A stretch of DNA of 40,000 nt from Candidatus Altimarinota bacterium. GTDB taxonomy: Bacteria > Patescibacteriota > Gracilibacteria > BD1-5 > UBA6164. How positions within the stretch are numbered: the first letter of the stretch is position 1; each line of letters begins with the position of its first letter. Shown here piece by piece: positions 1 to 40,000 of the stretch. Location of the stretch: NCBI GenBank assembly GCA_943356435.1, contig CALREY010000006.1, forward strand, positions 23,084 to 63,083. Direction: 5' to 3'. The translations under genes and the position numbers were made by a program. The notes below the pieces were generated by a model that worked only from the letters and a program-made list of their open reading frames with translations, made no database searches and was not told where the DNA came from.

Positions 1-978
1 ATAAAACAGCATAGGAGTTTGGAACAATACAGCAAATGGAAATATTTTTCTAAATATTCTTACAAAGCTAGATTTCAATTCAAATGCTTGAGAAAAAATA
101 TAAATCAAATAACCAAATAATGAAAATCATATTACCATCCAAGAAATTATTCATTTTGGCCAATCTGAAAAATTTAAAAGTACTTTTAATGAATAAGAAT
201 ATAAAATGAAAAAATAGATAATTATAAATGGTAGTGCTATATAATTACTCAAAAAATTATAGAATTTGTTTTCTTTTATTTTTTCTAAAAGTGATAAATT
301 CATATCTTTTTCTGGAGCAATAATCAAGAAATAAATAGGTGCAAACAATGAAAGTGAAAATGTAACCCAATATCAATAAAATTTCGCTTCATCAATATAA
401 GTACTAAGCTCAAACAATGCAAAAATAGCACTTAGAGCAATTGCTCAAAGCATAGTCAAAGCTCATCAAACAATAGCTGACATAAGAATCTTAGAAGATA
501 CAGAATTGAAAAAAGTATAATATTTTTCATTATCTACATCTTTGTTCAATAAATTTTTGATAAATGAAGAAACAAATACAAAACTCACTACTCATACATA
601 AGTTATTACTATATATACTAATTGTTCTGTATAAAAGTTATTGAATAAATTTTGTTCAAAACTAAAATAAAACAATATTCAAAATAAAACACTTCATATT
701 TGGAATAATGATGTTTTTAGTCTATTGAAGTTAAATTTTTCTGATAATAAATATATTCAAAAAGATAGAAAAAATACAGTAACAAGAGATAATACTCATT
801 TATACAATATATTTTCTACATAATTTGGAAGTTTATCTCAAAAATAAATAGAATATTCAAAAATCAAAAACATCAAAACACTTGAAACAAATGACAATGG
901 AAACCTAACAAAAGCTTTATTTACATTATTAGTAAAATTTTCTATCGAAAATTTAGCAAATATATTATTCATGTGCAT
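1..978 (-). CDS. polytopic membrane protein; C-terminal part runs off the window start
   Basis: With TGA as sense, the minus-strand frame is open from ATG (rc of 976-978) to position 1 and absorbs track ORF 151..348. An upstream in-frame TAA lies at 1024-1026. The sequence is hydrophobic helices throughout. Confidence 0.5.
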
Positions 979-1084
979 ATAGTTAGAAAATATGATTATA
1001 TAACCTATATATAAACACTCTAATTATACATTATTTAAAAAATATTCAAATTAAAAAGAAATATCTAAGTTTTTAGATATTTCT

Positions 1085-1735
1085 TTATTTTTCTACATAT
1101 TCTACTAAGACTTTTCAATCTATGATTTTTATACCATCATTCTCTAACATTCTTATTTTTGAATACACTCAATCATATGCAGAATACCCAGATATTTTCA
1201 AATCATTTGATACTACTTTATAACAAGGATAGATATCAGGATTCTTATTGTACTTCATTATTGAAGCTATTTTTCTAGGATGTACACCAAATTTATCTGC
1301 CAAAATCTTATATGTAGTGACTTTTCATTTTGCTAGTTTTTGTAGATATTCTAACACTTGTAAATCAATTTCATTATTTTTATTTTTTATATTTTTTTGC
1401 TTTATTTTGCTTATTACTTCCAAACTTTTTTGTATCCATTTTTCTAATTCTATTCTATCTTCTAATATTTCTTCTGGTAATTCATAATAACTCATTACTC
1501 ATACAACTCCAGTTTTTTTATAATATGTAAAAGGTTTTGATTTATATTTTTCGAAATCTGACTTATTATTGTCTCCTACTTTGAAATATATAACATCATC
1601 TATAAACAAAGAAAACACTTTCTTATCCTTATAAATAGCATATCATCAAAACATATTTTTATAAGTATATCTAGGATCTCATCCTAAACAATCCTCTAAA
1701 AAATAATACAAATATTCAGGAAGTTTTTTTGCCAT
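1085..1735 (-). CDS. TfoX N-terminal domain fused to an MGMT/Ogt-family DNA-binding domain
   Basis: 217 codons in code 25. N-terminal half is TfoX_N-like (NMFGGYAIY, YFKVGD, MSYYELPEEILED). C-terminal half is MGMT-domain-like (KVTTYKILADKFG, NPDIYPCYKVV). Several in-frame TGA. Confidence 0.65.
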
Positions 1736-1745
1736 ATTTTATCTA

Positions 1746-2459
1746 TTAATTAACTATTACATTTACATTTATAACATTATCATTTATTACTATTTCTCAT
1801 CAGAATTTTTTATAATCAATAATCTTGTTTTCACAAATTTGTCTAATCCATTCTCACTTTATTTTTTTCACTCAATGTGATACTTTGTTTCAATCTAGTT
1901 TAATGAAGTTAATATTTATTATTTTAATTCATGCATTTATTAATGTTTCCTTTTTCTTTTTATGTCTATTACAAGTCGTATATTCTCATATCATCTTTGC
2001 ATAACTAATAGGCAATAAATTAACTATATAATCAGGTTTCATATCAATTATAGCTTTTGGTATAATATTCCACCAAAATTTGTATAATCATTTAGTTTCA
2101 ATTGGTAGTTTATAATTCCCTATTTTATCTAGTGGTTTAACTATTCAATACATTCAAGAAAATATCAAAAAATTCTGTTCAAAAAATTTCTTTGCACTTT
2201 TATTCATTTCAGTATAATTTATAGATTTATACATTTCTCAAGTATATCTATGTATTGCATCTATTGATTCACTATTGGATATTTTTTTATTCAATTCCAA
2301 TCATTCTAAAAATCTATTTCATTTGCATTTCAAATCCTTTTCACACACATTATGAGCTATTTCTAAAGGCTTATCAAATTTAAAACTTAGATTTTCTTCA
2401 AAATAATTATTATCTATTTTCTTTCATTCTGATGGCGGTATCAAAAATAATATTTTCAT
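1746..2459 (-). CDS. yaaA: YaaA/DUF328 family peroxide-stress protein
   Basis: 238 codons. Motifs FLIPPSEGK, AIHRYTGEMYKSI and LFSGMYGIVKPLD are typical of DUF328. In-frame TGA falls at Gly positions. Confidence 0.7.
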
Positions 2460-2461
2460 TT

Positions 2462-3712
2462 TTATTTCTTATTTATCCAATAAATATCTTGTCTAGGTAA
2501 TTTTGATTCATCATTTTTATTAAGTAATACTTGTTTCAATGCTTCTTCTGTAAAAATTGTATTTTGACTTCATTTAAAAAGTATAATATATTTATCACTA
2601 GAATTATTTAATATATCCTTTAAATATAATCATGCATCTTTAGATGATAAGAAATTCTTGATATTCTTTGGGAAATATGTTTGAGTTTCTTTTCAAATTG
2701 TTATTAATAAATCATTGTTTATTAAATTACTAAATAGTTGTTCATGCAATTCTTTTGAATGATTTCATAATTCCCTCATATCTCAGATAACAAATCATAG
2801 TTTGTAATCAGGATAAATTTTATCTCTCAAATTTTCTACATTTTCTATCATTTTTTTCATACTTTCTGGTCAAGCATTATAAGTAGAATCAACAAGTATA
2901 GAATTATTAACTCATTTAAATATACTAAATCTTCCAGGCTGGCTTTCTAAATACAATATATCTTCATTGTCCACATTGCTGTCTACAATAACTCACAAAT
3001 CTGCTAATATAAAATAAGCTAATTCTATATATGGATAATTTTCAGTTCATAAAATATTTGTTTTTATTGTTTTTCATTCAAGTGAAATAACAGAATATAT
3101 ATTATCTGAATCATTCACATATTCGAAATCTATTTCAGTATTATTAAAAAATTGTTTTTGGATTTTTAATGTATCATATCTGTTTCTCAAAAACTCATCT
3201 TCGAAATTCAAGTATGTTTTTAGCTTTGTGTTAGCCATTAGTTTAAATTTTTCTATTCATATATTTTCTTGTGTTCAAAAATATTCTACATGAATATTTC
3301 ATAATTTAGTAAAAATACTTATATCTGGATTCACAACTTTTACCAAGAAATCCATATCTCCAGGATGATCTATACCATACTCCAAAATAAGAATATCATA
3401 ATTTTTAACTCTCTTAAAAGTTTGTCATACGATGTAAAAAAATATATTTAACAATTCTTTTATTCATCATTTATATTGCTCTATTTTAAATATAGAAAAA
3501 ATTATTCCTAGCTCAGAGTTGAAATTCTTTGGAGATGTATAAATAGTTTTGTCCTTTATATATTTATTTAGAACATTATTTATTATCATTCTACAACTAG
3601 TTTTACCTACATTTCAAGTAATTCATATTACAAATGGTTTTGTCCTAGCAATATATATTCTAGTGAAAAATGCCAAAGTATGATAAATGATTTTTAGTAT
3701 TATATTTTTCAT
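2462..3712 (-). CDS. murF: UDP-N-acetylmuramoyl-tripeptide--D-alanyl-D-alanine ligase (MurF-type Mur ligase)
   Basis: 417 codons. P-loop GITGNVGKTS (the first two Gly are TGA), DSTYNAGPESM, GDMRELG, KGSQ. Confidence 0.75.
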
Positions 3713-4266
3713 TGTTGTTGTTTATAATAATCAGATAATTCCTTAGCTCACCAATTAAGTAATCTATATTCTGAAATACCTAGTTTTTTTGCATATTCAT
3801 ATATTAGTTCTTCATTTCACTCTATTTCTAAAAATTCATCTGTTTCCATTCAATCCAAATCTGAATATTTATCAAAATCAAATTGTATAGATTCGTTATT
3901 ATTATTTATCAAATAACTTACTCTTTGTTTAATACTCTGTCTAATTTTATTAAATCAAATAGATTCAAAAAATTTACAAACATCATCCATAGATTTTGTT
4001 TCAAATCAAGCTTCCTGCATTACTTTTCAATTTCCATTTCAAAATATCTGTTTTTTGTTTTCTACTATCACTATATCTCAATCTGACCTCACTCTTATTT
4101 CTATGTATTTTTCTTGTCCATCTATAATTGTATTTTGTCCATAAAATATTGCTGTTAAAACTCAATCAAATATTTTTTTTGCTCATAATTCAAATAGATT
4201 TTGTTCTATTTCTTTATGTCAAACTCATAGTACTTTGAATTCTGTTTCTATATTACTTGCTCACAT
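3700..4266 (-). CDS. CYTH-domain protein (CyaB-like class IV adenylyl cyclase / triphosphate tunnel metalloenzyme)
   Basis: 189 codons. N-terminal ExExK-type motif (NIETEFKV) and C-terminal FDFD..LDGMETDEFLEIEG. The 3' end overlaps the murF start by 13 nt. Confidence 0.55.
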
Positions 4267-4276
4267 ATTTATAAAA

Positions 4277-5014
4277 TTAATTAATTAATTCATCATAATT
4301 CACCCAAACTAGCGCATCCAAATGTAATTCTGGTATATTCAATTTTTTTGATAAATCAAAATAAAATTTTTTTATTAGTTGGTCTTGTCCCCCTCCTTTA
4401 TAGGGAGGGGTTAGGGGTGGGGTGTCTTTATATTTTTGGAACAAATTATCCAATCTAGAATCTATAGGTATAGAAATATTCTCTGGAAAATATATCAATT
4501 TGTTAAATACATTTCTAGCACCATAACTAAACATCTTTATAGCAAAAACTACAGTTTTTGCATCTTTTTTTTGTTTCATAGTTAGAGCTAATTTATCTCT
4601 TAATTCTTCCATATTATTATAATAATACTCAGTCTTAGTCACAAATTCTTCTAGAAATGGTCTCAATTTCTCCAATCTATTTATCTTTGTATCTATAAAT
4701 CTTTTATTATTCTTTGATTGTTTTATAAAATCTCATAAGGATTTAGTAATGTACTCTACTAATCCCCCCTCCTTAATAAGGAGGGGGTTAGGGGGTGGTC
4801 CGAAGTAAGCACCAAACTCTTCCCAATAATCTTCTCATTTACCTGATAACTGATAACAGATTATAGAATTAGCCAAAATAAGTCATAAATATTTATCCTT
4901 TTCGGCTAAATTATCTCACATTTTTTTCAAAGCTTTATATTGTCTATCAGATTCTTCTATTTTAATAGAATCTTCTATAGAATATTTTTTTAATTTTTCA
5001 TATAATTCTTGCAT
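4277..5014 (-). CDS. AGOG-type N-glycosylase/DNA lyase (archaeal-type 8-oxoguanine glycosylase family)
   Basis: 246 codons; extends track ORF 4277..4675 upstream through TGA codons. Motifs CYQLSGKGEDYWEEFG, NKRFIDTKINRLEK, DAKTVVFAIKMF, IPIDSR, ELHLDALVW. Carries two GC-rich element insertions. Confidence 0.6.
4387..4425 (-). repeat. GC-rich hairpin + G-tract mini-element, copy A (inside AGOG CDS, encodes PPLTPPYKGGG)
   Basis: Plus strand reads GTCCCCCTCCTTTATAGGGAGGGGTTAGGGGTGGGGTGT. Four G-runs at 4403-4422. Confidence 0.75.
4764..4799 (-). repeat. GC-rich hairpin + G-tract mini-element, copy B (inside AGOG CDS, other frame, encodes PPPNPLLIKEGG)
   Basis: Perfect 10-bp stem CCCCCTCCTT/AAGGAGGGGG (4765-4774 / 4778-4787), followed by TTAGGGGGTGG. 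Confidence 0.8.
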
Positions 5015-5015
5015 A

Positions 5016-5276
5016 CTAAGTATTTTTATAGAAGTATTTTAACCAAATTTCCTTAAAAAAACTCATTGACAATGTAGATAACAAAAATCACATTGTTGGA
5101 ACTAGTGCGTTTATAAATGGTTTATCAAATCAAGCAAAGTAAAAAAATAATACAACTACAAAATATGTCAAAACTGCAATAGTAGCTTTTCTAAAAATAC
5201 TTGTTTCCCAAGCTTTATCAATTTCAACTTTTTTATTTCTACTATTGATTTTTTTTATTTCATTTTCAATATTCAT
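5016..5276 (-). CDS. small two-helix membrane protein
   Basis: 87 codons from ATG at rc 5274-5276 to TAG at rc 5016-5018. Two hydrophobic segments and two in-frame TGA. Confidence 0.4.
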
Positions 5277-5300
5277 AATATATTAATTAGAAAATAATAA

Positions 5301-7232
5301 CTATTCTTCTATTTCATTCCCTATTTTTTTATACACTTCATAATAATATTCTACAAATTTTCTCAAATCAGGATTTAATGGTAAATAATAGCCATGTTTT
5401 TCTATTGTATAATCACTTAAAAATACTCATGCATCTATCTTTTCTAGATAGATATTTATTAATTTTTTATAATGTGATAAATATAATTCTTTTAATTTAT
5501 TAAATGTGTCAGCATTATAATACATCTCTACTTTGTATATTCACATTACTTCAGTTTCATCTGCTAGTGGACTTTCATTTATCTGAAATTTCAAAATTCA
5601 TGATTCAAACAATATATCTAGATGAATCAATGCTTCAGTATAATATGGTACTAACTCTGTGATTGTTCTATATTTTAATAAATTAACTGACCTATATAAA
5701 TGTGAACTAATAATATCAATATTTAATTGATCTAGTCCGCCTCCTTGATAAGGATGGGTTAGGGGTGGTAATAATAAATACATAAGTAATCATCATGTAG
5801 TAGCTTTGAATTCTTCTATTCTTTTGTATACTCCAGTTTTTTTATTCATAATAGACTGAGTATCTGAATCCAGCCACAAACTATGTCAAAATTCATGACC
5901 AATAGTTAAAATATCATAAATCTTATAAAATATTTCATCATTTCAAAATATAGTATTTCTATAATTTTTCAATAAATTTTGTTCAAAAATTATTGAATCG
6001 ATTTTCATAACAGGACTTTTTTTCTTATTTTCTAGAACCATTTCTGGAAATCAAAATATTTTTTTACCATACATTTCGCTTATTACTTCATCATTAGGTA
6101 CTACTTGAGCTGAACATAATCAAGTTAATTCTGATGAATAGTATAATACAGGAGAAGATAAATACAATTGTACTCTTTTAATATTATCTAGTGAAAATTT
6201 ATATGATGAAGGATAATTTTCTCTACCTATTTCATCATAAAACTTCTCATACATTTCTAGAATTCCATTTTCAACATCTGATTCAAAAACAGTATTTAGT
6301 ATTCTCAAATCCCATTCTGGTGCTACTGCTTTTCTATATTTATCTTCATAAAATTCTAGTGGATGTACTATTTGAAATGGAGTTTTAATACTCATCCATG
6401 CTTCATCTACCTTTGACCATTTATCTACCAATTTATTTGTAACAGTTTCTAAAAATGCTTCTTTTATTGCATTTAAATAATTTATATAATAATCTTTTGA
6501 ATCATATATTTCATCTGTTAGATTAGATAAATTTGAAATAAATGAATCTAGTTCTGATACTATATCATTTATTTCATTCGTAAATACATCATAGTAAGAT
6601 TTTGAAATATATTCTCAATTTTCTAGTACTAATACACTATATGACCTATCAGATATTTCAGCATTATGTCATAAATCAAATAAATTATTTTCATTCAAAT
6701 AATTCATTATTGCTATACTATCATTATCAAATTTTTTTTCTAAATCTCTATTTATTCAATTAACAATATGATTTTTCCATGGAATAAATAATTCATTCAT
6801 AGCCAATCATACATTTGCAACTCACTTGAATATTTCTAAATAAAAATCTGTTAATAGAGCTTTTTCTTGAATAACTGAAATAATTACAGCTTGTACTTCA
6901 CTATGAAAATCACATACAAATTTATATGCTAAATCTAATATTCTGATTTTTTCTTTTTCTAATTCATCTCATATATATGGAGGACTAATTGGCGGATTTG
7001 TATCCATATACAAAATCAATGGAACTTCTTTTAACTGAGCAATTCTAGCAAATGCAGCATATCTAGTCTCCTCATTTTTATCTAATCAAATATAGTCCAA
7101 AAAATCATCTAACATAACTCTATGACCGCCTTCTTCTTTTACTCATTTTAATAAATCATTTATGTTGGATTGTAGACTTTTATACAATTCTAATACATCT
7201 TTAATATTTTGTTCTAGTTCCTGTCTATTCAT
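5301..7232 (-). CDS. HExxH zinc metallopeptidase (family uncertain, possibly M3/PepF-like)
   Basis: 644 codons, joining track ORFs 5598..5783 and 6120..6431 in one frame. Motif TIGHEFGHSLW, followed about 25 aa later by IEEFKATT. Contains GC-rich element copy C. Confidence 0.55.
5736..5769 (-). repeat. GC-rich mini-element, copy C (degenerate; inside metallopeptidase CDS, encodes PPLTHPYQGGG)
   Basis: TCCGCCTCCTTGATAAGGATGGGTTAGGGGTGGT, with mismatches in the stem. Same frame as copy A. Confidence 0.7.
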
Positions 7233-7302
7233 TTATATATTATTAAAAGTTATTTTATAAATTTATAATAATCAAAATAATGCATATGACAAAAAATAAT
7301 AA

Positions 7303-7330
7303 TTGACAATTGTTATTTAAATGATAAAAT
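7303..7330 (+). promoter_or_regulatory. sigma70-like promoter (TTGACA-N16-TAAAAT)
   Basis: TTGACA at 7303-7308 and TAAAAT at 7325-7330, upstream of the zinc-ribbon gene pair. Confidence 0.45.
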
Positions 7331-7360
7331 TAAAATGATTTCCAAAAATAAGGAAAGAAG

Positions 7361-7531
7361 ATGAAACAAAAACAAAATGAAACAAAAGTATATATTTGTC
7401 CAAATTGTGGGAAAAGATTTACCGAAGATGCTTTAATAGATGCTAATCTTCCACCTCACCAAATTGAAGACAATATAGTTCCAAAAAACTGTCCAAATTC
7501 TGGACAATTACCAATCGTAAAATGGGAGTAA
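7361..7531 (+). CDS. small zinc-ribbon-like protein (56 aa), UGA-free
   Basis: ATG preceded by AAGGAAAGAAG. Has CPNCGK and a second CPNSG half-site. No TGA; both Gly are GGN. Confidence 0.5.
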   Translation: MKQKQNETKVYICPNCGKRFTEDALIDANLPPHQIEDNIVPKNCPNSGQLPIVKWE

Positions 7532-7570
7532 TATCCTCTGAAACAAATACAAAACTTATAGGAGTACAAA

Positions 7571-7720
7571 ATGCCTGATAAAAAATTAACTTACCAATGC
7601 CCTGTTTGTGGCAAAGAATATAAAAAAGATGAGATAAACAATGGAATCATACCATTACATATTTTTAAAAATGAAAAATGTTCCGGCACAGGAGGGCAAG
7701 CTACAATTAGCAGAAAATAA
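7571..7720 (+). CDS. small zinc-ribbon-like protein (49 aa), paralogue of 7361..7531, UGA-free
   Basis: AGGAG at 7560-7564, 6 nt, then ATG. Has CPVCGK and KCSGTGG. All five Gly are GGN. Followed by the hairpin terminator. Confidence 0.5.
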   Translation: MPDKKLTYQCPVCGKEYKKDEINNGIIPLHIFKNEKCSGTGGQATISRK

Positions 7721-7732
7721 AAAAGGAAAAAT

Positions 7733-7772
7733 AAAAAATCCTAGAGTTATCTATAACTCTAGGATTTTTATT
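7733..7772 (+). terminator. rho-independent terminator
   Basis: 13-bp perfect stem ATCCTAGAGTTAT/ATAACTCTAGGAT followed by a T-run. Confidence 0.6.
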
Positions 7773-7885
7773 ATACTCGTTTTATATACATTTTTTATAA
7801 AAAGATTTGCAAATGAAAAAAAATATGTATAATAAAAATGAAATCTAATAAATTTCAAATATTTTACCCTATTATAACAATAATT

Positions 7886-8332
7886 ATGGATTTAAACAAA
7901 GCGCAAATTATAGGTAGAACTACTCAAGAGTTAGAATTAAAACAAACTCCAAATGGTCAAAGTGTTACTAGTTTCTCTATTGCTACAAATAGAAACTGGA
8001 CTGACTGAAGTGGAGTGAAACAAGAACAAGTAGAATTTCACAATGTAGTATTATGGTGAAAATTAGCTGAAATAGCACATCAATATATAAAAAAATGAAG
8101 TAGATTATTCATAGAATGAAGAATTCAAACTAGAAGTTGGGAAGCACAAGATGGGACTAAGAGATACAAAACTGAAATAGTATGAGAAAATATGATTATG
8201 CTAGACTCAAAAAGTGATAATTCTGATTTCACTCCTACTACTCCATATGAATCGACTAATTCTACTCCTGCAGTAAAAAGACAAACTCCAAAGGAAGAAG
8301 AAGAAATTTCAATTGACGATATTCCGTTTTAA
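7886..8332 (+). CDS. ssb: single-stranded DNA-binding protein
   Basis: 148 codons. Motifs HNVVLWGKLAE, FIEGRIQTRSWE and the C-terminal tail DDIPF. The conserved Gly in WGK, KKGS and EGR are all TGA. Confidence 0.9.
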
Positions 8333-8333
8333 T

Positions 8334-8363
8334 AAAAAAAGCTTAAATTTAAGCTTTTTTTTT
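8334..8363. terminator. bidirectional hairpin terminator between convergent genes
   Basis: A-run, stem AAGCTTAAA/TTTAAGCTT, T-run. Confidence 0.55.
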
Positions 8364-8369
8364 ATTTTA

Positions 8370-9731
8370 TTAAAGTGATATATATATTATTCACATAATT
8401 CATAATATCATTGCTATTACAAATGATCACATTACATATCTACCAAATAATTTATCACCGAATTTTAATGCTATTGTTCATTTAACCATATTATTTGACA
8501 TAACTGCTAATAGTATAGTTGATACAGCTATTTCTGAAACAACTTTTGATTCTTTAGCCAATACAGTCATTGTCTGAGTAATTGCATCTACATCAGCAAA
8601 TCAAGAGATTATTCAAAATGCATAATAAAATACTGATTCACCCCATATATCTTTATATACTACACCTATTCAAGCTAGAAATTTTAAAAATAATACAAAA
8701 ATTCAAAATTTGATAGCTGGTTTTAGACTAAATGGACTTTCTACTCTTCATTCTAAAGATATATTTTTTGCTAATGGAGCTTTTTTTGATCTCAAGAAGA
8801 AATACAAAGTAACAGAAGCTAATCATAAAAACATCATGAATGCAGGAATAAATATAGTTCCAAGTAATGATACATTAATTAATAATACAATTAATATTAC
8901 TCTAAGTAACATTATAGAATTTGCTAATAATGCTCAAACTGTATATAGATAATAATTTTTTGGATCTTTTTTACTTTGTTCACTCATTGCAGCTGTAACA
9001 GCAGTAGATGATACTAGACCTCAAACAGCACTAGAAATAATTACAGAACCATTTTTTCATAGAAATTTTGATAATAAATATCAAATATAACCAATTGCTG
9101 ATATGGCAACAACGAAGAACCAAACTCCATATGGATTAAAAAATTCCATTTGCCAAATGCTATTTTGTAAATCCAATGCACCATTTACTCAAAATGAATT
9201 AAATAATGTTGCAAAAGAGAATTTTTTGTCTGGCAATACAGGTAATACTACAAAAGATACAACAGCAAATTTCATAGTATGTACTAATTCTTGTCTACTT
9301 ATACGAGATATGAAGTTTTCAGAAACATTTTTTGCTGCAAGTATTATAGAAATGATAATTGTAAATATAACTGGGAATTTCAAATCTAAATATACACAAG
9401 AAACTCAGATGAAAAATACAATTATTCATGCTATTTCTGTAGTTATTCAAATATCTTTATTCTTAAAAGATACATAAACATGTGATACCAATATAAAAGC
9501 AGCTACTATAAATAAAGTAGATAATACAAATAAACCATTTCAAAATGTCTTATCAAACCAAGCAGACATAGTTCAAAGAATTGCAATAATTGCAAAAGTT
9601 CTCACTCAACCATAAGAATCATCTTCGGCTGTTGATAAAAGTCACTTTTTTTCTGGTACATCTCTTTCTAATCATATGAAAGCACCTAATAAACCAGAAA
9701 CTAAAACATATAACAATAAATCATTTATCAT
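8370..9731 (-). CDS. MgtC/SapB-family plus DUF4010-type integral membrane protein
   Basis: 454 codons; in frame with track ORF 9189..9383. N-terminal GLLGAFIGLERD (MgtC-like), then GGLVSSTAVT and FADVDAITQT (DUF4010-like). Confidence 0.65.
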
Positions 9732-9785
9732 AATAAAAGATATTAAATATAATATATATTTTATTTTAACATATTTATAATTATA

Positions 9786-10628
9786 TTACAAATTACTAGC
9801 TATATTTTCTAATTCATATATTTTTCAATCCTTATCTGATAAATATAATTTATCATTTTGCATATAAATTTTTTGAACATCTATATCAGGTTTATATAAT
9901 ATTTTCTTATCCTTTGTATTTGAATTATATAACACTATCAAGTCTGAATCTGCATCAAATCATAGATTATTTAATACTCTTGATTCATCTTTTTTCACTA
10001 ATCATATATAAGAATCATTGTAGTAAACAAAATCATTGAAATAAGTAAAATATTCCAATTTTTTTTCTACATTAGAATAAGTAAAGCTTCATTTATCAGT
10101 AACAAATATCAATAAATCAGGAGTTAATTTTTTGATATATTTTATATCAATATTCAAATCAATTCATGAAATGACTGATGATAAAACATTGTAATAAAAT
10201 TTATTTTTACCTACTTCTATATATAAATCATTTAATGATCAATGAACTTCAGTTACTTTTAAAAATTCAGGATAAACTAAGTCAAAATTTCAGATTTTTA
10301 CTCTATCAACATACAAATCCAATTTATTATCCACTTCTTTGAAATATACTTTTGAAGCATTTTTTAGATTAAATGTTTTGTAATTTGATTTATCTTCCTT
10401 TAATTGTTCTATTTTTTGTTCATTTGTTAATTCTACAGTTTTTATATCTAATTTTGTTAGTTTTAATTCATTTTTTGCTTTTTCTACTTCTATTTTTCTT
10501 TGTTCTTGTTTTTTTAATTGATCTTCGATTCTCTTTTGCTTTTCTGGTATATATTTGTAGTTATAATAAAAATATCATCATATAATAACTCATATGATTA
10601 TAAAAAATGAAATAATTTTATTAAGCAT
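9786..10628 (-). CDS. hypothetical N-terminally membrane-anchored protein with coiled-coil segment
   Basis: 281 codons in code 25. One N-terminal hydrophobic helix followed by a K/E-rich stretch. No recognisable family. Confidence 0.45.
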
Positions 10629-10734
10629 AAATCTGTATTAAAAAATATTGTTAGTATATTATTCTTTTATGCTAGTTTGCAAAGTTTTTTCTTGATAAAA
10701 AAATAAATAATTGTAGAATTGAAATCATAAAAAA

Positions 10735-10790
10735 CCTCTCTCTTGAATTCTCTTCCAGCTAAAGCTGGAAAAGAGGCTACAATATAGAGA
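10735..10790 (+). repeat. CT-rich/AG-rich hairpin followed by GGCTACAATAT (related to the module at 28382-28423)
   Basis: Stem CTCTTCCAGCT/AGCTGGAAAAGAG, flanked by GAATTC and GGCTACAATATAGAG. Stands out as G+C-rich in the folD upstream region. Confidence 0.5.
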
Positions 10791-10811
10791 ATATTATTTA
10801 ACTATAAAATT

Positions 10812-11642
10812 ATGTTGATAGACTGAACAAGTGTAGCTTTGCATATATATGATAAAATCAAAGCAAAAGTAGCTAATATGGATACTAAACCTACATTGTG
10901 AGCTATTTTGGTGTGAAATAGTCCTGCTAGTCTGAGATATATTAAACAAAAGAGAAAATGGGCTGATTATACATGAGTTAATTTCAAATTATTAGAATTA
11001 GATGCAGATATTTCTGAAAAAAAATTATTAAAAAAAATAGAAAAATTCAATGAAGATGATGATATATCTGGATACATAGTACAATTACCTCTACCTAAAC
11101 ATATAGATGAAAATAATATAATAAATGCTATAAAACCAGAAAAAGATGTAGACTGATTTCATCCTATAAATCAATGAAAAGTATTGATATGAGATAAATC
11201 ATGACTAGAACCATGTACTCCTGCATGAATAATAAAAATACTGAAATCTCTAGATATAGAATTTCACTGACAAATAGTATGTGTAATAGGTAGAAGTAAC
11301 ATAGTAGGTAAACCAGTAAGTGCATTACTAATAAACGAGTGAGCAACTGTGATAACATGTAATAGCTCTACTCCAAATATATCAGACTTCACTAAAAAAG
11401 CAGATATAGTAATAATTGCTGTTTGAAAACCAGAATTGTTAAAAGAAAATATGCTAAAAAAATGAAGTATTGTTATAGATGTATGATTTACAGTAGTAGA
11501 TGAAAAAATATATTGAGATGCAGATACAGCAAATATCGACAAAGCATGACATAGAGTTACACCAGTACCTGGATGAGTATGACCATTAACAGTTGCTATA
11601 CTGATAAAAAACACATTAAAAGCTGCTAAAAATAAAAATTAA
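10812..11642 (+). CDS. folD: bifunctional methylenetetrahydrofolate dehydrogenase/cyclohydrolase
   Basis: 276 codons. Motifs DVDGFHP, GRSNIVGKP, PVPGGVGPLT. By hand count 19 of 23 Gly codons are TGA. Confidence 0.9.
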
Positions 11643-11715
11643 AAAAAGTCGAAAAAAGTTTTGACTTAAATAGATTTTTTAATAATATATGTCTCGCAAG
11701 TTACAGAAGTGTTAT

Positions 11716-11792
11716 GCGGGCATAGCTCAATTGGCTAGAGCATCTGCCTTCCAAGCAGAGGGTTGTGGGTTCGAGTCCCATTGCCCGCTCCA
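11716..11792 (+). tRNA. tRNA-Gly (anticodon UCC), CCA encoded
   Basis: Cloverleaf folded by hand: acceptor GCGGGCA/TGCCCGC, anticodon stem TCTGC/GCAGA, loop CTTCCAA, T-loop TTCGAGT. Confidence 0.85.
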
Positions 11793-11860
11793 TTAAAAAC
11801 TTGTAATAAAAGTAGAAAGTACTAAAGTCATTTACTACTCTCTACTTTTATTTAATATTC

Positions 11861-11937
11861 GGGTGTATAGCTCAGTTGGTTAGAGCGCACGACTGATAAT
11901 CGTGAGGTCGATGGTTCAACTCCATCTATACCCACCA
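11861..11937 (+). tRNA. tRNA-Ile (anticodon GAU), CCA encoded
   Basis: Acceptor GGGTGTA/TATACCC, anticodon stem CACGA/TCGTG, loop CTGATAA, T-arm GATGG/CCATC. Confidence 0.85.
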
Positions 11938-12045
11938 TAAAATATAGATAAAACTCTAAGGAGTTGAAAGGAGGTTTTTTATGAAGTAAAAATTTTATTG
12001 CGACGAATAGGAGCAATAAAAACGGATGGCCGACCCGAAGGGCGC

Positions 12046-12067
12046 CAACTCCATCTATACCCACCAT
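12046..12067 (+). repeat. 22-nt exact direct repeat of the tRNA-Ile 3' end (copy of 11917-11938)
   Basis: CAACTCCATCTATACCCACCAT occurs at 11917-11938 and again at 12046-12067, separated by 107 bp. Confidence 0.8.
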
Positions 12068-12072
12068 TTTAA

Positions 12073-12148
12073 CGGAAATTGGCGCAATTGGTAGCGCACG
12101 CGCTTTGGGAGCGCGGGGTTGCAGGTTCGAGTCTTGCATTTCCGACCA
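12073..12148 (+). tRNA. tRNA-Pro (anticodon UGG), CCA encoded
   Basis: Acceptor CGGAAAT/ATTTCCG, anticodon stem CGCGC/GCGCG, loop TTTGGGA, T-loop TTCGAGT. Confidence 0.85.
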
Positions 12149-12251
12149 TTTTTAAAAATACAAATTAAGCTCTATTTTAGAGCTTTTTTTAATTATGAAA
12201 AGAAAAAACTAAACTCAATGAGTTTAGTTTTTTCTTTTTTAAAACACAATT

Positions 12252-12836
12252 CTAATTTACACAAATATTTTCTAAATACTTTATTAACAAATCTTTCAAT
12301 AACTTCTCTTCCCTAAATTGAGTATAATCATAAAATCTTTTTGTTAGTTTAGTAACAAATCATATAGCATCAGATGGAAATGGATTACTATATGCTTTTT
12401 CTACTCATTTTTTTATTAATTGTATTCTTTTACTTTTATCAGCATCACTTGGGACATAATCTGCATTATTCTCTGTATATCTATCATAATATATCAGTAA
12501 ATTTTCATATATAAAAATTGATATCTCATCTATAAATTGAGTATGATTATCTTTTGAATAATATAAATTCTTTTTATAAAAATCAGAGTTATATATATCA
12601 TTAACTAACTTCGTAATATCAAAAAGATTGCATTTTATTTTTGATAATTGAAATCTAGATTTTATTATTCCAGATTCTATAATAGCATAAATCATAGATA
12701 AAAAATATACATTATATCATTCTATTTCAATTATTTTTTCTATTTCTATTGTTGATTTACTATTTAATATTACTGTAAATTCTATATATGTTTGCCCCAT
12801 TATTTCATATTCACTTGGTTTTTTAAAAAACAACAT
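12252..12836 (-). CDS. hypothetical protein
   Basis: 195 codons in code 25; extends track ORF 12405..12695 in both directions. No recognisable motifs. Confidence 0.4.
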
Positions 12837-13104
12837 ACTACATACTATTTAAAAATTATATGGATTATAATAATAAAATATCAATCATTTACAATCTATT
12901 TTTATAATTTTGTAAGTATTTATTGAAATAATTTAAATCTAGTAAACAAAAAATAAATGTAAACAACTAAATTTTGATATAAGTACAATAATTATTTATT
13001 ATTATATTTGAATTTAATTCTAAATAAATATAATAAATTGATAAATACTATGAATTATAAAATATAAAAATTTTGATAATAACTTATTTTGAAATTTTAA
13101 AATT

Positions 13105-14799
13105 ATGAACAAACTATTATTGTGAATAATCGGTGCATTTTCAATTATTATAATACTTTATATTTCTTACAATATATTTTTTAATAGTAATAAAGGTACT
13201 ACTTTTGAAGGTTATGATTCTAAGATGATAGAACAATGTAAAAGTATGCCAAATATGAATTGATGTAAAGAATATACTAAATCAATAATATGATGAGCTA
13301 ATGATTCAAAATATTATAATCCAATAGAATTAAACCAAGATGACGTTAAAAATTCAAACAAAGTAAGTGTTATTGAATTAAAAGATTGAGATGTTTATGA
13401 AATGGTTGTAACTAAAGTAATAAAGGAAATTTGAAATTCTAAAGTAGTAATGTTTGCTTATAATGGAAGTGTTCCATGACCTATTATTAAAGTAAAAAAA
13501 GGGAGTGAAATAACAATAAAATTTACAAACAAAGTAAAAGAAATAGACACTACTCTTCATTCTCATTGAATAAGAATTGAAAATAAATATGATGGTGTTC
13601 CAAAAAGTATGAATTGAAATCAAAAAGCAATTAAATATTGAGATACTTTTGTTTATAAAGTAAAATTTAAAGATGAATGAATTTATTGGTATCATCCACA
13701 TGTAAGAGAAGATTTACAAATGGAACTTTGATTGTATTGAAATTATTTAGTTAATCCTGAAACAGATGAATATTGGTCTAAAGTAAATACAGAAGAAACT
13801 ATTATTTTAGATGATATATTAATAGAAAATGATAAAATAGCACCTATAGCAAATAGTTTTTCTAATTATCTATTTTCATGAAGATATTGAAATACAATGT
13901 TAATAAATTGAGATGCTAATTATTCATTAAATGTTAAAAAATGAGAAACAGTAAGATTGTATTTTACAAATTCATCAAATACTAGAGTATATAATGTAAA
14001 TATCCCTTGAGTAAAAATGAAACTAGTATGATCAGATATGAGTAAATATGAAAACGAAACATATGTAAATAATTTTATAATTTCTCCAGCAGAAAGATAC
14101 GTAGTAGAATTATATTTTGAAAAACCTTGAAATTACAAAATACAAAATGTAACTCCATCAAAAACTTATGTACTATGAAATATAAATGTTTCAAATGCAA
14201 TTGACTTAAAAAATTATAAAAAAGAATTTGATACATTGAGAAAAAATAAAGATATAATAAGTGATATAGATAATTATAGAGAGTATTTTGATAAACCAGT
14301 TGATAAGAATTTAATTTTAGCAATATCACAAAAATGAATAAAATGATGAATGTATTCTATGTGAGATATGTTAGAATGAAATAAAGATTTTGTTATGGAT
14401 TGAATAGAATATGAAGATGCTAATATAAAATTAAATAAAATGTCTAATTCTAAAAATCTAGTTTGGAAGATAATTGATAAAGATACTCTAAATGAAAATA
14501 TGGATATAAATTGGAATTTTAAAGTATGAGATAAAGTTAAAGTAAAAATATTTAATGATAGTAATACTTTATACCACATACAACATCCTATACATTTTCA
14601 TTGACAAAGATTTTTAGTAATAAATAGAAATTGAGTTAGACAAACCAATTTAGTTTGGAAAGACACAGTTTTAGTAAAAGAATGAGAATCAGTTGATATA
14701 TTAATAGATGTAACTAATCCTGGTGATTGGATGGCTCATTGTCATATTGCAGAACATTTAACATGATGAATGATGATGAATTTTAATGTAAAAAAATAA
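13105..14799 (+). CDS. multicopper oxidase (three-cupredoxin laccase/CueO-like), paralogue 1
   Basis: 564 codons. N-terminal hydrophobic anchor. Copper-site motifs TLHSHG, WYHPH, HPIHFHG, WMAHCHIAEH. Very many in-frame TGA at Gly positions. Confidence 0.8.
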
Positions 14800-14826
14800 T
14801 ATTAAAAATTAAATATATTCATTCAC

Positions 14827-14859
14827 AAAAAAACACAACAATAATTGTTGTGTTTTTTA
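14827..14859. terminator. hairpin terminator
   Basis: A-run, stem CACAACAAT/ATTGTTGTG, T-run. Confidence 0.55.
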
Positions 14860-15411
14860 TTTCCTAAAAATACTACTTAATAAATTTTCTAGATTTTTCT
14901 CTCTTTTATGTCTTGATATCTCTCTTCCCTTTTTATCAAATTCTAGTAATTTATCATAAATTACTTTTTGCGAATCTTCTGGTCATATTTTAATTAATTC
15001 TTCTACATTATTATCTAGTCATCTCAATGTCAAAATTAGATAATCTCTTTTTTCAGGATTATTTAAAAATTCCATAAAACTTTCTCTATAATTATCAGGA
15101 AATATATAATTATTCTCATCTAAAAAATCAATAATCAATTTCTTATATGGTGTTATTTTGTAATCATAAAAATTTATTATTTTATTACATGCAACATTTA
15201 CATCATCTATTAAATACTTTATCTGAAAATGTAACTCAGTATAATTAGATATATCCAATTCTCATAATAATACATCAGTATATGCTTCTAATAATTGTTC
15301 CCTATCAATTCATGATTCAATCATATTATTTAAGTATGTGAAATCACTATAACTTTGCCTAGTATTTTCATCTTTTATCTCACTAATATCTGTAAATCTT
15401 TTATAATTCAT
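14857..15411 (-). CDS. hypothetical protein
   Basis: 185 codons in code 25, containing track ORF 15019..15258. Confidence 0.4.
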
Positions 15412-15544
15412 ATATGAAATTAATAATTAATATTTTATATTATACATATATATATTATTTTGTAAATAGATAATTATGAAATATTTTGACATTTTAGTTA
15501 ACCTAGTTAATATTTTTCCAATTATATAATATATCTTAGCAAAT

Positions 15545-17020
15545 ATGTACGATAATAAATACGATGTAATAATTATTTGATCTGGTCTTGGTTGACTAAG
15601 TGCTTGAGCCATTTTATCTCAAAAATGAAAAGATGTATTAGTATTTGAAAAACATTATTTATTTTGATGATATGCTACAAATTTTAAAAGAAAAGATTAT
15701 GAATTTGATGTTGCATTGCACCAAATATGATGATTAGAAAAAACAGGATTTAAAAATTTATTAAAAAATATTTGAGTATTAAGTAAATTAAAACTTATAA
15801 AACACAAATATCTATATGAAGCTATTTACCCTGACTTTGAATTAAAAGTAGAAAATTGAAATGTATGATTATTAAAAAAAGATTTAATTAAATTATTTCC
15901 AAATGAAAGTTTTGGTATAAAATTATGGTTTTTTATGATGTCTTATATTTGATTTCAAATAAGAATATGGGATTTCTGACAAAGAAATAAATTATTCTAC
16001 CCTTTTATAATGTTTTTTGCTCCATTACTTATTCCTATACTTGCTTTTGGTAGTAATTTGAAAATATCTACATTACTTAATAAATGTACGAATGACAAAA
16101 AATTACAAAAAATATTCATGGAACTGATTGGTTATTATTGAGATGATTTAAATCTATCTGCAATTTATTATATGGTACCAAGTTATTGATACTATTTTGA
16201 TGGATGATACTATGTATATGGATGATGACAAGCCGTTTCTGATTCATTTATAGATGTAATAAAATCGAAATGATGAGAATTGATAAATAACTGTGAAGTA
16301 CTAGAAATTATATATGAGTGAGATATTGCTATATGAGTAAAAACTAGGAAATGAGAGTATTATGCAGATACAATAATATGTAATGCATCACCATTTATAT
16401 TATACGAAAAATTATTAAATAATAATCCTAAAAGTGAAAAAGAAATACAAAAATTATCTACTTATGAAATATGACCATCAATAACATCTGTATACATATG
16501 ATTGAATACAACTATAGAAAATCTAAATCCTAGATTTAAAGATAGCTATATAGTAACAATTAATGAAAATTATGAAATATCATTTGAAAAAAATAATAAT
16601 ATATGATTCACTATAACTGATAATAATCACAACAAAAATATTCCAGTATGAAAAACAGTATTAACAGCAGCGTTATTTGAAAAATATTCTCAGTGGGATA
16701 ATCTAGATATAGAAGAATACAAACAAAAAAAGAAAGAAAAAACAGAGTTATTAATAACTAGACTAGAAAAATATTTCCCTAAAATCAGAGAATTCATAGA
16801 AGTGATAGAATATGGAACACCTAAAACAATGGAAAAATATACTGGAAACAAAAACTGAGCTGTATATTGATTTAGTAAAAAAATAGGAAATGAAAAACAA
16901 TCAGATTATTGATACAAAACATATTTAGAAAATGTATATTTATCATCTGCTCGGAGTTTTGGTTGATGATTTGAATGAGTAATCAGAGCTTGAAACGAAG
17001 TTTGTAAAAAAATAAAATAA
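15545..17020 (+). CDS. FAD/NAD(P)-dependent oxidoreductase, phytoene desaturase (CrtI)-like family
   Basis: 491 codons. N-terminal dinucleotide fold DVIIIGSGLGGLSAGAILSQKGKDVLVFEKHYLFGGY, with most Gly encoded by TGA. Confidence 0.65.
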
Positions 17021-17058
17021 TAATAAAATAACATAATTAATTCAACAACACAATTATT

Positions 17059-17487
17059 ATGATCAAGAAACAAATATTTATCAATGAAATTTTCAAGTTA
17101 GTTGCAATACTAGAAAATAGCTGAGATTATATATTTTCTCAAGTTTGACTAACAGTAAAAACTTATTGAATATTATATTTAATAAGTACTTGAACAAATA
17201 CTTCTAGAGATTTACTAACTTGAACATATTGAAGCAAACCAAATATGGCAAAGAAATTAAAATTTCTAGAAGAAAACTGATTCATAAATAGAAATATAGA
17301 TTTAGAAGATAAAAGAATATTTAGATTTACAATGACAAAAAAAGCAATAAATACTCTAGAGAAAATATCACCAATTTATGAAAAAAATATTTCAAGACTA
17401 TTTGATAATATAGATGATGAAACATTAAAAAATAGTTTATGAGTAGTAGACCAAATGATAAATAATTTAAAAATATGTAACAAATAA
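17059..17487 (+). CDS. MarR-family transcriptional regulator
   Basis: 142 codons. Winged-helix pattern of MarR type (MAKKLKFLEENGFINR..DLEDKRIFRFTMTKKA). Confidence 0.6.
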
Positions 17488-17506
17488 AACCACAAAAATT
17501 GTGGTT

Positions 17507-17935
17507 TTATTTGTTATTTTCAGATATTTTATTCATTAAGTATTCCAAAAACCTATCAGGTTTACTTTGAAATTTTAATTTTTTAGCATCTTGAACAGAA
17601 TAATATTTACATCCAGATCATTCAAGAACAGTGAAATCAGTGTGTAATAAATCAGTTTTTAGCAAAAAAATATGCCTAAATAGAAATCTATTTGTCTTAG
17701 AATTATATGAAATATATTCTCAAATATATTTATAATCCATAGTTCACATATCTATATCCAACTCTTCCTTTGATTCTCTATGAAATGCATCTATTGCACA
17801 TTCTCAATACTCTATTCATCCACCAAAAAAAGCCCATTCTTCTCAGTGTTTTGAATAATCTCATCTCTCTTGAAGTAATAATTCATTATTAGAATTATAG
17901 ATTGCAGCTATGACTACTTTTTTTGTGATTAACAT
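17507..17935 (-). CDS. NUDIX hydrolase
   Basis: 143 codons. Nudix box GGGIEYGECAIDAFHRESKEELD. Confidence 0.7.
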
Positions 17936-18027
17936 ATAATTATTTAAACTTAAGTAAAATTTATTATAGTTGAAATTATTTTATATCAAATGTTTATTAT
18001 ATATATTTTTAATAATCAATATTTATA

Positions 18028-18055
18028 TTGACATATTATATTTAATATTTATAAT
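18028..18055 (+). promoter_or_regulatory. sigma70-like promoter (TTGACA-N16-TATAAT)
   Basis: TTGACA at 18028-18033 and TATAAT at 18050-18055, upstream of the CDS at 18089. Confidence 0.5.
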
Positions 18056-18088
18056 CACTGAAATTTTAATTAAAATAAACATATAAAT

Positions 18089-18493
18089 ATGAATACTATT
18101 GATAAATCAGTAGAAACTAATCTTCCTATAAAAGAAATAAGCATAAGTATACTAGAAATAACTCTAAGTGAAGACATAAAACAATTTGAGAAATTATGTG
18201 ATAAATATCAAAAACACTTATTACAAAATGAACATTTTGTAGAATTATTTTTGGATATAATAAAAAACAATTCAGCTCTATTAAACAAATTATGGAATTA
18301 TGTAAACTCAAAATATGAAGAAATAATTAATGATATGATTATTGAATTATGAGATCCTATATATGTAGGTAAAGTAAAAAATAGAACTTTTGCAGGTAAT
18401 AGTAATGATGAATTATTTAAAAATAGTGATATTTCAATAAGTGTATCAGACATAATCGCACCTAGACAAACATGATTAAAATTTATGAAATAA
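18089..18493 (+). CDS. hypothetical protein
   Basis: 134 codons; track ORF 18089..18352 extended through two TGA codons to TAA at 18491-18493. Confidence 0.45.
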
Positions 18494-18501
18494 GAAAAAT
18501 T

Positions 18502-18530
18502 AAAAAGGAGCTGTAGTAGCTCCTTTTTTT
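18502..18530. terminator. bidirectional hairpin terminator
   Basis: A-run, stem GGAGCT/AGCTCC, T-run, between convergent genes. Confidence 0.55.
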
Positions 18531-18531
18531 A

Positions 18532-18801
18532 TTACGCGAGAATGAAATAAAATTCTTGTCTTTTTTTGGTAAAATCTTGACCATTCAGATTATTAAATTC
18601 ATCTAATGTAATGATAAATTTCTTGGCTGATTCTTCATTGTCAAAAATCAAATCTTCCCCTTCATATTCTTCAGAGACCCACAAATAGGGATTTTCATCA
18701 GAATTAGGATTCTTAACCAGTCTAGGGACATCACTATTTCTTCTACGAATTTTTACTTTTTGAGTATCTGTATCAGAACCGTCTAAAAAATTATCACTCA
18801 T
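18532..18801 (-). CDS. small acidic protein (89 aa), UGA-free
   Basis: Start chosen at the ATG (rc 18799-18801) that follows AGGAG plus 6 nt. Track ORF 18532..18840 begins at an upstream TTG. Three Gly, all GGN. Uses rare GCG/CTC/CGT codons. Confidence 0.5.
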   Translation of the reverse strand: MSDNFLDGSDTDTQKVKIRRRNSDVPRLVKNPNSDENPYLWVSEEYEGEDLIFDNEESAKKFIITLDEFNNLNGQDFTKKRQEFYFILA

Positions 18802-18869
18802 TATATTCTCCTGTAATTTGATTACAAACGACATAATCAAGTCATTCTTGAAGTCTTGTAACTTTAAGT

Positions 18870-18897
18870 ATTATATATATAATATTATTATTGTCAA
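18870..18897 (-). promoter_or_regulatory. sigma70-like promoter (TTGACA-N16-TATAAT on minus strand)
   Basis: rc TTGACA at 18892-18897 and rc TATAAT at 18870-18875. Confidence 0.5.
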
Positions 18898-18902
18898 TAT
18901 TC

Positions 18903-19889
18903 TTAATTATAATTAACTAAACTATCCAATTTGTATGTATTTAAATCTATTCTGGATTGTAAACTTGATAACTTATTATCATTTAAAGATATAACGAAAG
19001 CTATATTTTCCACTTTTCATCATTCTGCTTCTAGCAAATCTATAGCAGCTTTAACAGTTCATCATGTAGCTAGTAAATCATCTATAATAGATACTGATTG
19101 TCATTTTTCTATTTTTCAAGACTGGATTTCTAGAGTAGATTTTCAGTATTCTAATCAATAATCTATACTATTTGTCTTTCATGGTAATTTACCTTTTTTC
19201 CTTAACATTATAAATGGCTTAGATAAATTTTGCGCAACTAAACTTCAAAATATAAATCACCTAGCATCGAGTCAGACTATTATATCTGAATCCTTACATT
19301 TATCTGATAATTCAAAAATAGTAAATTTCAATGCATCTGGATTTTCTAATAATTTAGAAATATCCTTGAAATTTATTCACTCAATTGGAAAATCAGGATA
19401 ATCATCTATGAAATTTGATAAATCTATTTGTGGTTTATACATATCTTTTCTAGAATCAAATTTTTGTATATTGTTATTAATCAATTCATTTACATTCAAA
19501 TCAGAACTTACATATGACAAGATATTTTCTACTAGCTCTTTAGTGATTGATTCGACTTCATTAATAGATACTTTTTCTCTAGAGTATCTATTTCTTAATC
19601 ACTGAATTTTTGTATTCCATTTTCATAATAATACTGATAATCACAAATTATCTTTTTTATTGTTGTTTCTATTTACTTCATAATCCAGTCAATATTCATG
19701 ACTCACTGATAGTACATTTACTAGTGCATCTCATGCTTCTTTATACACTTCTTGCTCATCTCATGAGATATCTGCTTCTATCAATTCGCATATTTCTTGT
19801 GTAACTTTATTTATTACATCATCTATACTGATATGAGAATATTTTTCTAATGATTTATATTTTATTATTTGATTTTCTAAGTTTTTCAT
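18903..19889 (-). CDS. apt: MazG-like NTP pyrophosphohydrolase domain fused to adenine phosphoribosyltransferase
   Basis: 329 codons. N-terminal MazG-like segment (EICELIEA..EAGDALVNVLSVSHEYGLD). C-terminal Apt segment (FKDISKLL, GLDARGFIFG, RKKGKLPG, YGLEYG, IIDDLLATGGT). Confidence 0.75.
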
Positions 19890-19898
19890 AGTTTTTTA

Positions 19899-20186
19899 TT
19901 ATAGATTAAAAATTATATGAGTAGTTCAAGTATAAGATTCATTGAATCATGGATAATCACTAGTTACTTTTATATTTTTGTATCAATTTTGTTTCAAATA
20001 AGCTTTTATTGTTCCATCTGGATCAGGACAATTACTATATCAGAGTACTACATCTACTTTGTTTCTACCACTTTCTATAGCTTCTAAAACTGCTTTATCT
20101 AGTGATTTATCACAAGCACTTGATACCTTTACTGGTTTTTTCTCTACATCATTTGCTAGAGAATTAGCTTCTTCTGCTGTTATCAT
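19899..20186 (-). CDS. hypothetical small protein
   Basis: 96 codons in code 25, with four in-frame TGA. Confidence 0.4.
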
Positions 20187-20344
20187 ATATATTAAATTAG
20201 TAAATAAGTACTAGCAATATAATGCAAATAGTAAAAAATATTTAATTAAATAACTATTTGTAACAATTAAATTTGATAATTTAATAAATATCCTTATTTT
20301 ATCAATATATTACATATTATTTTATTTATAACATTTTGTTACAT

Positions 20345-21082
20345 ATGGAAAAATACTTATCACTTTTGAAATGAATCTGATTACCAGAAAAAGCAGCAAA
20401 AATATATTTATCACTATTAGAGAATTGAAAATCTAGTATTTCAGAAATACAAAATAATATAAATATTCATAGGGTTGAGATTTATAGACTTTTACCATAT
20501 TTGATAGAATCATGATTTGTAGTAGTTACTAATGAATGAAAGAGAAAATCATACTTCCCTGCAAATCCAGAAAAAATAAATGAAGCATATTTAGAAATGC
20601 AAGAAAGAAATAAATGAACAATAAATGTACTTTTGGAAAAATATTCAAATATAGATAAAAAACCAAAAGTTATATATAAGAAGTGAGATAAATGAATAAA
20701 AAATGTGTTTAATGATATAATTGACTCACAAAAAAAATGAGATGTATTTTATCGTATCACTTCTGAAACTGATAGTGATAAAATAAATCAAAAATATTTA
20801 CCAAAAAATTATAGAGAAAAAAGAGATAAAAAAGAACTAGAAAGATATGTAATAATGTCCTCAAAAGCAGCAAAAATAAAAAAGCCTAGATTAGAAAGAG
20901 AATTAGTGATAATACCTGAAAAAATAGATGAATTCGAAGATAATATATTTATGAGTATTTATGCGAACAAAGTAGCATATATAGATTTCAATACTGAAAC
21001 ATCAATAATAATAGAAAACAAGCAAATAGCTCAATTTCAAGAAAAATTATTTAAAATGCTATTTAAAAGTTTAAAAAAGTAA
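20345..21082 (+). CDS. TrmB-like HTH transcriptional regulator
   Basis: 245 codons. N-terminal LKGIGLPEKAAKIYLSLLENGKSSISEIQNNINIHRVEIYRLL is a TrmB-type wHTH. In frame with track ORF 20855..21082. Confidence 0.55.
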
Positions 21083-21157
21083 ATTTATTAAAAATAGTTG
21101 ACTTTAATATATTTTATTTTATTATTTACTTGTAAATTAATTTTAATTATAAATAAT

Positions 21158-21724
21158 ATGAATAGTTTTAATTTTGAGACAAGTAGTTCAGATAATAAAA
21201 TAAATATTAATGAAAATGAAAAAATATTACTTAGAAAATATTCATCAACATTATTAAGTGATATAGAAAATATAGAAAATTTTGATGTTAATGAACTAAA
21301 AAAATTCTGTTTGAAATGCGAAAAATATAATGATTTTTTATGATCTGAACAAACTTTAGAAAAAAGAATAATTAGAGAAAATATTATAAAACAACTTTCA
21401 AGCAAAGATAAATATTTTCATTTAAAAATGCTTTGGTGATTTATAATTGATAAAGAATTAGAAAGTGAAATAGTTAAATTATTAAAAGAAAATGTTCCTA
21501 ATAATAATGAAGCATTTATACTTAATTGAATATTAAACAAATGAGACGAGTTTTGATTTTCTGATAAAGTGGACGCAATTTTATTAATAAATGAATCAGA
21601 TGAAGAAGAAAGAGAACAAATTGATTCTCAAGATGAATTGGATATGGATGAAGATGTAAAAATAGAAAAAAATAAGAGAGATAATAAAATAATTGAATTA
21701 GATGATTTAGATATTGTAGATTAA
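21158..21724 (+). CDS. hypothetical acidic protein
   Basis: 188 codons. Start taken at the internal ATG of track ORF 21098..21343. D/E-rich C-terminus. Terminator hairpin at 21723-21755. Confidence 0.4.
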
Positions 21725-21762
21725 AAAAAGAGTACGTAATATCGTACTCTTTTTTCTATAAA

Positions 21763-22290
21763 TTAATTATGACCAAGTTCATCACCATCGTCATGATTAT
21801 CATCATCAACACTATCTTCAGAATGATGATCGTGATCTCAAAAATAACTAGCTGGCACAAACAAATAAGCTAATACAACCAAAGATGTTATAGATAATGA
21901 AAATAATGATAAAACTGCTAAATTTTTCTTTAAATCCTTAAATGATAATCATTCTTTCAATGGAAAAATTGCTAAAGAAAGTATAAATCAAAGAGGGATT
22001 ATCCATAAACTTCTTTCTGGTGAATCAAGAAAATGTTGTAATCATCAATTTACCATTCAAATAGAAAGAGAATAAACAACTCATACAAACAAAATTTTTA
22101 AATAATTAACATCTTTTAATGATTGTTTTTGAATTAATTCTCAAACAATAAATAGTATAAATCAAATAAAAGCCATAATTATACTTCTCTCTCAGCTAAA
22201 AAATCAATGACTTATAGAACCTCATATAAATCAAACACCAATATAATGAAATAAATCACCTAAATACTTTTTTCAATTATTATCTAACAT
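21763..22290 (-). CDS. membrane protein with His/Asp-rich C-terminal tail (last gene of copper operon)
   Basis: 176 codons. About five hydrophobic helices. Tail is GDHDHHSEDSVDDDNHDDGDELGHN. Confidence 0.5.
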
Positions 22291-22316
22291 AAATATAAAA
22301 AACTTAAATTATTAAA

Positions 22317-23981
22317 TTATTCTTTAACACTAAAATGCATCATCATACCTGAAAATAAATGCTCAGATATATGACAGTGAGCCATCCATTCTCAAGGATT
22401 ACTCATATCTGCTAATATATCAATATTTTCTCATGTTTTTAATAATACTGTATCCTTCCAAACTAAATTTTCTTGTTTCTTTCAATCTCTTGATACAACT
22501 AAAAATCTTTGTCAATGTAGATGAAATGGATGTTGCATAGGATGAGCCGCATCCTCTTTTTTATTTTCTATATGGATTTTTACTATATCTCATTTTTTGA
22601 ATTGCCAGTTTATATCCATATTTTCTTTTTTTGTATCTGTATCTATTATTTTCCACTCAAATTCTTGAGAAGTAGATGTCTGATTCATCATAGGCATACT
22701 ATCTTCCCATTCAATATTATCTTGAGATGTATTTCACATCATCATTCATCAATGAGACATATTTCACATTCAATCTTCTCAAATTCATCATTTTTTTCAC
22801 AATCTTCATAATTCTAAACTCAAATTTTTATCAGCTTTTTTATCAAAATAAGGTTTATATTTTTCTATATCTTGTGTAGTATCAGCATTTACTTTCAATG
22901 TCTCAAAATCAGTTTTATAAGAAGTTTGGATTTGTTCCTTTGAAACTATTACTTTTCAAATTATATAATTATCATTTGGAGTACTATTTTGTATTTCAAA
23001 ACTACCAGATTCAGGAGCAAATAAATCTACTATATATCTTTCTCATGGAGCTATTGTTATATTATCTACATAACTTTCTCTCTCATATTTTCAATTATCA
23101 GATCATACTAATTTCATTTTTATTCAAGGGATTTTGAAATTAAATACTCTAGTATTTGCTACATCAGTTAAATATACTCTAACTACTTCTCATTTTTTCA
23201 AATTCAATTTATAGTCAGAATCTCAATTTACAAACATAGTATTTCAAAATCTTCACATTAATACATAATTTGTAAAATCTTTATAAAAAGGTTTTAATTT
23301 ATTCCCATTTAAATCTATATCATCTAGAATTATATTATTTTCACTATTAACTTTTGAATAATAGTTTTCATCACTCGGTTCTACTATATAATTACCATAT
23401 AATCATAATTCTTGTTGAATATCTTCTCTCAAATGTGGATGATACCAATAAATTCATACATCAGGGAAACTAAGTTCATAAGTGAAACTATCTCATTCTT
23501 TTATTGGATCTTGTTTTCACATCATATCTTTCACAACTCAATCAAACATATCACTAAGTCTCAATCAATGAGAATGTAGCGTAGTTTCTAAATCTGCTAC
23601 TTTATTTACAATTGTTACTTTTGCTTTTGTTCAAACTTTAGCTTTTATAATTGGACCAGGAATACTTGAATTATAAGCAAGCATTTCAACTTGTTTTCAT
23701 CAAATATTTTTATTTATTTTTGTGATTTCTATTGTATAATTATCCCCTTCTTTCAAATTCACTATTTCTTGTTTTTTTTCATCACTAGCCAATTGTCATT
23801 TTCAATAAACTAATTCTTTTGTTGAAATATTTTTATCAACTCCATGATTCATCATTCCAGAATTCATATTATTATTATTCATTCACATATGCATATAATT
23901 TATACTATATGGATAAATTATATATCCTATTAGTAAAGTTAATAGTACTACTAAAAGTAATATTATTGTATTTTTTTTCAT
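22317..23981 (-). CDS. multicopper oxidase, paralogue 2, with Met/His/Gly-rich insert
   Basis: 555 codons. Motifs TLHSHG, WYHPH, HPFHLHG, WMAHCHISEH. Insert GMGNMSHGGMMMGN..SMPMM. Confidence 0.8.
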
Positions 23982-24006
23982 ATTTTAATTTCTTATTATT
24001 ATTTAA

Positions 24007-27000
24007 CTACTTAACTATCTTAAAATCTTTTTTTGATACAAAATGCATCATATCATAACTAGTAAATGTCTTCTTTAACTGCTTTATTACTATTACATTA
24101 TTTCAAAAGAAATCTGTTAATTTATCTCATATATTTTTTATAAGTCACAATTTAAACATCATATTTGTATCAGTAAATCATACATACATATTTATAAATC
24201 AATTATTAGTAAATGAATTTGTATCAATCTGATTTACAAAATACTTTGGTATATTAGTATTGTCCATTAAATAAAATGTTCTAATTGATAAATTATCAGG
24301 TGTTGGGAAAAATACTAAACTTGTACTATCTCATTCAACTATATCATAATTACTAGAATTAAAAATATGTACTTCATCCAAAAATGTATCAGTCTTAGCT
24401 AAAATACCTACAACTTTCACTTTTTCTAATCAAAAGAAATTTATTAATTCATCTCCTACTCATTTTATTAGTCATAATTCTATCATCATCTTTGCTTCCA
24501 TATATCATATTACTACTTCATTGCTTTTTATAGAATTTATTCAAGTTTTTAATTTAAAACTTTGTGGAATTTTATCAGTGAATAAAAATATTTTTGGAGC
24601 ACTAGTTTCTTCTATATTTATCTTATTTTTTGAATGAACTATAAAATCTGTAATATCTGTTAATACTTTTTGATTATTAGTAGTATAAATTTTTTCGAAA
24701 TTATATGATTGATTTATAGAAGCAAATGAAATAAATATAGATAAAAATAATAAAACTAAAAAAATCAAACTAACAGTTGAAAAATATTTATGTTTTACAC
24801 TTATTCTAAGTAATAATGAATTAACAACAACTGAAACACTACTCATTGCCATAGCTAATCATGCAAACTCAGGCTTCAAATATAATCAATAACTTATAAA
24901 TACTCCTGCAGCAATAGGTATTCATAAACTGTTATAAAATAGTGAGAAAAATAGATTTTGTTTTATTTTAGACACAGTTTGTTTACTCAGATTTATAGCT
25001 TTTACTACATCATTTAAATCATTTTTCATCAAAACTATATCAGAGCTCTCAAGTGCCACATCATTTCCAGATCACATAGCAATAGCTAAATCACTATTCA
25101 TCATAGCAATAGAATCATTTATTCCATCTCATACCATAGCTACTTTATGATTCATTTTTTGTATTTGTTTTATAATATTTCCCTTTTCTTGTGGAAGTAC
25201 TTCACTAAATACATTTTCTAATTTTATTCACACTTTGTTTGCTATGAATTCTGCTGAATATTTATTGTCTCATGAAATCATAAATACCTCTATTCAGATA
25301 TTTTTCAATATAGAAATAGCTTCAATAGAAGTATCTTTTACTTGGTCACTTACTGAAATTAATGCTAATATTTCATTATTATTTGCTAAAAATAATACTG
25401 TTTTTCATTCTCATACTAGTTTTTCATAATTATCTAAAACTGCTTTATTTAATGATAAATTATAATTATTAAGTAGTGATTTATTTCATATTATATATTC
25501 TATATCTCATATTTTTCAAACTACTCATTTTCAATTAATTATTTTAAACTCGCTTGTTTTGATTAACTCAATATTTTTAGATTTTGAATATTCTACAATA
25601 GATTTAGAAATAGGATGATTTGAATTATTTTCAAGTGAATAAATTATCTCTAATATATCATTTTCTGAGTAAGAATTATTTATAATAATCAAGTCTTGAA
25701 ATGAAGGATTTCAATAAGTAATTGTACCTGTTTTATCCAATGCTACTGCTGTAATATAATTTGCTTTTTCTAGTGCAGAACCTCATTTTATCAGTATTCA
25801 TGATTTAGCTCATATACCAGTTCATACTATAACAGCTGTAGGAGTTGCCAATCCTAGTGCACAAGGACAAGCTATAACTATCACACTACAAGCTAAAAGT
25901 ATTGAATTCTCGAAACTTGAACTAAGTAAAAAATACCAAACTAAAAATGTTAATATAGACAATATGATAACAATCGGTACAAAAACTCTAGATATTCTAT
26001 CTGCAAAAGATTCTATATCAGATTTCGATAAACTAGCTTCTTCTAGTAGATTTATTATTTGATAAAGCATTGTTCACATTCATACTTGAGTAGATATTAT
26101 TTCAAAACTAGTATGTTGGTTCAATGTACCTGTTAAAACTTTATCTCATGTATTTTTATCTATTGGTAGACTTTCTCCTGTAAGCATAGATTCATCTACT
26201 GATGCATATCAAGATATTATTTTTCAGTCTACAGGTATTTTATCTCATGGTTTTACTAGTATAGTATCTCATACTTTTATTGATTCTATATCTTGCTCTA
26301 TAAACTTATCTCCTACTTTTACAAATGCTGTTTTTGGAGCTAAAGACATCAATTTACTAATAGCTTCACTAGTTTTTGATTTAGCTCTTGTTTCTAGATA
26401 TTTTCAGAAACATACAAAAGTAATTAATAGTGCAGATACTTCGAAATAAATTCACTCTATTTTCATTCCATTTAAACCTAAAATACTTCAAGTATCTAAG
26501 TAAAAAATTATAAAAGAATATAAGCTATAAACAAATGCTACAGTTGTTCATATTGCAATTAAACTATACATATTAGCAGTTTTTTGTCTAAGAGCGGCAT
26601 AAAATCATCTATAAAATTCCAATCATAAACTAAATTGTAAAATAGTTGAAATTAAAAATGATACAATTGCCATATATGGCATAATAACTTCATTGTAATC
26701 TAATCATTTTACGAAATCATATACCATAAATATGATTAATGGAATAGATAATATAAATCAAAAAATACTTTTATACAACCAATCTTTTGATTCATCTATT
26801 ACTTTTGTATCGCTAGTTGAAGCTTTGTATCATGATTGTTCAACTATTTTAATAATTTCACTTTCTGTTATCTTTGTTTCATCATATTCAACCAAGGCTT
26901 TATTATTTCAAAAATTCACTTTTGATGTGATAATATTTGGATTATCAGATAGATTTGATTCTATTATTTTAGAACAACTTGAACAGTGCATTCAAGAAAT

Positions 27001-27018
27001 ATTTAATTTTGTTTTCAT
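24007..27018 (-). CDS. copA: copper-translocating P1B-type ATPase with in-frame ~265-aa C-terminal extension
   Basis: 1004 codons. Motifs: HMA GMHCSSC, TGES, VIACPCALGLATP, DKTGT, GDGIND, AMSSVSVVVNSLLL. In frame with track ORFs 24541..24852 and 25822..26070. No TAA/TAG until 24007-24009. Confidence 0.85.
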
Positions 27019-27023
27019 ATATT

Positions 27024-28340
27024 TTATTTAACAATTATAACTCATTGTCACATTCACATAGTTCCACATACTACATCATATTCTCACTGCTTAGCATTAT
27101 TTATATCATAAGTAATAGCTTGTCATTTCAATATATATGAAACTTTTGAGCTAAGTTTTGGGATTGTTTGAGTAGACATACATCACTTACCATTTTCACT
27201 TGGTAGTACTGTGATTTTATAATTTTTTCATTTTTCTAATACCAATTCTTTTGGATCCATTTGATATCAATCAAATCATACAGTTATTTCTTCAACATCA
27301 TTGTTAATAGTTTCAGTATTAGTAGACTCTTTATTTTGAGTAACTTGATTTGTATTATTACTTGTACTTGAAAAATTTAATAAGTTATAAGAATTTGAAA
27401 CAGTAATAAGTCAGAAAAATATTAGTACTGCTGCAATAATTTTATTAAAAATAGGAAATTTCTTTCATTCAAAATAACTAGACCCTAATCACAATGAAAA
27501 CAATACAGGAAAAGTACCAATTACAAAAAATAGCATAATTAATCCACCTCAAATAAAACTTCAGCTACTTACAGCTAATAGTTGCATAGCCTGTGTAAAT
27601 CAACATGGTAGAAAAAATGTCAATACTCAAGCTATTGGAGCATATTCTGGTTTTCATAATTTTTCTATTTTAGAAGCAAAACTTTTTGGCATATGAATTC
27701 AAAATCTAGATATAGATGGTAGTATTCATAATATATTTAATCATATGTATAACAAAATTATTCACACGAAAAATGTCAGTATAGATCAAATAGAAAAACT
27801 TAAACTAAATAATTTTCAAGTAAGTCAAAGAAGTCAACCTAGTAAGAAAAATCATATAATTCTTCACAATTGAAATCATAACTGTACTTTAATATGTCAG
27901 TTAGTGGTATTTGTACTATCTATATATTTTGAAAATCATATAATTAATCATCCTGTAACTGCTAAACAAGTAGAAATAGATGCTATCAATCATACTAACA
28001 ATGCTCATGAATAACTCAAAGTAGAAGTATCTGGTATATATTTAATTGAATCAAATAATCAAGTAAACATAAATAATATAATGACTATTAATAATGCTAT
28101 GATATTTGTAATCATATTATTGTTTCAAGTACTATTTATTTGATTAACTTTATATCAATTTTTTTCTATTATTTTTATCACTTTTTCATAATCAGATTCC
28201 CTTTCATAATCTATTTCCATTATTCACTTTTTGTAACTTATCATAAGTAATTGTACTCAAGTAAGTTTTTTTAATTCTTTTTCTAGAATCATTTCACAAC
28301 TTATACAATGCATTCACTTAATGTTTATTATTTTTTTCAT
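27024..28340 (-). CDS. HMA domain + TauE/SafE- or DsbD-like permease + C-terminal cupredoxin-like domain protein
   Basis: 439 codons. N-terminal GMHCISCE. About six helices, including FFLPCGFTQAM. C-terminal roughly 90 aa with C..VVCGTMGMGQG. Its stop lies 5 nt before the copA start. Confidence 0.6.
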
Positions 28341-28365
28341 TTTAATTTGATTATGTTTTAAGTTT

Positions 28366-28495
28366 TTCATAACTCTATCCTGAATCCTTTCTCTTACTTA
28401 AGAGAAAGGGGCTACAAAATGAGCATCCCTCTCTTAAATAAGAGAGGAATTTATGCACGAAGGGAGGTATCCTGTGGACAAGGGTGAGTTATGAA
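28366..28495. other. GC-rich multi-hairpin module bounded by 10-bp inverted repeats (structured RNA or MITE-like insert)
   Basis: TTCATAACTC at 28366-28375 is the rc of GAGTTATGAA at 28486-28495. Internal hairpins: CCTTTCTCTT/AAGAGAAAGG (28386-28409) and CCTCTCTT/AAGAGAGG (28428-28447). Confidence 0.5.
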
Positions 28496-28553
28496 TTTTT
28501 TAAATACTAAAAAACACCTATCTGTTTAACTAAGATAAGTTTACAAAATGAAT

Positions 28554-28982
28554 TTAAGTATTTGATTTTATGATTTTTATTAAATCTATATAAGAATAAT
28601 TCTTTATATCTCGATTAATAAAAGGTGGTGATGTCTTATTTAATAAATTCTTATTTGTAAATGAATTAATCGATACTGCAAATATATCTGTAAAATTAAA
28701 TATTTTTATTTTTTCTTTTTTATTATCTGACTCCCCTATATTTGATATATTTGAAAAAGTAACTCAATCAGAAGATATACAACATTCATGATTACATTCA
28801 TCGTCACTATCTTCATCTTCTGAACAACAATCATTTTTTTGATTTCAATGTATATGACTATTATGATCCATATTCATTTCTATCAATGCATTTTCTTGCA
28901 TAGCAAAAGTAATCATTGGTGTATGAAACATTCCAATGATTAAATAAACAAATAACATAAATGATGAAAATAAATATTTCAT
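28554..28982 (-). CDS. secreted Cys/His/acidic-rich small protein (putative metal binding), first gene of copper operon
   Basis: 143 codons. N-terminal signal-like helix. Cluster HNSHIHGNQKNDCCSEDEDSDDECNHECC. Confidence 0.5.
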
Positions 28983-29013
28983 AATACTGATTAAATATTT
29001 TACTAACATTTAT

Positions 29014-29041
29014 ATTATATTTTTTAGCTTAATGAAGTCAA
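29014..29041 (-). promoter_or_regulatory. sigma70-like promoter of the copper operon (TTGACT-N16-TATAAT)
   Basis: rc TTGACT at 29036-29041 and rc TATAAT at 29014-29019. Confidence 0.45.
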
Positions 29042-29102
29042 AATATATATTTTTTATATTGTTATTTTCTTAACATTTTCTTAATTAAAAAGAATATAAA
29101 CT

Positions 29103-30638
29103 CTAGAGTTTATATTCTTTTTGTTTTATTATACTTATCATAAATACAAGTATCAATAATGAACCAAATACAAAGAATGTTCATTTATAATCTACTATTT
29201 CTATTAATATTCATCATATAATCAATCATAAAACATTTGCTAAATTTGATACCATCTTTATAGGTGCAGATGAGGCATTTGAATCAATTTGTTTTAAATT
29301 ATTTTTTTCTGCATAAGTGTTATTATACTCAATTGAAAATTCTCATTGTGATAATGGCATACCAGCTGCATATCAGAAACTATTAAGTATTCATAAAAAC
29401 AATATAGCTACTAGAGAACCATACATTCAAAACATAAATATAGATATTCAAGAAACTAATGTTCAAGCCATTAAAACTTTAAATAATCATATTTTGTCTC
29501 ACAATTTTATAAGTGGAATCTGTGCTCAATAAGCTGGAATAGCTAATATTGCAATAAATACATAAGCTGTAAATATGTTTTGAATATAAAATTTAGCTAA
29601 ATCATTTTGGTTATTTCTAATAACTTCATCGATAAAATCTATCAAAAACGAAGTAACAAAAGTATCCCAAAATCCAAACAATGTAAATATAGATCACATT
29701 ATTAACAATCTATGATTATATGGATTTTCAAATATTACATTGTAGAAACTTTTCATATCTGATTTTGTAGTTTCTAATATTTCTTGATAATTAATTGTTT
29801 GTTTCTTTTGTGCTGGTTTTAAGAATAAAAATTTTATATTCTTTGTTTTTTCTAATAATTCTGATTTATTTGATAAAATTGTAGTTTTATATTCTTTTAA
29901 TGAATCAATTAAATCATCTTTTTTTTCTAAAATATCTTGTTTTGTTACTAACTTAATATCTTTTAAATCATTGAAATTTATCTCATTTTTTGAATTATCA
30001 AAATATTTAATAGTAAAATAAATATTGTAAATAATAGTTAATACCAACATAGTAACTGCAAATAGTGGAGAAAAAGCTAATATAACTCAAGATATCAGTA
30101 ATCACACTAGACTTCATATTCAACAATAAATATTTCTTTTAGAAAACAATGTAGAGTATTCACTTGGGTCTGAATTATTCATTATATATGAAAAACTAGT
30201 TACTTCTGATATTTCTTTTATAATTCAATATAGAGTAACTGTAATAATCAATAAAAATATATTAAATGCTGATGACATAAGAAGTTGTAATGCTTCAAGT
30301 GAAAAGTCTACTTTTACTTTTATATTTGTTGTTTGATATATAAAATATAAAAATATTAATGCTACTAATAACATCAAATATGTACCATATAGAAATATTT
30401 TTTTAGGTTCAAAATATTTTTGTATTACTCATATAGGACTATCAAACAAAAATGATACAAAGTTTCAAAATCATAAAAATATTCAAACTAGAAGAGGACT
30501 TTTTAACTGAACTAAAAAGAAATATACAACTGTAAAATGAAAAAACATCCAAACAAGAGAAGACACAAAAGAATAGTTAAAAAAATTAGTTCTTTTAACT
30601 TCATCAAATTTATTATCTATTGCTAAGTAATTTGTCAT
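29103..30638 (-). CDS. MFS-type transporter with long central cytoplasmic loop
   Basis: 512 codons; in frame with track ORF 29694..30050. Six plus six hydrophobic helices, split by a K/E-rich loop of about 110 aa. Confidence 0.5.
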
Positions 30639-30706
30639 AAAACAGATTATTTATATGTAATATATATTATATTAATATATTTAAGTTAATTTTGCAAAAT
30701 AAAGCG

Positions 30707-30738
30707 AAAAAAATGGGCATTTTTCAAGCCCATTTTTT
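30707..30738. terminator. hairpin terminator downstream of the PurM-like gene
   Basis: A-run, stem ATGGGC/GCCCAT, T-run. Confidence 0.55.
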
Positions 30739-30749
30739 AATATAGAATT

Positions 30750-31889
30750 TTAGTTAAATTCTACAAGTCCTCCTTTATATTTTGAAATAATAGTAATACT
30801 AGGAAAATCTCTCTTTGTTATTTCCCCACACACTTTAGCATCGATATTGTGTTTTTCAGCAATAGATAACAAAATATCAACATCATTTTTATCAACAATT
30901 GCCAAAGCACCTTGACCTGCATTCCATGTTTTATAAAGATCCCTGTCAGTCATTTCTCTCCAATCAGCACACTGCCTCATAATATCAGGCAATGGATACA
31001 AATCGTATAAATAAGCTGACAATCCTTTGCGATAAAGTAAATCACCTAGTTTTGATTCGAAACTACCACCAGTAACATGTACAATTCCTTTTATATCGAT
31101 CCTTTCGTCCTCTAACCATCCATTTGCATCCACAAATACTCTATCGTACAAGATAGATGGAACAGCAGCAGCCATAATTGATTCAAATGCTATTTGTTTA
31201 TTGAACCAGTTGTCACCAAACTTCATTTTGAATGCTTTTCTGACTGATGATATACCATTGCTTCTAAAACCATTTTCCTTGAAAGCAATTACAATATTGC
31301 CTTCTTCAATGTTTCCACCAGTTATCATTTTGTCAGGATGAAATAGTCCATGAACTGATGCACCCCAATTGTACATGAGAGTCGCATTTGGATTTTCTGA
31401 TGAAACTAGAGATGATAACTCTGCTGTTTCACCATTTAATACAATGATTCCAGATTTTTCAGCTGCTTTGAGTAATCCAGCATATAGATTAAGTACTGCA
31501 TTGTAAGTGGGAGATTCAATAGACTCTCCTAAACTACTTACATCCAGAACAGAAGTCATATAGACAGGAATACCTCCCCAACGAACTAAATCAAAAGAAG
31601 TCATTGCCAGCAAATCGTAAGCAGACAATATATGAGTACCAACAGCATCAGTCAAAACTACTTTGGTACCGATTCCATCAGGAGCACAGCTCCAAAAACA
31701 AAAACTAGAATCAAATTCAGGCTTTAACTGAATAGCTCTAGGACCACGAAAATTACCATTGCTAGTATCTACTACATTCGCAATTGGTGAAAAAGTGTAT
31801 GATGCTTGGCAAACTTTTGCAGCAAATTTTGAAGCAGAGTCACCTAAATCTACATTAACACCATCGCTTGAATATATCTCACCCGCCAT
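30750..31889 (-). CDS. PurM/AIR-synthase superfamily protein (divergent phosphoribosylformylglycinamidine cyclo-ligase-like), UGA-free
   Basis: 379-aa ORF, intact even in the standard code. Motifs DGVNVDLGD, APDGIGTKV, NGETAEL, NGFRSNGIS. GGAGG (rc 31896-31900), 6 nt, then ATG. Confidence 0.8.
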   Translation of the reverse strand: MAGEIYSSDGVNVDLGDSASKFAAKVCQASYTFSPIANVVDTSNGNFRGPRAIQLKPEFDSSFCFWSCAPDGIGTKVVLTDAVGTHILSAYDLLAMTSFDLVRWGGIPVYMTSVLDVSSLGESIESPTYNAVLNLYAGLLKAAEKSGIIVLNGETAELSSLVSSENPNATLMYNWGASVHGLFHPDKMITGGNIEEGNIVIAFKENGFRSNGISSVRKAFKMKFGDNWFNKQIAFESIMAAAVPSILYDRVFVDANGWLEDERIDIKGIVHVTGGSFESKLGDLLYRKGLSAYLYDLYPLPDIMRQCADWREMTDRDLYKTWNAGQGALAIVDKNDVDILLSIAEKHNIDAKVCGEITKRDFPSITIISKYKGGLVEFN

Positions 31890-31932
31890 AACTCACCTCC
31901 GAAACTAAAAAAAGACTAAAAAAGTCTGCATA

Positions 31933-31960
31933 GTTATAATTATTTTTATATAATTGTCAA
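31933..31960 (-). promoter_or_regulatory. sigma70-like promoter (TTGACA-N16-TATAAC)
   Basis: rc TTGACA at 31955-31960 and rc TATAAC at 31933-31938. Confidence 0.45.
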
Positions 31961-32011
31961 AATGTGTTAATAAAACAAAAAATACTGATAATAATTATCA
32001 GTATTTTTTAT

Positions 32012-32410
32012 CTAATTAGTAACTATTGGTTTTAATTCTTCTATTATTTGTTTATCTCAACTAAAATGCTTTTTATCAGATTTTCTAATCATAAAAGGTA
32101 CTCCTCTTTCCTCTTCTTTTATTCATAAATCATCTAATTCTTTTTGAAAAATCTTATCATTTGCATCATTTTCCCATACTTCTCTTTTTTCTATTTTGTA
32201 TTTATTCATTATATCATTTTCCTTGAAATACTCTGCTACTTTTATACAATGTGGACAAGTAATTCAATAAAAATATAGATAATCTGCATCTGGATTTATT
32301 ACATCCAAACTTTCAGATCAAGTATTTGTAGTATTTGTGTTAGTTTGTGTATTTCACGAACAAGAAAAAAGTAAAAAAACTGATAAAATTGCTAATAAAA
32401 TTTTTTTCAT
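32012..32410 (-). CDS. thioredoxin-fold lipoprotein (CPHC active site)
   Basis: 133 codons. Signal peptide with lipobox LLFSC. Motif YFYGITCPHCIKV. Confidence 0.65.
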
Positions 32411-32435
32411 AATTAATAGTATAGTTTAATAAATA

Positions 32436-33890
32436 TTATAAATCTAAGTATTGATCAATTCTAATTTGCCATACAAATTCATCCACATGCGAAACTAATA
32501 TCATACCTCATTCAAACTCATCTAATGCTTTTGCTATAACTGGTATATGTCTGAAATTGATATGATTTGTTGGTTCATCTAATATTAGTACACCTGGTTT
32601 TAAAAATACCAATCTACAAAATGCTACCAATCATTTTTGTCATTCTGATAAATCTCAGATTCTAGTTTTCATTATTTCTCAAGTAATTAGAAATCATGCA
32701 GCTGTAGATCTAAGCTCTTGTTCTCATATATCATCAGTGCAAGCATCTCTCAAACAATCATAAACTGTTTGATTGAAATCTAGATTTGAAAAGTCTTGTC
32801 TATAATACCCTATTTTTACTCAAGGTGTTAATGTACATCATGATTCATCTTCATTTACTATTTTTTCTAATAGTGTAGATTTTCAAATACCGTTTGGACC
32901 AGATAACAACAAATGATCATCTTTTCTGATTTTTATTTCTATATCTCTTTCTTCTACTTCATCATGATTCATTATATGAACTGAATGCAATTCTAATAAT
33001 ACTCAACCTATATTTTCTTGTAGTGGAATAGTGAATTCTCTAATTGTTTTATCATCTTTTCTAGTATCTACCATTTCATCCTCCATTTCTTCTGCTGCTT
33101 CTCTCATCTTTTTTGCTACTTGTCTCAATTTTCATCATTTATGAGCAAATACATTTGCTTGTTCTTTTTTTGCTTGTGCTTCTTTTTTTAGTCTAGCATT
33201 AGCCATATTTTCTTTTTCCTTATTTCTCGCAATTTGTTCTACTACATCGTGATAATCTCACACGAATTGTTCTACTTTTTTTGTATGAACATCCAAGTAT
33301 AATACTCAATCAGTAAAACTATTCAAAAACTCTGCATCATGTGAAATAACGAGTACTGTATTAACATAATTTTGTAAAAAATCAGTTAAATGCCATATAC
33401 CATCTTTGTCCAAATTATTAGTTGGCTCATCCAGAAGTAAAATATCAGGATTTTGAATCAATGCTGCAGCTAATAACAATCTAGCTTGTTGACCTCATGA
33501 AAAAGCAGATATTTTTTTATCTAGCTTTGTTTTTAGATTTACTACTTCTAGTATCTCAAATATTTGTTTATCAATATTAAAAACACTATCATCTTGGTAA
33601 TATTTTCTAAAAAATTCTTGTACTGTTAATTCTTTATCTTCAGCTTGTACTACTTGATAACCAGTAGCTATAGTCAATTTTTTGTCTATATTGATTACTC
33701 ATCATTTTTTTTCTAATTCACCATTTATCAATTTAAAAATTGTAGACTTACCTGCACCATTTTGTCACATAATAGTTATTTTAGAACCTTTTCTTACATT
33801 AAAAGTAACTTCTTCTAATATAGGTTTTCTAAAATCATAGTGAAAATCTACTCATTTAAAACCAATAACCGTCTCATTTGAAACACTCAT
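32436..33890 (-). CDS. ABC-F family ATPase (two ABC domains, no TM domain)
   Basis: 485 codons. Walker A GQNGAGKST and GPNGIGKST, signatures LSGGQ-type (FSGGQQ, LSEGQK), Walker B LLLDEPTN and LILDEPTN. In frame with track ORF 33495..33677. Confidence 0.85.
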
Positions 33891-33985
33891 TTTTAAATCT
33901 AGTTAATAATAAAAATATTTAATTGAATAAATAACGAATGTAACTATATTTAAAAATGTCAAAAAATAAAGAAAATAAAAAAAAT

Positions 33986-34023
33986 CACCACCCCCCTACC
34001 CCCTCCTTGGTAAGGAGGGGGAG
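33986..34023 (+). repeat. GC-rich mini-element, copy D (intergenic, opposite genomic orientation)
   Basis: CACCACCCCCCTA, then the perfect stem CCCCCTCCTT/AAGGAGGGGG (33999-34008 / 34012-34021). Confidence 0.8.
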
Positions 34024-34049
34024 TAATAATGTATAATAATAATTAAAAA

Positions 34050-34826
34050 ATGAGTAAATATTACAATTCAAAATTCTATAACAAAGCAATAGAAGTAGCT
34101 AATATATTCTGAGAAATAATAGTGATAGTAAGTGATAACAAAGATAGAGAAATTATTTATACATGGTATGATGTAGAAGAAAAGAACACTGAAAGCAATT
34201 ATATAAATAAATGCTTACTCGGGTGATTTATAAAAAAAATACCAAAAAAAGTCCTCATAATATGATTTGGTTGATGAGCATTTGCTAAATATCTAGAAGA
34301 CCATATAGAAAATATAAATATAGACTGAATAGATATAGATGAAACTATGTTTGAAATAGCAAAAAATGAATTGAATGTAAAAACAAACAATTTCTACATT
34401 ATGGATGCTATAGATGCACTAGATAAAATAATTGAACAAGATAAAAAATATGATTTAATACTAATAGATGTATATTGAAGTGATTGAGAAATCCCTAATT
34501 ATTTCTGAGAAAAAAACTTTTTCGAAAAAATAAAATATGTGTTATTAGATGATGGAGTTTTATCTATAAATTTAGCTGATTATGATTTAAATAACTTAGA
34601 AAAAACTCAAAAATATAATAATATTCACAATAATTTGATAAATATTTTTTGAGAATACTACTCTCACATATTAGCAGGAATAAATGATAGATGAAATGTA
34701 TCTGGTATTTATAATCTAGATAAAAATTATAATTCTTGAGATTTTGATAATAATTATTTAGATAAAGTGAAATCTGGAGAAATAATATTTGATGAAAAAA
34801 TCATAAGAAATACAATTAGTGAATAA
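34050..34826 (+). CDS. class I SAM-dependent methyltransferase / spermidine-synthase-like protein
   Basis: 258 codons. Motifs VLIIGFGGGAFAKYL, DGIDIDE, DLILIDVYG. Confidence 0.5.
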
Positions 34827-34841
34827 TTTTTAAATAAAGTA

Positions 34842-34869
34842 TTGACATTTAATGTTTTTATTGTAATAT
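34842..34869 (+). promoter_or_regulatory. sigma70-like promoter (TTGACA-N16-TAATAT)
   Basis: TTGACA at 34842-34847 and TAATAT at 34864-34869. Confidence 0.45.
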
Positions 34870-34962
34870 ACCGAGGATTAATCTGATTTATTCATTTATA
34901 ATATCATGTATTAGTCAACAATGCATTGTTTAAACCGTAGTTATTCCCCTTAGGAGAAGTAA

Positions 34963-35382
34963 ATGTTAGTACGATTATTTGTATTTTTGATTGCTATTAT
35001 TGGAAGTGGTAATACTTTCGCATCTGTAAGTCATAGTGATGATGATTCATCTGGTCCATCATTTGGCGTTCATAGCTACAACGGTCACGATCAGGACCAA
35101 GAAGATCAAAATGGTTCTGGTCATGAATCGGATGATGAACATGGCAATCAATTTCACGTTGTATTCGACGATGAAAACGGCAGAAAAGAACATGAAGCAA
35201 AGTTGAAATTTTATGAACATAGAGATGAGCATGAACACTCACACTATCCTCAAAATGGTTCTCCTGCTCCTGTTCCTCTACCGGCTGCATTCTGGTTTAT
35301 GATGAGTGGTATACCTTTGTTATTCACTCGTCGCAAAGCAAAAATTTGATTTAGCTATTTGATAAATATGCTAGATTGATAA
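34963..35382 (+). CDS. secreted His/Asp/Glu-rich protein with PEP-CTERM/VPLPA-CTERM-like C-terminal sorting signal
   Basis: Track ORF 34963..35349 ends at a TGA. Under code 25 it runs 11 more codons to TAA at 35380-35382. Signal peptide, His-rich middle, then PVPLPAAFWFMMSGIPLLFTRRKAK. AGGAG, 6 nt, ATG. All 11 Gly are GGN. Confidence 0.6.
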
Positions 35383-35387
35383 ATATT

Positions 35388-35419
35388 GGTTTTCGCTATT
35401 ATGCGAAAACCTTTTTTTT
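35388..35419 (+). terminator. rho-independent terminator with GC-containing stem
   Basis: Stem GGTTTTCGC/GCGAAAACC followed by T8. Confidence 0.65.
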
Positions 35420-35462
35420 ACAAAAAAACAAAAAAAAATATCCAAATAAATTTGGATATTTT

Positions 35463-38400
35463 TTAATTAGTATTTGGCATCAATTTACTAATAAATCAAG
35501 GTGATTCTCTTTTTATATCTCTAGTATTTATATATCTAAAAAATGAATTTCTAAAATCATTTCAAATAAATTCAGACTCTATTGGCAATATAGAAGTAAT
35601 CAAATCTTTATCTTTACTATTATTCAAAGCTAATAATCAATCTTTTATTTTACTATTTTTAAAAATATTATATATTCATTCAAATGTTCAACTTGTAGAT
35701 TCATCTGATAATAATGAATTAATCAAGCTTAATAATTCATCTAACATATTTTTTATATTTATATGATTAATATTACTAGTATCATAAATTGTTTTTAAAT
35801 CATTATTTATTTTAGACAATATATCTTTATAAATAATTAAATCTTTTTTAAATGTATTTGGTCAATAGACTAATTGTCATCATATAAAAGTTTTCTTCAT
35901 TTTTGGATATTCATACTTTTTTCAAATAGACTTTTCAACACTTTCAATAATTCTCATCAAATAATTCTCAGCCAATCAATAAACAAACTTAGCTTCTCAT
36001 AAATTATTAATCAAAGTAATAACCTTTTCATAACTTTGCATTTTTAATTCATTATCATAGATATCTTCTATTCTTTCTCATGATGCTTGTAATATTCAAT
36101 TCAACTTTTGAATATGTAAATTGATATTATCATTTGTTAATGATGCTCCTATTATTTTTCATACTATATTTTTTCATGTTCAATCATCCATTAATAATAT
36201 CTTTTTCAAATCAGAAACTATAGTAGACAAATATATTTTTTTTACTTCTTCTGTTTGTTCATCATAAGAAATAATCAAAAATTTTATCTTTCTAACTATA
36301 TCTAAGTCATTTTCTATTCTAGCTTTATAAGGATTATAAACATAATCTAATAATGGTTTTAAATCCTCATTTTCTACTTTTCAAATTAATGGATTATCAA
36401 TATTTGCTATGTAATCTTTGAATTCCTCTGTTTCAAAATAAGAAAATGCTCTTAATAATTGTTCTCTATTAGGCCATTCTTCATCTAATCAATCATATAA
36501 ATTGTAAGGTCTCAATTGAAAATCTCAATATGATTTAATTCAAAAATAAAATTTAAATTCTTTGTCTTCTAAATTTATATCATTATTGTCATCTATACTA
36601 GGTAAATAATAGTCAAAATTTATAGTAAATTTCAGAAAATTATTATTCTCATGCATCTGTTTATACAATCTTTTGAATCAATTACTTCATACAGGGGTAT
36701 AACTCTCCATATTTATTACATTTTCCAATATATTATTATTTTGAGCTAATGGTGAAACTAAATCTATTACAAATTCATCCACAGGAGTTAATTGTAAATC
36801 TGGTGAATGAGTATCTACTGATATTTCTTCTATTATCTTGTCTATTTTTTCTAGATTTATTATCATATCTACTCATTCTGATATTTTACCATTCAAGAAA
36901 TCTTTTGGATTAATTAATTGTGTTTTATATGAATGTTTTATATATAATGCTAAAAATTTCCTTTGTTGTAATTCATTAAAACTAGAAAATAAATGTAAAT
37001 GTGGTAAAAAATCACTATTCAATTCTGCATGTAATAATATCTCATCTCTAATTCTGTTTAATACAGATCTATATGAATCACCTGGTAGAGTAGTAACTTG
37101 TACAAAACTTTTCATGACAGAAATCTCAGTTTGTGGTAGAGATTTTTGTTTTTTCTTTTCTGAAATATATGATTTAAATACTTTATTAATATTTTCTGAA
37201 GAATAATATGGAATAGGTGCATTTATATTAAAAGCTCAATCATTTAAATCATTTTCACTTTGCATATAACCAGATATTTTGAGTGCATTTATTTGCAATG
37301 CATAAAAATAATTCAAAAGAGCTTTATATTTCTTTTCATAAGCTTGATCATTTTTGTCTAGTTTATCGAAACTATCTTTTTCATATACTAATATCTTTGC
37401 TTTTATTGCACTTTCTACAGTATCTCATTTTTTCAGAGAATAAATTCATTTTGTTTCCAGATCTCAAATAATACGATTGTCATGACTTCATACTCATAAT
37501 ACTCATACAGCAGGTTCTAGATATTCAGATATAACAAATGTTCAAACTCATATCAATTCCCATAGGAATCTAGTTCTTGCATTCATATTTTTTACTTTGT
37601 CTGGATCACTAGAATTTACCATATGTAAACCATCTATCATGATTGGTCCTGATACTTCTATTTTGTCTGTCGATTGTATTTTCAACATCTCACTTGCCTC
37701 TTTTTGAAATTCTTCACTTAGATTTATTTCTTTTCAATTAACTTTTATATGAATAATTTCACTGAATTTATGTAGATTTTTTTGTACTAATTTTTTTTGC
37801 CAATCTGCTAATGCACTAGTTCAATAATCAGCTCTTTGTTGAATAAAATTAGTCAAAAAATCAAAAACTGACATATTATCATTTTTTGAAAACTCAGCAA
37901 TTTTGAAATCATTTACAAATCATACATTTGAAGCATCAAAACTAAATGAATCAATCCCTGCCAATGTAGTCTGATGAGTATTATAATGCTTATCTTTTCT
38001 ATTTCTATTATGTTCAGCTACTACTCATTTATAATGACTATATCTAAAATATAATGGTAGAATACTTCCAGGAATTCATTGTTGTTCTATATATTTAGAT
38101 AATTCTATTACTTTTGAGTCATAATTCTCTTGATTTTCGGCTGGAATTGGATTTTGGCTTCATACTAATCATGCAGAAAAATTATCCATCAAATTAAAAC
38201 TTTGTACATATCAAATATTTTTCAATGCATCTGGTAATATCCATGCATCTAGTCATTGTTTTTGAAAAAAAACTTTTTCTTTATCTGTAAGTTTATTTTT
38301 GTCTACTGCAAATGCTAAAAGAGTACGAATCAAATTCGCACAACTAACTGTTTCTTGTCTTTCTACATCAACTATATGTGGTAAATAAGGGTCAAATTCT

Positions 38401-39047
38401 TGTTTTTGAGCTTCAATGAATCATTGGAACATTTTTTCTATTCATACTCACTGTACTTCTTTTGGATAAATACTTTGAGACATACTATGAAGTAAATCTT
38501 GAGACATTCCAGTATCTATTTTTTTATTTAAATCTAAGATTCTTTTTATATCTCTTAACAAATCTAGATTTTCTATTACTATTTCTATCTTATCAGTTTT
38601 TGGAACAAATATTTCTTCTCATTTTTTGATAATTATTGTGTCTCAATTATTACGAGATTTCAATTCATTTCACAATAAAGAATTTATCAATACTAAATCA
38701 TGATATTCTTTTAATCAATATCTATTTGAAATATCTGCTATTGTATCTCATGAATTTACAGTATAACTTTGCATATTGTATTGTAAATCGTTTCTGAGAT
38801 CAGAAAATACTTCTCTTTGTTTTTTTGTAAATACTACATCGTCTCACATCTCTGCTCATTCTACAATTAATGTTTTAGCATCTGTAGCAAGTACGAAATC
38901 AGTATTACTTCATGTAAAATTAGTCGGTTGAATAATTTCTTCTACTTTTCATTTTATTATTGTAATTGGTTCCAGTTCTACTTTTGCTGAACTATTTAAA
39001 GATGAGGTCAATAATCAAATTGCTAATAATTTAGTTTTTAATTTCAT
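35463..39047 (-). CDS. large secreted protein (1194 aa) with N-terminal signal peptide and a LysM domain
   Basis: 1195 codons; in frame with track ORF 36873..37115. Signal MKLKTKLLAIGLLTSSLNSSA. LysM-like YTVNSGDTIADISNRYGL..GDTIIIKKGEEIFVP. The rest is unrecognised. Confidence 0.55.
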
Positions 39048-39155
39048 ACATGAATATATAAATAAAGTTTACATATTATGTAATATTTTTATAATTAGTC
39101 AATAGTATTTTGAAAAATATAAAAAAAAACATATAAAATATTTTATATGTTTTTT

Positions 39156-39686
39156 TTATTCAAATATTTGCGCTTCTATATCTGATACATCTATTCATTT
39201 TTCCTTTGCTAAGTTTAATTCATCACCTATTCTGTCAAAAGTGAAACCTGAAATATCTTCTCACTCACTTATATGTCTAACCATAAATTTTATTTTTGCT
39301 CTTACTAATTCATCCTGCATCAATTTCATTTTTTTTCACAAATATTCTTTATCTATTCATTTTTCTTTTAATAAATCACCATATTCTTCTTCTACTTTAC
39401 TAGTATCAAAAATATATTTATCATCATTTACTATTTGTTCTAAAATGTTATCTAAATCATTATCAAACAATATAACTCTATAATCAAGTATTTGTTTATC
39501 AAGTGATTCAACATTTACTCAATGACCTCTTGCTAAATCTATTTTTTTATTTATTTCTTCTATTTTATTTAGTGCATCTCAAGTAGTATATTCAGATAAT
39601 TTTTTCATATCTGCATATATTTCATCCATCAAAGCGATAGAATAATCAGATATTTCCTCTATGCTTATGAAATCTTTATTTTCCAT
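39156..39686 (-). CDS. hypothetical acidic protein
   Basis: 177 codons in code 25. Bidirectional A/T hairpin terminator at 39121-39160. Confidence 0.4.
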
Positions 39687-39711
39687 ATTTTTTTATTAGT
39701 GGTATTAAAAA

Positions 39712-40000
39712 CTACTGATCCAATTTACCTACTCTTGCAACACTATATTCTCAAGTCTCTGTATCTAAATTATAGATGTTAAATTCTGTATCAATATCAA
39801 ATCCTGGTGTTCTATATGCTAAATTGATACTTATTGATCAGTTTGGTGAATAATTTCTATGAAATACATGCTCATCCCATCATAAGATAGCTTGTCATTC
39901 ATATGCTAGTTCGCCATTCCATAATACTCTCTCATTTGAAATCTCAAATTTTTCTATTTTTCAGTGTTCTTTTGTATATAGTTCTACAAATCTATTTCAT
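39712..40000 (-). CDS. hypothetical protein, N-terminus beyond window end
   Basis: Frame open from the window edge to TAG (rc 39712-39714) with TGA as sense. Confidence 0.35.

Follow-up and report, generated by a model that had tools for sequence, protein, structure and literature searches.

The window, which is the whole 40-kb stretch of DNA analysed here, belongs to a Gracilibacterium in which UGA encodes glycine; it has a GC content of 23% and contains four intact or near-intact copies and one decayed relic of a short repeat element (Table 1). Three or four of these five lie in-frame within two genes and one is intergenic. The first host gene matches the Pfam family AGOG (PF09171, E=8e-55) and is also called at the same coordinates on the source contig (k141_2156564 of ENA ERZ27280296), and a TGA codon aligns to the conserved Gly of SGKG in a standard-code relative (P0118) and in the PDB chains. 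The second host gene matches PF25448 (E=1e-176). Under translation table 25 the AGOG ORF is uninterrupted across copies 1 and 2, in agreement with the sequence-only reading, which had proposed a dispersed mini-element that leaves this ORF open. The sequence that it described is also real: the pattern CCTCCTTNNNAAGGAGG with at most two mismatches has four matches in the window against 0.00 expected, and a scan for the triplex motif gave four matches against 0.0 in 100 Markov simulations.

Table 1. Host genes, element copies and element blocks in the window (Y and R, first and second block; arm, third block).
Feature	Position	Strand	Description
Host gene 1, AGOG-type N-glycosylase/DNA lyase	4277..5014	-	245 aa, UGA = Gly
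Copy 1	4387..4425	+ (G-rich strand)	In AGOG gene; encodes PPLTPPYKGGG on - strand
Copy 1, Y	4390-4396	+	CCCCTCC
Copy 1, loop	4397-4403	+
Copy 1, R	4404-4410	+	GGAGGGG
Copy 1, second loop	4411-4413	+	TTA
Copy 1, reverse-Hoogsteen arm	4414-4420	+	GGGGTGG
Copy 2	4764..4799	+	In AGOG gene; encodes PPPNPLLIKEGG on - strand; G strand 5'-CCCCCTCCTTAATAAGGAGGGGGTTAGGGGGTGGT-3'
Copy 2, Y	4765-4774		CCCCCTCCTT
Copy 2, loop	4775-4777		AAT
Copy 2, R	4778-4787		AAGGAGGGGG
Copy 2, second loop	4788-4790		TTA
Copy 2, arm	4791-4799		GGGGGTGGT
Host gene 2, DUF7897 protein	5301..7232	-	643 aa; carries copy 3 and the relic
Copy 3, partly degraded	5735..5770	+	In DUF7897 gene; encodes PPLTHPYQGGG
Copy 3, Y	5737-5746		CCGCCTCCTT
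Copy 3, loop			GAT
Copy 3, R	5750-5758		AAGGATGGG
Copy 3, second loop	5759-5761		TTA
Copy 3, arm	5762-5769		GGGGTGGT
Probable decayed relic of the same element	~6951..6998	-	In DUF7897 gene; NPPISPPYIGDELEKE; CCGCCAATTAGTCCTCCATATATATGAGATGAA; PPISPPYIGDE
Copy 4, intergenic	33987..34022	- (G-rich motif strand)	28 nt upstream of ATG at 34050
Copy 4, arm	33987-33996	+	ACCACCCCCC
Copy 4, second loop		+	TA
Copy 4, Y	33999-34008	+	CCCCCTCCTT
Copy 4, loop		+	GGT
Copy 4, R	34012-34021	+	AAGGAGGGGG

On the G-rich strand, the element reads 5'-CCCC(C)TCCTT, a 3-nt loop, AAGGAGGGG(G), TTA or TA, and GGGG(G)TGG(T). The first two blocks are predicted to form a 7-10 bp hairpin, with a first loop of 3-7 nt and, in the window, TTA or TA as the second; the 10-bp hairpin of copy 2 was calculated at -11.2 kcal/mol as DNA, the folding calculation for the copies covering hairpins only. 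The purine block is mirrored by the third: G faces G-C pairs, and A-T pairs are faced by T, or by A in other genomes. An antiparallel reverse-Hoogsteen third strand follows this very rule, placing G on G-C and A or T on A-T. As a class II three-block motif (Y, R after a 1-6 nt loop, and the third block), the element is intact in copies 1, 2 and 4 and degraded in copy 3. Watson-Crick pairs number 7/7 in copy 1 and 10/10 in both copy 2 and copy 4, and the antiparallel third block matches at 7/7, 9/10 and 9/10 positions, respectively. Over all loci, 209 matches to the mirror rule were counted against 57 in a non-mirrored control; hairpins that fit one rule exclusively favoured the mirrored over the direct arrangement by 97:2 in the main family and by 28:1 across 16 other purine blocks, with examples in phage SuMu, in L128 and L129, and in YaaD of L123. 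Stem and arm thus covary across family members from other genomes. By these features, the window element has the architecture of the E. coli repeats BoxC, PIT and TM_ECO, which is that of a class II purine-motif intrastrand triplex, and its T-type arm would be compatible with the DNA purine motif alone, not with an RNA or a pyrimidine-motif triplex.

The sequence-only reading had instead emphasized a canonical G-quadruplex on the G-rich strand. Copy 1 does contain four runs of at least three G's spaced 1-7 nt apart, the sole such motif in 40 kb at 23% GC, and the G-quadruplex is a recognised competing fold of such sequences (PMC4666352; PMC8044849). However, copies 2, 3 and 4 lack the four runs, so that the motif is not conserved. 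A G-quadruplex needs no C-rich complementary block, and it does not account for the way in which the A of the purine stem and the A/T of the arm shift position together in the exclusive counts given above. Moreover, the 18 imino signals in the NMR of TM_ECO were those of a triplex rather than a G-quadruplex (PMC4666352). It is therefore very improbable that the G-quadruplex is the selected or active form of the element.

Both AGOG copies are insertions of about 12 codons in inter-helix loops, as the sequence-only reading had proposed. Insert-free orthologues, 224-225 aa long, lack them, both sites are gaps in alignments with the solved AGOG structures 7ou3 and 1xg7, and an AlphaFold model, which was built on the database copy P0001 as translated with code 4, shows both as low-confidence inter-helix coils. 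The two peptides had been given correctly. The arms of both copies begin in a common frame (CCA CCC), and it is the hairpin part whose frame is shifted, by a single additional C. It was likewise correct that two of the three sense frames are stop-free. Presence and absence vary among syntenic orthologues, and AGOG and DUF7897 orthologues without the element are common. At the site of copy 1, the orthologous copy of L122 is identical at 33/33 nt; copy 2 has orthologous copies in L123, L126 and L127 and none in L122; and the syntenic DUF7897 genes of L123 and L126 lack copy 3. Copies 3 and 1 have about 13 further bases in common on the sense-3' side (repeat family D2), of which the relic is the fourth member at 61% identity. 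The relic is also an insertion relative to L123 and L126, with its hairpin and G/C runs worn toward A/T. Among relatives, differing variants recur at the same two AGOG loops, and in L128 one of these loops carries an element identical at 33/33 nt to E. coli BoxC copies. Taken together, the orthologue comparisons indicate that the copies in this lineage are gained lineage by lineage, inside genes. A third lineage-specific insert, of 13 aa (5535-5573), was also observed in the DUF7897 gene in comparison with L123 and L126.

That these segments are no insertions at all, but Pro/Gly loops of ancestral origin, products of compositional convergence or artefacts of assembly, is scarcely credible. The short length of the element is all that speaks for such a reading, which is refuted by the presence of the element in some syntenic orthologues and its absence from others, with assemblies that come independently from ENA, JGI and NCBI, by the intergenic copy, by nucleotide identity that reaches synonymous sites, and by the gaps at both AGOG sites against solved structures; identical elements also occur in E. 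coli. The sites thus differ among orthologues, and further polymorphic copies were found beyond the two that had been noticed in the AGOG gene.

The third codon positions of the element are identical at 43/47 sites, compared with 0.62-0.66 elsewhere in AGOG (P ~3e-5), in a comparison of four non-independent orthologue pairs. Changes concentrate in the loops, and the stems and arms are kept despite strong A+T pressure. Recent acquisition or gene conversion could instead account for this conservation. In Gracilibacteria, the C-rich strand is the sense strand in 12/12 genic and about six unambiguous intergenic copies (~18/18), whereas outside Gracilibacteria the orientation is split 6 versus 7 and the rule fails. 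Replication direction is a further confounder of the rule, since the genes of the contigs are mostly co-oriented. Copy 4, opposite in orientation to copies 1-3 and matching the + strand gene at 34050..34823, is the sole copy that separates gene direction from replication direction.

The invariable sense orientation of the C-rich strand in Gracilibacteria, together with a stable stem and the position of copy 4 and of L064:3192 about 25-28 nt upstream of start codons, could point to an RNA device, in which an mRNA hairpin hides the SD-like AAGGAGG by the anti-SD-like CCTCCTT and tunes translation or mRNA stability. The SD/anti-SD logic of the sequence-only reading does not hold, however: 28 nt separate the end of copy 4 from the start codon, more than an SD sequence allows, and the two motifs pair because the stem sequence itself dictates it. 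The majority of copies lie deep within ORFs, genic copies occur in both orientations outside Gracilibacteria, and no Rfam family was matched at either the gathering or a relaxed threshold. Furthermore, a hairpin by itself leaves the mirrored arm unexplained, the T-type arm (CCACCCC in the RNA sense) is incompatible with a pyrimidine-motif RNA triplex, RNA forms no purine-motif triplexes, and PIT elements are without promoter or terminator activity (PMC4666352). A function at the RNA level is hence quite improbable.

A genome scan for the hairpin followed by ACCC yielded, among the matches listed, at least 120 loci at 25-73% GC, most of which also bear the arm ACC(A/T)CCCC that the query had left unspecified. 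The same 36-mer, including this arm, occurs in at least dozens of phyla and in viral contigs, and the family is also present in some archaea. The window-type variant was found on 28 viral stretches; the plasmid search returned partial hairpin matches at most, and the window-type consensus had no full match among 5,426 E. coli genomes. The sequence of the L128 AGOG element is present in 5409/5426 E. coli genomes. As judged from these matches, the element is specific neither to the Gracilibacterium lineage nor to code-25 bacteria. In-frame copies were also detected within genuine genes of other CPR/DPANN genomes, three of the hosts in other CPR genomes being the DNA-repair/replication genes LigA, UvrD and MgsA. 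In the ugpB-ugpA spacer of E. coli, 318 genomes have a BoxC A+B pair where K-12 has a REP; the difference is a replacement by REP and not a clean empty site.

The whole of these observations is probably best explained by a mini-repeat of BoxC/PIT/TM_ECO architecture, a predicted triplex former, that is gained in-frame inside genes. Genic copies would survive because the inserts are divisible by three in length, only one sense frame contains a stop, and surface loops tolerate a Pro/Gly-rich peptide. The selection or copy-maintenance process would target the DNA and not the peptide, a constraint suggested by stems and arms that are kept at synonymous sites against A+T pressure while the loops vary. 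The G-rich strand would be retained as template for transcription, since, with its tendency to form triplexes or G4s, it would probably do more harm as the non-template strand. The likeliest way of copying and insertion may be a non-autonomous route that relies on the structure of single-stranded DNA, and phages may be one of the carriers between hosts. Inspection by eye revealed no consistent target-site duplications at the four window copies, and the orthologue flanks were too diverged to set boundaries; as neither target-site duplications nor empty-site alleles could be resolved, active transposition stays a proposal.

The same conservation at synonymous sites might also mean that the structure benefits the host, as a replication or transcription pause or as a hotspot of hypermutation or recombination, and is kept for that function. 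The repeated occupation of the same two AGOG loops by different variants, the LigA, UvrD and MgsA hosts, and the association of TM_ECO loci with local genomic variability (PMC4666352) are in line with this. On the other hand, permissive loops can account for the hotspot occupancy, copies decay (copy 3 and the relic), element-free orthologues are common, and in E. coli no function was found and DMS footprinting in vivo showed no triplex (PMC4666352). A host benefit thus seems unlikely, and the gain of a structure-defined mini-repeat inside genes is preferred.

The literature searched by sequence strings returned unrelated papers only, and searches on Gracilibacteria or CPR repeats and on intragenic triplex motifs returned nothing relevant, although such absence is no proof. 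Relative to this literature, what is new is that the element has colonised genes in-frame in Gracilibacteria as well as in other CPR/DPANN genomes, that its gain is lineage-specific, that its synonymous sites are conserved and that its orientation is strict, and this is the first case of BoxC-type repeats in coding sequences of a UGA=glycine bacterium. The presence of the BoxC architecture in reading frames at 23% GC is a natural experiment, because neutral decay would be fast and easily read at such a composition; the kept stems and arm, the arm-stem covariation and the T-type arm together point to a constraint on single-stranded DNA structure. A short non-B-DNA repeat can also be a recurrent source of protein loop insertions in CPR/DPANN, and annotators and structure predictors should treat PPLTPPYKGGG, PPPNPLLxKEGG and PHPNPLPKGEG peptides as repeat-derived. 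More tentatively, and with considerable doubt, BoxC/PIT-type repeats could constitute one pan-prokaryotic, horizontally exchanged family of structure-defined single-stranded DNA, which in gene-dense CPR/DPANN genomes colonises coding sequence in-frame, notably in DNA-repair genes, stays intact at synonymous sites and is fixed in orientation to transcription. If true, this would provide the first natural evidence of in vivo selection on an intrastrand DNA triplex and a previously unrecognised origin of Pro/Gly loop insertions.

Among known systems, the likeness to Rickettsia palindromic elements (RPEs), reportedly described by Ogata et al. in 2000, had been pointed out from the sequence, and it holds for in-frame behaviour but not for length and sequence. 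Like RPEs and intragenic GTAG/CGTC REPs, the window element is a small palindromic repeat inserted in-frame at structurally permissive positions of unrelated genes, adding short peptides, with replication and repair genes frequent among the hosts. Such in-frame intragenic cases, often in DNA-repair genes, are documented for both (PMC3733652; PMC10969869), and inverted element pairs occur in L003, L056 and E. coli. However, RPE-1-type elements measure 100-150 bp, against 36-39 nt here, and are unrelated in sequence as judged from review descriptions rather than alignment (PMC10969869). REPs end in a GTAG or CGTC tag (Di Nocera et al. 2013, PMC3733652), whereas the window element is tagless, has a variable linker beside the stem (TTA, TA, TTG, CAG or CCG across loci) and a mirrored third block foreign to REPs, and resides in different host phyla. 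The genes with a Pfam annotation on the contig segment around the locus include no transposase, Y1 or other. Membership in the REP/RAYT system was rejected on the tag, the linker and the lack of a Y1 transposase on this segment, and the chance is very small that the element belongs to the RPE families or is a REP that a RAYT transposase moves.

Hairpin, antiparallel triplex and G-quadruplex also compete in repeats of Methanomicrobiaceae and Deinococcus, in which, as here, G-runs adjoin a complementary C-tract; the archaeal C-tract, however, is on the opposite side of the G-runs, and these repeats are described as non-coding and lineage-restricted (PMC8044849).

Knowledge of BoxC/PIT elements goes back to the 1990s, and they form very stable triplexes in vitro; those of E. 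coli were reportedly described as intrastrand triplex motifs by Hoyne et al. in 2000. The element is thus not of an undescribed kind, as it had appeared from the sequence: its architecture is that of BoxC, PIT and TM_ECO (PMC4666352), and a BoxC of the E. coli type occupies the AGOG loop of L128. The shared features are a C-rich stem, a loop of 3-6 nt, a G-rich stem, a 3-nt loop and a mirroring G/T arm, a length of about 35-37 nt, loops less conserved than stems, and a dispersed, multi-copy distribution with occasional inverted pairs and no associated transposase. TM_ECO follows the pattern CCCTCNCCC N3-6 GGGNGAGGG N3 GGGNGAGGG, with TTA as the second loop of type A, and its triplex was demonstrated in vitro by CD and NMR (Holder et al. 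2015, PMC4666352). The window copies, with stem CCCC(C)TCCTT/AAGGAGGGG(G) instead of CCCTCNCCC/GGGNGAGGG, depart from this strict pattern, to which the L128 AGOG copy conforms. In E. coli MG1655, 23/23 TM_ECO copies are intergenic and without strand bias, and no link to phages or plasmids was reported (Holder et al., PMC4666352). In contrast, the window variant resides in a 23%-GC, UGA=Gly Gracilibacterium, has most of its copies in-frame within genes and all of them following the sense strand, and is also carried on viral stretches.

The window contains ~23% G+C, and on ORF translation its reading frames stay open only with TGA as a sense codon. Alignment to a standard-code relative and to solved AGOG structures places a TGA codon at the second, invariant Gly of SGKG, which indicates that code 25 (UGA = Gly) is the correct reading for the window. 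The sequence-only reading had put two copies of a short element inside the AGOG gene, and both the positions and the peptides were recovered from the sequence with table-25 translation. The pattern CCTCCTTNNNAAGGAGG, allowing at most two mismatches, gave 4 matches in the window vs 0.00 expected, so that the element, a real and statistically clear feature, has more copies here than had been counted. On the sense-3′ side, the match between copies 1 and 3 extends ~13 bases past the purine stem, and these bases recur in part in the AGOG copy of the relative L122; this subfamily may therefore be ~50 nt long. No match to the element was found in Rfam.

Positions of the element copies, their host genes and other features of the window
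Feature	Position	Strand	Remarks
AGOG-type N-glycosylase/DNA lyase ORF	4277..5014	-	Pfam PF09171, E=8e-55
Copy 1	4387-4425		AGOG site 2; peptide PPLTPPYKGGG
Copy 2	4764-4799		AGOG site 1; peptide PPPNPLLIKEGG
DUF7897 gene	5301..7232	-	second host gene
Copy 3	5735-5770		in-frame, neighbouring DUF7897 gene; peptide PPLTHPYQGGG
Further bases, copies 1 and 3	4375-4389; 5723-5736		GAC[A/T]AGA[C/T]CAA[C/T]TAA; peptides GQDQLI, GLDQLN
Decayed relic	~6951-6998		DUF7897 gene; peptide PPISPPYIGDE
Third DUF7897 insert	5535-5573	-	13 aa, SPLADETEVMGIY
Copy 4	33987-34022		intergenic; orientation opposite to the other copies
tRNA-Ile(GAT), last 21 nt	11917-11937		CAACTCCATCTATACCCACCA
Exact repeat of the 21 nt	12047-12067		130 nt downstream
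Multicopper-oxidase paralogue	13045-14796	+	
Multicopper-oxidase paralogue	22320-23984	-	
ORF	24010-27027		heavy-metal-binding-type CxxC motif at start of translation
ORF	27027-28397		heavy-metal-binding-type CxxC motif at start of translation

Two other regions of the window deserve mention. The two 21-nt tRNA-Ile(GAT) copies are separated by 109 nt of inserted DNA, GC-rich at its tail, and the repeat resembles an att-type scar left by an element that integrated at the tRNA 3′ end and has mostly been lost since. The multicopper-oxidase paralogues are inverted, ~8 kb apart and ~71-76% identical in DNA; together with the two CxxC ORFs, which may be candidate copper ATPases, the region may be a cluster for copper resistance that includes an inverted duplication.

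Both AGOG copies are, as had been proposed, insertions of ~12 codons in loops. The protein has 245 aa in the window vs 224-225 aa in insert-free orthologues, both sites are gaps in the alignment to the solved structures 7ou3 and 1xg7, and in the AlphaFold model (mean pLDDT 88.7) both inserts are inter-helix coils, where local confidence is lowest. Relatives differ in occupancy: L122 (70% identity to the window AGOG) has no element at site 1 and the window's element at site 2, L123 (71%) has the window's element at site 1 and a different one at site 2, and L126 and L127 (61% and 67%) have the window's element at site 1 and none at site 2. At least four different stem variants share the site 2 loop (window, L122, L123 and L126-L129). 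All three window DUF7897 inserts are absent from the syntenic orthologues of L123 and L126, and each relative has its own inserts in DUF7897 or YaaD. From this presence/absence pattern, parsimony favours lineage-specific gains. The third DUF7897 insert is likewise lineage-specific, and no recognisable hairpin or arm was found in it. No transposase was found near the window locus among the genes called on the source contig segment, and no target-site duplication was seen by eye at the window copies.

A scan of one genome per species, with the hairpin and only ACCC upstream as the query, gave at least 120 loci at 25-73% G+C; the matches listed fall in Gracilibacteria, other Patescibacteria, Ignavibacteria, Nitrospirota, Bacteroidota, Gammaproteobacteria, Acidobacteriota, Armatimonadota, Nanoarchaeia and others. 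Most of the matches listed carry the arm ACC(A/T)CCCC, which was absent from the query, and then a short variable linker. This arm mirrors the pyrimidine half of the stem and is neither its complement nor a direct repeat. The G-rich strand thus reads pyrimidine block, loop, purine block, TTA and G/T block, the last being antiparallel to the purine block and facing G-C pairs with G and A-T pairs with T or A. Our own scan over all collected loci gave 209 hits for the mirror rule vs 57 for a non-mirrored control; among hairpins fitting one rule only, the counts were 97 vs 2 in the main family and 28 vs 1 for 16 other purine blocks. The A/T position in the arm shifts along with the A position in the stem, as in phage SuMu (stem CCCCCTCTTT, arm TCTCCCCC), L129 AGOG (CCCTTCCC, CCCATCCC) and L123 YaaD (CTCCCCC, CCCCCTC). 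Third-strand positions are satisfied at 7/7 in window copy 1 and at 9/10 in copies 2 and 4. In a Thiomargarita MAG (L065:4620-5030) the element is not dispersed in single copies; eight or more units follow one another in tandem, head to tail, mostly with a 41-nt period.

Two other readings of the hairpin, both raised from the sequence, are unlikely. A G-quadruplex would need four G3+ runs, which occur in copy 1 only, and it leaves the C-rich block and the mirror covariation unexplained; in TM_ECO, an E. coli repeat, G4 was excluded by NMR (PMC4666352). The pairing in a supposed SD/anti-SD device is mere stem sequence, copy 4 ends 28 nt before a start codon, and most copies lie deep within ORFs.

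Most copies in other phyla are intergenic (36/57 outside long ORFs vs 38% of random positions). Pfam-confirmed hosts of in-frame copies in other small-genome lineages and MAGs are MnmA (Uhrbacteria), LigA (Nomurabacteria; by eye it has three repeat-like inserts, of which only the one that fits the scanned pattern was scored), MgsA (Magasanikbacteria), TsaE (Giovannonibacteria), a Cu-ATPase (Nanoarchaeia) and UvrD (gammaproteobacterial MAG). In-frame hosts are often DNA-repair/replication genes (AGOG repeatedly, LigA, UvrD and MgsA; L097, L075 and L083 among the loci), echoing a similar remark on intragenic REPs (Di Nocera, PMC3733652); this could be either a true bias or an effect of permissive loops. 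Across ~135 kb of Gracilibacteria/Peribacteria DNA, the C-rich strand is sense in 12/12 genic and ~6 unambiguous intergenic copies, and window copy 4 is flipped together with its neighbouring gene. The window variant was also found on 28 viral stretches of IMG/VR, in some of which the hairpin has an arm on either side, and phage SuMu and a microvirus carry related variants. In the viral copies with two mirrored arms (IMG/VR contigs L138, L139, L142, L145 and L155), both strands bear a class II motif, and hairpin and arms together make a longer interrupted palindrome; this two-armed form may be ancestral or dimer-like.

Divergence is slower in the element than in its AGOG host gene: third-codon identity in four orthologue pairs is 11/11, 11/12, 12/12 and 9/12, vs 0.62-0.66 in the rest of AGOG (P ~3e-5, the pairs not being phylogenetically independent). 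The few changes between orthologues are in the loop and linker, and copy 3 and the relic decay toward A+T. The constraint would act on the G-rich strand in its single-stranded form. The T-type arm, present in all window copies, fits the purine motif, which takes both A and T arms, and is by the published rules unfit for a pyrimidine-motif or RNA triplex (PMC4666352). Three properties would let genic copies persist: an insert length divisible by three, two open sense frames and the tolerance of loops for Pro/Gly-rich peptides. Having the G-rich strand as template may prevent the structure from forming on the exposed non-template strand.

Among known small repeats, the likeness to Rickettsia palindromic elements drawn earlier holds for behaviour only, RPEs being 100-150 bp long (PMC10969869); intragenic REPs bear GTAG or CGTC tags (PMC3733652) that are absent from the window element. 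The pyrimidine/purine/mirrored-arm layout is the published definition of the class II purine-motif intrastrand triplex; BoxC, PIT element and TM_ECO are successive names of one such E. coli repeat, with the pattern CCCTCNCCC N3-6 GGGNGAGGG N3 GGGNGAGGG, a TTA second loop in type A, and a triplex seen by CD and NMR that melts at 70-82 C (PMC4666352). The window element has the same three-block layout, with the TTA loop of type A in copies 1-3 and TA in copy 4. In the loop that holds window copy 1, L128 AGOG carries CCCTCTCCC TTT GGGAGAGGG TTA GGGTGAGGG, identical over 33/33 nt to E. coli copies present in 5409/5426 complete genomes (median 16 places). The window element is therefore a sequence variant of this known kind; the window variant itself was not found in the 5,426 complete E. 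coli genomes. In 318/5,426 genomes, with E. coli CFSAN018748 (L158) as the example, the ugpB-ugpA spacer is taken up by an inverted pair of BoxC type A and type B; the spacer is shorter in K-12 (L159) and other listed genomes and in K-12 holds a classical-looking REP (by eye). The comparison thus shows a REP in place of the pair rather than an empty site, and two different structured repeats appear to use the same inter-cistronic niche. All 23/23 copies of MG1655 are intergenic and without strand bias, and a phage or plasmid link was looked for and not found (PMC4666352); the searchable literature likewise gives these motifs as intergenic. Window-type copies, in contrast, also lie in-frame in genes, share one orientation in the Gracilibacteria/Peribacteria DNA and occur on viral stretches as well. 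The novelty first claimed is therefore narrowed: the kind is already known, and what is new is the variant and the way it behaves in a CPR genome with UGA=Gly, where it is in-frame, oriented and conserved. The element is less novel than it had seemed, yet tells more than an ordinary repeat would, since the comparative evidence from it bears on the question of whether intrastrand triplexes matter in cells.

Follow-up and report, generated by a model that had tools for sequence, protein, structure and literature searches.

The window analyzed here is the whole 40 kb stretch of DNA, in which UGA is read as glycine (Gly), as judged from its presence at invariant motif glycines (Walker A, CopA GDGxND, the MurF P-loop and FolD PGGVGP). 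On its minus strand lies a UGA-free purM ORF (30750..31889, 379 codons, TAA stop), which is, as the preliminary description had it, the only long ORF of the window that is intact under the standard code (table 11 gives no other ORF that reaches 150 aa); the range singled out there (30707-31975) is this ORF together with its flanking signals. Codon counting likewise bore out that all 33 Gly codons of purM are GGN (19 GGT, 12 GGA, 1 GGC and 1 GGG) and none TGA, whereas 517 of the 697 Gly codons (~76%) in the 33 other genes of the window are TGA; by simple arithmetic, the chance of 0/33 TGA at the native frequency of 0.76 is ~3e-21. The UGA-heavy usage described for folD stands too, although we counted 18 of 22 Gly codons and not 19 of 23. 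The purM ORF is indeed G+C-richer than its neighbors (0.359 versus ~0.20-0.28), and the excess comes from the first and second codon positions (GC1/GC2 of 0.46/0.40 versus 0.33/0.27 in native genes) with no foreign third-position bias, GC3 being only 0.22 in purM and 0.10-0.27 in its orthologues versus 0.13 in native genes. Codon style switches abruptly at the hairpins on either side of the gene.

Identification of the purM product

The ORF is predicted to encode an AIR synthetase (PurM) of the type typical of Patescibacteria (CPR). Two Pfam domains, PF02769 (AIRS_C; 1e-12) and PF00586 (AIRS; 2.9e-5), both exceed their gathering scores; the alignment to TIGR00878 covers model positions 3-331 of 332 but scores 124 bits, below the cut-off of 236.35. 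The structure model (pLDDT 94.1, pTM 0.91) finds AIR synthetases or putative ones at ranks 1-31 of the PDB fold matches (E-values of 1e-26 to 1e-18), and the matches to HypE, SelD and ThiL begin at 1e-14. Solved PurM structures rank first in sequence comparison as well. Canonical PurM (EC 6.3.3.1; E. coli 1CLI, Francisella 3M84) shares the two-domain AIRS/AIRS_C fold with the window protein, which differs in being ~35 residues longer, in being 20-26% identical to the solved PurM structures and in falling below the TIGR00878 cut-off; judged by these comparisons, it is a divergent, Patescibacteria-specific subfamily. It contains D100-LVRW-G105-G106-I-P108 (across 30 sequences there is no variation at D100, R103, G105, G106 and P108), a motif of the DX4GAXP type, the ATP-site motif of the superfamily, and DGxGTK, GETAE-like, HxTGG and NxGxG motifs can also be read from the sequence. 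The predicted reaction is FGAM + ATP to AIR.

We found this CPR-type PurM family in 329 GTDB species genomes (the scan of the genome collection gave no matches with a single-protein query and succeeded with an alignment-based one), and in standard-code CPR loci purM neighbors purE (54 loci), purL (51), a purN-like gene (41), purB (39), purF (25) and also purH, so that the earlier statement that CPR bacteria generally lack de novo purine synthesis proves too broad. Among the UGA=Gly loci, purL adjoins purM in L003, L007 and L177. As described, the 40 kb window holds no other pur gene (translations and gene table), and purL may be missing from its genome, in which case purM would have no pathway to serve.

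Expression signals around purM

A Shine-Dalgarno (SD) sequence, GGAGG (31896..31900, minus strand; called from sequence and duplex energy), lies 6 nt 5' of the purM ATG. With SD scoring based on the duplex energy to a generic anti-SD, the purM SD (-10.8 kcal/mol) is the strongest among the 34 window genes, of which one other (34963..35382; -7.3 kcal/mol) has an SD at all; the contrast drawn earlier between GGAGG-N6-ATG in purM and native starts lacking an SD is thus confirmed. Nine of ten purM orthologues carry an SD-like motif (-5.8 to -13.1 kcal/mol), and the one in L176 is a weak variant (-4.5 kcal/mol).

Further upstream, a promoter-like sequence (31933..31960, minus strand) consists of TTGACA (31955-31960), a 16-nt spacer and TATAAC (31933-31938). 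The sequence reported in the preliminary description is therefore present, but in DNA this rich in A+T the hits of a consensus promoter scan are no more frequent than expected by chance; because of this, we base its support on conservation, as purM orthologues have a TTGAC(A/T) box and, with comparable spacing, a -10 box. The element would, on this ground, serve as the promoter of purM.

Directly 3' of the purM stop lies an intrinsic-terminator hairpin with a U-run (30708..30738, minus strand; -13.4 kcal/mol, z -3.1), whose equivalent in L001 reaches -22 kcal/mol (z -7.1); hairpins are found 3' of purM in all seven orthologues displayed. A long A/U-flanked hairpin (31974..32012, minus strand; -16.4 kcal/mol, z -6.7) lies 5' of the promoter-like sequence, and is the terminator of the upstream gene (32012..32410), insulating the purM unit. 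Both hairpins noted earlier on either side of purM hence fold far better than shuffled sequence. The small hairpin in the purM 5' UTR folds no better than shuffled sequence, and a search of this UTR for a riboswitch or leader RNA gave no Rfam family at threshold.

Synteny and phylogeny of purM

The same gene order and junctions are found in an ENA contig of 77.9 kb and in a Logan assembly built independently from another run, which speaks against the chimeric assembly considered at first, and the same purM architecture recurs in ten further UGA=Gly contigs from unrelated samples. One of the orthologues carried the label Tenacibaculum. The MFS gene downstream of purM is shared with L001, and the ABC-F gene upstream of it with L090 and L172; syntenic purM orthologues share 74% identity, and their synonymous sites have diverged. 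In a neighbor-joining tree, which carries no support values, all UGA=Gly purM orthologues form one clade within the Patescibacteria PurM family, with divergence down to 52% identity. Between the window and L090/L172, purM is 54% and ABC-F 81-85% identical, a gap that would leave room for purM exchange among code-25 lineages.

We found no integrase, transposase or tRNA target flanking purM in the ±10 kb gene table or the remaining window translations, and no phage hallmark families within ±10 kb of purM (gene table) or in the window translations; a serine recombinase adjoins purM in L003 only. An origin as a phage auxiliary metabolic gene was considered and rejected, since phage records (canonical phage purM) reach at most 26% identity and the match to one viral contig 34%. 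Shared junctions, syntenic UGA=Gly orthologues, a single clade and near-native third positions all argue against a recent standard-code donor, the first of two origins offered in the preliminary description, and the UGA-free purM is very probably neither an assembly artefact nor newly imported.

Exclusion of UGA from purM

In-frame UGA is absent from 11 purM orthologues (0 of ~397 Gly codons). Nine of them have TGA at 0/325 Gly codons versus 1474/2027 in their neighbors, and two additional ones have 0/72 in the conserved ORF. Syntenic orthologues that use UGA were looked for, and the orthologues found were UGA-free like purM itself. The DNA patterns used for finding orthologues had glycines back-translated as GGN, a bias against UGA-rich orthologues that is mitigated by code-4/code-25-aware gene calls (L001, L174 and L176), which were equally detectable and also UGA-free. 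TGA is frequent in the two other frames (70 and 221 occurrences), which rules out depletion at the nucleotide level.

Turnover of Gly codons separates purM from its native neighbors. Between the window and L001, conserved Gly sites of native genes comprise 105 TGA/TGA, 29 switched and 15 GGN/GGN sites, whereas in purM all 30 of 30 sites are GGN/GGN, with the third base changed at 10; taking 54% as the share of GGN sites that remain GGN, a result of 30/30 has a probability of ~9e-9 (simple arithmetic). Across the window, L090 and L172, UGA/GGN turnover in the adjacent ABC-F gene is saturated, and purM there is all GGN. In L007, a purN-like gene (16 TGA, 15 GGN) lies between purL (0/112) and purM (0/37). 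GGA, one mutation away from TGA, is plentiful in purM, and its third positions turn over, but no site has become TGA. Because orthologues stay UGA-free while the native genes next to them exchange UGA for GGN and back to saturation, these comparisons show that the UGA-free state is kept by purifying selection and is not a leftover of recent transfer.

Two other sources of codon bias were considered and rejected. That purM is intrinsically biased is ruled out by 90 standard-code CPR loci, in which the codon usage of purM equals that of its neighbors. Selection for accuracy at critical glycines is contradicted by TGA at fully conserved Gly sites of the L007 purN-like gene and in the native Walker A, GDGxND and PGGVGP motifs; the difference in conservation within this purN-like gene (0.48 versus 0.65, four homologues only) is not significant (p = 0.21).

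A class of UGA-free, SD-led genes

We tallied 111 genes from 12 UGA=Gly loci. Among the 23 UGA-free genes 17 have an SD, as compared to 1 of the 88 UGA-using genes (Fisher p = 4e-14). This coincidence supports, and extends to 12 loci, the second origin offered in the preliminary description (a code-neutral, SD-driven gene class), with purM as a member of a discrete UGA-free, SD-led class in UGA=Gly (code 25) bacteria. Further members are purL, SAICAR synthase, phosphoribosyltransferases, OMP decarboxylase and threonine synthase (thrC). The window contains a second class gene (34963..35349, plus strand), which is SD-led and G+C-rich with 0 TGA in 128 codons, and has TGA (35347-35349) at the would-be standard-code stop. 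There are exceptions: the gene at 488..2122 of L003 has a strong SD yet is UGA-rich (27 TGA in the tally, 29 over the full ORF), and several UGA-free genes have a weak SD only (e.g. L176 purM and L007 purL, the latter at -5.9 kcal/mol). The class does not coincide with the purine pathway, because the purN-like gene inside the L007 purine cluster uses UGA.

UGA is abundant, and an SD missing, in the genes for SOD (7 TGA, 0 GGN), IF-2 (59, 4), RecA (26, 7) and rubrerythrin (9, 4), and likewise in those for DnaJ and BipA. The first four weaken the view that UGA-free, SD-bearing genes are simply the highly expressed native set, within a sample of ~170 kb of UGA=Gly sequence whose genes do not include ribosomal proteins or EF-Tu. 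L089 was considered as a ribosomal-protein operon, and its translations, read without a family search, are those of an Fe-S assembly (SUF) cluster. In the literature searched we found no earlier account of code-25 bacteria with UGA-free genes, and no description of SD use linked to the exclusion of a reassigned codon.

As for ancestry, the purL of the UGA=Gly clade is of the large type with its next-best matches in Desulfobacterota (55% identity), and thrC has its next-best matches in Proteobacteria. TGA at the old stop position in three class members (L003 purL, L176 purM and window 34963) suggests standard-code ancestry. The affinity of purL to Desulfobacterota and the three old-stop TGAs make it likely that the class is of foreign ancestry in the deep past.

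Evaluation of alternative explanations

The abrupt change of codon style at both hairpins is what fusion of a standard-code fragment to a UGA=Gly contig would produce, but with the same junctions in the ENA contig and the Logan assembly and the same architecture in ten other contigs, the probability of such a chimera is negligible. A cassette recently taken from a standard-code, SD-using donor and yet to adjust would account for the missing in-frame TGA, the SD, the higher G+C and the self-contained promoter and terminators of purM; the varying genomic context of purM among lineages and the L003 purM-purL pair, which adjoins a serine recombinase and a restriction-modification system, also fit. 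This reading is largely refuted, and we hold it to be very improbable, given the divergence of syntenic orthologues, their single clade, the native-like GC3, the window free of evident mobility genes, and the turnover of native Gly codons in the same interval. Cassettes might instead shuttle between UGA=Gly bacteria and a standard-code pool (phages, other CPR, hosts), so that code-neutral versions persist, for which the cassette-like architecture of purM, the different contexts between lineages and the old-stop TGA retained in some members can be cited. Such portability is improbable, as 11/11 orthologues with DNA sit in UGA-rich contexts, no close viral homologue exists among the matches described above, and synteny and divergence fit descent within lineages.

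The remaining alternatives invoke translation itself. Ordinary translational selection, with purM among the top-expressed native genes and shunning slow UGA, AGA and AUA codons, is unlikely, though it retains some credit: purM combines a strong SD with a consensus -35 box, its AGR (45% versus 93%) and ATA (18% versus 54%) usage is reduced and its fourfold codons are shifted to T-ending ones, and in BD1-5 proteomics UGA-Gly was spanned by 97/820 peptides (PMC4032931), fewer than expected by our own rough estimate. However, the abundant-type genes SOD, IF-2, RecA and rubrerythrin are UGA-rich and SD-less in the same genomes, lineages do not agree in their shift towards C-ending NNY codons, standard-code CPR purM shares the codon usage of its neighbors, a UGA-rich purN-like gene lies in the same cluster, and UGA avoidance is absolute whereas AGA/ATA avoidance is only partial. 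If an SD means high initiation and UGA is slow, ribosome collisions and mRNA loss could trap imported SD-led genes in an SD-bearing, UGA-free state whatever their abundance. The tight coupling of SD and UGA-freeness, the tolerance of UGA by abundant SD-less genes and the restriction of UGA avoidance to the reading frame agree with this; the L003 gene that combines a strong SD with 29 TGA does not, nor do the weakly SD-led UGA-free genes (L176 purM, L007 purL), and we give the traffic explanation a small chance.

What we consider probable is that purM is a long-resident member of a discrete class of standard-code format, from which UGA is excluded by selection. It would form a functional, self-contained unit with its own sigma-70-like promoter, short 5' UTR, strong SD and terminator. 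The genes of this class would have stayed standard-code (no in-frame UGA, initiation by SD), while the bulk of genes became UGA-rich and SD-less. Reading of UGA would rest on one dedicated and heavily used tRNA-Gly(UCA), and strongly initiated biosynthetic mRNAs would be kept UGA-free, making their translation independent of this tRNA, for example when the host no longer provides supplies and little of the major glycine tRNA is charged. That UGA is kept out so that translation avoids reliance on tRNA-Gly(UCA) is a tentative proposal. We suggest with similar reserve that the set, mostly biosynthetic and UGA-excluded since the early radiation of the clade, may constitute a tRNA-Gly(UCA)-independent regulon, whose mRNAs could still be translated if starvation, tRNA damage or phage attack put a stop to the reading of the predominant glycine codon. 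Purine synthesis itself consumes glycine, a point against the glycine-starvation rationale. An extreme variant, in which these are standard-code-signal cassettes meant for expression in a standard-code host cell, has only a very slim chance.

Implications

Codon reassignment is usually taken to apply to the whole genome and to hinder the exchange of genes. In the present case, a reassigned genome would comprise two discrete gene classes, one of which has resisted the new codon under selection throughout the history of the clade. If the pattern holds genome-wide, it would allow genes of standard-code ancestry to be recognized in code-25 bacteria from sequence alone, show that a synonymous change to the reassigned codon is non-neutral in some mRNAs, tie codon reassignment to the mode of initiation (with or without SD), and render the cost or conditionality of UGA=Gly decoding testable. 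On the practical side, class genes are the only intact long code 11 genes on such contigs, and can mislead binning and annotation (e.g. the Tenacibaculum label).

Comparison with known systems

TGA-free phages whose predicted hosts are Gracilibacteria/Absconditabacteria are code 11-compatible (Liu et al. 2023, PMC10746230). Like the purM class, they represent genes that work in a UGA=Gly cell with no in-frame TGA; the purM class differs in being chromosomal, metabolic and inherited within lineages, with neither nearby phage genes nor close viral homologues.

Bacteroidota are an SD-poor lineage with few SD-led genes. The bacteria studied here resemble them in that an SD is absent from the majority of genes, with only a few being strongly SD-led; Gracilibacteria/Absconditabacteria often lack ribosomal protein bS21 (PMC9297842). 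The difference lies in the link between SD and exclusion of a reassigned codon, which is, as far as we found, undescribed.

Horizontally transferred genes are said to undergo amelioration, in a model reportedly due to Lawrence and Ochman. The class fits in its donor-like SD, old-stop TGA and Arg/Ile codon choices, and the closest relatives of some members are non-CPR. It departs from the model in that third positions are host-adjusted, yet the GGA to TGA step was taken in no lineage, and neutral amelioration predicts otherwise.

In Streptomyces, the bldA/TTA regulon splits the proteome by one codon read by one dedicated tRNA. The purM class is likewise a partition by one codon with one dedicated tRNA, with regulation through tRNA-Gly(UCA) being hypothetical, but in inverted form, as the codon occurs in most genes here and is excluded from a minority.

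Identity of the UGA-free gene

Under the bacterial code (code 11), only one ORF in the 40-kb window reaches 150 aa (30750..31889, minus strand), as the preliminary description had stated, and reading TGA as sense adds about 33 genes. These native genes use TGA for 517 of their 697 Gly codons, and UGA occupies invariant glycines (ABC-F Walker A, CopA GDGxND, MurF P-loop, FolD PGGVGP); therefore the source organism reads UGA as Gly (code 25). We confirmed the earlier count of 33 Gly codons in the long ORF, all GGN (19 GGT, 12 GGA, 1 GGC and 1 GGG); the probability of no TGA among them is about 3e-21 at the native TGA frequency. The ORF is indeed richer in G+C than its neighbours (0.359 vs. about 0.24), with an excess that we place in codon positions 1 and 2 (GC1/GC2 0.46/0.40 vs. 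0.33/0.27; GC3 0.22 vs. 0.13) and that therefore reflects amino-acid content and the choice of GGN over TGA, not a foreign third-position bias.

A Pfam search found AIRS and AIRS_C domains in the protein, which aligns end to end with TIGR00878 (purM; 124 bits vs. a cut-off of 236), and the solved structures closest by sequence are all PurM. An AlphaFold model built from 30 homologues has a pLDDT of 94, and in a PDB fold search with it AIR synthetases take all of the first 31 places, before HypE, SelD, ThiL and PurL. The family is large and Patescibacteria-specific (585 database matches; relatives in 329 GTDB species genomes). Neighbouring genes were clustered over 143 purM loci; those in standard-code CPR loci include purE (54), purL (51), purN-like (41), purB (39), purF (25), purH (12) and guaA (8), and this identifies the gene as the purM of CPR bacteria. 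The earlier statement that CPR bacteria generally lack purine synthesis was thus too broad (a Gracilibacterium genome relevant to this point is described in PMC6851277). Judged by sequence and modelled fold, the window gene is an ordinary though divergent purM with predicted catalysis.

Assembly, synteny and descent

The purM locus is no artefact: the window derives from a 77.9-kb ENA contig, and identical gene order through both purM junctions recurs in a Logan assembly made independently from another run, against the chimeric assembly previously considered. In L001, a related UGA=Gly genome, purM lies at the same place, upstream of MFS, DsbD-like, copper-oxidase and CopA genes; the shared genes are 77-82% identical except CopA (45%) and a short hypothetical protein (57%), and the purM promoter, SD and terminator are recognisably alike. 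The ABC-F gene upstream of purM is common to the window and two further loci, L090 and L172. Phylogenetic placement, proposed earlier as a check, puts all orthologues from UGA=Gly genomes and the closest database proteins in one clade within a Patescibacteria family (neighbour-joining tree without support values), and the nearest relatives outside it are again Patescibacteria. Syntenic orthologues and a single clade contradict recent acquisition from a standard-code donor.

In L001, an additional G within the run TGGGGGTGG (L001 about 2845-2860) breaks the purM ORF, which is otherwise intact; the split protein occurs on four contigs, the two loci examined come from different runs, and the break marks either a pseudogene that arose very recently or an error that recurs in sequencing. 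The copper-handling cluster of the window (13105..14799 and 22317..28370) encodes two multicopper oxidases, a CopA P-type ATPase and a DsbD_2-like protein with an HMA domain; CopA has 1003 aa and a repeated C-terminal extension in the window vs. 817 aa in L001.

Expression signals

GGAGG-N6 precedes the purM start, and among 34 window genes only purM (-10.8 kcal/mol) and 34963..35382 (-7.3) show anti-SD pairing (scored against a generic anti-SD), in keeping with the reported SD-less native starts. The TTGACA-N16-TATAAC sequence lies upstream as described, as a putative promoter, since a consensus scan is uninformative in such A+T-rich DNA, and the hairpins reported on both sides of the purM unit are significant. 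Native genes often have a TATAAT-like box only 4-12 nt before the ATG (e.g. at 7838, ssb, and 34050), a spacing that points to mRNAs with very short leaders or none. Ribosomal protein bS21 is frequently lost in these lineages (PMC9297842), and this may be related to their general absence of SDs.

Two window coding sequences (4277..5014 and 5301..7232) contain, inserted in frame, copies of a palindromic, G+C-rich element some 46 nt long (4375-4420, 4751-4796, 5723-5768; degenerate copy 6950-6995), with the core CCCCTCC-TTATAA-GGAGGGG, which adds a PPLTPPYKGGGQDQL-like peptide. The repeat is reminiscent of the Rickettsia palindromic elements.

Exclusion of UGA from purM orthologues

All 11 purM orthologues with DNA (the window, L001, L003, L007, L089, L090, L170, L172, L174, L176 and L177) sit among UGA-rich genes. 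TGA encodes 0 of 325 Gly codons in nine of them vs. 1474 of 2027 in their neighbours, and 0 of 72 within the conserved ORF of the remaining two; two more orthologues are rare intact long genes on code-11-called contigs. Each orthologue has 10-20 GGA codons, one mutation from TGA, and TGA occurs 0 times in frame vs. 70 and 221 times in the other two frames. Between the window and L001, conserved native glycines comprise 105 TGA/TGA, 29 switched and 15 GGN/GGN sites, whereas all 30 purM sites are GGN/GGN with the third base changed at 10 (probability about 9e-9, if per-site retention is 54%). Likewise, ABC-F Gly codons of the window, L090 and L172 show saturated switching, while the 26-31 conserved purM glycines are all GGN. 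L007 is a complete Gracilibacterium genome in which purL (0/112) and purM (0/37) lack TGA and the purN-like gene that lies between them has 16 TGA and 15 GGN. Our locus-finding patterns favoured GGN-encoded motifs, but purM in code-4- or code-25-aware gene calls is equally detectable and equally UGA-free. These comparisons indicate that UGA is kept out of purM by selection; the syntenic orthologues (L001, L090, L172), which might have used UGA, are UGA-free.

CGA and CGG are near-extinct in native window genes (0-1 per 10,000 codons) and present in several purM orthologues (L007, L170 and others; maximum 3 CGA and 1 CGG, in L007), which is relevant to the CGA/CGG-to-Trp reassignment proposed for Absconditabacteria (PMC8629427).

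A class of UGA-free, SD-led genes

Among 111 genes with at least 8 Gly codons from 12 UGA=Gly loci, an SD (-6 kcal/mol or lower) precedes 17 of the 23 UGA-free genes and 1 of the 88 UGA-using genes (Fisher's exact p = 4e-14). UGA-free members include purL (L003, L007, L175, L177 and one code-11-called contig), SAICAR synthase, phosphoribosyltransferases, OMP decarboxylase, threonine synthase, a DUF420-like membrane protein, several function-unassigned proteins and window 34963..35382 (plus strand). The sequences thus point to a discrete UGA-free, SD-linked gene class in UGA=Gly bacteria, as the preliminary description had suspected, and a broader one than proposed. The unusual feature is that a reassigned codon is shut out by selection, in a conserved manner and in step with SD use; we found no earlier description of such a class in code-25 bacteria in the literature searched.

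UGA-free, SD-led runs lie amid UGA-rich genes in L170 (789..4620; purM, DUF420-like, 270-aa and 144-aa genes and a phosphoribosyltransferase, with native-like G+C of 0.20-0.31) and L175 (6483..7922 and 16731..17420; threonine synthase and phosphoribosyltransferase). The single exception, an AAA_15/AAA_21 ATPase gene (L003 488..2122) with the strong SD AAGGAGG (-11.8 kcal/mol) and 29 TGA codons, adjoins a DpnII-type restriction-modification system.

Three members have TGA exactly at the standard-code ORF end (L003 purL codon 1261, L176 purM codon 382, window 35347). The clade purL is of the large 1260-aa type with best outside matches in Desulfobacterota (55% identity), and the thrC clade has its nearest relatives in Proteobacteria; thus the class appears to consist of genes imported long ago from standard-code ancestry, or of relics of it. 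Read through as Gly, the ancestral stop adds 26 residues to L003 purL (8142..12005) and 6 to L176 purM (3402..4568); these genes had been called as 1260 aa under code 11 and as ending in W under code 4. Window 34963..35382 (G+C 0.37) encodes a predicted His/Asp-rich secreted protein with a VPLPA/PEP-CTERM-like tail; 128 codons without TGA precede the TGA at 35347, the expected standard-code stop, whose read-through adds 11 residues, and the gene was apparently acquired recently from a standard-code bacterium.

Why UGA is excluded

The simplest idea, that the class is the highly expressed native set, has some support in codon use (AGR 45% vs. 93% and ATA 18% vs. 54% for purM and purL, in which T-ending fourfold codons are also commoner). 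However, SOD, IF-2, RecA, rubrerythrin, DnaJ and BipA of the same genomes, which made up our abundant-gene comparison, are UGA-rich and SD-less, C-ending NNY codons show no consistent shift, purM of standard-code CPR genomes is like the genes around it, and avoidance is absolute for UGA only. Accuracy at critical glycines was considered and is not supported. Portability through phages is conjectural, although TGA-free phages of UGA=Gly hosts are known (PMC10746230).

Directly after folD, at 11716-12148, the window has clustered tRNA genes, Gly(UCC)-Ile(GAU)-Pro(UGG), and these explain the peak of G+C at 11-12.5 kb; tRNA-Gly(UCA) is absent from the 40-kb window.

Our leading inference is that a translational cost specific to class mRNAs would keep UGA out. 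In one version, which we rate as less likely than not, class mRNAs would be kept independent of tRNA-Gly(UCA), a lone tRNA under heavy use, so that the logic of the bldA/TTA system would be inverted. In the other, strongly initiated, SD-led mRNAs might be intolerant of slow UGA decoding.

Follow-up and report, generated by a model that had tools for sequence, protein, structure and literature searches.

Introduction

Alternative genetic codes are often portrayed as firewalls against gene exchange. For Vampirococcus lugosii, 126 genes acquired by horizontal gene transfer have been reported, and the only defect predicted for imports into code-25 bacteria is that foreign UGA stops are read through; this read-through is cast as a barrier that yields aberrant foreign proteins (Moreira et al. 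2021, PMC8080830). A second described system close to the locus presented here is that of the VPLPA-CTERM/PEP-CTERM proteins (models TIGR03370 and TIGR02595), which combine a signal peptide with a tripartite C-terminus whose hydrophobic part spans about 15 residues (Haft et al. 2006, PMC1569441). The domain sits at the extreme C-terminus, with a median of three extra residues and fewer than ten in 87% of cases; genomes that possess the system encode a median of eight client proteins, and the bacteria for which it has been described all have an outer membrane as well as EPS genes (PMC1569441).

Here we describe a gene from a code-25 Gracilibacterium in which a VPLPA-type C-terminus is directly followed by TGA. 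The best explanation, and in our judgement the probable one, is that a foreign VPLPA-CTERM cassette terminated by TGA is read through as glycine to a TAA in its present host. The locus would then be a concrete case of the predicted UGA read-through, with the difference that the extended gene has been retained under purifying selection and is shared between lineages instead of acting as a barrier.

Results and Discussion

Host genome and genetic code

The window, by which we mean the whole 40-kb stretch of DNA that was analysed, is Gracilibacteria DNA with genetic code 25 (UGA = Gly): Homologues of the neighbour gene carry the name Candidatus Gracilibacteria; open reading frames of at least 100 codons add up to 48.7 kb with TGA as sense and to 8.7 kb with TGA as stop, long frames appearing only with TGA as sense; and in alignments with ABC-F proteins of solved structure, TGA codons fall on the invariant glycines of Walker A and LSGGQ. 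Among the background glycine codons, 529 of 702 (75%) are TGA. A gene for tRNA-Gly(UCA) was not found within the 40-kb window. The code-25 host claimed in the earlier note is borne out by the frame lengths and by TGA at the invariant glycines, and code 25 is confirmed.

A foreign expression cassette in a defined empty site

The gene under study deviates from this background. Its reading frame runs on the plus strand, as do all cassette features given below, from the ATG at 34963 to the codon before TGA (34963–35346; 128 sense codons, ending in RRKAKI); the product has a signal peptide, followed by a region rich in His/Asp/Glu and then by VPLPAAFWFMMSGIPLLFTRRKAKI. None of its 11 glycine codons is TGA (seven GGT, three GGC, one GGA), which has a probability of about 2e-7 given the TGA background of 75%, and GGC makes up 3/11 of them compared with 3/702 in the background. 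The arginine codons are CGA, CGT, CGC and twice AGA, a CGN share of 3/5 against 3.8%; GC3 amounts to 0.23 against 0.09–0.16, and the overall GC content to 0.39 against ~0.23. We obtained the same codon counts as the earlier note, which had reported 11 glycines all encoded by GGN and no internal UGA; its CGT, CGC and CGA arginine codons are indeed used, but are rare in the background rather than, as stated there, not seen in neighbours.

Were the gene native to Gracilibacteria, its odd composition would have to stem from its short length and its amino acid content, and the abundance of His, Asp, Glu, Gly and Pro does lift GC at codon positions 1 and 2 (GC1 0.56). The synonymous choices deviate too, however (no TGA, GGC, CGN and GC3 as given above), and a sister lineage shows a clean empty site. 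In this empty site (locus L022), a SpeE-like protein 86% identical to that of the window is encoded, and 40 bp separate its stop from a convergent large gene. Alignment with L022 delimits an inserted cassette of ~590 bp (34827..35415) comprising promoter, leader, gene, hairpin and terminator, whose boundaries are accurate to a few bases, the junctions being A/T runs. It is flanked by the TAA stop codon (34824–34826) of the SpeE-like methyltransferase gene and by a native shared hairpin: An inverted repeat search located a perfect 15-bp repeat, AAAAAATATCCAAAT/ATTTGGATATTTTTT (35433..35464, not assigned to a strand), which lies outside the insert, is present in the L022 empty site too and probably terminates transcription of the convergent host genes in both directions. 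The cassette is also absent from loci L023 and L025. Deviant codon usage and a presence/absence polymorphism with a defined empty site, as found here, characterize a horizontally acquired island and support a gene foreign to its host.

The chimeric-looking, GC-rich ends of the related contig L003 raise the question of an assembly chimera, but two other assemblies carry the cassette at 100% identity and two more (L003 and L004) at ~90%, with the same neighbour downstream. Because independent assemblies contain identical copies and two more contain variants, the cassette is not an assembly artefact, and a native gene or a chimera is a highly improbable, effectively refuted reading. The stretch of GC-rich DNA that precedes the gene in L003 was likewise rejected as donor context: It is a probable chimeric contig tip, as the other contig end is also GC-rich and non-homologous and the gene copy in L003 loses the Shine–Dalgarno site.

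The cassette has its own expression signals. A sigma-70-type promoter-like site, TTGACA-16 nt-TAATAT (34842..34869), matches the consensus at 10 of 12 positions and is the best of the region. The leader of ~93 nt (34870..34962) contains AGGAG at 34952–34956, 6 nt upstream of the ATG. A diverged homologous cassette (L005) keeps the −35 block as well as blocks of the leader, namely TAGTCAAYAAT, TTTAAAC and TAGGAGAA. An intrinsic terminator, GGTTTTCGC-TATTAT-GCGAAAACC followed by T8 (35388..35419), has a 9-bp stem with five GC pairs; the terminator scan gave two sites versus 0.2 expected, and the region 35340–35425 folds with −23.3 kcal/mol (z = −5.5). The AGGAG-N6-ATG arrangement and the GC-stemmed terminator of the earlier note were thereby both located. 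An Rfam search with leader, tail and terminator returned a chance-level match only (E = 0.83), and none for the leader. As to the mode of insertion, two candidates were rejected: The 11-mer TTGATAAATAT, present in five copies versus 0.64 expected, does not represent a target-site duplication, as its copies at 34635, 35359 and 35376 miss the boundaries at 34827 and ~35415; and an integron gene cassette with attC is at odds with the cassette's own promoter and with a post-stop hairpin that by inspection is devoid of AAC/GTT cores (RYYYAAC/GTTRRRY expected).

The earlier note saw in this locus a gene caught crossing the genetic code barrier, which is overstated. Three variants of the cassette occur in two backbone lineages that are only ~75% identical; between these lineages the cassette is 86–90% identical, with a dS of 0.25 versus 0.80 for the backbone, and the reading frame is under purifying selection (dN/dS 0.13–0.25). 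Moreover, the cassette L005 encodes a 27%-identical homologue, P0005, that has promoter and leader in common with the target and lies on an AT-rich contig (22% GC). AT-rich organisms may have harboured the family for a long time. The gene is established in code-25 lineages. Close relatives were found neither in JGI metagenome contigs nor in IMG/VR viral contigs, and nothing points to a phage vehicle.

A VPLPA-type C-terminus and its relatives

The reading frame ends, before the TGA, in a VPLPA-CTERM-type sorting signal or anchor (35272..35346), in which VPLPA (residues 104–108) is followed by the hydrophobic stretch AAFWFMMSGIPLLFT, the basic cluster RRKAK and then I. Hydrophobic stretch and basic cluster correspond to the architecture described in PMC1569441, and VPLPA aligns with positions 1–14 of TIGR03370 as well as with the VP[LV]PA of 20 standard-code proteins. 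A profile built from these 20 C-termini scores the target with 50.4 bits and matches no other ORF of the window. The C-terminus is 53–68% identical to those of proteobacterial proteins (Methylomarinum, Methylomonas, Parvularculaceae, Thiogranum and others), and in a genome scan with it all matches came from Proteobacteria. The curated models respond less clearly: TIGR03370 gives 18.2 bits (E = 0.002), under its curated cutoff of 25.35, and TIGR02595, PF07589 and other Pfam models do not match the target protein. This cutoff discriminates poorly here, however, because several standard-code relatives with canonical ends (P0006, P0007, P0009, P0010) also score only 18–22 bits. The PEP-CTERM/VPLPA-CTERM architecture proposed in the earlier note thus stands on motif and on homology to proteobacterial C-termini, not on the curated models, and the comparison supports a VPLPA-type PEP-CTERM signal homologous to the proteobacterial ones. 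Up to the TGA, the target ends exactly one domain length (25 residues) past the V, so that with a stop there the domain would lie at the extreme C-terminus, whereas as translated in code 25, with 36 residues, it would not. The target differs from the described family members in its sub-cutoff score, its occurrence in a code-25 CPR bacterium, the 12 residues translated beyond the last basic residue, and its solitary state as a single such ORF per 40 kb with no exosortase seen nearby.

By inspection, the protein also has the N-terminal signal peptide of PEP-CTERM proteins, MLVRLFVFLIAIIGSGNTFAS (34963..35025), whose n-, h- and c-regions were recognised by eye; it is kept in P0005 (MIVRLFIFMM...) and resembles the MKIR... 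leaders of the standard-code relatives. Between the two signals lies an ectodomain of 79 amino acids (35026..35262) with 11 His, 11 Asp and 9 Glu (39% H+D+E) and a pI of 4.8, which shares the motif H-x-x-(F/L)-D-D-E and EHEH-type runs with P0004–P0012. The mature part is of low complexity and probably disordered.

The distant relatives, small VPLPA-CTERM proteins rich in H/D/E, are encoded on standard-code contigs with a proteobacterial look. P0004 and P0006–P0012, the latter on contigs of ~43% GC (e.g., CAMAVM010000017.1 of GCA_945861705.1), have the target's architecture: They comprise 97–183 amino acids, with a signal peptide M-K/L-I/V-R..., a middle part that is acidic, rich in His and contains an H-x-x-(F/L)-D-D-E-like motif, and the same C-terminal signal. 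Unlike the target, to which they are 25–33% identical, they end 1–3 residues past the basic cluster. Most of the standard-code relatives stop with TAA; P0004, which passes both TIGR03370 (31.6 bits) and TIGR02595, stops with TGA two residues past the basic cluster. Their genes are accompanied by other VPLPA-CTERM proteins, with a CusA/CzcA-like RND gene upstream (636.6 bits, under the 701.45 cutoff; one gene lies between in L008) and iscRSA-like genes downstream. The proteobacterial source suggested in the earlier note accordingly agrees with the C-terminal homology and with the look of these relatives, but the search found no close donor; a donor of proteobacterial-looking type would fit the sequences at hand. 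Judging from its composition and from the relatives' sub-cutoff RND neighbour, the acidic His-rich domain probably binds divalent metals or the matrix at the cell surface. The link to nearby copper genes drawn in the earlier note is positional only: Membership in a copper cluster was rejected, as the nearest copper gene is ~6.5 kb off and this variable insertion site holds unrelated foreign genes in other Gracilibacteria.

The TGA codon behind the basic cluster

The TGA that we take for the original stop (35347..35349) stands 25 residues after the V of VPLPA. Read as glycine by the host, it opens a tail (35350..35382) of nine sense codons, FSYLINMLD, a second TGA (35377–35379) and the effective stop TAA (35380–35382), which code 25 translates into the 11 residues GFSYLINMLDG. 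These elements, including the TGA after RRKAKI, can be read directly off the DNA, as the earlier note had done. The target thus measures 25 residues from V to TGA and 36 to TAA, whereas the 20 standard-code proteins end 22–29 residues after the V; this comparison, which the earlier note had called for, brackets the position of the TGA. The stretch from the first to the second TGA (35346..35379) folds into an RNA hairpin of ~15 bp including G-U pairs (−9.0 kcal/mol, z = −3.4), with one TGA in each arm; the variants give −10.3 kcal/mol (z = −3.8) in L004 and −7.1 kcal/mol (z = −1.9) in L003. We infer from these features that the TGA was the original stop of the gene; no close homologue from a standard-code organism emerged that shares both the leader and the 3′ end. 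The read-through length of 11 codons agrees with the random expectation for this genome (median 12).

Could the tail instead have belonged to the protein from the outset, with the TGA as an ordinary glycine codon (e.g., a former GGA) and the TAA at 35380 always as the end? Long post-anchor tails do occur, which makes this conceivable: P0016 has 35 residues from V to end, and two PEP-CTERM proteins at the same locus of another Gracilibacteria genome (L024) have 36, with a native TAA and a tail that evolves as coding sequence. In the target, however, the only two TGA codons of the whole frame fall within these 11 codons, while all 11 glycine codons upstream are GGN; precisely at the first TGA the GC content falls from 0.39 to 0.22, a value resembling the non-coding flanks; the segment forms the hairpin just described; and none of the 20 standard-code C-termini compared is so long. 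The earlier note had named an extended C-terminus conserved in other code-25 genomes as counter-evidence. L003 and L004 do have such a nearly conserved tail, but at ~90% DNA identity and with both tail changes non-synonymous (TTG>TTT, and TGA>AGA in L003; no synonymous change, n = 2 substitutions only) they do not demonstrate selection on the tail, in contrast to the 8 synonymous versus 2 non-synonymous substitutions of the C-terminal signal upstream among the three variants. We therefore consider an original tail quite unlikely.

The same extension would have arisen if the gene had come with a TAA or TAG at 35347 and a later A>G change in the Gracilibacterium had created the TGA. Most standard-code relatives end in TAA, and the first TGA is kept in 3/3 cassette variants, so that a single mutation in their common ancestor would suffice; yet this additional mutation would run against the strong AT bias of the genome (GC3 about 0.12), and P0004 shows that TGA stops occur in the family. 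A stop lost after transfer is hence improbable, and it would leave the outcome unchanged, the former 3′ UTR being translated either way. Most likely, an original UGA stop is read through, adding 11 residues from once-untranslated RNA.

Proposed fate of the extended protein

A self-contained foreign expression cassette of ~590 bp thus occupies the 40-bp spacer between two convergent Gracilibacterium genes. Its product is a member of a loosely defined family, whose small secreted proteins are rich in His/Asp/Glu, have a VPLPA-type PEP-CTERM end and otherwise occur on proteobacterial-looking standard-code contigs. According to the proposed read-through of a foreign stop, the frame would, in a standard-code organism, stop at the TGA right past RRKAKI; in a host without UGA termination, the ribosome would insert glycine and run through the former 3′-UTR hairpin for 10 more codons, including the second UGA, to the TAA. 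The signal peptide would export the protein, and the hydrophobic stretch and basic cluster would hold it in the membrane in a topology with the acidic His-rich domain outside and, beyond the basic cluster, the 11 extra residues harmlessly on the cytoplasmic side. If a sorting enzyme cut at VPLPA, the tail would be removed along with the anchor. A UGA-terminated gene may thus have been kept across the code boundary because its tail is tolerated, be it cytoplasmic or cleaved off.

This latter case leads to the question whether the signal is still an exosortase substrate, processed by an enzyme encoded elsewhere in the genome or by that of a Gram-negative host, so that anchor and tail are discarded and the read-through is without effect. 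The strong purifying selection on the C-terminal signal in code-25 lineages (the 8:2 substitutions given above) would agree with such processing, as would the episymbiotic or predatory life on Gram-negative bacteria that has been described for Gracilibacteria and related groups (PMC8080830, PMC11393006) and the two TIGR02595-passing proteins at the same locus in L024, which suggest repeated retention of such signals. On the other hand, Pfam revealed no exosortase among the scanned polytopic membrane proteins of the window, where the earlier note had seen none either, nor in the Pfam tables of the five syntenic loci L001 and L022–L025; the motif occurs in one ORF per 40 kb compared with the median of eight clients per genome, and the described systems belong to bacteria with outer membrane and EPS genes (PMC1569441). 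The literature searched contains nothing relevant on exosortase or PEP-CTERM in CPR bacteria, and the homologue P0005 has lost the basic cluster. We regard processing by an exosortase as unlikely.

The L024 pair deserves a closer comparison. In the Gracilibacteria MAG GCA_028688895.1, two PEP-CTERM genes (8898–9536 and 9727–10371) occupy the same insertion site as the target, between a SpeE-like gene and a large convergent gene. Like the target, they are TGA-free (0/23 and 0/22 glycine codons) and have a deviating GC content (0.41 vs 0.26); they possess their own TTGACA/TATAAT promoters, a TAGGAGA Shine–Dalgarno sequence, and an AT-rich hairpin plus GC-stem terminator past the stop, the layout seen past the first TGA of the target. 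Unlike the target, they encode unrelated mature domains with a classical VPEP motif that passes TIGR02595, and their TAA stops entail no read-through, the 13-residue post-anchor tail being genuine coding sequence.

Conclusion

The locus is a cleanly delimited natural example of what is probably an imported UGA stop, with an empty site and defined boundaries. In composition, hairpin fold and substitutions the tail looks like 3′ UTR sequence of former times; even so, the gene has been conserved in its extended form and is shared between lineages. For the read-through a specific peptide is predicted, IGFSYLINMLDG.

Code-25 Gracilibacteria probably live on Gram-negative hosts. A wider reading, which we offer tentatively and hold to be unlikely, is that they repeatedly capture host-type PEP-CTERM/VPLPA-CTERM cassettes at one hotspot downstream of the SpeE-like gene, as working TGA-free genes whose host-matrix-type products would cover the captor's own surface and serve in attachment or mimicry, possibly via the host sorting machinery. 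Genes with C-terminal anchor signals might then cross the code boundary unusually well, because a read-through tail would be cytoplasmic or cleaved. Independent of this reading, PEP-CTERM-type signals, hitherto tied to outer-membrane bacteria, are now placed in CPR genomes, and the locus indicates a soft code barrier in the import direction, at any rate where the protein ends in a cytoplasmic stub.

Genetic Code and Foreign Origin of the Gene

In organisms that use genetic code 25, every UGA is decoded as glycine. When TGA is taken as a stop, open reading frames of 100 or more codons add up to 8.7 kb of the window; when it is taken as a sense codon, they add up to 48.7 kb. Moreover, TGA occupies the glycine positions of Walker A (GxxGxGKS) and of LSGGQ in an ABC-F protein (32436–33902, minus strand; aligned to solved ABC-F structures), and likewise that of the GDGxND motif in a P-type ATPase. 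Therefore, the window is written in code 25, as the earlier note had assumed for the host, and not in code 4. Homologues of the neighbouring SpeE-like methyltransferase carry the annotation Candidatus Gracilibacteria.

The gene of the small His/Asp/Glu-rich protein (the target; 34963–35346, plus strand) departs from this usage: While TGA accounts for 529 of 702 glycine codons (75%) in the window's other genes, all 11 glycines of the target are encoded by GGN and none by TGA (P ~2e-7). GGC makes up three of these 11 codons compared with three of 702 in the background, CGN three of five arginine codons compared with 3.8%, and GC3 is 0.23 compared with 0.09–0.16. These features bear out that the gene is foreign.

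Cassette Layout and Insertion Boundaries

Direct reading of the window sequence agrees with the earlier description of the ORF and its flanks. On the plus strand, a sigma-70-like site (TTGACA-16-TAATAT, 34842–34869), the region's best, precedes an AGGAG (34952–34956), a 6-nt spacer and the ATG at 34963. The ORF runs through 128 sense codons, whose product ends in PVPLPAAFWFMMSGIPLLFTRRKAKI, to a first TGA (35347–35349), which is followed by TTT AGC TAT TTG ATA AAT ATG CTA GAT, a second TGA (35377–35379) and TAA (35380–35382); read in code 25, the stretch from the first TGA to TAA yields an 11-residue tail, GFSYLINMLDG. A terminator-like 9-bp stem with five GC pairs and a subsequent T8 (35388–35419) closes the arrangement; a terminator scan found two such sites versus 0.2 expected. 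GC content is 0.39 in the ORF, 0.24 in the 5' non-coding part, 0.22 in the tail and 0.27 in the terminator region.

The boundaries emerge from L022, a Gracilibacterium locus whose SpeE-like protein is 86% identical to the window's: There, the SpeE-like gene is separated by 40 bp from a convergent large gene, with nothing in between. Alignment of both junctions places the insert at ~34827–35415, near the extent previously assigned to the element, directly after the SpeE-like stop and directly before a native, perfect 15-bp inverted repeat (35433–35464); it thus amounts to a full expression unit. The cassette is absent from L022 and equally from the loci L023 and L025. It is no assembly artefact, because it recurs with 100% identity in two other assemblies (L001, L002) and as variants in L003 and L004.

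The 11-mer TTGATAAATAT occurs five times in the window (34635, 35359 and 35376, plus strand; 3865 and 17074, minus strand) versus 0.64 expected. Three copies lie around the cassette within 750 bp, two of them inside the tail; their positions do not match the insertion boundaries. The L003 contig (Logan SRR25014987), which carries variant P0002, has GC-rich ends (1–168 and 1456–1485) unrelated to the Gracilibacteria backbone, the 5' one with an open frame of ~57 codons that runs into the variant gene's start codon. Probably, these tips are chimeric; were they genuine, another stretch of foreign DNA, of very recent arrival, would adjoin the cassette.

Protein Family and Sorting Signal

Formal membership of the target in the VPLPA-CTERM family does not hold as originally put: Pfam gave no match, and NCBIfam model TIGR03370 reached 18.2 bits (E = 0.002; cutoff 25.35) over profile positions 1–14 only. 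A word-indexed search of 5.8 billion proteins returned a single near-identical cluster, HMMER, run exhaustively with a profile built from the three variants, yielded three distant relatives, and iteration added more. Among the relatives, P0004 and P0006–P0012 (97–183 aa) begin with a signal peptide; their middle is acidic and His-rich and includes an H-x-x-(F/L)-D-D-E-like motif, and their C-terminus follows the pattern VP[LV]PAA[LV]W[LM][FL]GSG...[RK][RK]xx. P0004 exceeds the cutoffs of TIGR03370 (31.6 bits) and TIGR02595. The curated TIGR03370 cutoff is not discriminating in this subfamily, because other standard-code members with canonical ends score 18–22 bits, similar to the target.

The VPLPA-type signal itself was upheld. 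In a scan of one genome per species, C-terminal matches occurred in Proteobacteria only (Methylomarinum, Methylomonas, Methylomicrobium, Thiogranum, Parvularculaceae, and unnamed Gammaproteobacteria and Alphaproteobacteria), with 53–68% identity to the target's last 25–31 residues. A profile of 20 such C-termini scored the target at 50.4 bits over its full length, a value that is partly circular as the sequences were retrieved via similarity to the target; no other ORF in the window matched. The relatives' contigs have a GC content of about 43–44%. Other VPLPA-CTERM proteins surround the gene there, a CusA/CzcA-like RND pump (TIGR00914; 636.6 bits, short of the cutoff of 701.45) is encoded upstream of it, and iscRSA-like genes follow downstream. 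Run ERR5863107 is the source of one such contig, and ERR5863103 contains the window's cassette; since these accession numbers are adjacent, both may come from a single study.

The First TGA as the Probable Original Stop

In 20 standard-code proteins, 22–29 residues (median 26) extend from the motif's V to the end; the target has 25 to the first TGA and 36 to TAA, so that the relatives' end position agrees with the former. Haft et al. (PMC1569441) place PEP-CTERM domains at the extreme C-terminus, with a median of three extra residues and fewer than 10 in 87% of cases. P0004 ends two residues past its basic cluster, at a TGA. In the target, GC content drops from 0.39 to 0.22 exactly at the first TGA, and the 34 nt that span the two TGA codons form a hairpin of ~15 bp including G-U pairs (−9.0 kcal/mol; z = −3.4 in the window, −3.8 in L004, −1.9 in L003). 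Unrelated cassettes in L024, a Gracilibacteria MAG (GCA_028688895.1), share the order of stop, AT-rich hairpin and GC-stem terminator. Among the three variants, both substitutions in the tail are non-synonymous (Leu to Phe; second TGA to AGA, Gly to Arg), a statistic based on these two changes, versus eight synonymous and two non-synonymous ones in the adjoining sorting signal. The read-through length of 11 codons equals the random-frame expectation in the genome (median 12).

Counterpoints come from P0016, with 35 residues past V, and from the two PEP-CTERM proteins of L024, which have 36, as in the read-through form of the target; in these two, the tail shows the evolution of genuine coding sequence and terminates at TAA. 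Furthermore, a stop loss from TAA to TGA after the transfer may give the same extension, and no standard-code homologue with the target's leader and 3' end was found. Taking end position, GC drop, hairpin and tail substitutions together, we consider it probable that the TGA was the original stop and is now read through, as the earlier note proposed; this includes the premise that code 25 decodes every UGA as glycine, and the original stop is the part that we infer.

Age and Spread of the Acquisition

The backbone forms two lineages: The window and L004 are 92% identical in the flanking gene, L003 and L022 are 87–94% identical, and identity between the two lineages is ~75%. The window, L004 and L003 carry the cassette, and L022 lacks it; its identity between lineages is 86–90%, and its dS is 0.25 versus 0.80 for the flanking gene. 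Therefore, it moved between Gracilibacteria lineages, was acquired more than once, or was lost in L022 and evolved unusually slowly. The ORF is under purifying selection (dN/dS 0.25, 0.17 and 0.13 for three variant pairs).

A diverged copy of the whole cassette with promoter, leader, Shine-Dalgarno site, signal peptide and VPLP motif resides on a 22%-GC contig (L005, 1–625; ENA ERZ27248911). Its protein, P0005, is 27% identical; signal peptide, −35 box, leader blocks and Shine-Dalgarno site are shared. None of its four glycine codons is TGA. The family's C-terminal end is evolutionarily labile, since P0005 has no basic cluster and reaches its TAA stop as soon as the hydrophobic stretch ends. 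Given dN/dS of 0.13–0.25, a cassette common to two backbone lineages and this diverged copy, the notion of a gene caught crossing the code barrier does not hold as worded: The target has become established in a mobile gene pool, where it is under selection, and is not frozen at the moment of transfer.

A Probably Recurrent Insertion Site

In other Gracilibacteria, the same site holds TGA-free imports (two PEP-CTERM genes in L024, a REC-PAS-HD gene in L032, a PHO4 transporter gene in L037), and it looks like a recurrent landing place of imported genes downstream of the SpeE-like gene. The L024 tandem paralogues (8898–9536 and 9727–10371; 212 and 214 aa) occupy the target's intergenic site, with a GC content of 0.41 versus 0.26 for the locus, TGA at 0/23 and 0/22 glycine codons, classical VPEP-TM-KKK domains (TIGR02595, 25.3 and 24.1 bits; cutoff 16), and a promoter, post-stop hairpin and terminator each. 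On Gracilibacteria-like contigs, the REC-PAS-HD gene (L032, 4818–6065, minus strand; TGA 0, GGN 25), the PHO4 phosphate transporter gene (L037, 4901–6634, minus strand; TGA 0, GGN 48) and an unannotated 313-aa ORF (L033, 1981–2922, minus strand; GC 0.40, TGA 1, GGN 16) lie directly downstream of the SpeE-like gene.

The window itself contains another foreign-looking gene, larger than the target and 3 kb away from it, encoding an AIR-synthase-related protein (30750–31904, minus strand; PF02769/PF00586, 379 aa, GC 0.36). TGA supplies none of its 33 glycine codons versus 75% in the background, the syntenic region of L024 lacks it, and it shows no read-through because its stop is not TGA. A small ORF (18532–18870, minus strand; 100 aa from the first ATG, no Pfam match) with TGA at 0/3 glycine codons and the window's highest GC3 (0.28) may be another import and is too short to judge.

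Proposed Mechanism and Possible Metal Binding

Transcription would be driven by the cassette's own promoter, and the signal peptide would direct export. The hydrophobic stretch and RRKAK would act as a stop-transfer anchor, a positive-inside arrangement that has been argued for PEP-CTERM (PMC1569441), leaving a 79-residue ectodomain (11 His, 11 Asp, 9 Glu; pI 4.8) exposed. The tail would lie past the basic cluster in the cytoplasm, so that neither export nor anchoring need be affected; should an exosortase-like enzyme cut at VPLPA, the tail would leave together with the anchor.

Composition suggests that the protein may bind metal, as does the CzcA-like gene that precedes the relatives' gene in L008 and L010. 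A link to the copper genes, as first envisaged, was not sustained: This cluster (13045–14799, plus strand; 21763–28397 and 28554–29009, minus strand) encodes two multicopper-oxidase-like proteins together with an HMA P-type ATPase and an HMA-DsbD_2 protein at 13–28 kb. It lies >6 kb from the target and belongs to a conserved backbone also found in L024, where the ATPase-to-MFS portion is kept and the insertion site holds different genes. The cluster's genes are native, because all are TGA-rich. It also holds a membrane protein with a C-terminal DHDHHSEDSVDDDNHDDGDELGHN and a small Cys/His-rich protein.

Relation to Known Systems

Horizontal transfer into code-25 CPR bacteria is documented, and work on Vampirococcus explicitly foresaw that imported UGA stops would be read through (PMC8080830); this locus offers a natural worked example of stop read-through after crossing of the code boundary. 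Descriptions of PEP-CTERM signals have been confined to bacteria that possess an outer membrane and an exosortase (PMC1569441), whereas the target is a VPLPA-CTERM-type gene in a code-25 host; our literature search found no paper connecting such signals with CPR bacteria. The core reading of a foreign gene with a VPLPA-type signal and probable read-through of an ancestral UGA stop holds. The locus thus combines known things in a new form, namely a VPLPA-CTERM-type gene, a code-25 host, stop read-through and a variable site, which is of relevance to genetic-code evolution and CPR biology.
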